A stretch of 64,000 bases of DNA from Kondoa subrosea (taxonomy: Eukaryota). The notes beneath the pieces were generated by a model. That model searched no databases. It worked only from the letters and a program-made list of their open reading frames with translations, and was not told the origin of the DNA. Each line of letters begins with the position of its first letter. Within the stretch, counting starts at the first letter, position 1. Shown piece after piece: positions 1-64,000 of this stretch. Location of the stretch: assembly GCA_039545335.1 (NCBI GenBank), contig BCIN01000010.1, forward strand, positions 329,804 to 393,803, written 5' to 3'. The position numbers were made by a program, and so were the translations under genes.

Positions 1-787
1 AAGCAACTGCCCATCGGATCACAACAGCTCGTTCAATGGCTCTCGGTATGTCAGTTGGGCTGAGCTCAAAGTCCTGTCGAGCTGACGCTCATTCGCTAGC
101 CGCCATCAGGCAACGTATCCATTCAACTCAATCCTTTGAATGCATCCTCTTCTCTCCCTGTCATATATATTACAAATTCTACAGCTGCTTTGGGTGGTGG
201 CTGCTCCAATCCCTCTTTTCCATGTGGCCAATACATTTTTACCGTTCCCAATACACCTCTCGGACAATATTCTTGCGAAGTCACAAGTTTGTCTACCGGC
301 CAATCTGGATATGGCGATAGATTAGCAATCGTTCCAGAAGAGATTGAAAATGCTTATGCCACATCTGGCATCGCTGGAGCGTTCATGGTGCCTTCCCTGG
401 CATCAGCATTACCTGGAGCCGTGAGTATTATTTGCCTTCTGCTGTTCTTTGTTGTCGCTGAAAACTTTGCGCAGTCTCAAAGCTTAAGCGAGATCGGTTC
501 AGCGTCGCCAAGCGCAGTTGCAACGTACCAAGACGTGGTGATACAGTCGTACAAAACCGGGTCTAGCATCGCAACCACAACCTACACAGGTTAGTGTCTT
601 TTCATTATCTCGCTCTGCGTACCTAATACATCCTTCTGTAGCTGAACTTGTTGAGGGCCCATCTCAATATATCTACAGTGCACCAGAACAACATGTCAGT
701 TGCTCGATATCAGGCAACAATGCAAATTGCGTCAAATCTGGTGTGGATCAGCCTGCGAGTACCTTCTCTGCCAACATTCTCTCGTAA
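1..787 (+). CDS. 3' part of an intron-containing gene of unknown function (Cys/Ser/Thr-rich, possibly secreted)
   Basis: ORF 136-420, GTGAGT intron at 421, exon ~475-590, GTTAGT..TAG intron, last exon ending TAA at 785-787. No family recognised; 5' end lies outside the window. Confidence 0.5.
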
Positions 788-907
788 TGGAATCTCTCAT
801 GGACATTGCATATTGTATATATGATCATAACATAGCTAGATTATAAGCACAAATTAGTAGGGCACATGTCTAATTGCTAAACACGGTTTTGACACATACA
901 TATTCCA

Positions 908-3232
908 TTACTCGACATATAGATCGTCGTCCGCTTTACGTCCGCGAGTCGTCCTTGTTGCCCTCACTTTGCGCTTCGCATCCTGGACTGGTATCTCTTG
1001 CACATCTAATTCCACGTCATTCGGATACGGCCAATTACCAGCTTCAACTTGATCCAAATCATCAAGCGAATTGCCAGCCAACTCTTCTTCCGTCAATACC
1101 ACACCCAAAGAATCCAATTTATTCCTTAAAAGCCCAATTACATCATCTCTTCTGTCTATCCGCTCGTGTAACTTATTAATGTATTCATTACTCTTGCGCA
1201 ACAAAGCGACTTTGCTGACTCCTTTATTTGGATTGGAAGGATCGACAATCCCGCTTCGTTGACCACCAACATTGCCTTCGCCCGGCCTACGAGGTGCTTC
1301 TTCATCTTCTTCAGGAGGTATAAAAGGTAGAAGATGTCTCAATTCTTCAAAGCATAATTTAAGTGAATCTCTTCGACGCTGTTCTGCTAATTTGTGATTC
1401 GATTTTCTCGCTTCAGGGGATAAATCTTCATAATCGATAGCATCTACAAAGCATGGCGACTGTCAACACCAATATATGCAAGAAGATGAGTGGAAAAAGA
1501 TACCTTTGGCTATGCTGACTTTGGCTTTGGCTTTCGTTTTCGCGCCATCTTTCGCTGCAGCTGATTTCTTGGTTGTTGTAGTCTTCTTCTGGCTTGCTGT
1601 ACTCTTTCCAGACGGAACCGTGGATTCTTGGATAGTGTCCTGGGGGTTTAAGACTGGACTCAAACCTTGAAGTAGACCAACATTGGGCGGTAAGTTCATG
1701 ATACTTGCTGGAGTGACTGGTGAGTATTGTTGCTGTTGAGATATGGAATGTGAAATGTCTGTGAAGGACTGCGTAGCGAAGGAAGAGGCCAAGAGAGCGT
1801 CTCCTTGAAAGTTGAGGAAAGCCGCGTCTGATCCAGGTGCTTGCTGCTGTGGCGGCTGCGGCGGCGGTTGTTGAGTAGTAGAAGATGTGTTCAGATCTAG
1901 ATCTACAGGAGATGGCGACTCATCAATTGTCGGATCGCCTGGGTTAGACAAGCGACCAGACTGTGCTTGATTAACAGGATTAAGCATAGGGGAATTGTAC
2001 GCAGATGATGCTGCTGAAGATGGAACAGTACGATACGCTCCATTGGTACTGTTTGCAGAAACTGAGTGAGAGCGTTCTTTGTGATGACCAGATCTTCCTA
2101 AGGGTTTGATGATTGGAGAGGGCCGAGTCTTCGGAGCTGTTCGCGAAGCGCCACGTCCTTTGCCCGTATCACGGCTACTCGAAGCTACTGGCTGATCATT
2201 GTTGGACGACGATGACATGGAAGAAGAAGATCCCGGAGCAGCGAAGCGAGGTATTTGCTGCTGTTGCAAAGGTGGTATATTCTGCTGGAAGTTCCCACCC
2301 ATAAGCTGCTGTGCTACATTTGGAAGCATTGGACCATTGTTAAGCAGATGGCCTAGGCCCATGGCTCGCAAAACTTGTTGTTGACCTTGCATGTAAGCCA
2401 AAGCCGATTGAAGCTGTTCGGCTTGTGCAGCAGATACAGGAGGTAGAGCTACTCCAGTAGGATTCAAGCCAAGAAGATTGGCTTGATCTGTCAAATTTTG
2501 CAATGCTGCACCGGAAACTTGGTCATGGGCACGATCTTGAGGTTGAATAGCAGGGGAAGTGAGGGGGGAAAAGGCTTCTGGTGCACCGTATCCATTTTGT
2601 ACTGGCTTGAAAGTGGAATGCATGCCAGTAGAGGTCGAAAAGACTGATAAAGGTGTCATAGCGGGAGACAGCAAGGGTGTAAATAGTTGCTAGGACGAAT
2701 GCAAAGGGATGAGCATGACGCGCATCGTCACGATACAAAGAAGACATACATCCATTTCGCTCCATTGGCTGCTGTTGTCTGTTCGAAAACCTCCGCTTTC
2801 GCCCTGTGTGCTTACGCTTTGCAGCAATTGATTGTAACTTGGTGAGGTCGCTTCGTTTGCGATTGCATAGGAGTTTTGCACGTATTGATCTTGGGAAGGG
2901 GCAAAGGCTTGAGAAGCAGACGAGATGGAATCCAGCGTATCGAAAATGGAAGAAATAGGTCGGCTATTTGGTGCAGATTGAGAAGTCGAGAATGGAGGCT
3001 GAGGTGAATTGGCAGAGGAACATTGAGCGAAAGCTAATTCTTGCGCCTGAGGAGGGCCAGCATCTGCGTTGATGGCTCCCGCATAATTCATGCCTTGATT
3101 CGCTTCTGGCGATAGAGCGTTCTGCTTGAAAAAGAAGCCCAAGTCAGTAGCATGCTGATTGTAATCTTGCGAGCCTTGACTGGACAGCGGCCTAGGAGAG
3201 AAACTAGGCATATCTTCGAGGATCCCTTCCAT
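908..3232 (-). CDS. PHO4: bHLH transcription factor, Pho4/NUC-1-like
   Basis: C-terminal bHLH RKSNHKLAEQRRRDSLKLCFEELRHLLP...NKGVSKVALLRKSNEYINKLHERI follows a long S/P/Q-rich region (ORFs 2690-3232, 1463-2674, 908-1342). The loop and helix pattern fits basidiomycete Pho4-like factors. bHLH is certain; orthology is less so. Confidence 0.7.
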
Positions 3233-3412
3233 AATGAAATTGTCCTTCGTGGATTATTGAGCCTCGCTCGAGTGCAGACCACTGCAAGGTTTCTGGCAAT
3301 GATTGATGCCTAAGCCTGTGGCAGGCTGTTCGGTGCCTTGATTGGCCCTCCCTGGTGATTGTCGCGGACCAAAGAGTTCCGAAATTTACTGCTGTTGTTG
3401 CACACCAGCAAG

Positions 3413-5335
3413 ATGATAGACACTGACGCCCTAGTATGTTTCCAGACGGCTCTATTATCAGAACCAGCTTACATTTGCTACAGATCCACGAATTTGGCTC
3501 CCTTGACAGCAGTCTCGTTTTGGCAATCTCGAGCGAGACAGACGATTTGCAGGCTGTGCGCACAACGCTGAAAGCTCTGGCTGCGACCGATTCTTTGGCA
3601 CAAGCATCAGATGCAGATGTTCAAGATCTTACTGCAGAATCGCTCAGTCGAACTGAATCTATTCGATCTCTGGATGTGACTTTCATTCTTTGATTCCAGT
3701 GATACCTGGGTCGATCTGACAGTGTGATTCGGATAGACTACTTCCGATGTGGAACGAGCTCTGGAAGAGTGGTCCATCAGCAACGGTGACAGCGTTGCAT
3801 CGGCTACATCATCTGATGTTGGTGAAGAAGATTCCTCTTTGTACGACGCCAACGTTATTTTTCTCGAATCCATGTATCCTGCTCGTGACCCGAGGTTTCT
3901 GAAGAGTCTTTTGGAAGAACACGAAGGCAATGTCGAAGTCAGTTTCGACCGAACGATTCATTCAACCCATTGCTGACCATAGCACAGACAGTGTTGGATC
4001 ACTTACTCAATATGGACTACATAGACGGGCAACCTCCGGTGCAACAAGCGATAGTTAACAACGCTACTGTGGTTAATGAGCATCGCAAACGCAAACGCAG
4101 AAGACCGCCAAAGACGAGCAAAACCTTTTCCCTTACGGATCCAGGTCGAATGCCAGCATCTCCTTCCACCTCTCATGCCTCTTTACCATTGCAAAGCGAC
4201 AATCTTTGGGTAAATGTCGATTCCGTGTCTTCTCATATCGCAACATTGCTGAATCTCTCGCCTGGATTCGTTACTTCTATCTACCACAAGAACTCTTCTT
4301 CTTTTGCTCTCACTCTCGATACCCTCATGGATACTCTCGAACTTCAACACCCATACGACACATTGAAATTGGCTCCTTCTGTCATTACCGATTTGCAAGC
4401 CATGTTTGCTCCTGAAGATCCATCTGCAGAACTAGCTGTCCCAGAAAGGCAATGGAAGAAATACCTTTCTGCTACTCAAGGCAATGTAGAAAGTTCGATC
4501 GATCTCATGTTACTTCAGCAAGAGATTGTTGGTCGGGAAGGTTCAGCATTAGAAGTTGGTCTGCTCAAAGGCTTCGACACGGCTGTAGAACGAGCCTCGA
4601 GAGAACAGTTAGCAGTCAAGAAAGATTTGGAAGCCGTTTCCAACGGTGTTCTCAGACCGGATTTACCTGGTTGGTCAATGTCTCACTCTCAAGCTAATGG
4701 GAACAAGCCGTTACTCTATAAACCGACCTACAGATCAAAGATTGGCGACACACCAGTCGGTCTGACGAAAAGCAGAGTCACTGAAGCAACTCTGTCCGAT
4801 AATCCGACAGCAACAGAATGTCTTGCAATGGCAGAAGAATATAGGAACAATAGAAATGAAGCCTTCAAAGCCGCTGCTAGACACTTCCAATCTGGTAAGA
4901 GCGGAGGGGAAAGAGGCGCAGGTGACCGGGGTGCCGCAGCTTATTGGTCAGAGAAAGGAAGAGAATTGGACGCAAGAGCTAGAACTTGGGATCTTCGGGC
5001 AGCTAGAGCACAAGTTGCGGAACGGAGGTAGGCTATACTTGCGATATATCACTTCACAGTAAGACTGATATGTTCTCAGAATGGTTTCGGACAATTCTAT
5101 CGATTTGCATAACTTGACTGTGAATCAAGCTTTGACGGTTGTCAAAGAGAACGTCAATACCTGGTGGTCTTCATCAAGCAATCCAAGACCTTTCCGTATT
5201 GTCACTGGAGCTGGTCGCCATAGCGCCAACCGGATGCCTGTGCTGTTGCCGAGTGTGATGAAGATGCTAGATCGCGAAGGTTGGCGCGTACGTAAAGATC
5301 CTGACGGTGGCAGCTTGATTGTGAGGGTTCTGTGA
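3413..5335 (+). CDS. CUE2: CUE/DUF1771/Smr-domain endonuclease (Cue2/N4BP2-like)
   Basis: MIDTDAL|IHEFGSLDSSLV start; DUF1771-like EEYRNNRNEAFKAAARHF...AAAYWSEKG; Smr domain IDLHNLTV...FRIVTGAGRHS. Confidence 0.85.
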
Positions 5336-5484
5336 TTTGCCGGACGATTTCCCAAAGCTGACTTTAATACAGGTCACCGGTGTGAAAAACGCTGGTACTG
5401 TCTTAGAAAGATAGTCCACTACTTGCTTAGCATTCGCTTGTTGTGACAAAAGTCTAGATAGTGTTTGGGAATGTACACACTAAT

Positions 5485-6634
5485 CTATAGAATCTGCATG
5501 TCTAGAACTGTCAAATTTGCATCGTCTAATCGTTTCCAGGTTTTGACGGCCTCCTTTTCAACACTGATTAGGCGGATTCGTCGATCCAAGCCTTTGTGAC
5601 CATATCTAGTGAAGCCTTGCTAAGAGAGGATTTGATTTCGGTAAGAAAGTTAGACTCACGCAAGATATGACGGACAGCCCGCAGCTACTAGCCAGGGTGA
5701 CTTGCTGATATCTTTTAATCGTATGGCGTAATCATTGACATGACTACTCGCTCATCGGGCCATGCCTTTGGTACCAGAAACATGTGCTCACTCGTGTCCC
5801 CAAAACACAGCTTTAACGCCGACTTCTACTGCTGCTTCATAGATCTTTGACTCCTCGAGAGAAGGGCAAGGCTCTTCGCGCACCGAGCCCACAATTTCGT
5901 AATCTTCGGCTGCGGTTAAAGCTTGCCGCAAAGGTATATGAAAGAACAGCAAAGAATGATGGAATGTAGTCGGATGATTCTGGCGGAACCATTCGACCTG
6001 AGAGTCCCGGATATAGTCACTGAAGAGACAGGTAAATCTTAGGCGACTTCATAGGCGAGGTGATACAAACTAGGTATACACGCCCTCCTGGGTGCTTGAA
6101 TCGCCTCCACTATCAAGGAAGAAAAGAGGAGCTACAAGATTGCCTTCTTTGTCCAAGAGGTTGATACTATAGTTTCCTGAACCGTGGATCGCTTCTGATC
6201 CGCAAAGGGTCATTGACAAGGGGTATGCTTCAGTAGCCTGAATGATGTCTTCCGGTCTGCATTGATACTGATGTTCAGCATCATGGTTACCCAAAACAGA
6301 TGCGAATGGAATGTTTCGCTGAATGGCTACTTGATAGATTTCCTCAAGGGCTAATGTCACATCGGAAGTTGCAGTGTTGTCTCCGGTAAAGATGATGAAG
6401 TTTGGCTTCTCTTCGTCGAGGACGCGATTGATGAAGCAAAGGGTAGCTTGCCTTGCAGTCTGGGCGCTATTGAAGGTCGGTTCAACGTTAAGCGGCGCTA
6501 TATCTACGAGAGACCAGTGTAGATCTGCGCTCTCAAGGTGTTAGTCTGGCAACTGAAGCAGATCTGAGTTGCTTACCAGCTAATAACATGATTTTGAACT
6601 TTCCTTCAACCAGAGTTAATGATCCCGCTGACAT
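5485..6634 (-). CDS. Calcineurin-like metallophosphoesterase, DCR2/PAP-like
   Basis: Motifs FKIMLLA|DLHW, FTGD, VLGNHD, FFLDSG, FFHIP and GH|DHVNDY across spliced exons. Confidence 0.85.
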
Positions 6635-6968
6635 GTTGAGCACGGTTGTCAAACGAATGCGAATCAGTAAGTATTGTTTAGCGAACAAGAAGCATAGCAC
6701 AGAACATCACAGCAAGACGTGAAAATGTAAATAAAGACAAGAAGAACCCATCTGAAAACGCGAAAGGCTGAACAAAACGGCAGGAGCAAAGCAAATGACC
6801 TCACAGCACACGACAGACGATGATGTTCGGTTGTTCTTGCGCTGCCGGATTTTGTTCTGGCAAATTCCCATTAAAATACCGAATACAAAATACAATTTCT
6901 TCTTGCCCGCGTAAAACAATGAGCATTACGTAGTCTATGATTGGGAACGATGAAGTAGAATGTCGAGG

Positions 6969-8763
6969 TTAGCATCCTTTTGCTGCTGATGGAGTGACTG
7001 CATAAGTCCGTTTGTACTTCTTGTCGCATTTTTCGAGGTAGTAGGTTTCAGGTGCAAGAAAGTCGACGGAACCGGTTGGTGTCCAGTCTTTCAGGTTATG
7101 CACATGTTCTCGCATCTACAAGAGTTACTATGAGCATGTATAATAAGAATGAATGCGAAAAGTTACCTTGAGGGAATCAACAAATTCTTGACACGGCCTG
7201 ACTTGAGTTTTCTCCAGCCGACTTAACAGATCCATCTTTCTCGATAGCTCTTCCACACTAGCATCGAATCGCAATGCGAAGAAACTTGAAGCTAACCCAC
7301 TGCCGTAACTGAAGACACCAACTCTTTTGCCTACTAAGCTCGATGCGGAAGTGGAGATAAGGGAAGCGAGTGAAGCGTAAACTGAAGCTGTGTAAGCGTT
7401 GCCTAGCCTTCGCATGCAATTGGTCGTTGGCCATACTTTAGCTTTATGATCGGCTTTGGTGAGGTTAATGAAGTTCTTCTCGAGCACTTTGTCTGTAAGC
7501 GAGTCGTCGAAAGAGATAGAAGCAGTTGAAGGATCGATTGAGGAGTACTTGGACGAAGAAGGATCACATGTGTAGTCGTGGTACGCCTAAGTGCACACAG
7601 TATCAGCAGAAATTCAGCAAGGTAATAAAGGCAGCACTCACAAGTCGCGCAAGACCCTTCTGAACTTGTTTGCCGTAAGGCCCATGGAAAGTGATGTAGT
7701 CGAAGGAGTCTAAAGAAGTCTTGACGCCCGTCTTGCCTTCTTTCGCCTTTTGCTTCTCAAACTTGGCTTTATACGTTGCGTATACTTTATCGATTGTACC
7801 GTTGTAGCATTTGACTGTAAGCGGACCATCAACTTCTGGATATTCTGACCCCAATGCTGGTTTGTAGAAGTCCCAAGCATTAGACATGTATGTACCATGA
7901 ACGGCTAAACCTCAAACGGCTGAGCCCAAACTTCATGCACGAAGACCTGAGTGCACGTACGTTCAACCACAATCGGTGCGTTTGGACCAATAAGCATAGC
8001 CACAGCACCCGCACCTCCAGCCGGTCTCGCAGATCCTTCAGCGTAAGTTGCAATATCTCCAGCTACCACAATAGCCCATCTTCCATCCCAAGAACTGCTT
8101 TCTATCCAATTGATACAGTTGAATAAAGCTGCTGTTCCACCATAGCAAGCATTCTTGGAATCAATTCCTTCGATATCGAAATTGCCAGATTCAGCAAAGA
8201 GATCCATCAAGACTGTTTTGCAGGATTTTGCTTTGTCAATGATTGTTTCTGTTCCAACGTCGAGTCTTCCAACAGATCGGGGGTCGACATTGAATTTGCG
8301 CATAAGAGAAGAAACGACTGTTTCAAAGGCAGGCACTTTCAATTCCACTGCATTCTTACGACTTGCAATAGAGTTTACTGACCAGTCAAAAGGAAACTGT
8401 TGATATCTTCTCTATCATCCGTGAAAGCCATGTACTCTTGTCCCAATCCAATAGTATACTAGTACAGCCAAGAGGTCAGCCTTTCTCTCCTAAGCATCTG
8501 TGACTGAAATGCACCTTCCCAGCTGATACACCATCATACTGTTCTAGCTCTTCCTCAGAAACGCAGCGTGTAGGGAAATAGACGTCCATAGCATCTGTTA
8601 TATTGCGAAAAAGTAAAATATCAGCTCATTTAGTCTTGTCCCAAGTAAGATTGAAGAGAGACCTACGGATACCAACATTCTGTGGTCTGGCTGCTGCATC
8701 CGGAGTGAAGGGAGCTTTGAATTCGTTTGCATGACCATTGATCCCGTTTGTTGAATTCGACAT
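6969..8763 (-). CDS. ERG13: Hydroxymethylglutaryl-CoA synthase
   Basis: [23 protein letters not shown], catalytic [24 protein letters not shown] and FSYGSGLAS motifs. Confidence 0.97.
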
Positions 8764-8967
8764 GGCAAGGCTTGATTTGCTTTGTGCTGTAGTCTGTGAT
8801 AATTAAAGGGTCGAGGGTATGATGATATGTGTTGTTGTACGACTGGAGCAAATCAGAGATGGATGGCTGCGGTTGAAGCAGAACAAGAAAAATTGCATGA
8901 CAATAAAGCGGTCTCAAGTAGCGCTACATCTATAAGTGTGGTATACCAAACCCAACATGAATGACTT

Positions 8968-11698
8968 CTACCATCTCTGCTGTCCATTATATTGATCAGG
9001 TTGCGGAAATGAGGGTTGCCCATACTGGGATGCTAATCAGCAGGACATCATAGTTCAGCTTGTTAAAGCCTCTGTGCATACAGAGAGCTACGTACCATTG
9101 CTCGGAGGCTGGTATCCAGTATTGTAACCTCCTTGGTTATAGCTTCCTGGGGGTGGTTGGGGGAACCCAGGGAGTTGAGGCTGAGCAGAACCATACGAAT
9201 CTTGTGGTGCATTGTACTGCTGCTGAGGGTAAGCAGGCTGACTGCCATAGTTGTTGTAGGATTGGGGTTGATACGGATCTTGAATGGCTGGAGGTGCTTG
9301 TGAATCATTGTTGTAGAAAGCGGCAGCTTCGCCGACTTCTCTTCTTCCCCCGTGAGGTTGATTCATCAGTTCTTGATCTGCCCAGTTAACGTCAATTGCG
9401 ACTGTCGGAACACAAGCAGAAGTGCTTACAGGTAGAATAACCTGGAATTTGCTGAGCATAGCCATGAGCCATCGTCCCAAACTTCTGACTTGCAGCATTG
9501 TACAGCTGATCCGGTCTACATCGAAAATTAGTTGCAGCTACCTGAATCACATGAGCAACCTTCATACTCACGCAGGCAAGAAAGATTGAGACTGTTGAGC
9601 TGAACCATGACTGTGCGGCTCGGCCTTTGCGCCTTTACGAACGTTTCTATGATTCCGAACCGACTCCTGCGCTTTCTGTCAGCGTCATGATCTTCGTATA
9701 AGTCAAATCAAATCACCTTTGTCAACGCGTTCAGAACATAACGTTGATCCGATTCTTGTTGAAACCAGGCTTGCATTGTACTGTACATCTCATTCTGTAT
9801 CTGCGATCTGTTGTCCGCAAACATCGGGTGATGAAAGGCTTGAAGAATCTCAAAGGCAACTAGTGAAGAAGGTCAAAGATCATCGTTCGCCTTCAGGATC
9901 GGACATACCATGGTTAGGATCGATCGAATTATCATCCCAAGCTTTCACTACTCTAGTCACCGAGAACTTGACAATGGTTTGAGCGATTCTCCCCGCAGGC
10001 TCATTCAGTAGGGTTGCGAAATGGTCTTTAGCGAGCATCTAAACGTCACTTAGCCATGAAAAGTGGTTGAGACATTGAAACTTACCGAATGAGTTGGATC
10101 GGATGCATTCGGATTATTGAATACTTCAAATTGATCCTCGTTATTTATCACAGCTGCGCTACCCTGGGAAATTGTGTTTGTAGCTTGCTGCGCAACTGGA
10201 TCCACATACTGCAGGTGAAAACCATCAGCAACATATCTATCGGAGCCTTTGGTTTTACTGACAGGTCCGATCTGAGTGAAGCTGCAAAAAGATTAACGAG
10301 CTTGAAACGTGAAGGCCATATTACTTACACCCATTTATTGATGCTGACAGTGATTCTTTCAAGCAGACTAGACAGCCCTGGAACCTTCTCAATCCCTTGT
10401 TCTATGGCCATACAGATTTTGTCACGGAAGGCGAGGATTTGGAAAAGATTCTTGTGAATTTCTGCGGCATTCAATTGGCTTGGATCGAATCCTGCTCGAT
10501 TTTGTCTTTCGACATTATCCATCTCGCGACTAAGCTGCTGTCCATCTCCCCCAGGGATCTGAAAGATAAGATTGCGCAAATTGTCCGTTGAATTTGATCG
10601 TTCGCTTCGAGCTTTGGTCGTCTGTCTCTTGAGTTCTGACACGGATGCTTCAGAGATCTTATCTGCCGATTCACCTAAGAGGGAGTGCATGAAGTCCTGA
10701 GGACATCAAGCGGCATCATGTCAATGGCCAAAGTATAGACCCAGCAGAAGACTTACAGCAGACCCAAAAGTTCCTGTGATCAAAGGCGGGACCATTCCCT
10801 GAGGAGATTGAATTCGGACTGCATCACCAACGTGACAAAAAATTTCACGGTGACCCATTTTGAGCAGGTAGAGTTCCGTGATGTTCGAATGCGCGCTGAT
10901 ATCTTCCAAAGTATGTAAAAAGGAGCCAAGATTTCTGTACGCTTCCCACAGGATCTGATTGTCGCCTGTCTGACGCGCCTGACGGCCTTGTTCGATACAC
11001 TTCAGGATAAGGGTCCGAACATGTGCTGTACTAGTAGGCCATCCGCCTCTTTCGTTGCCTATGTAGTTCTTCATGCCAGTATTGGGATCAATTTCAAGTT
11101 CTTGTGGTGAGACAGGACCTCTGAGTTTCGGATTGATCTGTCTGGCGTCTTTGCCATCTGCATAGCCTTTTGGATTGTCAACGTGATCTTCCGCTCTATA
11201 GACCCCAATGCGTTCTTCTGTCACCTCAAATTCTCCTGTTGCATAGCCATGGGCGAGAAAACCAAGCAACATGACGACATTCATAATCGCAGCAACAGAC
11301 ATCTTGGCCAAGCCAGCTGTATCGAAAGCTTGGGAATAGTCCCTTAACCAATTGCCGAAGTAGACTCTCTTGGTATCTAATCCGCCAAACTGTACATGAT
11401 CTTGAGTACTGAAGATACAGCAGGAATGAATGAATAGCACACCTTTCCAGCACCCAAAACCGAAAGAATTGATGCTGCACCGCCGGATCGCTTTGACAAC
11501 TCTTGGAGGATGTCTTCAATATCACCATGTCTGAATGCTTTGCCCTCGTAAGCTGAATGACCAGGAATATTGCCAGCTATAGGATTGTAATGAGATACAG
11601 CAGAGGTTCTTTCCATGCTCTGACTAACCGCCGAATGCAGACACAGAGCTAGCGGATAGCAGCACTACCACAGCCAGAATCAAGATAGCTCGAGACAT
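8968..11698 (-). CDS. het-c: Heterokaryon incompatibility protein HET-C homolog
   Basis: Signal peptide MSRAILILAVVVLLSASSVSAFG; AGNIP..EGKAFRHGDIED; KRVYFGNWLRDYSQA; LHTLEDISAHSN; Q/P/Y/G-rich C-terminus. Confidence 0.93.
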
Positions 11699-11858
11699 TG
11701 TTCGTTAAAGCGAGAAAAGGGTGTTGATGTAATGCGCTACATAGGCATGCTGACTAAGCCGCATTACTCCGTTGTACATATACCTCTAGTGTATCTCTAG
11801 ACTTCTCTATGGTTCTATGTAACAAAACACTTTTTACGTCTCGCGTCAAAGCGTTGTT

Positions 11859-12950
11859 CTACCCTGCCGCAACGGTGCCACTACTATCAGCAAATGACCA
11901 ACAGTGCCCGCTGCGTATTGATTGCGGATATTCTAGAGCAGTATAAGTATCGTGAGTGCAAACACCTCTCGAGACTTACGACGATATTTGCATAGAATCC
12001 GCCAATCTGGTTCAGATGTATGAGGGACAGGCATTTTTTGAGGAGGTCAATGCCTTACCGTGATCAATAGACCGATCAGGAATACCAGCAGGTGAATCAC
12101 AGCGCCAAACTTTCGCTCTTTCCAGGCATTTGGGTGCATCGCAAACCACAGCAAAGAAGGCAACACCACATCCAATGGCCCAAAACCGACCGCACTATGA
12201 TGCTCCTCTCAGTTATTCCATCAAATTGCAGCTGAATTAGGCTCACCCGATCAGAGACACCAAACTCCCGAAGAGTAGTACATCTTCAGCGAGTAGCCAA
12301 GATACAATGCCAATACTGAAAGTGCAGCCAAACCAGGTTTTCCAGTGTCGAGCAGACTTCTTGATATTCTGTCGGGGGTCGAACTTCTGATTTGACAGGA
12401 ACGAAGCTACTTGCAGCGACATTCAGCAGTTGCTCATTGCTTGTAGGTCAATCTCTTCTCCCTGATGGAGCCCTTGTCGTGAATTTCTTGACAGATCCAG
12501 CTGAAGTGATGACAACCATACAATGCTCCGGTTTGCATGGCAGCTGACCGCATTGAGAGCCGTAGCGAATCTGAGTCTAGGGTTGCCGGCGCAGAGCTAC
12601 TAAGATTAGGTGAGCTTTTGAAGGGAGACAGAATGAAGCTTACAATTCAGTCCAAGAAGTCACTGCCAAAGTATGAGAGTAGGCCAAGTAGTGAGACTCC
12701 TTGTCGCGAATTAGATAACGCGCAGTTTGATGAGACATAAATTGGCTGAACGTGTCCGCAATGGACACTGAGCTCGCATTAGCAACGGAGTCAGTCAGAT
12801 GACACCGTTGCTGGAATCGATTTCGGATGGAAAAGACAAGGACTCAAGCTACTGAGACATGGGGGTCTTTGCAACGAGCACACATGCGAGATGAGCGTCA
12901 TCAAATAAGCGAAAGTTCCCGTCAAGAACGAAAGCATGACTGATGTTGGT
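11859..12950 (-). pseudogene. Amino-acid permease (Aa_trans/Mtr-like) pseudogene
   Basis: Minus-strand fragments ATALNAVSCHA, SSFVPVKSEVRPP, RHWKTWFGCTFSIGIVSWLLAEDVLLFGSLVSLIG|GAVGFGPLDVVLPSLLWF, AVIHLLVFLIGLLIT|IGGFYANIV|NIRNQYAAGTVG..ADSSG. Introns are retained but there are frameshifts and internal deletions. Confidence 0.75.
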
Positions 12951-14763
12951 GTGGATATTGTGTACAGTCACTGCAGCCGAAAGGCGAAAGCAAGACGCAT
13001 TGATCCCAAAGGGAAGGCCGAGGATCCAGGCTTGGATAAGGATAAGAATTGGAGCTCGCTCGAGGCGTTCAACCATGATTTGATGCTTAATGGTCATCTA
13101 GCCGTGCGTTGATTGCTCATGCATTGAACGACTGTTTGACGGAAATCGATTTCCTAGGTATAGATCCGTCGTCTCGATATGATTATTGTTGCATGATAAA
13201 AGTTCGCTGAAGGAAGAAACGAAATTCTCCGTTTGGCTCCGCAGGTAGCTGTAGCCGACAACTCGGTACAAGATTAACCTCTCGCTCCGCGTCAATCACC
13301 GCGCCCTATCGGTGCACCCATTCCTGGTCCATTTCGTACATCAATGTGAAACGATGAAACGATATTCTCGATTGTCTTTGCCAGGTCTTGCGGAGCAGTT
13401 CAGCGATGAACATGTCATGTCCAGAGACTATCTTACAGAAACTTGTTTTTGATTTTCTCTGAAACTTGATAGGTTCGGTACGCTTATTGGTCACATCGTC
13501 TAGTGGTCTAGGACAATTGGTTCTGAAACAGAAATCTCCAATAAACTTGGGTTCAAACCCCAATGAGACCTTTTTGCCACCGAGACCGACGTCTTGCAGA
13601 TTATTTTGCACGGAACGCGCTACTTGTTTGAACGGTGCTGCTCGCTGGTCGACCAGCTCGATTTTGTCGTCTGCCTGCGTTGTGTGGCGAACACTCGGCG
13701 ACAACTTACTAATGGGCGAACCAGCAGCTGCAAGGTAGGATCCAAAGTCGAACCGAAAAAGGGCAGATCGTTGGAGGAGCGAAAATCACAGAGGAGGTAA
13801 AAGGATATACATTCAATGCCAGGCCGTTGCGGCGCTGAAGTTGCGGAAAAATCGACGAGAGAGAGAAAGGACAGAACCCTATTGAAACCCTGTCAAATTC
13901 AACCTGCGCGATCTACAGATTGAAGAACTTGTCTCAAGTATCTATATACTGGAATGATTAACGGCACCTTCACTTGGACAGCGCGAGGACCAGAGTTTCC
14001 GCTCTAGTTGCTTCGATTGAAAGGCTTCAGACCTAAAATACGCAAGTATAGCAGATCTCGCCAAGATAGCTCGCGAGGATCGACAGCTGCGGCTGCACTG
14101 CGACTCTACGCGCTTCGCGCTCTGGCCTCAGCTTGCTGCGCAGGGCTTGACCATATGCCAGGTCGCAGCTTGGATTGATTGAGATGGCGCAATAAAGTTT
14201 AGCAAAACGAGATGTTGGCATCAGATGCATATGAAACTCGCATCGATATCGCAATAAGCGTCAGTGGACAGAGCGTGAACGACCGGCGTAGCAACTCAAG
14301 AGACTGTCGTTGCTAGTTGGACACTAGTAACCAAGAAGCGCGGTCAAAAGGAATGCTTGCATTTAAAGCAATGCACTATGATTGCAATTTTGATTTTGAA
14401 ACCTTGTTCAAGTCGGACTCGGACCCAACTTTTTCGGATTTAGCGGACTTACAGAAAATAGCGATCAAAAGTCAGTTGGTCTGACCTAGAGCAGACTCTG
14501 GTAATTTGCAAAAAGCTCAGAAACCCCGAGCATTTCAGCCTTAAATCACAGGATTTCTGTACAAATGTGTAAAATAGTGTTCTTTTGCTTGTAACGCTCA
14601 ATTGCACTATAGAGATACCACACTCATACAATGAATGAAAGTACAGCTTATTCAACGGACGTCCAACTCTATGCAAAGGCATTGAATCAGTTCTCTAACA
14701 TAGCGGTGTATCATCGAGCAGCGATATTCTATGTGTTGCGAACTATATCAGCATCGATGCCTC

Positions 14764-14888
14764 TACAGAGAATGATAGTGCTCTGCGAGATACAGCTCTC
14801 TAAGCTATTGATAGAGAAGAAGAAGTATCTCGCCCTAAAGTTCTCGCCTTGACCTTCAACTCTGACCTCAACCGTCATGCTACTTCAC
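14764..14888 (-). mobile_element. Solo LTR, family B (same family as the copia 5' LTR)
   Basis: Close copy of 19190-19312 (cagagaatgatagtgctct...gtatctcgccctaaagttctc...gtcatgct.cttcac). Flanks CTCTA/CTCTG look like a decayed 5-bp TSD. Confidence 0.75.
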
Positions 14889-15251
14889 CTCTGTAGCCTC
14901 AGAAGATGTAGCAGCACGTACCTGCGGGCATAATTCCTGTAGAAATGATAGAAATCAGAAAGGCAAAGATGAGCCAGTAGACCGAATTCTGAATCTAGAC
15001 TTCGGGAAGCAGAAAAGTAGTAATAAATCGAGTGTGTGACTCACGATGACTAGGAGCCAAGTAGAAGCATAGATTGAAGAGGTCGAGCTAGAATAATTCG
15101 CGACCACACTCGTTGACGTTCAACGTAAAGCTAATCGCAGCTATCCGAACGTATACAAGTTGCACCTGCCTGCCACAAGAGTATCAATCCGGCGCTGTAA
15201 CCAAATTCAGGTGTACTGAGCGCAGTAGAAGCAATATCGCGAAGATCAGAC

Positions 15252-15382
15252 TGATGGAGTCTCCATTCTCCATTAAACTAGTCCATTGGACATGTTAACC
15301 TTATCAGTCACAATTGTATTCCTTTTTGGCGCAAGTCATTGAGGGATTACGAGAGGTGCCTGTGGAACGGCAAGCCCTATCA
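15252..15382 (-). mobile_element. Family A ~142-bp TG..CA element, diverged copy
   Basis: Reverse complement of tgatagggct...ccctcaatgacttgcgccaaaaaggaatacaatt...ccatca; no clear TSD. Confidence 0.8.
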
Positions 15383-15473
15383 CGAAGAAAACCTGAATAT
15401 GATTAATTAGACGAGCTGACTTGCGAAGACACTGTTATACAGAGCAAAAAGCTCATTGATCTATGATAAAGGT

Positions 15474-15604
15474 CGAAAAATAAAATAAACAGAGCTGTTA
15501 GACTGCTCAGACTTGATGAAATAGAAGTATAGGATGAGAAGAAAAGCAGGAAGAAAGAGCATACTCGAGTTTTATGTACAGCTACCAGCCCGGATTAAAA
15601 TCAT
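15474..15604 (-). repeat. Family C LTR-like repeat, partial
   Basis: Diverged reverse complement of 17190-17310 (aaaactcgag...cttcctgcttttctt..catcctatactt...aagtctgag). Confidence 0.7.
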
Positions 15605-16985
15605 CTGACCCTTGCTAGACTTGAAGTTCCGTAGACTTTTTCTTGGCAAGGCTTCGGTAAGAATGTCAGGCAGGGTAGCAATCATATCGGCTGTGGGACG
15701 TGGGACAATGAGTGATGTCCAATTCGCCGACTGCAATTTTTTTCCAGATAAAATGATGATGAATGGCGATGTGTTTGGTGCGGTCGGTCATGCATTCCAG
15801 GATTGTGGTATGAACAGATGTTGCCATAGTTGTCGTTCTTTAGAGGTAGAGGACCAGTGACAGGACGTTGTAAATTTGATAAAAGTAACTTTGTTTTGCC
15901 ATATCCGAGCTTGCCATATATTCTGCTTCGCAAGTAGATTTGGCCACGGTTGGCTGACGCTTTGATTTCCAAGAAACAGTGTCGCCATCAACCTGGCAGA
16001 TATAGCCAGTAGTCGAGCGTCTTGTGTCCAAACATCCAGCATAATCCGCATCCGCATAGCCAAGTACCAAAGGTGCATCAGGATTGTGATCATAGCAGAA
16101 AGAAAAATCCAAAGTGCCTTTGAAGTAGCGAAGAAGGTGTTTGGCTGCCGCTACTTGCTGAGAACCCAACCTGAGTTGTACTGAGAAAGCTTGTTGGCAG
16201 CATAGAGATTTCCATGTAGACTTTCTCTTTGAGAGTAGCATTGAGGAAAGCATTGTTGACATCACATTGATCTGCTTCCAAATCTTCTCGCGCAACGAAA
16301 GAAAGTAGTACTCTTGTTGTATCTCTGTGAGTGACTGGAGCATAGCTTTCGCCATAGTTGACTCCTTCAACCTGACTTCGGCCATCGGCGACAATACGAC
16401 ACTTTCTCTTGACCAATTCGCCTTCAGCATGCAGCTTGTTGTCAAAGAGATATTGAGTGACCTGACGGTAGGTCCTTCCGCAGCAAGAGTTGATCTTGGA
16501 ATTTTGCGGAAAGTATCAGCTTGAATGAGAGCATTTTGTTCTGCTTCTATGGCCAACTTCCACCCACTCCTTCCATATTTGACTGCATCGCGGTGGGTCC
16601 TTGGTTCGGAAAGAGAGACTTCGACATTCAGAGCAATAAGATCTTCATCAGACTCTTCTTCAGCAGATGATGTCAGAGGTATCTGATAGGTCGAGGGTTG
16701 TATGAAGCTGACTTTTGTAGATCAGTGATAACGACTCCCACATGATTTAGTCGTCGAGGTAAATCCAGCTTGAGAACGTTCTTGGTGTCAAGGAGGCGTA
16801 AATGATTCATCCCAGTGCAAGACATCTCGAACGACCACAATTTTGCGACTGTCAGGGCAGTAGACACGATAATAACCCTTGATTCTATCTGGAAATACAA
16901 CGAAAAATCCCAACTTGGCGCGAGGATCCAATTTGCTGACACGCTTGTCCTTGTTGAGGGTATAGTAGACTCTGCTGCCCCCTTC
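15605..16985 (-). pseudogene. Copia pol remnant (SH3-like, RT, RNase H)
   Basis: ORFs 15840-16556 and 16090-16416 carry RT/RNase H motifs in alternating frames, with an internal RT deletion. Confidence 0.9.
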
Positions 16986-16989
16986 ATCT

Positions 16990-17325
16990 GCTTTCCTACG
17001 CGTAATCTACACGTCGCGTCACTTCAACGCGTCACGTTCTTTCCTACACGACCCCACGTCACGTCATTATACGCGTCACGTACTTTACTTCACCAAGCAC
17101 AACGCGATTGGTCAGGACTCATTTCGATATGAACGGTCAGGACTCAATTCAATATCAACGGTTGCCACATCGGGATGTACCGGGTCGTATGATTTCAATC
17201 TGGGCTGGTACTGCACATAAAACTCGAGTTTTCTCTTTCTTCCTGCTTTTCTTCGCATCCTATACTTGTATTCCAACAAGTCTGAGAAGTCTAGCAGCTC
17301 TATTTATCTTAAAGAACGTTCGAAC
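16990..17325 (+). repeat. Family C LTR-like repeat with ACGCGT/TCACGT motif array
   Basis: Homologous to 19560-19960 and 15474-15604. Contains an internal ~45-bp tandem duplication, a GGTCAGGACTCA direct repeat, a TATA-like cataaaa and a CT-rich tract. Confidence 0.7.
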
Positions 17326-18221
17326 TGGGAAGACTTCTTACATGAAACGTATTAGGTATGCGATTCGAAGACGATGGAAAGTGTTATCAACAAAAAACTT
17401 TCTTATCGGTATTCCCAAAACCTTCCTTCAAAGCTTTTCGAGCAGATTAGACAGGATTTGCAGAATCAAGACTGACATCGTACAGAGTGTCATGATCCGA
17501 CTCGATTGAATGCAGATTATAGATTCTCAATGACTGTGTATATTAGGCCTCCTCAATTCTCAAATATTTCCTGCTGAAGGAGACCGCCGGACTATTATTC
17601 TCTCAGAAAACCGTCGAATCTGAGCGGCTTTTCTTCTAGTAGCTGTCCATGAATTGAACAGATTGCACCGAGAAGTATTATTATTTTCTGCTCATCACCA
17701 GCGCACCGTCGTCGTGCTGGCGCCTTCTTGCCCCGATCTTGCGAAACTGACACTTGTGTTGAGCAGCTTTACAAGCAAGAATCCGCGACTCCAGCAGCTG
17801 TACGAGACGCGGCCTCTTCAAACCTGATGAGGGCCTAGGCAATTGCAGAATCAGAGCAAGGTTTCAGCTTCGGAAGGCCTAAGGCTCCTTGTTGTGAGCG
17901 ACCTGCTGAGAATAATGTTCGGGCCTCTTATTATTATTTTTTTCTTTTTGCGTAAGATAACAGACTGGAGTCGAATATAGCCAATCACTCAACCACCCAA
18001 AGAGGAGCAGAACTGTATCACCTGACAATAAACGCCCAAAAAGCTGAATGACCGTAGGGCTAAAACAGTGTTTTATGAAGTGTTGCATGAGCCCCAGTAT
18101 GGCATTGAATCAGTCTGTTAGACATCATGGTTCTGCACATCGCGAGCTCTAAAATTGATGATGAAAAGGCGAGGTGTGATGGAGTTCACAAAAACCTTCA
18201 TGTTTAATAAATTACACCAGT

Positions 18222-18363
18222 TGATAGGGCTGTGCCGTTAACCACAGGCACCTTTCGTGATCCCTCAATGACTTGCGCCAAAAAGGAATACAATTTTAAC
18301 TGATAAGGTTAAAATGTTCAACGGACCAGTGTGTACAAAGAATGATCGTTTGTAAGCCCATCA
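18222..18363 (+). mobile_element. Family A 142-bp TG..CA element truncating copia gag
   Basis: TGATAGGGCT...AGCCCATCA; the gag ORF reads into it. Confidence 0.85.
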
Positions 18364-19123
18364 CAGGTTTGCACAGGTTTGCTACAGCTGAAGAAGATTG
18401 AGAGGAAGTATGTGGAGGAGACAGCTTTAGAGATGGAAAGCGTTTGATAGTGTTACAATCCTCTGTCTTATGGAAATTCGAGCGATGGGAATTCGAGCGA
18501 TGGAATGGACAAGAGAAAGAGGAATCTGGTAAATAAGTCTTGTTTGAAGAAGAAATTGGTCCTTCTTCCGATTGAAATCTTCTTGAAGCTAGGTAGCAGT
18601 AAGTAAGGAGAAAAGAGATGGCATCCATAGTGATGTCCTCCTTACTGGGAATTTCAGGTTGTAGGAAGAAATGATGCCCATTGATCTGATCATACGTTCT
18701 TTTGACCTTGAGCTCCAATGACTTGAGATTTTCCTCTTCAAAGATTTCGATGTTGAGCAATGCGTAAAGATAATTGTATCTCTCTCCAAGAGAGGTTGAG
18801 GCATGTTTGACTTTGATCTTGTTGAATGCTTCTGCTTGGTCTTCAATGTCACGGATTAAGAGCTTGTTGTCGGCGTCAATCATTCGACCGAGTAAAGCCC
18901 TCGCCTTCTCTTGACTATCCTCGAAATCTCTTTTGAGCCTGAGCGTATTATAAGCATCTCCAGCTATCGTATCAGGAGCAGATTTGGTGCCATTGACAAT
19001 CTTCCAGACCTTTTCGATCTGAAACTTTTCTTGCGCATACTCCAACCATTTGTTGTAGTTATTGTAGGAGAGAATGACCTCTGTAGTTGTAGTGAGTGTT
19101 GTAGGCACTGTCACCACCTCCAT
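18364..19123 (-). CDS. Copia gag (UBN2-like) remnant ORF
   Basis: NNYNKWLEY...VWKIVNGTKSAP...KARALLGRMI...AFNKIK; degenerate Zn knuckle CPFH..H..C containing a 15-bp internal duplication. Confidence 0.85.
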
Positions 19124-19189
19124 GCTTGCGAGGAAGCTATTTGAATTGAGAAATAGAGCAAATAGTTAGAGGAGCACAAGGCTCAAACC

Positions 19190-19312
19190 GTCAGAGAATG
19201 ATAGTGCTCTACGAGATACAGCTCTAAGCTATTGCTGGAGAAGAAGAAGTATCTCGCCCTAAAGTTCTCCTTTTCACCTTCCATTTTGACCTCAATTGTC
19301 ATGCTGCTTCAC
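19190..19312 (-). mobile_element. Copia 5' LTR (family B, ~123 bp)
   Basis: Minus strand TGTGAAGC...CATTCTCTGAC is followed directly by GGTTTGAGCC and then gag; second copy at 14764-14888. Confidence 0.75.
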
Positions 19313-19559
19313 ATCCTGTAATCTGAGGCCTAAGGGAGTTGTTATCTCTCTTCTACACATCAAACCCAGGGAGGAGATGAATTTGTCAACATTGTTCCAC
19401 AACTCAGTCAACATCTCCAGCTACATCATATTCGGCGTCTACAGAAAATGCTCGGTCTGGACCAGAAATCACAATCAGACATGGTACGAGAGATCGCACG
19501 CCTTTATGATAACAAGTCCTTCCCCCAATCCTCTTGCTATGCTTAGCTTTATACAACGC

Positions 19560-19960
19560 TACCTAGCAGCTATACGTTGCGTCATCTCAACGTGCCATGT
19601 ACTTTATTTACTTAATCAAGCATAACGCGATTGGTCGATTGTCAATTCGATATGAACGCTCAGGACTCATGTTAATATGGACAGTCAATTGCCACTGCGG
19701 GTCGGGCATGATCCGAAGGCTCATCAAACTCGAGGTCTATGGCAGGGCTGTGTTGTCAACCACAGACACCTTTCGTGATCCCTCAATGACTTACGCCAAA
19801 AAGGAATACAATTTTAATTGGTAAGATTGAAAGGTTTAACGGACCAGTGTGTACAAAGAATGATGGTTTGTAAGCCCATCAGTCTGTCTTTCTTCTGCTT
19901 TTCTTCTCATCCTATACTTGTATACTTTTATTCCAATATGTCTGAAAACTTCGGCAGTTC
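19560..19960 (+). repeat. Family C LTR-like repeat split by a family A insertion
   Basis: aacgcgattggtc..ttcgatatgaacg.tcaggactca on the left and ctgcttttcttctcatcctatacttgta on the right of the A copy, colinear with 17090-17300. Confidence 0.75.
19740..19881 (+). mobile_element. Family A 142-bp element with near-perfect 5-bp TSD
   Basis: Flanks GTCTA / GTCTG. Confidence 0.85.
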
Positions 19961-20089
19961 TGGTTGTCTTGGACTATCAATTGCTTGGACAGTATCAACC
20001 TGATTGAAATTTCTTTGGCGAAGAGGAATCTGTCTTTCAACTCGTCTGTCGGTCTTTATTGAAGGTCTCTTTAGGCCTAATCCTAGAGA

Positions 20090-20495
20090 GCTTTCACCAA
20101 TTGAAAAGCAGGTTTGAAGGTGAAGGTGAATGCTTGTGAGCGAAGGTACAGGCGCAGGGAACAAGAAGAATCAGTGTCTGACCGCTTTGAATTGCAGGAA
20201 AGAATGATGGATGAAGAGCAAGAGCTGTAGGAGCTGCTTGCCTTGTACAAAGTTCTTTGGAAACCCTTTTCCAAAGATGTTCAGTCTACGATTCTATACG
20301 ACCCAGTTCGTGAGCCTTCATCATAAGGACAACCGGTCTCTAAGTAACAGCCTGCTGTCAACCGAGTGAAATTATACACCGAACCGTTGTTGAGAAAGAA
20401 GGAGCGACTCTTGGATTGACACTTGCATTAAAGGAGAGATGAGTGTTGATACCAAGTAGTGACATTGAAAGAGAGTGAGTGAGAGCTATCAAGGG
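20090..20495 (-). mobile_element. Family D relic (probably decayed copia gag region), copy 1
   Basis: Diverged direct repeat of ~21140-21590 (ggtgaaggtgaatg, attgcaggaaagaatgat, gcaagagctgta, acaaccggtct). Confidence 0.55.
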
Positions 20496-20593
20496 CCGCC
20501 TCATTAATTGCAGGCATCTTTCGTGATCCCCAAACGAGTTTCGCCGAAAAAATACATAATTTGGCTAGGGTGCAGAGAGGACGCCAGGAGAAC

Positions 20594-20737
20594 TGATGGA
20601 GCTTACACAAACCATCATTCTTTACTACACTAGTCCGTTGAACATTTTAACCTTATCAGTTAAAATTGTATTCCTTTTTGGCGCAAGTCATTGAGGGATC
20701 ACGAAAGGTGTCTGTGGTCAACGGCACAGCCCTATCA
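20594..20737 (-). mobile_element. Family A 144-bp element with perfect 5-bp TSD
   Basis: AGAAC-[TGATGGAGC...AGCCCTATCA]-AGAAC. Confidence 0.9.
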
Positions 20738-20759
20738 AGAACAACAAACAGACTTATTA

Positions 20760-21800
20760 CCGGTCGATCCGAGAAAGAGAACAAAGTAAAGAAGAGGCGA
20801 GAATGATTATGTCAACAAAAAGAACATCAATTTGCATATTGAGTTCTGACACAAGACAATCTGCAAACCTGGATCCATGCCAGGGAAAAGACAGTAACCA
20901 AGTATAGACAGTTTGTTCATCTTTCGATCTCGTTGGAGCGATTTGTCTAATCCCTTGCGATTTGATGTCCAATATTACCGATTGAGTGATCCAACTGCTC
21001 AAGCACAACCGAAATTGAAGGGAGAGGCAGGCTGCCAGTTGAGAAGCGATGGTACAAATACACCATCACGTGACTTTTGTGAGATCTGAACCAACGACCG
21101 ATGCAAAGTGATGAGTCTCACTAGAACTCTAGAAAGCTTTAACCAGGTTGGACGTGAGTTGGAATGTGAATTTGAGGGTGAAGGTGAATGTGTATCAGGT
21201 GAAGGTGAAGGGACAGAATTCAGAGTCTAACCGCTTTATGATTGCAGGAAAGAATGATAGTTAAAAAGCAAGAGCTGTAAGAGCTCCTTGCTTTGTACAA
21301 AGGAAGTTATAAGGAAGCTTCTTCTGAGAGATGTTGAATCAGATACTGTACTTTTGAGGCCTTGCTCGCGAGCCATCGTGATGAAGACAACCGGTCTTGA
21401 AGAATAAAGCCTGCTATCAATCGAACAGAAGATACTTGTTACACAGAACAACGCTTGGAATGTGTGTGAAATGTTATGTCGAGTTGAAGCAAAGAGAGTA
21501 TTTGTGTAGAGCGAACGAGAAGGAGCTGAATAGCTTGACATGACATCCTGTGGTCAAGAAGGAGTACTTGAGCAGATGTCAAGGGCCAAAGATACGAATT
21601 GGAACAAGACTTAGCTTTGGCAGGAAGGAAAGGCAAGGAGAGTGATCTCTTTAAAAAGAGGTTCGACGTGAAATAAAATAGACGCATGATTTTGAACACC
21701 AAGTCAGCCTCTGAACAACAGGCCAAGTACTAAGAAAAGTATTGAAACAAGGCTTAGCCTTGGCACAAAAGGCATATGATCGCTGATGTATAATATTCGT
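20760..21800 (-). mobile_element. Family D relic (decayed gag-like region), copy 2
   Basis: Homologous to 20090-20495; broken minus-strand frames show only weak gag-like patterns. Confidence 0.5.
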
Positions 21801-22527
21801 GCTGAGCCTGTTTGTCCAAAAGACCTCGTGCAATTTTTAACCTCGATTAAATATCTGTGTACTCATAAAAACTCAACAGAAGGAGATTTGGAATCAAGAT
21901 TAACATTTGTTAAAATAGACCAAGCCAGCGAACCCACAAGGATCCCAGAGCCCGGGAAGCAGATTGTGGTGCAGGGTGGGCGATGGCTTGCCGAGCGTTC
22001 GCCCACTAGCCATCGGATTTACGCTGAAATAGCATGGTTCAACGGTATTCCTTGTCCATTCTTACTGAGAGAAACAGATGCAGCTCGAAGCTGTACTTGG
22101 GTCATACAATCATGATGTAATAAGATCACAACATCTTCTGAAATCTGAACATTCGATGTTACTCATCATTCCTCTTCACTTTGATCGCCAGGACTCAATG
22201 CCTGATTGCAACCCATAGTAGGCTCTCAAATCGTTCGTGATGCTGCTCAGACTCTGAATGTCAAGTACTCGGTGTTGATTGCGCTCCTTGTCCATCTAAT
22301 GTTTTTCCTACCCTATTTTACCATCGCTGCCGACAAAATGCCTTAGTAAGCATTGAATTGATTCGGCTGCTAGCAATCACGTGGTCAGAGCTCGCTCGAT
22401 CGCTTCCGCTAAGCCGATCGAGGAAAAACCTTGAACCATTCTCGTTGGTGGAGTACCTACTTTGATTTCCTAGCTTAACATTACATATCAAAAAAACAAG
22501 ATATACGGCGCTGATATGTCTATAGCT

Positions 22528-22572
22528 CCATGCAGGTCAAGTCGAGCACCATGCAGGGCAAGTCGAGCACCA
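22528..22572. repeat. 21-bp tandem duplication
   Basis: ccatgcagg(t/g)caagtcgagca twice. Confidence 0.85.
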
Positions 22573-22774
22573 CTCAGCCTATTTTTATCGAGATCTTCTG
22601 CTGTTCTGCTCACTAGACTATTTCAAAACTAGCCGCGCTTTCGTACACTGACTTACGATTACTGAATCTCCTTATGGCGATTAATCGTTGCATTTGGACG
22701 CGACGTTGCGGATTTCTCGTATTTGTCCGATTGGTCCTCTGATCAAATACATTAGGGACAGTAAGCTGGTTTGC

Positions 22775-22917
22775 TGATAGGGCTGTGCCGTTAACCACAG
22801 GCAACTATCGTGATACCTCAATGACTTGCGCCAAAAAGGGATACATTCCTAATTGATAAGGTTAAAATGTTTAACGGACTAGTGTAGTGGAGAATGATGG
22901 TTTTGTGAGCTCCGTCA
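22775..22917 (+). mobile_element. Family A 143-bp element
   Basis: TGATAGGGCT...AGCTCCGTCA; flanks TGGTTTGC / TCGTTTGC. Confidence 0.85.
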
Positions 22918-25854
22918 TCGTTTGCGCGACAGCATCTTTGTTATAATATGCTATTTCGGTACGATCAAGAGTGCTTTAAAGTACTTTTTGGTTTATCGGT
23001 TTAGCCTAATTTTGGCAATCTTACTTAGCCAGCGGATCTTGATTTCTAGTTGTTCGATCTTTTTCTACCCCATACTTTGTCGTTCCACTGATACTGCGTT
23101 TGCAGAACGCTCCTGACGGGAGGTTGATAGATATCATTGCTTCCGCTGTGTTGAACTTACAGTTGCGATCCAAAAATTCACAGATACTTTGTTCCAAGCT
23201 TTTCCGAAAATAAAAGCATAAAAATATTCCTGTTTCTAATGCTCATGCCCCGCCCGCGGACAGATTGTTGCGGCGAAAGTTTCCATCATTTTTGCTCATT
23301 GTACCCCTCAAGGTATCAAGACAAGATTGACTTTCAAGAAACTAGACAGAATTCTTTCTCGCTTCGCTCCCCGCGAAATTTTAAATCACCCCTGTGCTCG
23401 ACATTGCAGTCTCTTCGGCAACGGAAGAGTTCCGGGCTGGAAACAATACGGTTCGCCACAACATAGCTCACTCGTCCTTCGTAAAGGGATGGGTTGTTGT
23501 TTGGACAGCTGTTCCGCAGCTTGAGACGCTAAACAGCATTTCAGTTCTGCATGACCAGCCAATGATTGCTGTACGTAGCTCAGTGTCCCTCAAACTATCT
23601 GACGGACTAGTATAGTAAAGAATGATGGTCTTCAGAAGCTTCGTCCCGATCCATGAAATCAACTTATTTCTCCTTTCATACATCATGTAATCGTCAATTC
23701 AGGAGTCTTTTTTCTTCTCCCCTGGACATGGGATTGGTGAATATGATATACTCTCACTCGTTTGGCTGCGAGCTGTTATCTAGGAATCTCCTCTCTGTGC
23801 CTCGGCCCATATTCGACTAGCTAAGAAAATGCAAGCTTGGAGCCAATCTCCTGAGATATCATATTTGAGCTTCGACGAGGTAGAAAGAGATAGGAAAGGT
23901 TTGCAATCAGACACCAACACGGAGGTGATCTGAACCTTCGCGAGAAGCGAAGTCAAAATTGCGAAGAAGAATTTCTGCCTGTCCTGTTGAAATTGAATTA
24001 ATTGAATTTTGTCTTGTTGCAACGAGGGTTCACAGAATTCCTTATAGCGAAGTTCACTGTCGCTAGCGAGCATTAGAATTCTTTTTCGCTTTTTCGCCTT
24101 CGCTTTTTCCGAAGGCTTACTGCTACTGCTGCACCCTTCGAGGAAAGAACATGTCGCTTCTGCAACGCTGCACTAGAATCCGAAGAGCACCTAATACTTG
24201 AATGCCTGTCTGAAACAATATATGAACTGCAGCGGCCGCTCATTACGCATGCTCAAGCACAATCAAAATTAACCAACAACACCAACACCCTGTCTACTCT
24301 CATCGAGGTGCTGTAAATGTCTGGCATACGTAAATCTGAACATACAACGTTAGATCAACAAGCTTGAACGAGGAAAAGAGAACGAGCGCCCAAACTTGGA
24401 AGAACGGACAGATAATGGGACTAGGCACTGCATGAAGAGCGTCAAGATCTGGAGTATGAGGATTTAGAAGTAGATTGGACAGCCACGCTAGCTATCATCA
24501 GCACTATTGATAAATCATCACCTGCGACACATCCAATGAGTACTGAGGGCGTCGGCGTAGCAGTTGCACTGCGCGACGCGGTCGTTAACTTATAACTGAA
24601 CTGAACTGAAGGCTTAAATCAACCCTAGGCAACGTAATAAGCTGACTTACCCGTCCGCCACGACTCTCCATCGATTTCTGTTCTTTGACCCACACCTTCG
24701 CTCGCAAGCGACCATCTTCACCTCCACCTTCAAATTTCCTATTCACGTAGGAAGCTCCCTCATAGGTCATGATCACGAATTCAAAACCAACAAGAGACCG
24801 AAGTGTATCAGTGGCTTGGCTTGCATTGAGCCTACCTCAACCCACTCACACATATCACATACCACTGTCTATCTATCGTGATGTCTGCAATTTTCTTGAT
24901 ATTCACTTTAGTGACCCGCTATGTTTTTATTGTATAAACTCTCGCTAACTTTTTATGATTAAAACCGACTGCGTAAACTTCTGCTACTTTACTGCACTCT
25001 GTATGTTCGTTCCTCCTTTCGGTGACACGTCTCTCTGTTCCTCCTTGGAAACGCATGCATAAGAACGCAGAGCTTAAAGAAGACATATGCACCCGCTCGT
25101 ATTTTCAGCACTACTTCGTTGCGATCTACACATTCATGTGAATACTGCAAACGCCAGCGAGAATTTCTTTTGAACAAAGCCCCGATAATGTATTGTGCTC
25201 TCCTGGAAGACATTGGATGGTATCACGCATGTTTGATGGCTCGCTCGCATGTTACAACGGGCTTTCAAGAGATAATGCCGAGTGGAAAGGCCTCGACTCC
25301 CTGACGAGATTTTGCTTCTTCCTGCTTGATGAATCCACTTTGGAGCACCTGTTGCTGCAAGTGCAGTAAGTATCGGATGACAACGCTATTTGCAAGATGA
25401 ATTAGAAAAGGGGAAGAGATATCTTCAGACGGCTGTTCTTAGTATTAGGTTTGTGTCTGCAGCGATCGCGTGGACCATCAGTCTTAGCATAGAATATAGT
25501 GTAAAGTGTTTCATCACGAGATGGAGAACAAGAAATGGGCGTGAAGAGAAGATTGCAGAAGACTGACATCTTCACGGTTTTCCACATAGGAGGAAGCTTC
25601 GCAGTTGTTAATAAACACGGGCCTATGAACATTGGAGTCAGCATTTGTATTATTGACGCAACTTCATGATGAACAGAGGGAAAAGGATCAGAATCGCAAT
25701 TGTTTGGCTATGCATCTGTCTCTCGCTCATGAATCCCTCTGCCCTCTCAAAGAGCAAGCAAAGGGTTTACAATATCAGACTGGGGCGACAACTTTTTCTC
25801 TTCTTATCCGAGAAGGAAACAAAGAAGAGGAAATACAAACACGAGGGACTTACT

Positions 25855-27232
25855 CTATTGGAATGTTTGTGCTCTGTATAGTATTGCAGGATGTCTGATG
25901 TCTTCCTGGCAATGTATCAACTGAAGTTCCATACACCTTAGTCGAGCAACGCGATCCTCCGGACTTTCGGTACTTGACGGTATGAGACTGAGTGTTGGTG
26001 GAGCTAGAGCTTTCGCCACAGCTTGAGTCTTGCGTATGATCGCACTCAGAGATCCAATGACCGATTCGGCTGTCGAGGCCAAGGGTGAAATGGGATGGAT
26101 AGAATTGCCTAAATCGAGGTGTGCTAAGGTCAAAGCGGAAAAGGTATCGCCCACACCTGCTTCGCCCACAGTCAGATATGCACGTCATCTAACGCAAGAG
26201 AGACTTGCCCTCGTAATGTTCCGGATATTCTGGAAACATGATGAAAAAAGCCGTATCTTTCCCTTCCAATGACCGCGAAGAGCCAGCACAGATAAGGCTG
26301 AGCCCTGCAGCTGTTGAAGATACTATCTGAGAGCCAGCGAGCGCCTCTGGCGGTATGATAGCTGAAGAGATAAGAACATGCGGCAAAGAATATATATCGT
26401 GAAAGGTGCGGAGCGCTTGACGCAAAGAAGACAGCGACCTGATCTTGATACCACTGAAAAGTTCCGCTTCGAATTGATTAGGTGTGATCACGGTCGCTTT
26501 ACAGATGAGTTCTTTATAACGAGGAATCACCTCGGGCGAAACCTGATACCGACTTAGCCAAAGTCCGGCTAGCTGTTCAAGGAGAAAGAACCCACATACA
26601 AGCGATTGTCGTCGCCGCATACTGGGTCGAGGACATAGATCAGACCGGAGTTGATTTCTCGTAACCGGTCTACTATTTTACTGATGGCGACTAATGATTC
26701 GGCTGAAGGAGTATAACCTGATGGAACAAGTTCAGAGCACAATATGCAACATCAATGCCACGGAAGTCTTACCGCTGAGGATGTGCGAATGTCTGAGCAG
26801 ACCATTGGCATCAAGCGAGTCGAAAATTTCCGTCAAGTGTGCTGCGTCGGATTTCGATCCGCCCCAACGCCCGTAACCTGTGCTGGAACCACGCACTTAG
26901 CGAAGCAAGCAAATGAGTCAAAGAGATCCCTTACTGATTTGAAAATTGGACTAGCAATATGATTCTTTAGGCCTGCATTCTGTGCAGCAGGGTCTGCACC
27001 GACCTGTATTGATTACATCTGTCTCAAATTCTAAGAGCTTGCCTGGCATAAATCAGCATGCAGCTCAGGAGTGAGTAGGGCATTCGCAGCTCACATTCAA
27101 AGCGAACATGGCGCACTTGTTACCAACATAACCGCTCGTCACAAACGACTCTGGCGCAGGGTGAGCTTGAGCTGTCAGTGACAGTTACAGATGGTGTAAC
27201 TCACGGATAGACAGCACTCGCTTTTCTGACAT
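25855..27232 (-). CDS. BUD16: Pyridoxal kinase (BUD16/PdxK family)
   Basis: RVLSI..GYVGNK, YVLDP, ITPNQFEAELFSG and GVGDTFSAL motifs; many short exons. Confidence 0.9.
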
Positions 27233-27305
27233 TTGAAAATTCTTACGTCGTGGGTACGGAAAGAGAAAAGTGTCGGAGCTATCATCAGCTGCAGCCAAGT
27301 GCGAC

Positions 27306-29033
27306 ATGGGCAAACGAAAAGCGGCGCCTGAAGCATCTATACCAGACTTCCTTGCTACTGAGGAAAGAGACGAGGCGTTGGATGCCCTCTTCACAAAGAC
27401 CTATCAGGTATTCAGCTACTTTACGCCCCGCTGTACCAGGTCTGATTTGTGCTTTTAGGCCCCCTTGAGCAAACCTACGCCTGTGCCTAAGGAAGCTGTT
27501 TCGTCACAGCCGAACATTGTAGCGAGCAAGAAACGCAAAACTCAGGACGCACGATCTCAATCTGTAGAGCTTGACGAAGTCCATAAGGCTAAGAAGGCTG
27601 CTAAGAGATTCAAAGTTACTCAAAGCGGACTGGACAAGCCATCAAGAGCGGTTGACTCTGCTAGTGAAGACTCTGAACTGCACGATGCTGCAGCAGATGC
27701 TGCAGATGCTCAAGATGAAGCTGAGGCATTGGCCGCGCAGTCTGACGAAGATCTGACAGAACCTGTCACTCACGAAAGCATCTCATCGGCATCATCGCGA
27801 TTGAATGAAGACTCCGTCTTGCGAGATGCTCGAACAGCCTTCATTGGCAATTTACCTCTTTCCGCTGCGACTTCAAAAAGCTTGCGCAAGTCTCTTCTTT
27901 CCCATTTGGCCTCCAGAATCCCTTTGCATAAAATCGAGTCTATTCGTTTCCGCTCTCTTCCTCTTGCCAACACAAATCCGGTAGAAAAGAAACCAGTAGA
28001 GCCCAATCATTCTCGGAAACGGGCCCAAACATGGGCAGAGACATCTTTAAGGAAAGGCGGCAGCAAAACAGATTTGAATCCCCATACTGTTTCGAAGGAT
28101 GACAACGAAACTCAAGAAGCGCCCACAGTTTTTCAAACGTTGGCCCAGAAGCGAAAAGTGGCTTTCATCACTGGCGATCATTTGTTAGACGCTAGCAAAG
28201 TGACTGGAGCAAGTTGTACAGCATATTTAGTGCTACCATCCGCTGGCGCAGTTCAAGATCTCATTGACTCCGCTGATGGATCGATATGGGAAGAGAGAAC
28301 TTTGAGGATAGACAAAGTTGCAAAAACGGTTAAAGGATGGGAAGAAGAAAAACGAACTGTGTTCATCGGTGGATTGGCGTTCGAAGAAGGTGAAGAGTCC
28401 CTGAGAAAGTGGATGGAGGCGACTTTGCAAAAAGAGAAAGGCGAGGAGGATGGTGGGTGGGTTCAAAGAGTGCGAATCATCAAGGACAAGCAGACTGGGC
28501 TCGGAAAGGGCTTCGCTTATATTCTGTTCAAGGTACGCAAGTTTCCTTTTTCCCTGCTGTAGAACATACTAGATTACCGCTTCTAGGACCGCGAATGCGT
28601 AGACGAGGTGCTTGCCTTGGATCCTGCCCAGTGCAAGATGGACAAGCGCAAGCTTCGCTTCGAGCGATGCAAAAATGCCGCTAAGTTGGAAGCGCTGAAG
28701 AAAATAGCGGAACGCAAAGAACAATTGGGCGCAAAGACCAATTCGACAAAGAAAGCTAATTACAACAAAGACGCTGCACCCAGTCGAAAGAAGAAAGCAA
28801 CCGCCGATTTAGGCAAGGAGTTGGAAGGCAAACCCAAAGAGGAACGTAAAGCCATCAAGTCAGCAGATGTGGATCGAGTCCAACGCAGATTAGAGAAGAA
28901 ACAAGCGAAAGCGCAAGAATTGAAACGTCTCAGTCGCAAGAAGCAGCATTCCGAAGCTGCTTTGCTCAGAAAAGCGGCATCTCGAGTCAAGACCGTCTCA
29001 TCCAAGGGAGCGCACAAGGGAGCGAAAGCGTGA
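27306..29033 (+). CDS. NOP12: Nucleolar RRM protein Nop12
   Basis: RRM1 (RTAFIGNLP..IESIRFRS), RRM2 (VFIGGLAF..VRIIKDKQTGLGKGFAYILF) and a basic tail. Confidence 0.9.
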
Positions 29034-29154
29034 CTGCTTGTATAGCATTCAGGGGAGATTCACACAGCATAGAGCTTCACGGCTACTCGACACAGAATTC
29101 GAATGTAAACAAAACAAACAGCGTGTTCTCTTTACTTCTTCTTCAACGATAGTC

Positions 29155-32100
29155 ATGCCAAATCCAGGGTGGCAGTCTCTGTTTCCAGCACTGAGCGAAG
29201 AATGGCCTTCGCCGCAACCAGCTGCAGGCGATGATTCACCACCCGCCGCGCGAAATACTGGCAAAGGAAGTCTTGATTTTGGATCCATGGTCATTAGGGA
29301 TACCCTCGTGGAGCGCGTTCCCATCTCTAGACCAGCATCTAGGGCATCTAGCGCTTCGGGAACTCTCCTTGTGAAAGCCGGAACAACAACAACTTCAGGC
29401 AGCATGATACAGCAGCAGCAACAGGCCAATGACGGTTTGGCTTTGGCTGCTGCATTGATGGGGAACAAAGATCTTTTGGTCGATCAGAACGATGCAACCA
29501 TACCAGCAGCAAAGGACCGAACAGCGGAAAACCCAGTTTCAGCGGTTTCCAGCAGTTCTCTCACGCTCATGTCGATCTTCGATCCACCACACAGTGCTAG
29601 ACCTCTGTCAGGTACAGCGACACGGTCTTGCTTTTGCTGAGTATCACTAAGCGTCACTGCAGGTAAATCACGACACAGCTCTGCTCCAGCACTAGAACCT
29701 TTGCTGGAAGAAACATCAGAAGCCGAACGGGCTGAAGCTGATCCATCATCTGTGAAACACGTTCCTTCGGACTTGCAGCGCGACTTCACCTTCTCTTTTC
29801 CTCGGAAGCGCACATCTTGGAAAGATCTGCCTCATTTCGGTCAGAAACCGCAGTTGCCGCAAGGCGAACCAGTACTCATAGCTAAATCAGCCCTTCAAGC
29901 GGATGAAGCAAGTCAGGCAAGACAAACATCTTCTGTTTCTACATCATCTCAACAATCTAGTCCTTCGCCTAGAATGTCAACTAAACCCTCGTCCTCAGCT
30001 GCTGGTACTGATATGGCTCCAGAAGAGCGCCCGTTGTCTCTTTTCCAATTCACTTACGACACTTACACGCGAGATCATCTCGAGGCTTTGGTGGAAGAAA
30101 TTGACAGTCTGCATACAGCATCGGAAGAGCAGTCACCTCGTTCTGAGCAAGAAGAAGCTCAAGAGGTGATCTGGGAAGGTATATCGGAAGAACCAAAAAG
30201 TGAAGAAGACCGCCCTATATATCGCAGTTCGAAGCGTATACGCTTATCGCCTGCCAATGATAGGCATCAACGAAGCTCCTTCCATACTCTTGTTCCGGCT
30301 ACTCCACGTTCAGTCGTAAGAGATCGAATTCGAGAAAGGCGAAGCATGCCACAGTTTCAGCAAAGTTTTCCTATCGCGCAAGGGCCAACCGTTCGGTCAA
30401 TTCTTTCTTTTCCCACAGTAGCTACAAGTTCTTCCGCATCATCAGTACCGATCTACCTACAGCCAGAAACTCCTCGACCCGCCTCCGCCGATCCTATACA
30501 AAATCGGTTGTCGGAAGCCCAAGCATTGATGAACCGGATCAAACAGCACGCCCCGAGAGGGTCGCTTTCCAGCTTTGGCAACTCTTCGTCCGCAGCCTCT
30601 TCTTCCGCGAATCGCCCGTGCATAGACAACAGCGACGTGTCTCGGGCTACTCCCGAAACAGAGCTAAGGTCCCCCCCAAGTGCTCAGGCTTTCGTAGTCG
30701 GTACAACATCAGAATCACCACAACGATTCGTCTATCTGCCACATAGTCAACCTGGACCTTCCTCTACCTGTCGAAGTGGTACATCTGGCAGCGGTACAAT
30801 CAAGCAGCAAGGCAGCACAATGTCAAGTCAAGCTACCGTTAGTACTCGCCTGAGTAGCCATCAGAGTCTGCCTAAAGCGCATTCGCACGGACTTCCTGCT
30901 CTATTTCCCGATAATCAACAGCATCAAAACCACGATAAGAGCATCTCGATGCCTTCGCTTCCGCTCTGCGCATCCTCAACCCATTTCGACACTTCTTCAA
31001 CAAACGCTCGTCTCACGGCAAAGCCTGAACTTAAATCTGGTTTCGATACTACAAGTAGCCATTCGCAGAACTCCCACACATCTGCCCCCTCGAACATGTC
31101 GCAAAGCAGACCCGGATTGACAACCATCGCACCGCAAGATATCCAACATCTTCTGCAATCTACCCAAGGCAAAATGGTATACGACGCATCAAATAACAGA
31201 TGGGTGAAAACGGCTTCTGCCAGTGTGCTACAATTACCGACCGCCTCTAATTATCAACAAGAGCATGATTGTGACCTGGTGTTGGAACGGAGCAGTGACG
31301 ATGATCCGTTCAAAGATATCGAAAGCTTTGCAAGTAAAACCAACGAATCGCCGGACTCCGAGAAGTTCAGTAATGATCGTCCGCAAGGGTCTGCTGCGCA
31401 ACTGCTCATGGAAGAGACGGCTGCGAAACGTCTGTCACTCAATGGCGATTCTCGTCGCACGCATCAAGCGGGAGACGAGGAGATTTCGCAGGACGCGGAC
31501 AATGAGGATGAGCGATCCGAGTCGCTCGACCACTCGGAGGACAATACACAAGAGTTCAGCCCTGAAGATCTTGCGGAGCAAGAGTTTGAGCTGGACGATC
31601 AAGCACCTTTGGCACTTTTTGCGGCGATGAACGACCTCTCTTATCGCTCTGATATACCAGCACAATCACCATCACACGAACCAATGATAGACGGACCAGC
31701 AATCTCAGTCCTTGCGCCTGTGATGGATGCAACAGCACCCAGAATTAGTCCTTATATTTCTACCTTCAATGGGAAAACACAACAACGAGCTTTCTCCGAT
31801 CCTATGTCTACGCCAGGATCACTCATTAGACCTCGTTCTGTTCTAAAAAATCGAAGTGATACAATGCTTGCAACTCCTCAGGAAAGGCAATCAATTTGTT
31901 CGGAGCAAAAGAATCGATCTGTCAGTTTTCAAAATGATCGAAAGACAGGCATAATCTCTACACAGAGGCGCTTGACATCACCTCCGGATGAGGTTCCAAA
32001 CATCGCTCGCAAAGGAAGCACCCTGAAGTTCGAGATACGAAGCGAAAGCGATACGCAAGAATGGAATGCCGACAAAGAAATTGCGGATGCCACATCTGTA

Positions 32101-34054
32101 GACCTACGTTCGACGCGTAGTCTCGATGCTTCGGACGCCCTCCACGACTCAGGTAATGTTGTCTCCGAGCTTTGACTTCTTAATCTCGCTCATTGCCCTC
32201 AGATCGAACACTTGGTCGCGAGAAGCCCGCAGTTATCAACATTAAAAGCACACAAGCTACCAGGGAATGCACAACAAGAACCAGCAATCGGGCAGCCTCT
32301 TTCATAAAAACCAAAGATCCATTCCGGAGCAGCGGTAACCTTGCCAATGCTACCTTTTTGACTGAATGTTCCTTTGGAGTTGCGCAAGACAAGCTCGTGC
32401 AACTCATTACCGATGTAGAACCGTACGAACCGTGCTGGGAAGACTTACGATCGATAAATCTATCCAACAAGGCAGCAGAAAGCTTAGTCCGACTCAAAGA
32501 GTTCCTGCCAAACTTAGATGAAGCTGATCTGTCAGTACTTATACTCCATTAGTAGTTGTGACTGACTGCTTATTCCTCGCCTAGATCCCACAATGAGATT
32601 GCCTACTTGACAGGGATTCCAACCTGTGTTAGGACTCTTCTCTTGGGAAGGAATCGCCTGACCAGCCTGACCTCTTTTGGCCACCTGCGTCACCTCGAGC
32701 GTCTGGATATTAGTGATAACCAGCTCGATTCAGTAACTCGTATGTTCATTTGCATTACCCTTCTCCTGTGACTCACAGACGTGCAGAACTCGCCTGTTTG
32801 GTGCACCTGCGCGAGATCAACCTGGACAACAACTGCATCACAAGCATTGAAGGTCTCTCGAGAATAGATGGTCTGATAAAAGTCAGCTTGAAAGGCAACA
32901 AACTTACAACTGTCGATTTCTCGAAGACTGCTTGGGTACGGCTTGAATCACTGAATATGTCATCAAACCAAATCCATTGCTTGTCCGCACCTGAATGTCT
33001 GTCGAGTTGTATCTCTCTTAATCTGGGTGAGGTTCACTGTACTGCCTCAATGCCACGCTTACATATCCACAGATCACAATTGCCTTCGAAGCATTGGCGG
33101 ATCAACTCTTATGTCAAAGCTGCGCATATTACGCTTGTGCAGCAACCCGCTCGAATCCATCGACTTGGCGACATTCGCCAACATTCGGAGTCTTCTGCTG
33201 GACAACGCATCTCTGAGTAGGCTCGACAGTCTGTCACAGCTCAAAAAGCTCGAAAATTTCAGCGTCAGGCATCAAACAGGGCATCGCATGTAAGCTTCGG
33301 CATGCACAAACTCGGGCTTGCTGAAACCTTGACTCTATAGACAATTGGAGTCTCGCACTTTGCGGGACTTAAGAAGGCTGTATTTTAGCGGAAACAAACT
33401 GCCAAGGTCTTTTCCCGCAAATCAATACTACAACCTCGTCTGTCTTGAATTGGCAATGTGCCAACTTTCTGCATTGCCCGAAAATTTCGCGTCTCTCATA
33501 CCGAATTGTCGCTCACTCAATCTCAATCACAATTTCCTTGAAGATTTGGCACCGCTTTGCGGCTTGCAGCTATTGAAGCACCTGACAGTCGTGGGCTGCC
33601 GAATAGAAGAGCCCAAATCACTCTCAACAACCCTGGAAGGGCTTCCAGAGCTCAAAAGGCTCGACTTAAGGTGAGCTTCGCACGAGCTTCCATCTATATA
33701 CTTGTTTATACCGAGCATAGGATGAACCCTCTCACTTTGGCTTTCTATCCACTACTCACTATCTCTCCTGAGAAACGTCAAGTGTATAATGGTTCAGCGT
33801 ACATTTGGCCTGGTGATCATGCATCTCAATTTTCGGAGCAAGAGACGGCAAATTGGCAACTCTGCGACATAGCATTCCGCAAGATGCTGCCAGACCGATG
33901 GTACTTACGTCGAGCTGCATATCGGGGGGCTTTGATGAAAGCCTGTCCTTCGTTGGACTGCATTGATGGTCTGAATGTTGAAACCGCAGAGCGGAGAAGC
34001 AAGATCCTGGAATTGCTCAAATATATGCCATGTAAATTAAAAGGCGATGTGTAA
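29155..34054 (+). CDS. NUD1: SIN/MEN spindle-pole-body scaffold LRR protein (Nud1/Cdc11-like)
   Basis: Long disordered N-terminus, then NATFLTECSFGVAQDKLVQLITDVEPYEPCWEDL, multiple LRRs and an LRR cap (RRAAYRGALMKACPSL..IDG). Confidence 0.8.
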
Positions 34055-34172
34055 TGTACTAATGATAGCCGGGGCATCTGGTCGAATGTCGACGAGTATA
34101 TGAACTTGTGAAACTGCAAAAATCAACAACGCTACTTCCCAACGAGCGTTTTATACCCAAACTTGTGTGTGT

Positions 34173-37100
34173 AATGGCACACCGAGGGCCTCAAAGACAG
34201 TACGACAGAAGTCTGGGTAAACAATCGCCCTTCCAGACGGACTCAAGGCAAACTAGAACAATTTGGAGAACAGGACCTGGAACCGCTACTGTTCCTCCAG
34301 CTCGCTTTGATCAAAGTTATAGACCAAGCAGCCCTGTCGCTACTGTCCCTTCGCAATCATTTGGTTCGAGGAATCAAGATTGGAGAGATCGGAATGAAAC
34401 TGGTCCTACATACACTGAGAGGCAATGGTTGGCAGATAATGGATCAGCTGCAAAGCGTCTGCGTATGAATGAGTAGGAGGCTGCATTCGCCGAATTTTGT
34501 TACGGTTTGCTCATCTTCCTTTTAGCAATTACACTAGACCTCAGCAGGAAGTATCGTCCGCTAATTTCAGGCGCTCTCGCTCTCGGTCTGCATCTCCTGC
34601 GCCATCAACGCATTCAAAACATTCCGAGCGACCTGAAAGCAGTAGATCTGCACCCCAAAGCGGCTATCGAATTGCAGACATTCCTCCACCAACTGCTGCA
34701 TACGAGCCACCCACTCGTTCGCTCTACGACACAAGTGGGCGATTCGGTCGGCCACTTAACGCAGCCAAATCATCCTTCCAACCCGCTAGACCTGGCAACG
34801 ATCCTTACAGACCTGTGTATCCTATTCCATCAACTCGCTTGCCAGCATCGCGATACAATGAGTCATCTAATATGGCAAATCCCCACGTGTGGCCAGCTCG
34901 ACCAATCGCTCGACCTTTCTCTCCTCCCGTTCAGCCTTTCTCCACCGATTACGACGACACTCTGTTTCGATCCGAGCAAGTAGACGACTGGTTTGAAAAT
35001 GGACAAAGCTCGGATACACCAAGTCAAGAGGATCCTGCTGGCCCAGACGAATTTCTCCATCGAAGGACCTTTGTAGCTAAGCCTCTTCAATCCACCACAA
35101 CGAGACCGTTGGTCACCACAACAAATGCTCCAGCTCTATTGCAGAAAGTCCCGCTCTTGGAAGCCCGTCCCGAGAGTCCTGAAGAAGGTGAAGAACCGGA
35201 AGAAGGAGAGGAGCTCGAGGAGGGAGAAGACGTCGACATGGCCACACTACCACAATCTCATGCTACAGCACAAGATCGTACGACGGTATCTGTCGAAGAT
35301 ATAGTCCACATCGCGGTGGACGACAAGAGCCTACCAAGTGAGGATGGCATAGTAATTCGCCCAGATGAAGTCAAAGAGATGCCCGGGCATGTTGATGAGC
35401 AAGCTCGCACTACTTCGACTTTTCACACCGAAGCCTCAGTCAGACCGACATCAGAAACACATTCTACTATCGAAAATTGCCCAGCCAACAGTCTAGATGT
35501 TGCGATCGGCGCAATTGATACTCCTGCTGAGATTCTCGACATTCAAAAAACTACGGCTGCCGCATTCCCAATTTCTTCGCCAGCAGGATGCGAATCAGTG
35601 CAAGCTCCGATATCTTTTGAACAAGTCTTGAGATCTGTAGCAGCTACCTCTGTGCAAAGCGAGCCCACATCGCATGATCAATTTGGACGTACTTCATTCA
35701 CCCCAACAAGACCCGTGGCACCGCCCCTGAGCGGTCCTTCACAAGCTACTTTAGATGTACATGAGGCAATGCGGTCCTTCTTGGAGCACAACTTTGACCA
35801 GCAGGCGATGCGGAGAGAACGGCGACAAGAAGTTATCAAGGCAGACTATCGCGAGCTGGATCAAGAGTGGAAAGCTCATGTTGAGAGGATGGAAAAGATA
35901 GGGGAAAGGCATCAACGCAAACCGATCTCGCATCATCGTCAGTTGGGCCCGGGAACACTTTCCGCAATGGGCGTTATGGCGCCTACAACGCCTATCGGGG
36001 ACGCTCGTGTGGGTCTACTGCATGAAGATGCGTCAACATCGGCTACTCGTGGTCTACATTCAAGCGCCATTAGTACACCTGGCCCTTACTTGAACCGATC
36101 CAGTCGCCGAAATGCAAACAGCGGCATGCATGGTGACGCCGTGCGTTCTGAAGCAGAATTTCTCGAAATTTTGGCTAGTCTCGAAAATGCCGATATGCAA
36201 GATCCCGCTATGAGGGCAAAAAGAACAGCGGCCATCGTTCCCGATATCGTCACGGACGAAACCGAGCTGCTGAATCTCAAATTTCGCAACGAAAACTCAT
36301 TGGTCGTCAATCCGGCAGAATTCTATGGCATCAGCGAGAATTCAGCAATTCGAAATGATCCGAATGCAGTTCAGTGGTCAGATGTAGAGGTGGAAATCTT
36401 TTGCAAACGTTATGCCTCGTATCCCAAACAATTTGGCAAGATCGCGACCTATCTGCCGGACAAGAATACGCAGCAATGCATCTTGTTCTATTACCGCACC
36501 AAGAGATCTATTGACTTCAGACGACTTGCTGACGGAAGAACTCGTGATGGGCGTAAACGTAAAACCAAGCTCGCCAGTACTAATAAGGGATCTATGTTGC
36601 TGTCCAATCTGCATCGCGCTAAATCAAACGAAGACCATTCGCCCCCTCCGAGTCCGCGGCTCTCTTCCGCAAGAGGCTTCTTGGCCGCTGCACACGAACA
36701 AACCGCTGAATCCGGCTTTAATTCGCACAGAAACCAGATCAGTCTCGCGCCACCTCCCAAAGCCAGCAGGAAAGATCGTTTCAAAGCCATAGATCCGCCT
36801 TCAGAAGGCATGTTAGACGCTGCGGCTACCCTGGCAGCCTTGACTGGTGAACATCCTCCGTCGCAGCAAGTCGCAAGTGACTTGCATGATTCTGCTACCA
36901 ACAGATCTATCAAGGCAGCAAGCGAAGCAGAAGAAACAGAGTATAATGTCGCGAAGGAAAGCAACAACAGACGAAGGTCGGGCCAAGCTTCTTCCTACTG
37001 GTCAGACTTTGAGAAGCAAGACTTTATCCGGCTCCTAGGCGTACACGGACGAGATTATCCCAGCATTGCTCTGAATCTGCCTAATAAGACAGCCAGCCAG

Positions 37101-37617
37101 TGCAGGAATGTGCGTCCCGAGCGAAGCGGTATTTTTACTCACTAACGACAGTTTCCAGTTCTTTGCGAATAATCACATCAAGCTGAATTTGGACGCAGTC
37201 CTTGAAGAGAAGGCTCGAAAGGAATCTCTTCCAGCTCAACAGCCGCTCCAAGGACGCAAGCAAGCCTTCTTTCCGGTGCTTTCGGTAGCCGCGAATCATA
37301 CGTCGCCTCCTACTCCGATAGCTCGACTAGGGAATGGTATGCGACTAAGTAATCTACTGAACGGAGGCGACTTCGAACAAATGCAAACTAGCGCAAGTCA
37401 AACAGACTGGTTTGGGAACGACGAAGCCAATGCGCAAACAGGCGATGAATCGCCGGCCCCAAATACGTTTCAAGCTCCACTCAGTTACTCCTCCTATGCG
37501 CCTCGTCATCCCTACAATGGTCTAGGCCATCATCTCTCATCGCTTCCCCCAGCTCCAGCAGAACTGCGAGGGGATTACTCGACAGGATATGTGAGGGTGC
37601 ACTTTAATCCACCATAG
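34173..37617 (+). CDS. SNT1: Double SANT/Myb-domain co-repressor (Snt1/NCoR-like)
   Basis: SANT1 WSDVEVEIFCKRYASYPKQFGKIATYLPDKNTQQCILFYY; SANT2 SYWSDFEKQDFIRLLGVHGRDYPSIA. Confidence 0.8.
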
Positions 37618-37635
37618 CGCGGACTGCATTGTAAT

Positions 37636-39627
37636 TCATTGTCCTTGTCCATTCTCTGCTTGTTCCAGAGCTTGAGCAAACCATTGCTTCAGGGTATCAA
37701 TGTTCTCCAGTCCCACTGCTACACGGACTAAGTTCTCCTCCACTCCCCACTTTCCTGCCCAGTCCAGCTCTGTCCAGTGTGCAAGCACGGTGTATGGACA
37801 TGCGAGAGTAAAATTGGTGCCCAGCGAGGGTCCTTTGGCGCATTGTAGATGATCGTAAAATCGCTGAGATGCTTCTAGGCCAGAAAAAGTCAAACTGAAC
37901 AAACCACCAAATCCTGCTGTTGACCCTTTAGTTGATGCTTTCATGCACTTCCTATAATTGTTCGTAGTGACTGTCTTAGGGTAGTAGACTTCTTTCAAGA
38001 TTGAGCTACATTCGAGTTTTCCAACAAGGAAATCGGTGAGTTGCTCTGCATTATGATTGATTCGTCTGACCCGAGCTTCAAAATTACGAGAGTTGCGTTC
38101 AAGGAAAAGAGCATCTTCGTCGAAAAAGGTATCTTCAAAAATGTGTTTCAATGTTCTTTTCAAGGTGCGATAATAGCGCAGATTCGGATTGAGTATAAGG
38201 CTTGATGTGGAATAAGCCAGCAATACCATCAGAAAGAATTCATGAGCGCTTACCTGCCTCCCATGACATTTCCGTCACCGCTAAATACTTTCGTCAAGCT
38301 GCTGACCGTAATATCTGTCAAAGGCAACACTTCGACATTGACGAACGTCCCGATCGTCTCGTCGACAATTAAGAGAAAGCCAAATTGATTTGCCAACTTT
38401 CGCAATCGCGGCAGATTACAGGACCGTAGAAGTGGATTCGATGGAAATTCGGTGAAAACAGACAAGATTTGCGGTTCGTCTTCCGTCCTCGATTCTAGCA
38501 ATCTCTCAAAATCATCCAAATCCGCCTCGGACCCTTCACCAAAATGAATACACCCTGGTCCCCATTTTTGCAAGATCTTCAAAGTATCTGTATACGGGAA
38601 TCCGAAGCAAACACTCTTGCCGACAGGAAGTCCTTGATCTAGACGGTGTTGTATCGCTAGGCGATGCGCATGGTAAATAGCGCTCATGCCTGTTGAATAA
38701 AGAAAGACATCGTCCTCGACGATGCCACCAGCTCTTGAATCTGATTCAATATGAGAGGCTTGGATGCTTTGAGCCAGTGATTCGGCTTCTTGGGAAACAT
38801 CTAGATCGAAAGAGGGAGTGACTAAATTCGGATCCGAATCCCGTAAGACACCTGCTATTCTTCGCCTTAAGGCGACTTTAGCCAGAGGTGCCAGTCGTCG
38901 AGCTAGATTCCGGCCATAACGTTCTTCCACATATCGAAGTGGATCATCTTCCTTTTCGTTTTCGTGTGAAATTTCCGCGTCCAGACCAGACAAGGGACCG
39001 GCTTCAGTAGCTGCCAGAATATCGGTTACACTAGCTTTGGCATAATGCTTATTTCTTGCAAAGCCGCGATTGGAGATTCCGCTTCGGTCGCTACTCGCAG
39101 AAGGGCCATGTATGGCATTCAGACAGCGAGCAGCAAAACGACTCGAGATGCCGTCGCCTGTATGTTGCCAGAATTGCTTGCCGACTGGAGCATCTTCTAT
39201 ACTCAGAAAGACTGGGAAAAGGTGCAGGTCTTCGTCTTTTGACGAAATGGGCAAATGAGCGACACGGGCTGGAACAACTGGCTCGCGGGAATGCAAGAAT
39301 GCTTGACAATCTGCAGCAATACGAGCAGTCGGAAAGAGATAGCACATCTCGCCTTCATTACCAAGCAGCTCGGTGCAGTGGTCAGCCAACTTGAAATTCG
39401 CGAATCAGCTGTAGGTGAGCTGCGAGTACGGGCCGTGAGCGCACCTTAGTGATTAGCTTGTTGACAAAGAATCTGGGATAGCCTATCTGCATAGCATTGA
39501 CCACTCTTGCGTTTCCCTTTTCATAATCGGTACAATCCAGCCAAGTTGGCAGCGACACGCTTGTCGCATGTAATTCGTTGGCTGGGATCGAGTAGCCCAA
39601 TGCTGAGGGTACGAGGCTGCCAGGCAT
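37636..39627 (-). CDS. STR2: Cystathionine gamma-synthase
   Basis: HATSVSLPTW, GYPRFF, YVEERYGRNL, FGFPYTDTLKIL, SSLTKVFSGDGNVMGG and AKGPSLGTNFTL motifs. Confidence 0.92.
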
Positions 39628-39747
39628 GCAAAAAAGCGCCGCTCGCGGATTCGAGGTTTGATAACAACAATAATTCGATCATGATACAGTACCAATCTGC
39701 CTTGTAACAAGCTACTTCACAGTACAGCATCGCCTAGCAATGGCAGA

Positions 39748-42700
39748 TCATATGTCCTCTTCTTCTTCCTCGCTGTCTTCTACCAGATCCTCAAGTCCGC
39801 TACTTTCCTCAGCACCTCTGTTGAGATCATTCAGCATATATGCGGATTTGATAACATACGTAACCCACTCTTCTCGTAATACTTTGGATATTTCGTCTTG
39901 AATTTTCGCTTGCTCGGCAGCTTTTCGTGCTGAAGTTGCGCTAACTCTTGAAGACGCCCGCGTCGATCGACTAGTAGCTGGTCAAGATATGCTCTAATAT
40001 GCGAGAGCATTGACTCACGCGTTGCTGTTGGGTATCTTGCTTTCCTCCACTGGCACATCTTCCTCTTCCGATTCAACAACGGACATAGCAGCGACAGAGT
40101 GCGAACGCGCTCGACTGCGTTTGGGGCTGTGTGGCAGAAATTCAGCACGGTTGACTATCGCAGAAGACTGCACGCACGCAGCATTAGATTTCTTCTTAGC
40201 CGGCATTTTCTTGGCTTTGGCTCGAGGTACTCCGGCAGCATCTTCGCGTTCCATCTCCTCCCTAATGAAGTCCTGCACCTTCGCAAAGAGCTGCGCTTCT
40301 TCGGTCTCGTTGATTCGATTCAATTGTGCGTGCTCAGCGTCGTCCATAACCTTGGCTCTTTCGCCGTACATTTTGTAGATGGTCGAATTCAATCTGATGA
40401 GCGTATTGCGAGATAATGCGTCACCAAGCGGACGCTGTTCCTGTACAGAGGTGACAAGGTACAGCAGTGATCGGATTCGCCACTCATCCAATTCTGGTGG
40501 TAGATACAACTTGCCAAGGAGTTGACATAATCGTTTGCGCTCATCCTCTACTCGATCATGTCAGAGAGAAGAAGTGCTAACAGCGTTCGTCGACTCACTA
40601 ATAGTCTCGGTGTATATCGACTTCAGCAACGACATGGCAAGATCGACATGCAGCAGCTGATCAACGGCAGTAGCATCGCTGGTACTGTCATAGATCGGAA
40701 ATCAGTGGTAGTTCGAACAATCCCGCGATATGTTTACACTGCTCTTGTCGGGTCTGTCCAGTCCATAAGCTGCAGAGCAATTTGCATGGGTGAGATCATG
40801 CCGGTGCTATCTTCTGCGTCGTTGAATTCGTCTTTCAGAATCTGAAGAGTCGGCAAGAGGATCTGCTCAACAGTGCATAAGCCATTTTCCGCAACGCACA
40901 GAAACCCTGACCTCTAACATTCTTCTCTGGTTGAGGGGCGAAGAATAGCAATATACTGGAAAGAAGTAAGTGAGACATTGTCGTAGATCTTGATTTGAGG
41001 CGGTTTCGGGAGCGAAATAGACTATAACGAGTTTTTGCAGGATCTGCAGTTGTGAAACTCAGCTTATAGAATCGCAATTTAAATATTTCAGACGAACACT
41101 AGAGTCGCTGACTACTCCCGAGAGCATCAACTTAGCAATGCCTATCGTGGCTATTGCCTGAACGCCCGGATCCTGCTCTAGTGCATGCGCAATGAATTCT
41201 AGCACTCGGTCAGGCTTCAGAGATGGTCAGTACATGGCCCGCAGAAGATTCTGTCACGCACACCATGTCCCTTGTCGGACAGGAAACTGATGCCGTAAAT
41301 CGTGAAAAGGTCAAAGATAATCTGATAGACCTTCTCTTGTAAAATGCCTTCTGTATTGACAGCTTGGTTGACAAACAATCCGAATGATTCGATAGCCATA
41401 CTCTGTTGCTTGTAAGCCCTAATCCGCTAGCAAGCATATGAATTCACCTTGTCAAGTAAACAGCATAATCCGAGGCAAACGATACCCGCCTCTCTCACTT
41501 GAGCTTCTTTGCTTCGCACTGAGGGCACTATTACTTCGTGAACCAAACCGCTGAGAGTAGAATTATCTTGTAGAGTCTATGCGCAAGTTTAGCAGCAAAG
41601 TGGAAGGTCGAAGTGATACTTACTCCAACAACTCTCTCAAGGAGCGCTTGTATGATGCTGAGGCAGCGAAGATGGACTTCTGTCTTGTCTTCCTCAAGCG
41701 TTTGCGTCGCAAATTTGATGTTTCGGTCTGCTTCCTGCCCTTCTCCTCGCAAAACCGCTTCGATTTCAGCAGCCGCCTCATCGTCGTCGTCCTCGTCGTC
41801 TTCTCCCGGTGCGCGAGTGATGCCTGCCACATTTGCGTCCTCTCGTAATTCCTGAACGATCTCGACGACCACTCTGAAGAAATCCCTCTCGTTCGTTGCG
41901 AGTTTAGACAGAATGTCGAAGCATGGTGGTATTAAGGCGAGAGGTAAAGCCGAATGCGAAATCATCTCGCCTATACATACCACACATTTAGCATTGGGGC
42001 GTATTGCGATGCAGCAATCAGACTGACGCATGAAAGCAAACATTTTCCGCCTGCCCGCCTCATCGGAGAAGTCAAGGAATAGTGCCATGCCCAAAAGTTG
42101 TGTCAGGACGAAGCTACGTTCTGCAAGACTCTCGTGCTGGGCTTCCGAATCGGTTTGGAGATCCTCTTGTAGGTTGTTCCAAATATGCTCGATTCTGTAG
42201 GCTAAAGCTGTTGCTACAGGTAAGAGCTCTTCCGTCCGCACGTCGTTTCCAGTCTCTCGCAAGAAGCTGATTGTAGCTCGAGCGAGGAAAGCAGTAACTG
42301 GGCTGATATTCGACCAGAAATCGTCTGCCATACATGATTTCAGCACTCTCCGGTAACGTTGACAAGACTCGAAGAATGACCATCAAAGTTGAGTTGGTCC
42401 AACAAGTCTCGGCGACTTTCCAAAATTGCAAACAGCCCTTCTTCCAGAATTCTATTCTCTTCCAGAGTTGCGTCCAGGATTGCAAAACTTTCCAGCAAAG
42501 CGCAAAGATCGTCGCCTGCCCATTTGCCTATCAATTTGCTGCCCGACTTCTGGACGGAGGGTTCGCGATCTTTGAGTCCGCGCTTTATAATTTGTAACTT
42601 TTGCTGATCTGACAGAGAAGTGTAAGGTAGATCAATGAGTGATACCTGAAAAGTAAGTCTCCGGTTGTTGATATCTACATCCCTTGTTCGAGAAAGGATA

Positions 42701-43527
42701 GATGGTAGTAAGGCTGGTTCCAAATCAAGCTGGAACAGGGCGGCTCTTCGAACTTCTGCTGAGGGATCATGCGACATGATTCGCAGTAAAGCTTTGGTTG
42801 GTGACGTTTCAGCTTCCTCGTCCGAGTCTGCTGCTTCTGGATCGAAATCGGACTCTAGGGCAGAGGTATTTTGCAGTTTCGATAAAGCGATGACAGCTTG
42901 AACGCGAACTGAAGCTTCTTTATCGCGGACGCGTTCCAAGAGGCAATCTCTCAGCAAATTGTATAAGTCTTCGTCTAGTTCTCCCAAGCCGTTGATCATC
43001 TGCGCGACAAGTTGAGCACATCGAAATCGCACTACCTTGTTCTTGGCGATGAAGCCTTTAAGCAGATGCTTAAGTAGGGAAGAAGAGAATCTTGCCGCTG
43101 GAGTATCTTCCATTTCATCTTCTTCCGCTTGATTTGCTGCGTTTTTCGCAGCTATCCCAATTGCGCTCAGCGAAACAATGCCTTTCGACGCTGACACCAC
43201 AAACGGACCTTCTTCGTGCGCCAGAGCGGCGAAGCTGGCGACAAATTTGACGATTCTATCAGCTTGCGTGACTCCTTTCTTGAGATCCAAAACTCTATCA
43301 ACGCAGTCTTTGAACTTGACCAGAAACTCCTTCTCGCCTGTCAGCCTGATGGAAGAGCCATCTTCAGATTGAGTAGTATGAGCTGCACAACTTGCAAAGA
43401 TCTTGTAGAGTCCAGCAAGAGATCTTCTATGCGCAGAAGTCGAAGTCTGGGCTGACGCAAAGAGCGCCGGTATTTGTTCCAGGTCCACGAGGGGGGATTT
43501 GACTATGCTAGGTCCAATACGAGGCAT
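39748..43527 (-). CDS. YCG1: Condensin HEAT subunit CAP-G
   Basis: AKNKVVRFRCAQLVA, RVRDKEASVRVQAVIALSKLQ, HDPSAEVRRAAL and LDFSDEAGRRKMF motifs. Confidence 0.92.
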
Positions 43528-43783
43528 AATGGACGCGTCCTTTGCTTCTTCTCCTTTGCAGGTTCAGGATCCTTTGTTTTGTTTTCAAGCCAATATTCAA
43601 AGAGAGCCCTCTGAGGCTTGAGTCCTGCGAAAGAGATAAATGTGGTATAGCTGCAGCTGGCGAAGGTGAATCTACCGAGTAAGTAGTTTGGAAGCAAGCC
43701 ATATTGCTCTTTGCCTTTGTTTTGCAGAACCATTTCTTGAATTGCCTCTGTGATACTACTCGCAAGTTCGAGAACGAGCGCGA

Positions 43784-44710
43784 ATGGGAGATCAAGAGAA
43801 GAAGAGGCACTCGCGCAAAGAAGATACAGCTGAAGTCAAATTCAGTAAAGCGCTGTCAAGTATATTGAGACACAATGCTGCGAAGGAGGGACTGTATATG
43901 CGCTCTGATGGCTACGTGCAAGTTGATGCACTGGTATAGTCGTTGACTGCATCTCATCCGTCCGCTTGCTCAACTCAATCCTAGCTCAAGAGACCTAAAC
44001 TGAAAGGTCTAGATTTGGACATGCTCCAAGCTATAGTACAGAATAACGCCAAGCAACGGTTCGCCCTGTCAGCTGAACCAGACGAAGCTGGACATACAGT
44101 ACTGTGGATAAGAGCGAATCAAGGACATTCGGTAGCCGTAAGTTCTAGCAATTTCTCTGTCTGAAGATTGCTTAATAGGCCTGCTGCATAGGTTGAAGAT
44201 CTGGATTTGCATCTGATTACCAGCGCGGAAGACATTCCTGTGACTGTGCATGGGACCTATCAGCGCTTGTGGCCGCAAATAGGTATGACCCTCGACAAGT
44301 CGTTCATGCCGATATTCGAATGGCATTTCTAGCTCGAGAAGGGCTCAAAGTGATGCAGAGGAATCACATGCATTTCGCGACAGGTTTGGCAGATGCGGAA
44401 ACCGTTACCAGCGGTGAGTGCTTTGCTTTTGCAATAGATCTAAAGAGTTGTGAATATGCTATGCCAGGTATGCGCAGTACATGTAATGTCTTTATTTACA
44501 TCGATGTTGCGCAGGCAATGGCGGGTCAGTCCCCTTTTACGATGCATCATATCAGCTGTATTGATGTGCTTAAGTAGATGGGATTGTCTTTCTCCGCTCT
44601 GCCAATGGTGTGATCTTGACGAATGGCGTGTCTGGGCTTTTGGCGCCAAAGTATTTCATTCAAGTAGTCAGTAAATCAGGCGAACATCTACTGGCTCCAA
44701 AAGCACTTGA
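43784..44710 (+). CDS. TPT1: tRNA 2'-phosphotransferase (Tpt1/KptA)
   Basis: SKALSSILRHNA, NAKQRFAL, WIRANQGHS, VHGTY, RNHMHFA and SANGVILT motifs across exons. Confidence 0.92.
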
Positions 44711-44996
44711 AGATCACTGCAAAAGGACGTCAGCATGAAGCTGATCTTGTGATAAGGTACCTACCTATCCTCGACATCCTTACATGGACCCATGGCATGT
44801 CGAAGTTCGCCTCTACCGACATGCAACAGCGCGACCAGAGCCATAGAGGTAGCGCTTTCAATGTTTGTCAGGCATTCATTTCATCGTTGAGGGCGTACAC
44901 TTCTCGTATGCACATCCGGACGCGTATGGAGCAAAAGTCGTTTAAAGAACATCGAGATGATCTATAATGTAATAAATAGCTATCAGATAGACTACC

Positions 44997-46094
44997 ATGA
45001 CTTCCGGCCTTTCACAGTCGCAAATCAGACCAACCACTCCTATTCGACGCATTTCACGTGGATCTCTGAGCCACTCCTTGAGCAATGGCGCAGAAAACCC
45101 TTTTGACAAATTGGCCCCTCTATTTACAGAACTTGCGGACTCTGTTGAAGTCCTAGCAGAGAACTTTACACTCTTGAATGCAGTCAACGATGAATTGGAC
45201 TCCTTCAATAACTCCTTCGCCGCTTTCCTCTATGGCCTGAAGATGAACGCCTACACTACGGATTTCACAGAATGCCCTGTTCCGCTCAATTTCGATTTGG
45301 ATAGGCAAAGAAGTGAGAAGGCTGCTCAGTTACGGATGGAAAGGAACAATGCACAAAGTCTCGCTGTTAGCTCGTCAGGCGAAGAAGAGGAAGATGCCTT
45401 GGCAGCTGCAGAAACAACTTATCAATCCTTTGCTGCTGCTGGTCACGAAGATGAGACTTATAGAAGGAATGGTTCTTCTGTACGTGGCTCAAGAGGGCGG
45501 GGAAGAGGCAGAGGCGGTGTCAGTTCCAAGGCTGCATTGCGTAAACGAGAGCAGGCTATGCAGTGGGTCGTGAGCGTAGTTGAGACATTGGAGATCAAGT
45601 ACAGGGAAGAGCAGGTCTGCTTACATCTGATTCCGCGTGCTCGAGGCTGACATTATTTGGCGTATAAAGCGGTTCCGAGGCGAGATGGAGCAAATACTGT
45701 TGATTTTGCGTGACGCTCCCCCTCAAGGACTGTCAGTCACAGTACAATAATCGCTGAGTTGTGCTGATGTCTAATCATAGGCGTAGTCAGCTCATGTTGT
45801 TGTAAATTCGAGCCTCTTCTCATTCGCTTTGCAGTTCCCGACATGGTTAGGATATCTTCGCCTGTACTGCAGACGCATCGCGTCAATGCAGGTGAGATGC
45901 CATTATTGAAGCTTGGCTCAATATTGACAGAATCTCGCAGCTCTCATATCGTTAACTCGAGCACGGCATGTTACCAAAATCGGCACGGGGCAGGTCAGTC
46001 CTTTCACAAGGTCAGCGGACAATCAGATCTTATACTGAAATACGCTATTAAGGGAGTCGTTTTTGCTCTAAATCGTGCAAAGCACCCAGCTTAA
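44997..46094 (+). CDS. DAM1: DASH complex subunit Dam1 with C-terminal extension
   Basis: RPTTPIRRISRGS..ELADSVEVL..LDSFNNSFAAFLYGLKMNAYTTDFTECP core; spliced tail ends GVVFALNRAKHPA*. Confidence 0.88.
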
Positions 46095-48217
46095 TCCTTT
46101 GACTCCTCTTGTTCAGCAGAAGCATTTTCAGTAGTTGCATCTCCACTGGCTAAAGTCACTGGACTCTCCACTGAGTCGTCAACTGAAGCATTGACAGCTT
46201 CCATCTTCTCTTCTTTCGCTGCGAGAGGAATTTCGGCTTCGGCTGAAGCTCGGCGAGATAGAACAAGGGTATCACTTTCGGTCGAGACTTCCTTCTTTGC
46301 TCCTGCACCCGGGAGTGGAACGGCACCTGACGCCTTCGCGATGCGAGCTTTGGCGGCTGCTATCCTATCTTTCGTTGTTTTATCCTGAAATGCGAAAATG
46401 CAGTCAGAATAACCTCGAGAAAGGCTAGAGAAATGCTCACCTGGTGGTCTATGTACCATTTTTGCCTCTCCTCTAAAGCCTCGACAGTTTTTGGAAGATC
46501 GGCCTGAGACAGAGGTGTAGGCACGTTGAGATGCAGTAAAGCCGCCAATGTCGACATAGGCAAGTTGAGACTTTGGGAGCTCGCACTTGATGCAGTGGTT
46601 GCTTCACCGTTCTCTTGAACCGCTTTAGCTGCCTTGCGGCCTTTCTTGCCTTTCTTTCCAGCTCCTCCACCAAACATCATATCTTCGTCGTCTTCGCCCT
46701 TCTTTTTTAAGGCCATAGCACCTTCTGGAATAGTGTTTTCTACTTGGCGGATCTCCAGGGTTGGTAGACGAGACAGTCCTCCTTCAGGTACTCCGTTTGC
46801 ATTGGCGCTAGCTAAAGTGGGTGTAGGCATTGCACTCCCATGCTTGCCACCGCCTCCAGAGAAATATTGGATCAGAGTTCGAGTGTCTTCGATTTCGCGT
46901 TCATAGCTGGAGACAATGAAGGTTCAGAACTTGACGCGGCTGGTCTCTGGATCACGTACGCAGGAGCAGAAGCTTCTTCTAGCAGACGTTCATTGATCTC
47001 ATCCCGCTTCTCCTTTTCTTGAGCAGCTCGTTCGGCTTTTTGCCGTTCGATACGACGAGCTTTGTCTTCATTGATCTTCTGATCTGTTTGAAGGAAAACC
47101 AACATCAGTTTTATAACTATTGAGCGGCTGTCCTTTTTTCACGGACAATATGCATCATTAGCTTGTTTGAAGGAAGTACGAAGCTCCTTTTTGGCTGTCC
47201 ACTGCTCATCGATCTTCTTTCTCAACTCATCACGTTCTGCATACAGCTTGTTGCGGCTTTCAAAAGCGGTATCTTGAGATTTATTCAGATCGTCTAATTG
47301 TTGTTTGAGAGAGTTGTAGTTGTCGTTGGCTGCTTTAGCCTCAGGGTTGTCGAGTTCAGCCTTGATCTCATCGATTTTCTTGCGATCAGCGTCAATGGCC
47401 TGTTGTTGAGCTGTAAAAGATTCGACCGTTTTCCTGCTCTTCTTGAGGCTGATATTATCAGACGAACTTATCAGAAACTAGAGATCGAAGCGACGGCAGT
47501 GTGGTGTGACATACTTTGAGATTTCGTTGAGGATCTTTCGCTCTTCAACGAGTTTGAGTTGACCAGATTCCACTTGCTTGTCAAGACTCTTGATCTGATT
47601 ATCTACATCTTGTACAGACTTGTATGGAAATTTGCTCTTTGCGTCAGTCAAAACCTTGAGCTGGCATGAAACTTCATTACAGCGACTCTAACAACCAAGC
47701 GAATGTACAGACCTTGGCCGCCATTTTGTCCTGCAAGGTCTTCAACTGAGTCATAGTCTTGTCACGACCAGATTTATGACCAGCTTGAGCACCGCGCAGT
47801 TCGGCCATTTCTTGACGGAGTTGGTTGCGACGCTCGTTCGCTGATCCAGATTTGGGATCATTGCTTTTGATTTTGTTCTGCAAAGCATCCTTTTGTTCGC
47901 AATATGTATTGTAAGCTGGCGCAGTCAGTCAATGAATACCGAACTGACCAATTGCGCTTGAAGTGCCGAGATTTCTTTGTCGTACACTGCGATTTGTCTA
48001 TCATGAGCACTGCAAATCGTCCACCATTAGGATCAGCTCCCGCACTGGCTGTGCAATGATCCAGTACTGACTCTTTGTTTGGCTTTGAACTTTGAGAGGA
48101 TTTGTCGTTTTGAGTGCTCAGAATCTCTCTGTCGGACTGCAGCGAGGCTACCGGAGTAGCTTTGGTGGTCTTTTTCCCGCCTGCGGTCTTCGCGGCGCCT
48201 GGGATCACACGAGACAT
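46091..48217 (-). CDS. BFR1: Bfr1-like coiled-coil protein
   Basis: KFPYKSVQDVDNQIKSLDKQVESGQLKLVEERKILNEIS; ALKKKGEDDEDMMFGG..GKKG; LNLPMSTLAAL. Confidence 0.85.
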
Positions 48218-48351
48218 GCTTGCTTGGGGACAAGGATTATTTGATGGGCCAGGCTTCCAAAGACATCATCGAGAGATTTGCGCGAGGCAGACATTCCGCT
48301 GATAAACTGCACTACAAATACATTCAACCTACTATAGCGAGACCCATATAT

Positions 48352-49180
48352 CTAGGTCAAGATAATGTCGTTCTGTTCAATCTTCAGCATGTTTCCCGCA
48401 GGGCACACACTTTGACTCACAAGTTTAGTCACATCAGCATGCAGCTCAGCATATGCAGCCTCTGCGGAAGATTGTTTCAACTCTGTCAAACGACCACCTC
48501 GAAGCAACTTACTGTATTCTTCCAAAGCGGCCTGCTTCTCAGGTATCCTGCCTGCAACCTTCATCATTTCCACAGCCTTCTTCCCCAATTTTGATGCATC
48601 AGGTACTAGCATAACACACGACGTTGGCCTCTTTGTAGCTGATGCTGCACCTAAATCTTCTTTCGAGACGACAAAGACGTATGGGTTGTGAGCATCTTCA
48701 GATAAGACAGGGAGATGTGAAAGAATGTCCATAGGTGAGATATCTGCAGCCAGGACCACGATGCTGTCGTTTCGTCAGACCAAACGAGTTCTACATGGAT
48801 TACTTAGAGACTAACCCTTTCTCGCCTTTACGCAGTGCTTTGACTACTTCTTTGACTCCTCGTTTGATATGTCTTTGCTTTGATGCTGTTGGAGATGAGA
48901 GATTTGAAACATTCCAAAGTAACTTGGGACACAGCAGCAACTCACCTTTTTTGACGGTTTTGAGTACTTTCTTGCCCATTTTAGCGCTGGCCAGCGGATG
49001 TGCGATAGGGCACAGTTCCAAAGCAGCTCGCTCTTCCTCCGTAGGACCCTTTGACTTCTTTGCTTTTTTCGCGGGCTTTTCTTCCTGGATATCCACTGAG
49101 GCATTCGTCTCATCGACTGCCATAGTCGTGTCCATACTTTCGTCGGCTGCTCGTTTCTTGCTCGATTTGTCTTTCGCCAT
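48352..49180 (-). CDS. NHP2: H/ACA snoRNP subunit Nhp2 (L7Ae family)
   Basis: PIAHPLA, IKRGVKEVVKALRKGEKG, LAADISPMDILSHLPVL and LGAASATKRPTS motifs. Confidence 0.95.
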
Positions 49181-49229
49181 TTGGATGTGCAGGGAAGAAG
49201 TGTGTTGAATTTAATGTTCGACTGCAGCA

Positions 49230-49956
49230 ATGAACACAGTCGATCGCAAAGTCAAGCTTGCGGAGGCTCTAGTGGCAGCTGCTCAACTATACGACGCTGA
49301 GATCGACGAAGAGATCATGGACCTGCTGCTCGAGGTCGTAGAATACCCTGATCCGATGCCTACTGGTGGAAATGCAGCAATGAGCCTGGACGAAATTGAA
49401 TGTACTCCTTTGGTCGCTTCTCTATATCCTTATGTGATCAATCTGTTGTCGCTGGATCAACCATTACTGTTTCTGGGAGAGGTACTGGACAGATTCTGTC
49501 AACCCCACGAAGAAGGGCAAGAGCTCGAGACTGTCAAGGTGATTGATTGCGAGATGTGCGAGAGGAGGATGCCTTTGACCGTTCATCATCTACTACCTGT
49601 GAGTTTCTCTCATCTGCAAGAATGTCGCCACTCTGAAGATATAATTCCAGCGAGCTGAGCATGCTCGCCTTATTGTAGGTGTCAAGTAGCTCCGACGTGT
49701 ATAACACTTAGTTGCTTGGGCTTAGAAACGCAAATTGGCTAGCAAGCAAGATTGTATCACACGAATCGCCTATCTTTGCCGTCAATGCCACAGCACGGTC
49801 CACCGACGTTTCTCGACCACTGAATTAGCTTTGGAGTATAATACCGTAGATCTGCTCCTCAAAGACAACAAGCTGGCGGTCTGGGCGGCCTATGCTGCTA
49901 AGCAAAAGACGGCAGCTGAGAACCGACCTAGCCATGGCCTACAGTACGCTCGTTGA
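49230..49956 (+). CDS. Small HNH-like zinc-binding protein (YisB-like)
   Basis: CEMCER..LTVHHLLP..IAYLCRQCHSTVH..ELALEYNT pattern. Confidence 0.8.
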
Positions 49957-50512
49957 GACAGATCAGGTACATGGTCATGAGCTCTCTTTCAATGACATAT
50001 CTGACTTCACGGATGAGAAGTTCCAAGCAAGAAATCGCAAGTCGTCTCTCCGACCGAAGCTTGCAGGATTCTCCTCCCCTCAAAATCTCATACCTGACTG
50101 TAACCTCATTTCATTGCGCAGACGAAATGGCCCGATGATTCTATGTAGAGAAGGTCCATTACGAAGGGTGTAAAAGCAGCAGCAGAGCCTGGTTTGTTGT
50201 ATCGCTGCCATCGATATAGTCAGCGCTTACCATTTGGCTAGGCTAGAACATCGCCGTTCGAGGCTGTGGCATGATCAACATTCTCGCCAAGAACAAGATT
50301 GTCACCTAAGCTGGTCAGCACAGGAGGATGTTTGATCGGTTATGCTGCCTGCGCTTGGGGTGGCTTCCAAGCTGGAAGAATCTGGATCAAAGCAAATGGG
50401 AGCATTGAGTTTTAATATGGGTTGTATAGAACAGCTGTCTGAACTTGTGCATAACAATTCCACTACGAATCGCCAACTTCCCCAATTGCTGTTTCCTTTG
50501 TCCGCAACTGCC

Positions 50513-53500
50513 ATGAGCGAATGGAAATTTGTCGGCGAGGCATGCGCACTGCCGACCCATGATGCACCTAGAGGATCAACACAGTTTAAAGCTCTCTCAG
50601 CCGCGTCGACTCCTCGTAAATCAGCATCAAGCAATACCACACCCCTTCGATCATCACGCGCTCGCGGCCTCGTCAATCTTGCTCATTACGAAGCCATAGA
50701 GCGTAGTACGGTCTCAGACGATGCAGATGTGGAGCGCTTCTCTTTGGGTGATGCTGTTTTTCTTGATCCGCAACTTGCGAAACGCGTCGTGGGAAATCAA
50801 CCCATTCTGATTCCGTTCAAAAGCATCAAGTCGACAGGCAAGAAGAGTAAAGGCAAGCGTCCAGAGACGGATGCAAGAGAAGGCATCGATGATGGGTTGG
50901 CGGAAGACGCTATGATTGGCTTAATCGTTGACATTTTTCAGAACGAGCGCGATCAACCGATGATCAAAGTACATTGGCTCTATAGACCCAAATTGGCACT
51001 AGCAACTTGGATCGAAGGAGCTCTGGAAAAACTTGAAATCCAAATCGACAACGTAGGTTCATGTACACAAGGTCCCCGTCTGATTCTTGCTGATGCATGC
51101 GTAACGTATAGAGAGAGCTCTTCTACGCCTCTGATCCGGATTGTTACTCTTTTGCGAACCAAGACACCAAAGCAAGCCCGACCAAAGGTCGAACACTTCG
51201 ACGAGACACGAAAGCTCAAGATGTAGTCTCTGTGGATCTTATCTTGTCTCACTGTCCTTTGTCCTCCTCTTCTTTGTCTTCTGACTCCAATGGCACTACT
51301 TTCCACGTCAAGCGAGCATGGAATCCTTCTCCGGAAGATGACTACTCATGGCTACCGGAAGTTGATTGGGAAGAAGTTCTGAATACAGGCAAGAGAACAG
51401 GACGATGGGAACTCAGGCTAGGAGAAATCTATGAACAGGAAGACGAAGCAGAGACGATGGACATCGAAACGCCCAAGAAGTCAGTCACAACTGCCGCGCA
51501 GAAGAAAATGGGCAAAGGGAAGTCAATGGACAAACTCAAAGCAGAACCCTTTGTACACAGTGCTTCTGACGAGAGCGAAAGTGAAGAAGATGGTTCACTT
51601 GCAGAGTCTGGGTCTGAAAGTGACTCTGTGAGCTTGACTAGATTTCGATATTAGGCGGCTAAAAGGTGTGGCTTTATAGGACTCTGAGCGTGAGGAAGAT
51701 ATACGCATTAGGCAGGAGGTCAATTACTCCGAGGAAGAGGAATCTAGTGCCGCTTCTGCTGTTTCAGATTCAGATCACGAACAAATGATGACACCACGAA
51801 AACGAAAGGCATCAGCGTACTCTGCTCATAATACACCTGGAATAGACAAGCGAATTAAACTCTCCGCTGCCGCTCAAAAGAAGCAAGAACAACTGTTACG
51901 GCGACGCAAAGAGCGGATTGCAGCTAGGGAAGCGAGACATGGGTCAGCCTAAGCTGCTAATCTTTGCCATCTGAGCTCAAAGTCTCTCACAGGCAACATT
52001 TGCAGCGCTTGAGACAGGCCAATTTTCAGCGGAAAGACATGACTCCATTCCAACACGCGCGATCGATATTGCACGTTGGAGCTACACCAGATCAATTGCC
52101 GTGTCGAGATGAAGAGTTTACCGAGATTGAAGCTTACTTGGAAGATGCTGTTGACGAAGGTACTGGCAGTTGTATTTGTGAGCGGCCTTGTCTGCCTATG
52201 CCAGCGATGCCAATCTCTACTCTCTAGATGTTGCTGGTGTTCCAGGTACAGGCAAGACTGCCACTGTTCGAAGTGTAGTCCAGAGCTTGCAGCAGAGGGT
52301 CGAGCAAGAGGTTAGTCGACGCTCGGTCTCTTCCGTCCTCAGATGATCACGTCGCTGGATGATCCAGGAGTTATCTGCTTTCAAGTTCATTGAGATCAAT
52401 GGCATGAAGCTAACGGAGCCGAACCAAGCTTTTCCTATGCTATGGGAATTCATATCCGGCGAGAAGGCCACGGCGCGAAACTCGCTTGCCCTGCTCGAGT
52501 CCTATTTCAAAACTCCCTCACCTGGGAGAGAAACCTGGTACGTCCATAATAAATAGACTACTGGCCACTACATTGATTCCAAAAATTCAGCGTTGTGTTG
52601 GTGGACGAGCTGGACCAGCTCGTAACGAAGAAGAACGATGTCATCTATAACTTTTTCAATTGGCCAAATCAACCCCATTCCAAGTTGATTGTCATTGCTA
52701 TAGCGAATACCATGGATCTGCCTGAGCGGTATTTATCTGGCAAGATCCGCAGTCGCCTCGGTAAGCTTATTGTCGATCGCTGTTTTGTTGTGCAGTCTTG
52801 ACTCTTGGCAAAGGCGCAAATCGAGTCAGCTTCACGCCATACACTCACAACCAGCTAAACGAAATCTTGCTCGCTCGACTGACGGGACTCGAAGTAATGG
52901 CAAAACCAGCAGTAGAATTCGTAGCGCGAACAGTCGCTAAGATAACGGGTGATGCTCGTCGAGCATTAGATATTTGTCGGTGCGTATCTGTCTTGTAGCT
53001 CGCGGGAGAAACCAGGCCGATTTGTTCCCAGTCGTGCGGTCGAGACCGTTGAAGTCGAAAACGATAGTCGTCGAGCACAGGGTCAGGAAGACCGGAAGGT
53101 GACGATAGCAGACATTCAGGCTATAATCAAGGAAATGAACTCTTCCGGTCCGAATTTATGGGTCCAACAAGCTTCGCTTCATCAACGCATTTTGCTGCTA
53201 GCGCTGTCTCGCTGCGTGAAGAAACAAGGACAGGATCAAATCAAATTTGGTGACGTGCGCTTGCATTTCACGAGCTTCTGCTGGAGAGTTGACACTTCGT
53301 CACAGTTGATCCAATGGCATTTGACCTTTCTACATCAAACGGGTATTCAGCCTATACCGAATCATGAACAGTTCTTCAGTATGCTGTCTGCACTTGCTGC
53401 AATGAAGCTAGTAACTACAGAGAGTAGCAAGCTGGATCAATATCAACGGGTGAAGCCTGATGTTAGAGATGAAGATTTGGAAATGGTACTGAAGCAGGAT

Positions 53501-53527
53501 TCGAGGTTGAAGAACTATGTGAAATAG
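50513..53527 (+). CDS. ORC1: Origin recognition complex subunit 1
   Basis: BAH-like region (FSLGDAVF..VHWLYRP), LPCRDEEF, Walker A GVPGTGKT, Walker B VDELD, IANTMDLPER and GDARRALDICR. Confidence 0.93.
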
Positions 53528-53614
53528 CCGTGTTATAATGTTCTGTGGCCGTCTATGACATGTCATGTAATGACCCTTATTAGTAATTCTCATTTCACAA
53601 CAACCGTTGCCATC

Positions 53615-55211
53615 ATGGGCGCTGAGGCGTCGGAAGGCAATCCTTCGACGAGCTATCCACCGCGCCCTGCAACAGCTTTGCCCAGCAACTCTGAGTCAAG
53701 TCCCATACAAGATCATCAAGCAGCACCGCAAGAGTCAGCAGTGACAGGCCCAGATGAACAGCCAGAGCAAGTAGCACCTGAAGAGGAAGAGCCTACAGCT
53801 CTTACGCCAGCTGCACAGGTTCGGCGGAATATCTTTTTGCGAGTCCTGCATCAGGTCAACTCCCTTGGGCTGTCGAGGCGAATTCTCTTTATTGGTCGCT
53901 CAATACTCACGTTGATCCAAATCCTCACCTTCATTGTCATCCTCTCGGTCACATCTACAAAACCTTGTGATCGTCCTTTACGAACTTATCTGGCTCTCTT
54001 CGTTGTTCGGCAGGCTTTATCTTATCCTCTCAGCTTGTACCAAGCTGTTCAACCTTCCCGTCCGAGTCGAAACAACAATGATGGAGAAGCTGCAGCCAGA
54101 TCTGAAGCGTCTCGCATCTTTGGTAATCCGCTACTAGACAAGCGAGTCAAAACTGCTAGCGATTTGAGCACAACCTTAGCTTTAGTGCTGTTTGTGCTCG
54201 GAAATTATTGGTTTTGGACGACATCGGCAGGTTCTGAAGGCTGCCAATCTACCAACTCACCTCTGTTTTGGGGATCATTGGCTGCGCTTTGCTTTGGTTA
54301 TGTCTATCTGGCGGAAGGTAATCTCATCTTAGCAAATTATGCAGAGCAAAGCAGCTCGCTGATGCACCCAGACAGTCGTTCTCATCGTCCTCGCGGTTGT
54401 CTTTTTCCTACCATTGACAATCATCGTTCTAAGAGCCTTTGGTGTCGGGGAGAAGAAACCGGATGTCGGTCCATTATCCCAGGCGGAAATTGACAAAATT
54501 CCTCTCGTTCTCTACATGCCCGGCCCCGAGGAAGCAGAGACGATGCCTTTGGCAGAAAAGGGAGAAACGGAGCATGTGGAAGGACAGTCTACCGTGCCAA
54601 CTCTGGCCGCACCTACACCAGCTGTATCTGCAGAGGTGAAGATAATTGTCAAAGCGAAGCAGAAGCAAATGAGGTTCAGTAGCTTATTCTTTAACAAGAA
54701 GAGCCGCAAGACAAATCCTAGTGTCGGTGAAATCTCCGGTGCAACGGGCGAATATGTTACAGGACCGCATCCTTACCACGCGCTTAATCAACACCACTCC
54801 ACGTGTCCGATCTGCTTGACAGGTGAATTCTCCTCCTTAGCAGCATTTAGATAAAGCTGATAGATTTATCGCACACAGACTTCGCAGAGCCTCCAAGAAT
54901 CGGGCAGAACATTGATCTGAGTACTGTGGAATGGGAACCGTTGCGATTGTTGAGTTGTGGACATTGTCTGCATAAAGTAAGCTTCTCGCTTTGTACTGCC
55001 AGTGATTATGATCTGAGATTGGATGAAGGACTGCTTGGATCCGTGGCTTGCTACTTCCGGCCGCTGTCCCCTCGATCAAAAACCAGTTTTGCCAGGGAAG
55101 GCCAAACGGAAGGAGCGATCAGACACGACAACTAGCACCAATTTGCCTCCGCCTACCTCCACTACGCAAACGACGATCAATGCTCAGGCAATCCATGGGT
55201 CACTTGTGTAG
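53615..55211 (+). CDS. Multi-pass membrane RING-H2 E3 ubiquitin ligase
   Basis: Several TM segments (CDRPLRTYL..LFVLGNYWFW) and a C-terminal CPICL..LRLLSCGHCLHK|DCLDPWLATSGRCPLD. Confidence 0.85.
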
Positions 55212-55304
55212 AGAAATTTTTAGTCTGCATGTTCATACCTATCCACATACATGGCTGTAATGACCTATTCATTGCGACGCCACAAGAGATGATACATTTG
55301 AGCT

Positions 55305-57586
55305 CTAAATTCTGGCTTTTACCCATTCTTCGAGCGACCCTGCCAGCCAAACCTCTTGCACGGATTTGCCAATGCTACCAACCTGATAAGTCTTCTCTTC
55401 ACCTCTCACGTTAACCTTCAATTGTCCGCTTGAGCTGTCAAGCTGTACATCCCATTTAGTCTGCACAGTCAGTTCACCGTTCTTGCCTCCGGAACCTCGT
55501 GCAGAGCTCTTTGCAAACTCTGCAGTCAAGTCGGATATCAATTCAGGGCTTTCGACGCAAATCAGACCATTGTTGATAGCGTTGCGCTTGAAAATGTCGC
55601 CAAAGGAGCCAGCGATAACCATGGGAATACCAGCATTTCTTAAGGCAGTTGCAGCCTGCTCTCTCGATGAACCAGTGCCAAAGTTGTAGCCGGAAGCGAG
55701 GAGAACCCCTTCACCGCTGCGACTGGTAAATGCATGACCGGGACTTGAAGGAGTCTTGCGCATAGACGAGACGAGGGAAGAGAAGGCTGGATCGTAGTTT
55801 TCCATGACTACCTCTGCCTGTCGCATTGCAGTGATATCATCTTGATAAGTATATTTGCCCGGATAGAGTGCATCGGTGTTCAGGTTGTCTTGTGGAGCAA
55901 AAAGAATAGTGCCTGAGAAACTTTGCGGGAAAGAAGGCAGCACTTCGGCTATACTGTTGTTAGTGGTCGTACTTGAAGCAGGAGGAGCGTTGATCTGAAT
56001 AGTTGTAGAAGGTATTCTCGAAGTAGCAGCTTGCCCCGGTCCAACAATCTGCCCCGCCAGAGCGCTTGCAGCGACAACAGCAGGACTAGCCAAGTAGGCT
56101 TGAGCATTGGGACTACCCATTCGGCCTTTGTAATTCCGATTGGTAGCAGAGATTCCTACTTCTCCGTCTTTGAGCAAGCCGGTGCCTAATCCGATACAAG
56201 GACCACATCCAGCTGGCAGAGTTTTCGCTCCGGCAGCAACGAGAGCAGCCCAATCTCCGCTTGCTTCCGCCTCTTCTTGAACTACGCTGCTAGCTGCCGC
56301 AACGTAGAATTCAACCTTGGAATCAATCTTCTTCCCTCTGACAACATCTGCTGCTGCTTTGAGGTCGGATGCACGAGAATTTGTACAAGATACAAGATAT
56401 GCTTTCTGTATAGGAATATGTCGGTCCGCTAAGTCTGGCAGAGGTGTTGCGATCTTGACGCTGTTTGGTCCGGACACATAGGGAACGAGAGTTGAGAGGT
56501 CCAGTGCCAACACTTTTGAATAGTAGGCGTCAGAGTCAGCCATGACAGGAGAGTCGATGAGAGCATCAAGACGTTTCTTGTTCAAGCGAGGGTGCGACGC
56601 AGCTCGAGAAGGAGAACTGCCAATGCGACCTTCTCGTTCCAATTTGGCTAGCAATTGGTCGTACCATTTAAGTAAGACGTCGTCTACGGCAAAAACACCT
56701 GCAAGGGCGCCCCATTCGGTGGTCATGTTGGCACTGCAAGAAGTGGTCAGATCGATTCTGTATCAGGAACCCGGTTGACAGCTCACATTGCTAGACGCTC
56801 GTCTATTGACAAAGAAGCAGCGCCTTCTCCCACGAATTCAATAGCACAATTTAGTACTTCATCCTTATTGAAGTTTCCGCATAGAGCAACAATCACATCT
56901 TTGCCCGTTACACCTGGCGATAGTTGACCTTTTAGTTCCACTTTGACGATCTTGGGCACCTGCCACCAGGTTCTATCTGTTGCCCATATTGAAGCTGCAT
57001 CGGTTCGCACAACAGGTGTTCCAACACATCCCACACCTCCGTACATGTTGCTGTGCGAATCGCTGGCAACCACCAATGTGTTGGGAAAAGCATATCCCTC
57101 TTCCAACATGACTTGATGGCCTATACCCCGTCCAGCAGGATAGAAATCCACTTGCTGTTCATGCGCCCAAGCTTCTATCCTTGCGTATTTGGCCAAATTT
57201 TTGGCATCCTTGTTTTGGATATCTGTCAAGGTACTCCCACAATGAAATTCGTATCTTATAGTCCAAAGCGCTAAGAACTGACCGTGATCTAAGGTGAAAA
57301 CAGCTTGACGGGCATTCTTAATTTTCTTTGCTCCAATGGACTTGAATTTGGCAAGTACCGGTGCTGTATTGTCGTGTGTCATAACATGAGCAGGTCTGAT
57401 TGTAACGAAATCGCCAGCTCGAACTTTCTGACTTGGCGGTAAATCCACTGCATGTTGATTCACGATCTTCTCTATCAGCGTTTGAGCTTGAGGATTGAAA
57501 GCAGAGGCGTGTGTCGATGTATGCGTAGCGAATGATCTTTTGGGCAGACCGCATAGACAGCCTGGTAGCCGGCGAATTACTTTCAT
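55305..57586 (-). CDS. LYS4: Mitochondrial homoaconitase
   Basis: [56 protein letters not shown] and [13 protein letters not shown] motifs. Confidence 0.96.
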
Positions 57587-57788
57587 GCTATTTTGTCCGA
57601 AGTTTGAATGGCTTCAGAACAGAGATATGGTGCAGCTGTCTTTATGGTATTGTGTCTTTGGGTATAAGTCTGGTGTGATATGCCACTCTAATGATTCTGC
57701 AAGACTGAATCGCGATAACCGGAAGACAGCGCAATATTAATATACAAGTATTAATGGTCAAGCTCGGTCCGTCATCTCCAGAGTGCTA

Positions 57789-58789
57789 ATGAAGAACGAG
57801 GGATCGCTGCGCACCCCTCTAACGAAGATCCTAGCTGGTAAACGAGTCATCTTGGCCTCTGCTTCCCCTCGTCGAGCTCAGATCCTTAGCGACATCCTTG
57901 TGCGCTTTGACTGTGCTCTGAGTTTCTCGTCTTCTCATTTCATTATCCTGTAGGGCTTCCAACCAGAAATCGTTCCATCTACATTCGAAGAGGATCTTGG
58001 TCATGGAGAGTTCGCTGCAGATCTGGGAGCTTATGCTTCGGCTACAGCTGAGGAGAAAGGCATTCAGGTTTATAAAGCACTCGTGGAACAATCTTTAGAT
58101 GGGAACACTGAAGCACCAGATCTCGTGATATCGGCGGATACAGTGGTTGTGACATCCGATGATTCAGTTGCGGAGCAACACATCTTAGAGAAGCCTTCCA
58201 CTGCAGCTGAAAACTTAAGGATGTTGGAGGAGCTGAACGGCAAGGTAAGCATTCAGAGTTAGCTGCTGGAGAAGATGTATAGCTGAGAACTCTGACCCCA
58301 TTGTTTAGAAACACATCGTCTACACAGCTGTATGTTTGGTGTACCCTGTTCTGCATAATCCTGGTTACGAAGCAAAAGGCCTTTTGGAGCATACGAATGT
58401 ATAGTGCGGCACCGGTTCACCTTGTGCTCTTATATTGATCTCGTATCAGTTTCAATGACAATTCTCAAGAAATACTCGAAGCATATGTTGCATCAGGTGA
58501 AGGGCTTGACCGAGCAGGTGGTTTTGCCATTCAACAGAGTAGGTTCCAATGGTTTTTCCTTCCGCACAAGTCGAGCTACAGCTTACTGACTGCTATAGAG
58601 GGAGGTGTTTTAGTACAAAGGATCGACGGAGATTACAACACTGTAGTTGGTTTTCCTGCTTCCGCTTTCCATCGATGGCTTTCAGAGATGCTTGAAAAGT
58701 AAGTCATATGAGCTCAACATTATACATCGATTTTGGTCTGAATTGTCGTTTTGCGGGGAAACAGTGACGAGATATCACTAGATTTGTAG
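57789..58789 (+). CDS. Maf-like nucleoside triphosphate pyrophosphatase
   Basis: KRVILASASPRR, PSTFEEDL, LVISADTVV, ILEKP, DRAGG and IDGDYNTVVGFP motifs. Confidence 0.9.
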
Positions 58790-58843
58790 ATACTCCGCAT
58801 TCATTTTTGTACAGTACATTCCCACTATTGCATGAACCCCAAA

Positions 58844-59815
58844 TTATCTGCGATTTCCGTATACCGGTGAAGGTCTTCTTCCACCTTGTCGCCTGAGAGG
58901 AGGACTAGCGCTTCTGGATGGTGATCTGACTCTTCTCCTAGGTGGTGAGCGAGATCGAGAGCGAGAGCTTGAAGCTGCTCTGCGTCTAGGTGCTGTTCAC
59001 AGAAGGGCGTCAGTTTTGTCGAAGGATACTACGACAAATGTGTGTTTGCCTACGTGAACGAGAGCGACGAGGGCCACCACGCCTTGGTGGACTAATGCCT
59101 CTCCTGGCAGGGGCTGGACCTCTGCCAGCTCCTCTTCTAGGGCTTGGGCTTCTACTCTTCCTTTCCAATTCCACTGCTACCAAAGACCCATCAATTTGCC
59201 CACGGTCCATATGACTGATTGCTTTTTGAGCTGCAGCCGAGGTGTGGTAAATGACCGTAGCTGTTCCTCTGTGCATACCAGATCGAGCATCAAGCGGTAA
59301 AAGAACTTTTCGGATATCGCCATAAGCTGAAAAGATTTCGTTGATGTGCGATTCTTTGACGTTCTTGGTTAGATGTCGGACCACTACAGTGTCGCTTTCG
59401 TTGCGACGAGGAGGTGAACGAGACCGCCTGTCAAAACGGAAGCAAAGCTATGAATTTGAGTCTTTGCTCTCAGCTTAGAGGAGACTGACGATCTCGAGCG
59501 AGAAGGTGAGAGTGATCGTGAGTAGCTGCGAGCTCTTCTGCGAGGAGGAGACCGAGAGCGGCTGTTGCATTAGTTTTTTAAGTGAAGCCTCATGTGGAAA
59601 GTAAGCGAGAGACGAACGAATAAGAGCGAGATCTACATGTCCATACAAAGATCAGCCTTGTAGCTGACTCCACAGGGAGATATCACTGACCTAGAGCTAC
59701 GACTTCTACTTCTGGCTGTAGGTCGACCTCTTGATTCTCCTTTGGGCGGTGGAGTGATTGACATTGAGCGAGACCGAGACCGTCCTCGTGATTCGCTGCG
59801 TGCTCTGCCACCCAT
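58844..59815 (-). CDS. RS-rich single-RRM protein, RNPS1-like
   Basis: RS repeats flank VVRHLTKNVKESHINEIFSAYG..HRGTA..AISHMDRGQIDG. Confidence 0.8.
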
Positions 59816-59982
59816 AGTGTGTGCAAATTTTTAACAAGTGAGTCGTAGAACAGTGTCGAGAATCTCGAGATGTCCGTCTGATTTCGTCTGAAATTGCCAT
59901 TGCTCAGGGTCCCGCTACATTATGACGAAAGTTATAACCTTGCACCAAGCTATTAACACTACAAAGTTGATACTAAAATCCT

Positions 59983-60524
59983 TCAATGCCCCGAATCTCC
60001 AGCTGTACTGCTTTCCGGCTGATCCCTGATACCCATCTACGCAATGCGATGAGCTTCTCTCTAACACACAAGAGAGAGAGAGATCTCAAATATGAGCTTA
60101 CTTTGCCGCTTGTAAATTGCTGAGACCACTATAAACATTGCAATCAGATCATTGCACGAACGATATACTACAGGAAATAGAGCTGACCATCATTGAAGGG
60201 ATCCATTTCGATGGCTCTCTGCTTCTCACTTCCTTGCTTGCACTGAGATTCCAGATAGCCCAAGTCAGACCTGCTATTCCGAGCGAGACGATTGCAGTAT
60301 TGGCTTTCCAGGTGCTTGACGGTCGAGTCCACCATCCTCCAGAAGGCGACCATACTTCTTTAGGGTCTGAAAGCAGCAACCAGCTCAGAGGCATAAAGCT
60401 GCAATAAAGTAATTTGGTTTACAGGGATATCTGGCTCCTCCAGAGCTCGCAATCCTCGAAGGTCTCTGTACAAGAGAGGTCAGATTCCACAGACATCGTG
60501 TAGCTCTCCATTGAAGCTTACCAT
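59983..60524 (-). CDS. Small conserved single-TM fungal protein (probably mitochondrial)
   Basis: M|RPSRIASSGGARYP|YPKEVWSPSGGWWTRPSSTWKANTAIV..WIPSMM|WSQQF. Confidence 0.75.
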
Positions 60525-60590
60525 GTTTCCGGCTCGTTGACTTACTCCAAGCTCTGTTTCCACAATAATGCTTGTCTTGAGCTACGAAAT

Positions 60591-61269
60591 ATGAAAGCGA
60601 GTTTGACGCTTTTTGGCAAGATCAATGCGAATATAACACAGCGCAAATTACCAGTTACCTTCACCGGCGTCCGATTACTGGAAAATGCTAAAGTTACTCA
60701 TGGTTGGCTCAAGCACTCTGTCCGCTTCCACATAGAGGCTCATACTTTGGACAGGAAACAACGTTCCAGACTCGAAGCACAAGACAAGAAGGAATTGGAT
60801 ACCGAATTATGCCTATGTACGAAATTTCCCCCTGACGAGTGGTTTGGTAGTCATCTCATGTCTTTCTTTCCTTGTTGTTTGCTTGCAGAAACGTCTTTTC
60901 TCTGCTTCTCTCAATCGATACTTCAAATGCATGATTACCTCTTCAGTATCTCGCAATATCTTGAAAGCAGGTGGTTTAGATCCTTACCTCTTTCGACAAC
61001 CTGTAGAATCTCTCGAAAGCAAAGCTCTTTGGTTGAGAGAATCAGTAAAGAACGCGCATCGCTTGAGATTAGCAAGAGGGCTGCCAGCAAGTCCGCCTAT
61101 AGAGAAGCGAAGGATATTGAACAAAACGGAACCTTGGTCGAGGGAGACGGTGGAAGCAAAACGATTAGAGAATCAAGCCAAGAGAGAAAGCAGGCGATCA
61201 GCTGCTACTACTGCTACGGTGAAGCTGGATTCAGGTGTTACGATGGAAGGGCAACGGCAGTCAATATAG
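60591..61269 (+). CDS. MRPL24: Mitochondrial ribosomal protein bL28m
   Basis: GNNVPDSKHKTRRNWIPN..KRLFSASL..ILKAGGLDPYL. Confidence 0.85.
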
Positions 61270-61439
61270 GAAAGCTGGTCCACTGCACATGATTGAATAC
61301 ATTGTATATATGCATGCAACACAAACATTTGCGAACCTACCGCACTAGAGATCAGACATACCAGCATATACTCCGACAGGGCTTCGCGTCCCAAAATAGG
61401 ATTGAGCACGCTTAGGCTTATCCACTTGCAGCCGTCCGT

Positions 61440-62415
61440 ATGGGTGTCGTTCTCTCCATCTCTTCGCTATCGGTCCTTCCCGCTCTAGCTTCCTACTTCT
61501 TGATCTTGTTACAGAGCGCAAATGAACCTGCTCAGACATCGAACACACTTTGGGTGATAGCGCATCGTTTGTTTCTCTGCGTACTTTGTGCTCTCCGCCC
61601 CTCGCTTAATGATTTGCGTGCAGCGGATGACGAAAGCTTGTTCTTCTCGCCTTCTATCCTGGCTTCTTCGAGCACAAGCAGACATCTCTTGAGTCTTTCT
61701 ATTGGTTTGCGAGACTTGTGCACACATCACATGGCAAAGCTGACTGTTCGTAGGTGATAATGATGGCTTGGGCTCTACGCGGCAAGAGGAATTTGTGAAG
61801 TCGTGTAGTTCTCTGGGAATAGCACAGCAGAATTGTGTCGCTGTAAATGATACGTACGTCTACTTCCTTCTGGGCATTCTACGCATGCTTCTATGTACTG
61901 AAATGCTTTCAGACGTGTACCAGACTCTATGACTGCCGTTTGGCAACCTGAAGATATCTATGAGCTGGTCAAGCCCTACATCGAGGAATGGGATATCTCA
62001 ACAGTGTGTGGTACAAACATGGCGCTGTCAGAATGCTTATCATGGCTAACAGATCGTCACCTTCGATGAGTACGGGATTTCAGGTCACCCGAACCATAAA
62101 GCGCTATACAATGCTCTGCCTTTGACGAATACCGACCTCAAAGTCTGCTATCTCAAGTCTACAAGCATCTCTGGCAAATTCTCGCACATCCTCTCTCTAC
62201 CCTATCTACTGATTGGAAGTGCATTCGACCAAGATATTTCATTATTTGTTTCTTCCCCTACGCAATATCGACAGGCTATCGAAAGCTTTCAAGCACACAA
62301 ATCTCAGCACAATTGGTTCCGCTATGCCTATGTAGCGTTCTCGAGGTATATGTGGATTAATCAAGTGAGTTGTAAAGCAACAAAGGAAAACACAAGAATC
62401 AAGGAAGAATTATAA
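61440..62415 (+). CDS. GPI12: GlcNAc-PI de-N-acetylase (PIG-L)
   Basis: N-terminal TM segment, VIAH|xDDESLFFSPSI, GLGSTRQEE and VTFDEYGISGHPNH. Confidence 0.9.
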
Positions 62416-62468
62416 ATGTTATCCGGTTTATCGCTATGTTTTTGTATGCCGTTTACTTATGAAACATA

Positions 62469-63318
62469 TCATCGCGAAGAATGCACAGCCAGTATGCATG
62501 CAAATGCTGCAATGATGAGCCTGCGCTGGATCGTTTAATGTGGGTATCTTCTCACAGCAGCCAGACTTACGAGCCGATTAAAAGAGAAGAGCTGATGACC
62601 GCACGCCGAGCAGGCACGAATGCACCTCTAGCCAAAGACGATTGTACGATAAAGAACCTTGCAGAGCCTATCGATTTTATCAGCTAATGACAAAAGACAA
62701 AAGCTAAACATACCGAAGATCATGACTAGAATCCCGAGCAGAATGAAAGTAGCCCCTATAGGTTTGCCTAAGTGATTGTACTGATTCCGCTCTGTCGACA
62801 TGGCCATGTATAAGGCTGCGATACGTTCTTCTTGCGATGCGATTTGTCGCTGCAAGCTTTCGAGACTAACATCCTCGATTGCTTGCCTCTTGCCCAGACT
62901 TGGAGAAGTCGATTCAGCAGAGACAGAACCAGAAGACAGGCGGAACAGCTGAGTAACTGCTATGCCTATAGAAGCTGTACTTTCGTTGAGAAACATGAAG
63001 AGATACTGGGCACCACCACAACTTACCAAGCGAAAGAGACGTTCGCAGATATCCGAGAAAGGTGCGTTCGTTTGCTAGATGGCTACAAAGCAAGCACAAC
63101 CATAAACACGAGCTCTTGAGGGGCTCGAAGCACTTTGAACGCACTCTCTATATGCGCAGCTTGAGTTCAAGCCAGAAATGCATAACACCAAAAGAGCTCG
63201 AAGATGCTCACCGAGCAGCAGATCCCTTGTTCTCTATCTCTATCGAAGCCTGAAACCACCATCGCCGGGGAGGAGGTGCTGGCGACGGTGATGCAGGCTC
63301 TTCATTTTCATTTTGCAT
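62469..63318 (-). CDS. DUF202 (YidH-like) membrane protein
   Basis: IENKGSAAR..HLANERTFLGYLRTSLSL..IGIAVTQLFRL..KPIGATFILLGI. Confidence 0.8.
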
Positions 63319-63499
63319 CAATGGCTCAGCAGAAGAAGGTATCGCAGTGCTTCAGGTGGAATGGCATGCAAAGTCGACGTCGACGGACACGAATATTAGT
63401 GGGTCGCAGGCTATCGCGATGTATTATACAAATCCGAGCACAGTCCGTTATATCGTTCTAGCAGCAATCAAGGCGTTTCGGATACAAATGCTGTTTGAT

Positions 63500-64000
63500 A
63501 AAGAATCGGAAATACTCTGCGGGATAGAGTAAGGCACTTACAGACTTCATTGAAAAGCTGTCCTTGCATCGTAATCGACTTTGCTTCTTGTCCGTTCATG
63601 GCAGGGACCGAGATGTTTGCCTCTGCTGCATTCGACCACTATACAAAGATGGTCAGAGAATCACCATCATTTGCAAATAGCTTTGCGAACCTGATAGATA
63701 TATGGCTTTGCGCCAGCAACGACGTTGACGACCTTCTTGATGATATACGGAATCTCTGCCATAACATCCACCTTTTCGATCAAGCCTTTGGTGCCTTGAT
63801 AGCCTGGCGCCTTGGATCCTTCGGCCAATGCCAGGTCAATACTCGCTGTCACATTTCCCGCAGAGCCGATAGCAGGACCAGTCCAGTAGTACTTGATTTT
63901 GCCTGGCGCGTTGTAAGTCGTATCCTTGTCCAACACGAGATCTTGATGTTCTGCTTTTGATCCGCTTGGTAAACCTGATCCACCGAGAGTGACAGCAACT
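63500..64000 (-). CDS. SVF1: Svf1-like survival factor, 3' part
   Basis: GLIEKVDVMAEIPYIIKKVVNVVAGAKPYIYQ..GQLFNE; gene continues beyond the window. Confidence 0.8.

Follow-up and report, generated by a model that had tools for sequence, protein, structure and literature searches.

What does an interval of 14.2 kb without genes represent in the gene-dense genome of the basidiomycete Kondoa subrosea? In this work we have analysed a window of 64,000 nucleotides (the whole stretch of DNA under study), in which such an interval, called here the block, lies at 341–356 kb of contig C10. The preliminary description of this DNA took the block for the centromere of its chromosome, and our results, drawn from sequence, argue that it is very probably a regional centromere, that of the chromosome reconstructed below as C7+C10+C8. 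The block and its neighbours are (positions in the window):

10,724–11,698, minus strand: left flanking gene, 5' exons of a Het-C domain protein (Pfam Het-C, E=8e-96)
11,699–25,854, no strand: gene-poor interval of 14.2 kb, GC about 44%, in which no intact host protein gene is recognisable
23,015–25,854, no strand: non-coding and largely unique sequence that includes two small relics, at 23,917–24,039 and 24,673–24,760
25,855–27,190, minus strand: right flanking gene, pyridoxal/phosphomethylpyrimidine kinase (Pfam Phos_pyr_kin; 5' end approximate)

The Het-C gene has its start codon at 11,698 on the minus strand and runs on leftwards, and the right limit of the block is given by the kinase gene, also on the minus strand, whose last open frame stops at ~25,855. 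Between 11.8 and 26.0 kb, three of the 111 stop-free frames of at least 55 aa scored above the Pfam cut-off, all of them copia (RVT_2, SH3_retrovirus, Retrotran_gag_2); two further frames gave weak matches below the cut-off, and no cellular Pfam family was matched above it by any of the 111. In the flanks 12 of 22 long frames exceeded the cut-off, these being picked by hand and not a control matched to the block frames. The mean codon-model coding score was 5.8 inside (14 one-kb bins), against 16.3 outside (50 bins) and 4.6 in shuffles (p=8e-7), and the GC content of the block is 0.439 versus 0.477 outside. Repeats, in a comparison with the window and the fetched regions only, cover 4,727 of 13,941 block bases and none of the 50,059 outside, so that the relics are indeed confined to the block within the window, as first described. 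The earlier statement that no intact recognisable gene lies inside is upheld for host protein genes, but not for RNA genes, since a full-length tRNA gene lies at 13,489–13,571. Read-derived contigs cover the block; the eight listed from run X1 have a depth of 143–164 (single-copy) and no differing letter, a check whose read runs may themselves be the source of the assembly. This single-copy depth disfavours a collapsed repeat or a misassembly.

The copia nest proper extends over 14,763–23,014. Five LTR-like families are distinguished and labelled A–E here, the families A–D of the preliminary description having come without definitions:

14,763–14,895, no strand: LTR family E copy, 87% identical to 19,192–19,320
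15,264–15,382, minus strand: truncated LTR family A copy (repeat comparison)
15,481–15,611, minus strand: LTR family B fragment on the 3' flank of the broken pol (repeat comparison)
15,637–16,977, minus strand: broken copia pol, with integrase end/SH3, RT and RNase H region (Pfam RVT_2, SH3_retrovirus)
16,978–17,313, plus strand: LTR family B copy of about 335 bases, opposite in orientation to pol (repeat comparison)
18,222–18,363, plus strand: LTR family A copy of 142 bases with TG...CA ends, capping the gag frame (repeat comparison)
18,299–19,165, minus strand: copia gag, in a frame open over 289 codons (Pfam Retrotran_gag_2, E=9e-8)
19,192–19,321, minus strand: LTR family E copy immediately 5' of gag (repeat comparison)
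19,574–19,970, plus strand: older family B fragments (75–76%), split by a family A copy at 19,744–19,881
20,064–20,498, minus strand: LTR family C copy of about 410 bases, starting TGATAG, as does family A
20,594–20,737, minus strand: solo LTR of family A flanked by a 5-base target-site duplication, AGAAC
21,096–21,650, minus strand: diverged family C relative, 72% identical to the first C copy and 87% to a C3 copy
22,775–22,917, plus strand: LTR family A copy (repeat comparison)
22,936–23,014, plus strand: family D, about 80 bases, 86–97% identical to copies in each of the other four clusters

Nested copia remnants and repeat families had been reported here, and both broken gag and pol and the five families could be located. 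Compared with its copy in the cluster on contig C3, where a gag-pol element lies between two family B copies (93%), the pol relic shows several frame changes, two internal deletions and 85–92% DNA identity. The final codons of the gag frame extend into LTR A, and no pol follows gag. After the LTR E copy at 19,192–19,321 there is a motif like a primer-binding site; a primer-binding-site-like motif, and then gag, also follow the C6 copy of family D. The family A copies of the block are up to 96–99% identical to those of C1 and C6. A 99% match of 18,221–18,461 to C6 stops at a run of N, and may reflect recent exchange between clusters or an assembly leak. That only truncated elements survive, as had been stated, is true of the block but not of all clusters: that on C3 retains open copia frames of 1,529 codons (gag-pol) and 1,188 codons (pol), which carry all Pfam copia domains, Pol_BBD, integrase and RT among them, with terminal repeats that are 100% identical.

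Where else do these families occur? All 116 matches of the block core elsewhere in the genome (39 of 43 candidates scored) fall in four other clusters, which make up about 0.4% of the genome. For family A, whose 20 candidates were all scored, 20 of 20 matches lie within the five clusters; the segment 20,064–23,020 has 63 of 63 (25 of 25 candidates scored), and copia RT has 12 of 14 in clusters, the other two being on unplaced 4.7-kb contigs. A dispersed repeat at 13.2–13.4 kb of the window served as an internal control, with 14 of its 15 matches outside the clusters. All five clusters are gene-free, with GC of 0.433–0.439 versus 0.477–0.480 in their flanks. From ORF lists and coding scores the block, at 14.2 kb, is the shortest and lacks a full-length element; the others measure about 16, 16.5, 17 and 27 kb, the sizes at C2 and C6 being uncertain as these clusters hold several kb of N. 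No gypsy-type RT was found in the genome, only Ty1/copia.

The 18.9-Mb genome could be rebuilt as five chromosomes from contig-end overlaps and telomere repeats. Exact end overlaps join C7–C10, C3–C9, C1–C11 and C6–C4, and the joins C10–C8 and C9–C5, which run through repeats, are inferred. A telomere-type repeat is present at six contig ends, and assembled telomere repeats are absent from four of the ten chromosome ends; the right end of C5 matches itself only. Each reconstructed chromosome carries one cluster, at 0.49, 0.54, 0.48, 0.46 and 0.57 of its length, with no others among the scored matches. This is firm for C2 and C6+C4, which are telomere-capped at both ends, while for the other three it uses joins partly inferred from repeats. 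Were C5 or C8 a chromosome of its own, it would be without such a cluster. The check that had been proposed, one interval with shared families per chromosome, thus gave the result expected of centromeres, and it supports reading the block as a small regional centromere, a prediction that we hold with high confidence, of a chromosome of ~3.0 Mb (C7+C10+C8).

Other copia families are also found near chromosome ends (the starts of C7, C6 and C9), and because of this copia presence alone marks heterochromatin and not only centromeres. It could be argued that these clusters are islands of heterochromatin outside the centromeres, acting as traps for transposons and making siRNA, and that the centromeres lie elsewhere in repeat-free DNA. 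The RNAi genes are present and expanded, and LTRs are absent from some Kwoniella centromeres (PMC11185503), as this explanation would have it; about 0.2 Mb was read outside the window, and a gene-free interval lacking these repeats may exist elsewhere. Islands of this kind, however, give no reason for exactly one per chromosome at 46–57% of its length, and families A–E are missing from the chromosome-end copia sites among all scored matches, and we consider them very unlikely.

The left 2.9 kb of the block consists of other material:

11,851–13,147, minus strand: decayed, inverted, internally deleted copy of a two-gene segment, in pieces 70–90% identical to C10:244.0–247.0 kb
13,200–13,400, no strand: dispersed repeat, the control mentioned above, not specific to clusters
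13,489–13,571, plus strand: tRNA gene, anticodon CTG (Gln), with a short intron (Rfam RF00005, 47.6 bits, cut-off 29)

The degraded copy bears out the earlier mention of decayed genes. Its source lies about 95 kb away and comprises genes whose motifs resemble those of an amino-acid permease and an amidase; a Pfam scan of one source-gene exon gave no match. An inverted duplicate adjoining the left edge recalls a rearrangement breakpoint, and together with the shortness of the block and its lack of a full-length element it would suit an old centromere that has become inactive, or the scar of a chromosome fusion, the active centromere being elsewhere on the chromosome. Against this, no second cluster was found among the repeat-family matches on C7, C10 or C8, and the LTR A identities of 96–99% to C1 and C6 indicate that the block took insertions as recently as the other clusters. 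None of the five interstitial telomere-type matches lies inside a cluster, which rejects a telomere-fusion scar. We regard this explanation as very unlikely.

At all three sites seen in sequence, the dispersed repeat precedes a tRNA gene by about 90 bases. The tRNA gene of the block, found by Rfam and undetected by ARAGORN, has one acceptor-stem mismatch and may be a left boundary element. As a general rule tRNA boundaries are rejected, only two of the five clusters having one: a tRNA gene also lies at the edge of the C3 cluster, and the DNA fetched for the clusters on C1, C2 and C6/C4 showed none. A tRNA-directed insertion hot spot, which those two edges would suggest, or a non-recombining mating-type region gathering transposons is highly improbable, since three clusters show no tRNA in that DNA, the tRNA-adjacent element is the dispersed repeat and not families A–E, and a mating-type region leaves clusters on five chromosomes unexplained.

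How might a centromere of this kind work and be maintained? Eleven histone loci were read, namely H3 (6), H2A/H2A.Z (3), H2B (1) and one CENP-A-like gene at C7:1,357.6–1,358.3 kb; a CENP-C_C domain lies at C6:862 kb, and the genome has one Pre-SET (Clr4-type) gene. CENP-A chromatin and a CENP-C kinetochore would lie inside the gene-free interval, surrounded by Clr4/H3K9me heterochromatin that RNAi would supply, with the tRNA gene possibly marking the left edge. The LTR copies are about 70% to 100% identical, nested and accompanied by target-site duplications. Several copia families may have inserted repeatedly into the five domains, and LTR–LTR recombination and deletion would then leave solo LTRs and fragments, a trimming that may hold the domains at 14–27 kb in a gene-dense genome. 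We lean towards active targeting of the clusters over purging alone, because the arms, which tolerate another small repeat, lack even solo LTRs of 80–140 bases.

The preliminary description had likened the block to the short centromeres of RNAi-deficient Cryptococcus. This likeness fails: domain matches reveal Piwi at two loci, RdRP at four and paired RNase III domains at two (Argonaute, RdRP and Dicer-like genes), RNAi deficiency being rejected on the presence of these domains, and C3 holds long open copia frames. The short-centromere type produced by RNAi loss, with Ago, Dcr or Rdp lost and no full-length retroelement in any centromere, is therefore not the type seen here. The genome yielded no candidate for DNA_methylase (PF00145), in a search that an intron-split Dnmt5 could escape, and because of this the proposed 5mC mapping may be uninformative. 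A BAH search gave two loci, without bearing on Dnmt1. CpG o/e is 0.83 in clusters versus 0.89 outside, C/T differences between repeat copies amount to 7.3% at CG, 9.6% at CC, 5.7% at CA and 5.3% at CT, and strong RIP or CpG decay was not seen.

A wider reading, possible if on balance doubtful, is that this lineage has lost cytosine methylation and keeps RNAi, with five short, copia-only, mid-chromosome centromeres fed by copia integrases that would target CENP-A chromatin. It would be a natural case in which the loss of RNAi and the loss of 5mC can be told apart as causes of short centromeres, the two being confounded in C. deuterogattii and U. maydis; it would also be a haploid fungal system of small size whose copia elements seem intact and centromere-seeking. 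With RNAi genes present and no methyltransferase found in the search, the genome could serve to ask whether the length of centromeres depends on RNAi or on 5mC. The five LTR families, strictly confined as they are, could likewise serve to ask whether integration in fungi is directed to centromeres. The Tal1 element of Arabidopsis is of the copia type. Tal1 is described as centrophilic (PMC11735389), whereas in Kondoa subrosea targeting of CENP-A chromatin is only putative.

CENP-A-bound regions coincide with ORF-free, LTR-bearing intervals in Cryptococcus (PMC5866544) and Kwoniella (PMC11185503). As in Cryptococcus (Tcn1–Tcn6; PMC5866544), there is one ORF-free, retroelement-rich locus per chromosome in Kondoa subrosea, with families common to the centromeres and mostly confined to them; Cryptococcus, however, has both copia and gypsy and 14 chromosomes, whereas here there are Ty1/copia only, no methyltransferase domain found, and five large chromosomes with mid-placed clusters. 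The centromeres of C. deuterogattii average about 14 kb (PMC5866544), close to the 14.2 kb of the block, but Kondoa subrosea has RNAi genes and full-length-looking elements in one cluster. In Kwoniella, short centromeres have already been described alongside intact RNAi (PMC11185503); they have a mean of 8.3 kb and bear LTR remnants, and CENP-A coincides with the ORF-free interval. Kwoniella keeps Dnmt5 and DnmtX, whereas no DNA_methylase domain was found in our search, and the present clusters are longer (about 14–27 kb) and richer in nested copia. Ustilago centromeres were likewise predicted in silico from ORF-free intervals, and those of U. maydis average 12 kb without a methyltransferase, but also without RNAi (PMC5866544). 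The C6/C4 core lies between 4.7-kb inverted repeats, 99.3% identical, as in Komagataella phaffii (PMC5010909), and may reflect assembly of a repeat; long inverted repeats occur at only one of five clusters (with short inverted pieces at C2), and the block, having none longer than one LTR (about 147 bases), is not of the K. phaffii / S. pombe type.

In a protein tree of 36 rows (35 from 120 hits, a sample without Tremellomycetes, Cystobasidiomycetes and rusts), the query fell outside the sampled Microbotryomycetes, Ustilaginomycotina and Agaricomycetes/Dacrymycetes, beside metagenome sequences; the best named protein matches are Microbotryomycetes, at 64–65%. In the literature, mostly outside subscription journals, we found no centromere described from Cystobasidiomycetes, Rhodotorula or a basidiomycete yeast with five chromosomes, and no match to the telomere repeat words. 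Transposon-cluster centromeres are common in fungi, and a recent atlas, which reports them for 34 of 49 fungi, suggests that centromeric chromatin is targeted (bioRxiv 10.64898/2026.09.17.752431). The block is a further case of this well-known type, and one more predicted example is unsurprising; what is added here, in a basidiomycete, is a complete candidate set of five loci with coordinates, a rebuilt five-chromosome karyotype and a CENP-A-like gene. As in those 34 fungi, each reconstructed chromosome carries a single cluster of young nested insertions.

Our analyses point to the 14.2-kb interval at 11,699-25,854 of the window, or 341.5-355.7 kb of contig C10, which runs from the start codon of a Het-C gene (11,698) to the end of a pyridoxal kinase gene (~25,855), as very probably a centromere. 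Only 3 of its 111 frames of at least 55 aa passed the Pfam cut-off, all of them copia domains, and its coding score (5.8) is near that of shuffled sequence (4.6; flanks, 16.3), while its GC content is 0.439 versus 0.477. The preliminary description saw no intact recognisable gene in this block, which holds for host protein genes but overlooks an intact-looking tRNA gene. The block is spanned by read-derived contigs, possibly built from the assembly's own reads, and those listed for one sequencing run have a flank-like depth of 143-164 and zero letter differences. Its features, with LTR-like repeat families labelled A to E by us, are:

11,851-13,147, left part: decayed inverted copy (70-90%) of two genes at 244-247 kb of the same contig, C10
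13,200-13,400, left part: dispersed repeat
13,489-13,571, left part: tRNA, CTG anticodon, intact-looking
14,763-23,014, core: broken pol, gag and LTR families A-E
15,637-16,977, within the core: broken pol
right part, 2.8 kb: mostly unique non-coding DNA

Repeats cover 4,388 of the 8,401 bases in 14,700-23,100. The gag remnant (289 codons) is interrupted by an LTR. Family A is 142 bases long with TG...CA ends, and its five copies are 79-97% identical, the one at 20,594-20,737 bearing a 5-base target-site duplication. We read family B as an LTR because two B copies (93%) flank a gag-pol on contig C3. Families D and E lie upstream of what we take to be a primer-binding-site-like motif, followed by gag. 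The inverted duplicate is 90% identical at its outer end and 70-80% further in, with its source genes 95 kb away; an inversion, one of whose breakpoints lay at the edge of the cluster, may have left it behind. A comparable inverted pair of 545-base segments (95%) is present at the C3 cluster's right-hand edge. The dispersed repeat stands about 90 bases 5΄ of a tRNA gene in the three of three places seen in sequence (window 13,200-13,400, and 2,657-2,745 and 9,184-9,225 of another stretch of the assembly, L009), which suggests a tRNA-targeted element; several further copies lie near LINE-like RTs.

A search of the whole assembly with the block gave 135 matches, with 39 of 43 candidates scored: 116 derived from the core, all in four other clusters on C1, C2, C3 and C6/C4, which together span ~80 kb or 0.4% of the genome; the dispersed repeat accounts for 15 more, 14 of which fall outside the clusters, and the duplicated genes for the last 4. 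Two narrower searches in which every candidate was scored agree (20/20 and 63/63 in clusters). By domain, clusters hold 12 of 14 copia RT matches (the other two on unplaced contigs C13/C14), 5 of 6 gag matches (one at the C7 start) and 3 of 6 integrase matches (two on C13/C14, one adjoining the C6 telomere). The RVT_1 profile gave five weak, dispersed matches, which we read as LINE-like, and no gypsy-type RT was found with it. The other clusters are also gene-poor (GC 0.433-0.439), with approximate gene-to-gene sizes of 16 kb (C1), 16.5 kb (C2), 27 kb (C3) and 17 kb (C6/C4), those of C2 and C6/C4 including several kb of N. They are located at C1:2,248-2,264 kb, C2:1,831-1,847 kb, C3:2,281-2,308 kb and across the C6/C4 junction.

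The assembly comprises 18,876,459 bases in 27 contigs, and a repeat of two alternating 10-mers, TTATGAAGAG / TTAGCGAGAG on the 3΄-running strand, occupies six contig ends (C1 start, both C2 ends, C3 start, C6 start and C4 end). This telomere-type repeat is not TTAGGG and has no GGG run; its five interstitial single matches all lie outside the clusters. No telomere paper with these words was found in our literature search, and the repeat may be even more out of the ordinary than the centromere. Exact overlaps join the C7 end to the C10 start and the C3 end to the C9 end (95 bases each) and the C1 end to the C11 start (56 bases seen), and the C6 end overlaps the C4 start over 3,496 bases (99.9%). 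From sequence we infer two further joins, C10-C8, where the C8 start resembles C10 at 531,858 (97%) in an inverted-repeat geometry like that of C6/C4, and C9-C5, whose starts both lie in one dispersed repeat, two further copies of which place them ~107 bases apart with orientations that fit. The C8 end is LSU rDNA. With these two joins through repeats, the 11 large contigs yield five chromosomes of 4.58, 3.40, 4.79, 3.02 and 3.02 Mb (18.81 of 18.88 Mb). As the preliminary description anticipated of a centromere, each rebuilt chromosome carries one repeat-sharing cluster, at 0.49, 0.54, 0.48, 0.46 and 0.57 of its length, so that all would be metacentric if the joins hold; five random points would fall equally near the middle with a chance of ~5e-5, a figure that uses a post hoc threshold and hinges on the joins. 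Near the C10 end (C10:500-541 kb plus the C8 start) lies another large inverted repeat, with arms of ~9 kb or more around a 22.6-kb core; this region could be invertible or mating-type-like.

That only truncated elements survive is true of the window's block but not of the C3 cluster, where two long frames, a gag-pol of 1,529 codons and a pol of 1,188 codons, carry complete sets of domains and have identical terminal repeats. At C3:2,295-2,305 kb, two copia elements, one nested inside the other, have identical terminal repeats and are apparently young; one C3 family recurs at the C7 start (100%). The C6/C4 core lies between 4.7-kb inverted repeats (C6:1,374,253-1,378,942 and C4:1-4,713; 99.3% identical) containing most of a host gene, and the C2 cluster has short inverted pieces on its flanks. 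Beside the C6/C4 cluster (C6:1,368-1,373 kb) is a gene that is presumably myosin V by its motifs; the myosin V orthologue is mating-type-linked in Cryptococcus.

These gene-free, low-GC nests hold insertions of many ages. We propose that copia elements would insert into centromeric chromatin, where LTR-LTR recombination and deletion would prune them and RNAi and Clr4 would silence them. No A-E copy was found on the arms, although the small dispersed repeat can persist there between genes, which argues for targeting. Since related copia families also occur near chromosome ends, heterochromatin of any kind may be what is targeted.

Window genes are fungal in type and intron-rich (Dam1, Het-C, homoaconitase), and the genome is that of a basidiomycete. 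The nearest named relatives of the homoaconitase are in Microbotryomycetes (64-65%), and in a 36-row tree it grouped with metagenome proteins, outside all named groups sampled. At 17-20 kb from the predicted centromere are a HEAT-repeat gene (42,343-43,563), which we take to be like a condensin subunit, and the kinetochore gene Dam1 (44,991-45,647); their closeness to it is probably due to chance. Elsewhere, a CENP-C_C domain is present, and C7:1,357.6-1,358.3 kb carries a divergent H3 gene that shares 62% identity with the genome's H3 segment, against 94-100% for six canonical genes. Its loop 1 is longer, and the top structure matches are, by a small margin, H3/CENP-A chimeras and S. pombe Cnp1. 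Pre-SET marks one gene. The likening to RNAi-deficient Cryptococcus fails, as the genome has Piwi (2 loci), RdRP (4) and paired RNase III (2) matches, counted as domain matches rather than checked gene models. The domain search gave zero DNA_methylase candidates, although Dnmt5 could have escaped it. CpG is barely depleted (0.83 versus 0.89), and C/T differences between repeat copies are 7.3% at CG, 9.6% at CC, 5.7% at CA and 5.3% at CT.

We take the clusters for centromeres because in Cryptococcus (PMC5866544) and Kwoniella (PMC11185503) CENP-A covers the ORF-free LTR interval. C. deuterogattii, unlike this genome, lacks long intact-looking copia frames of the kind in the C3 cluster, and Kwoniella has short centromeres with RNAi and methyltransferases kept (PMC11185503), whereas here the DNA_methylase domain is apparently absent; RNAi together with this apparent absence was not met in the centromere literature compared. 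Our literature search found no published description matching the five-chromosome karyotype. The centromeres of rusts are gypsy-rich, methylated and much larger (PMC12129025), and those of K. phaffii are inverted repeats (PMC5010909); the C6/C4 arms represent either a geometry like that of K. phaffii or an assembly effect. Transposon-cluster centromeres occur in 34 of 49 fungi in a recent atlas (10.64898/2026.09.17.752431), and it is to this already known fungal kind that the block would belong.
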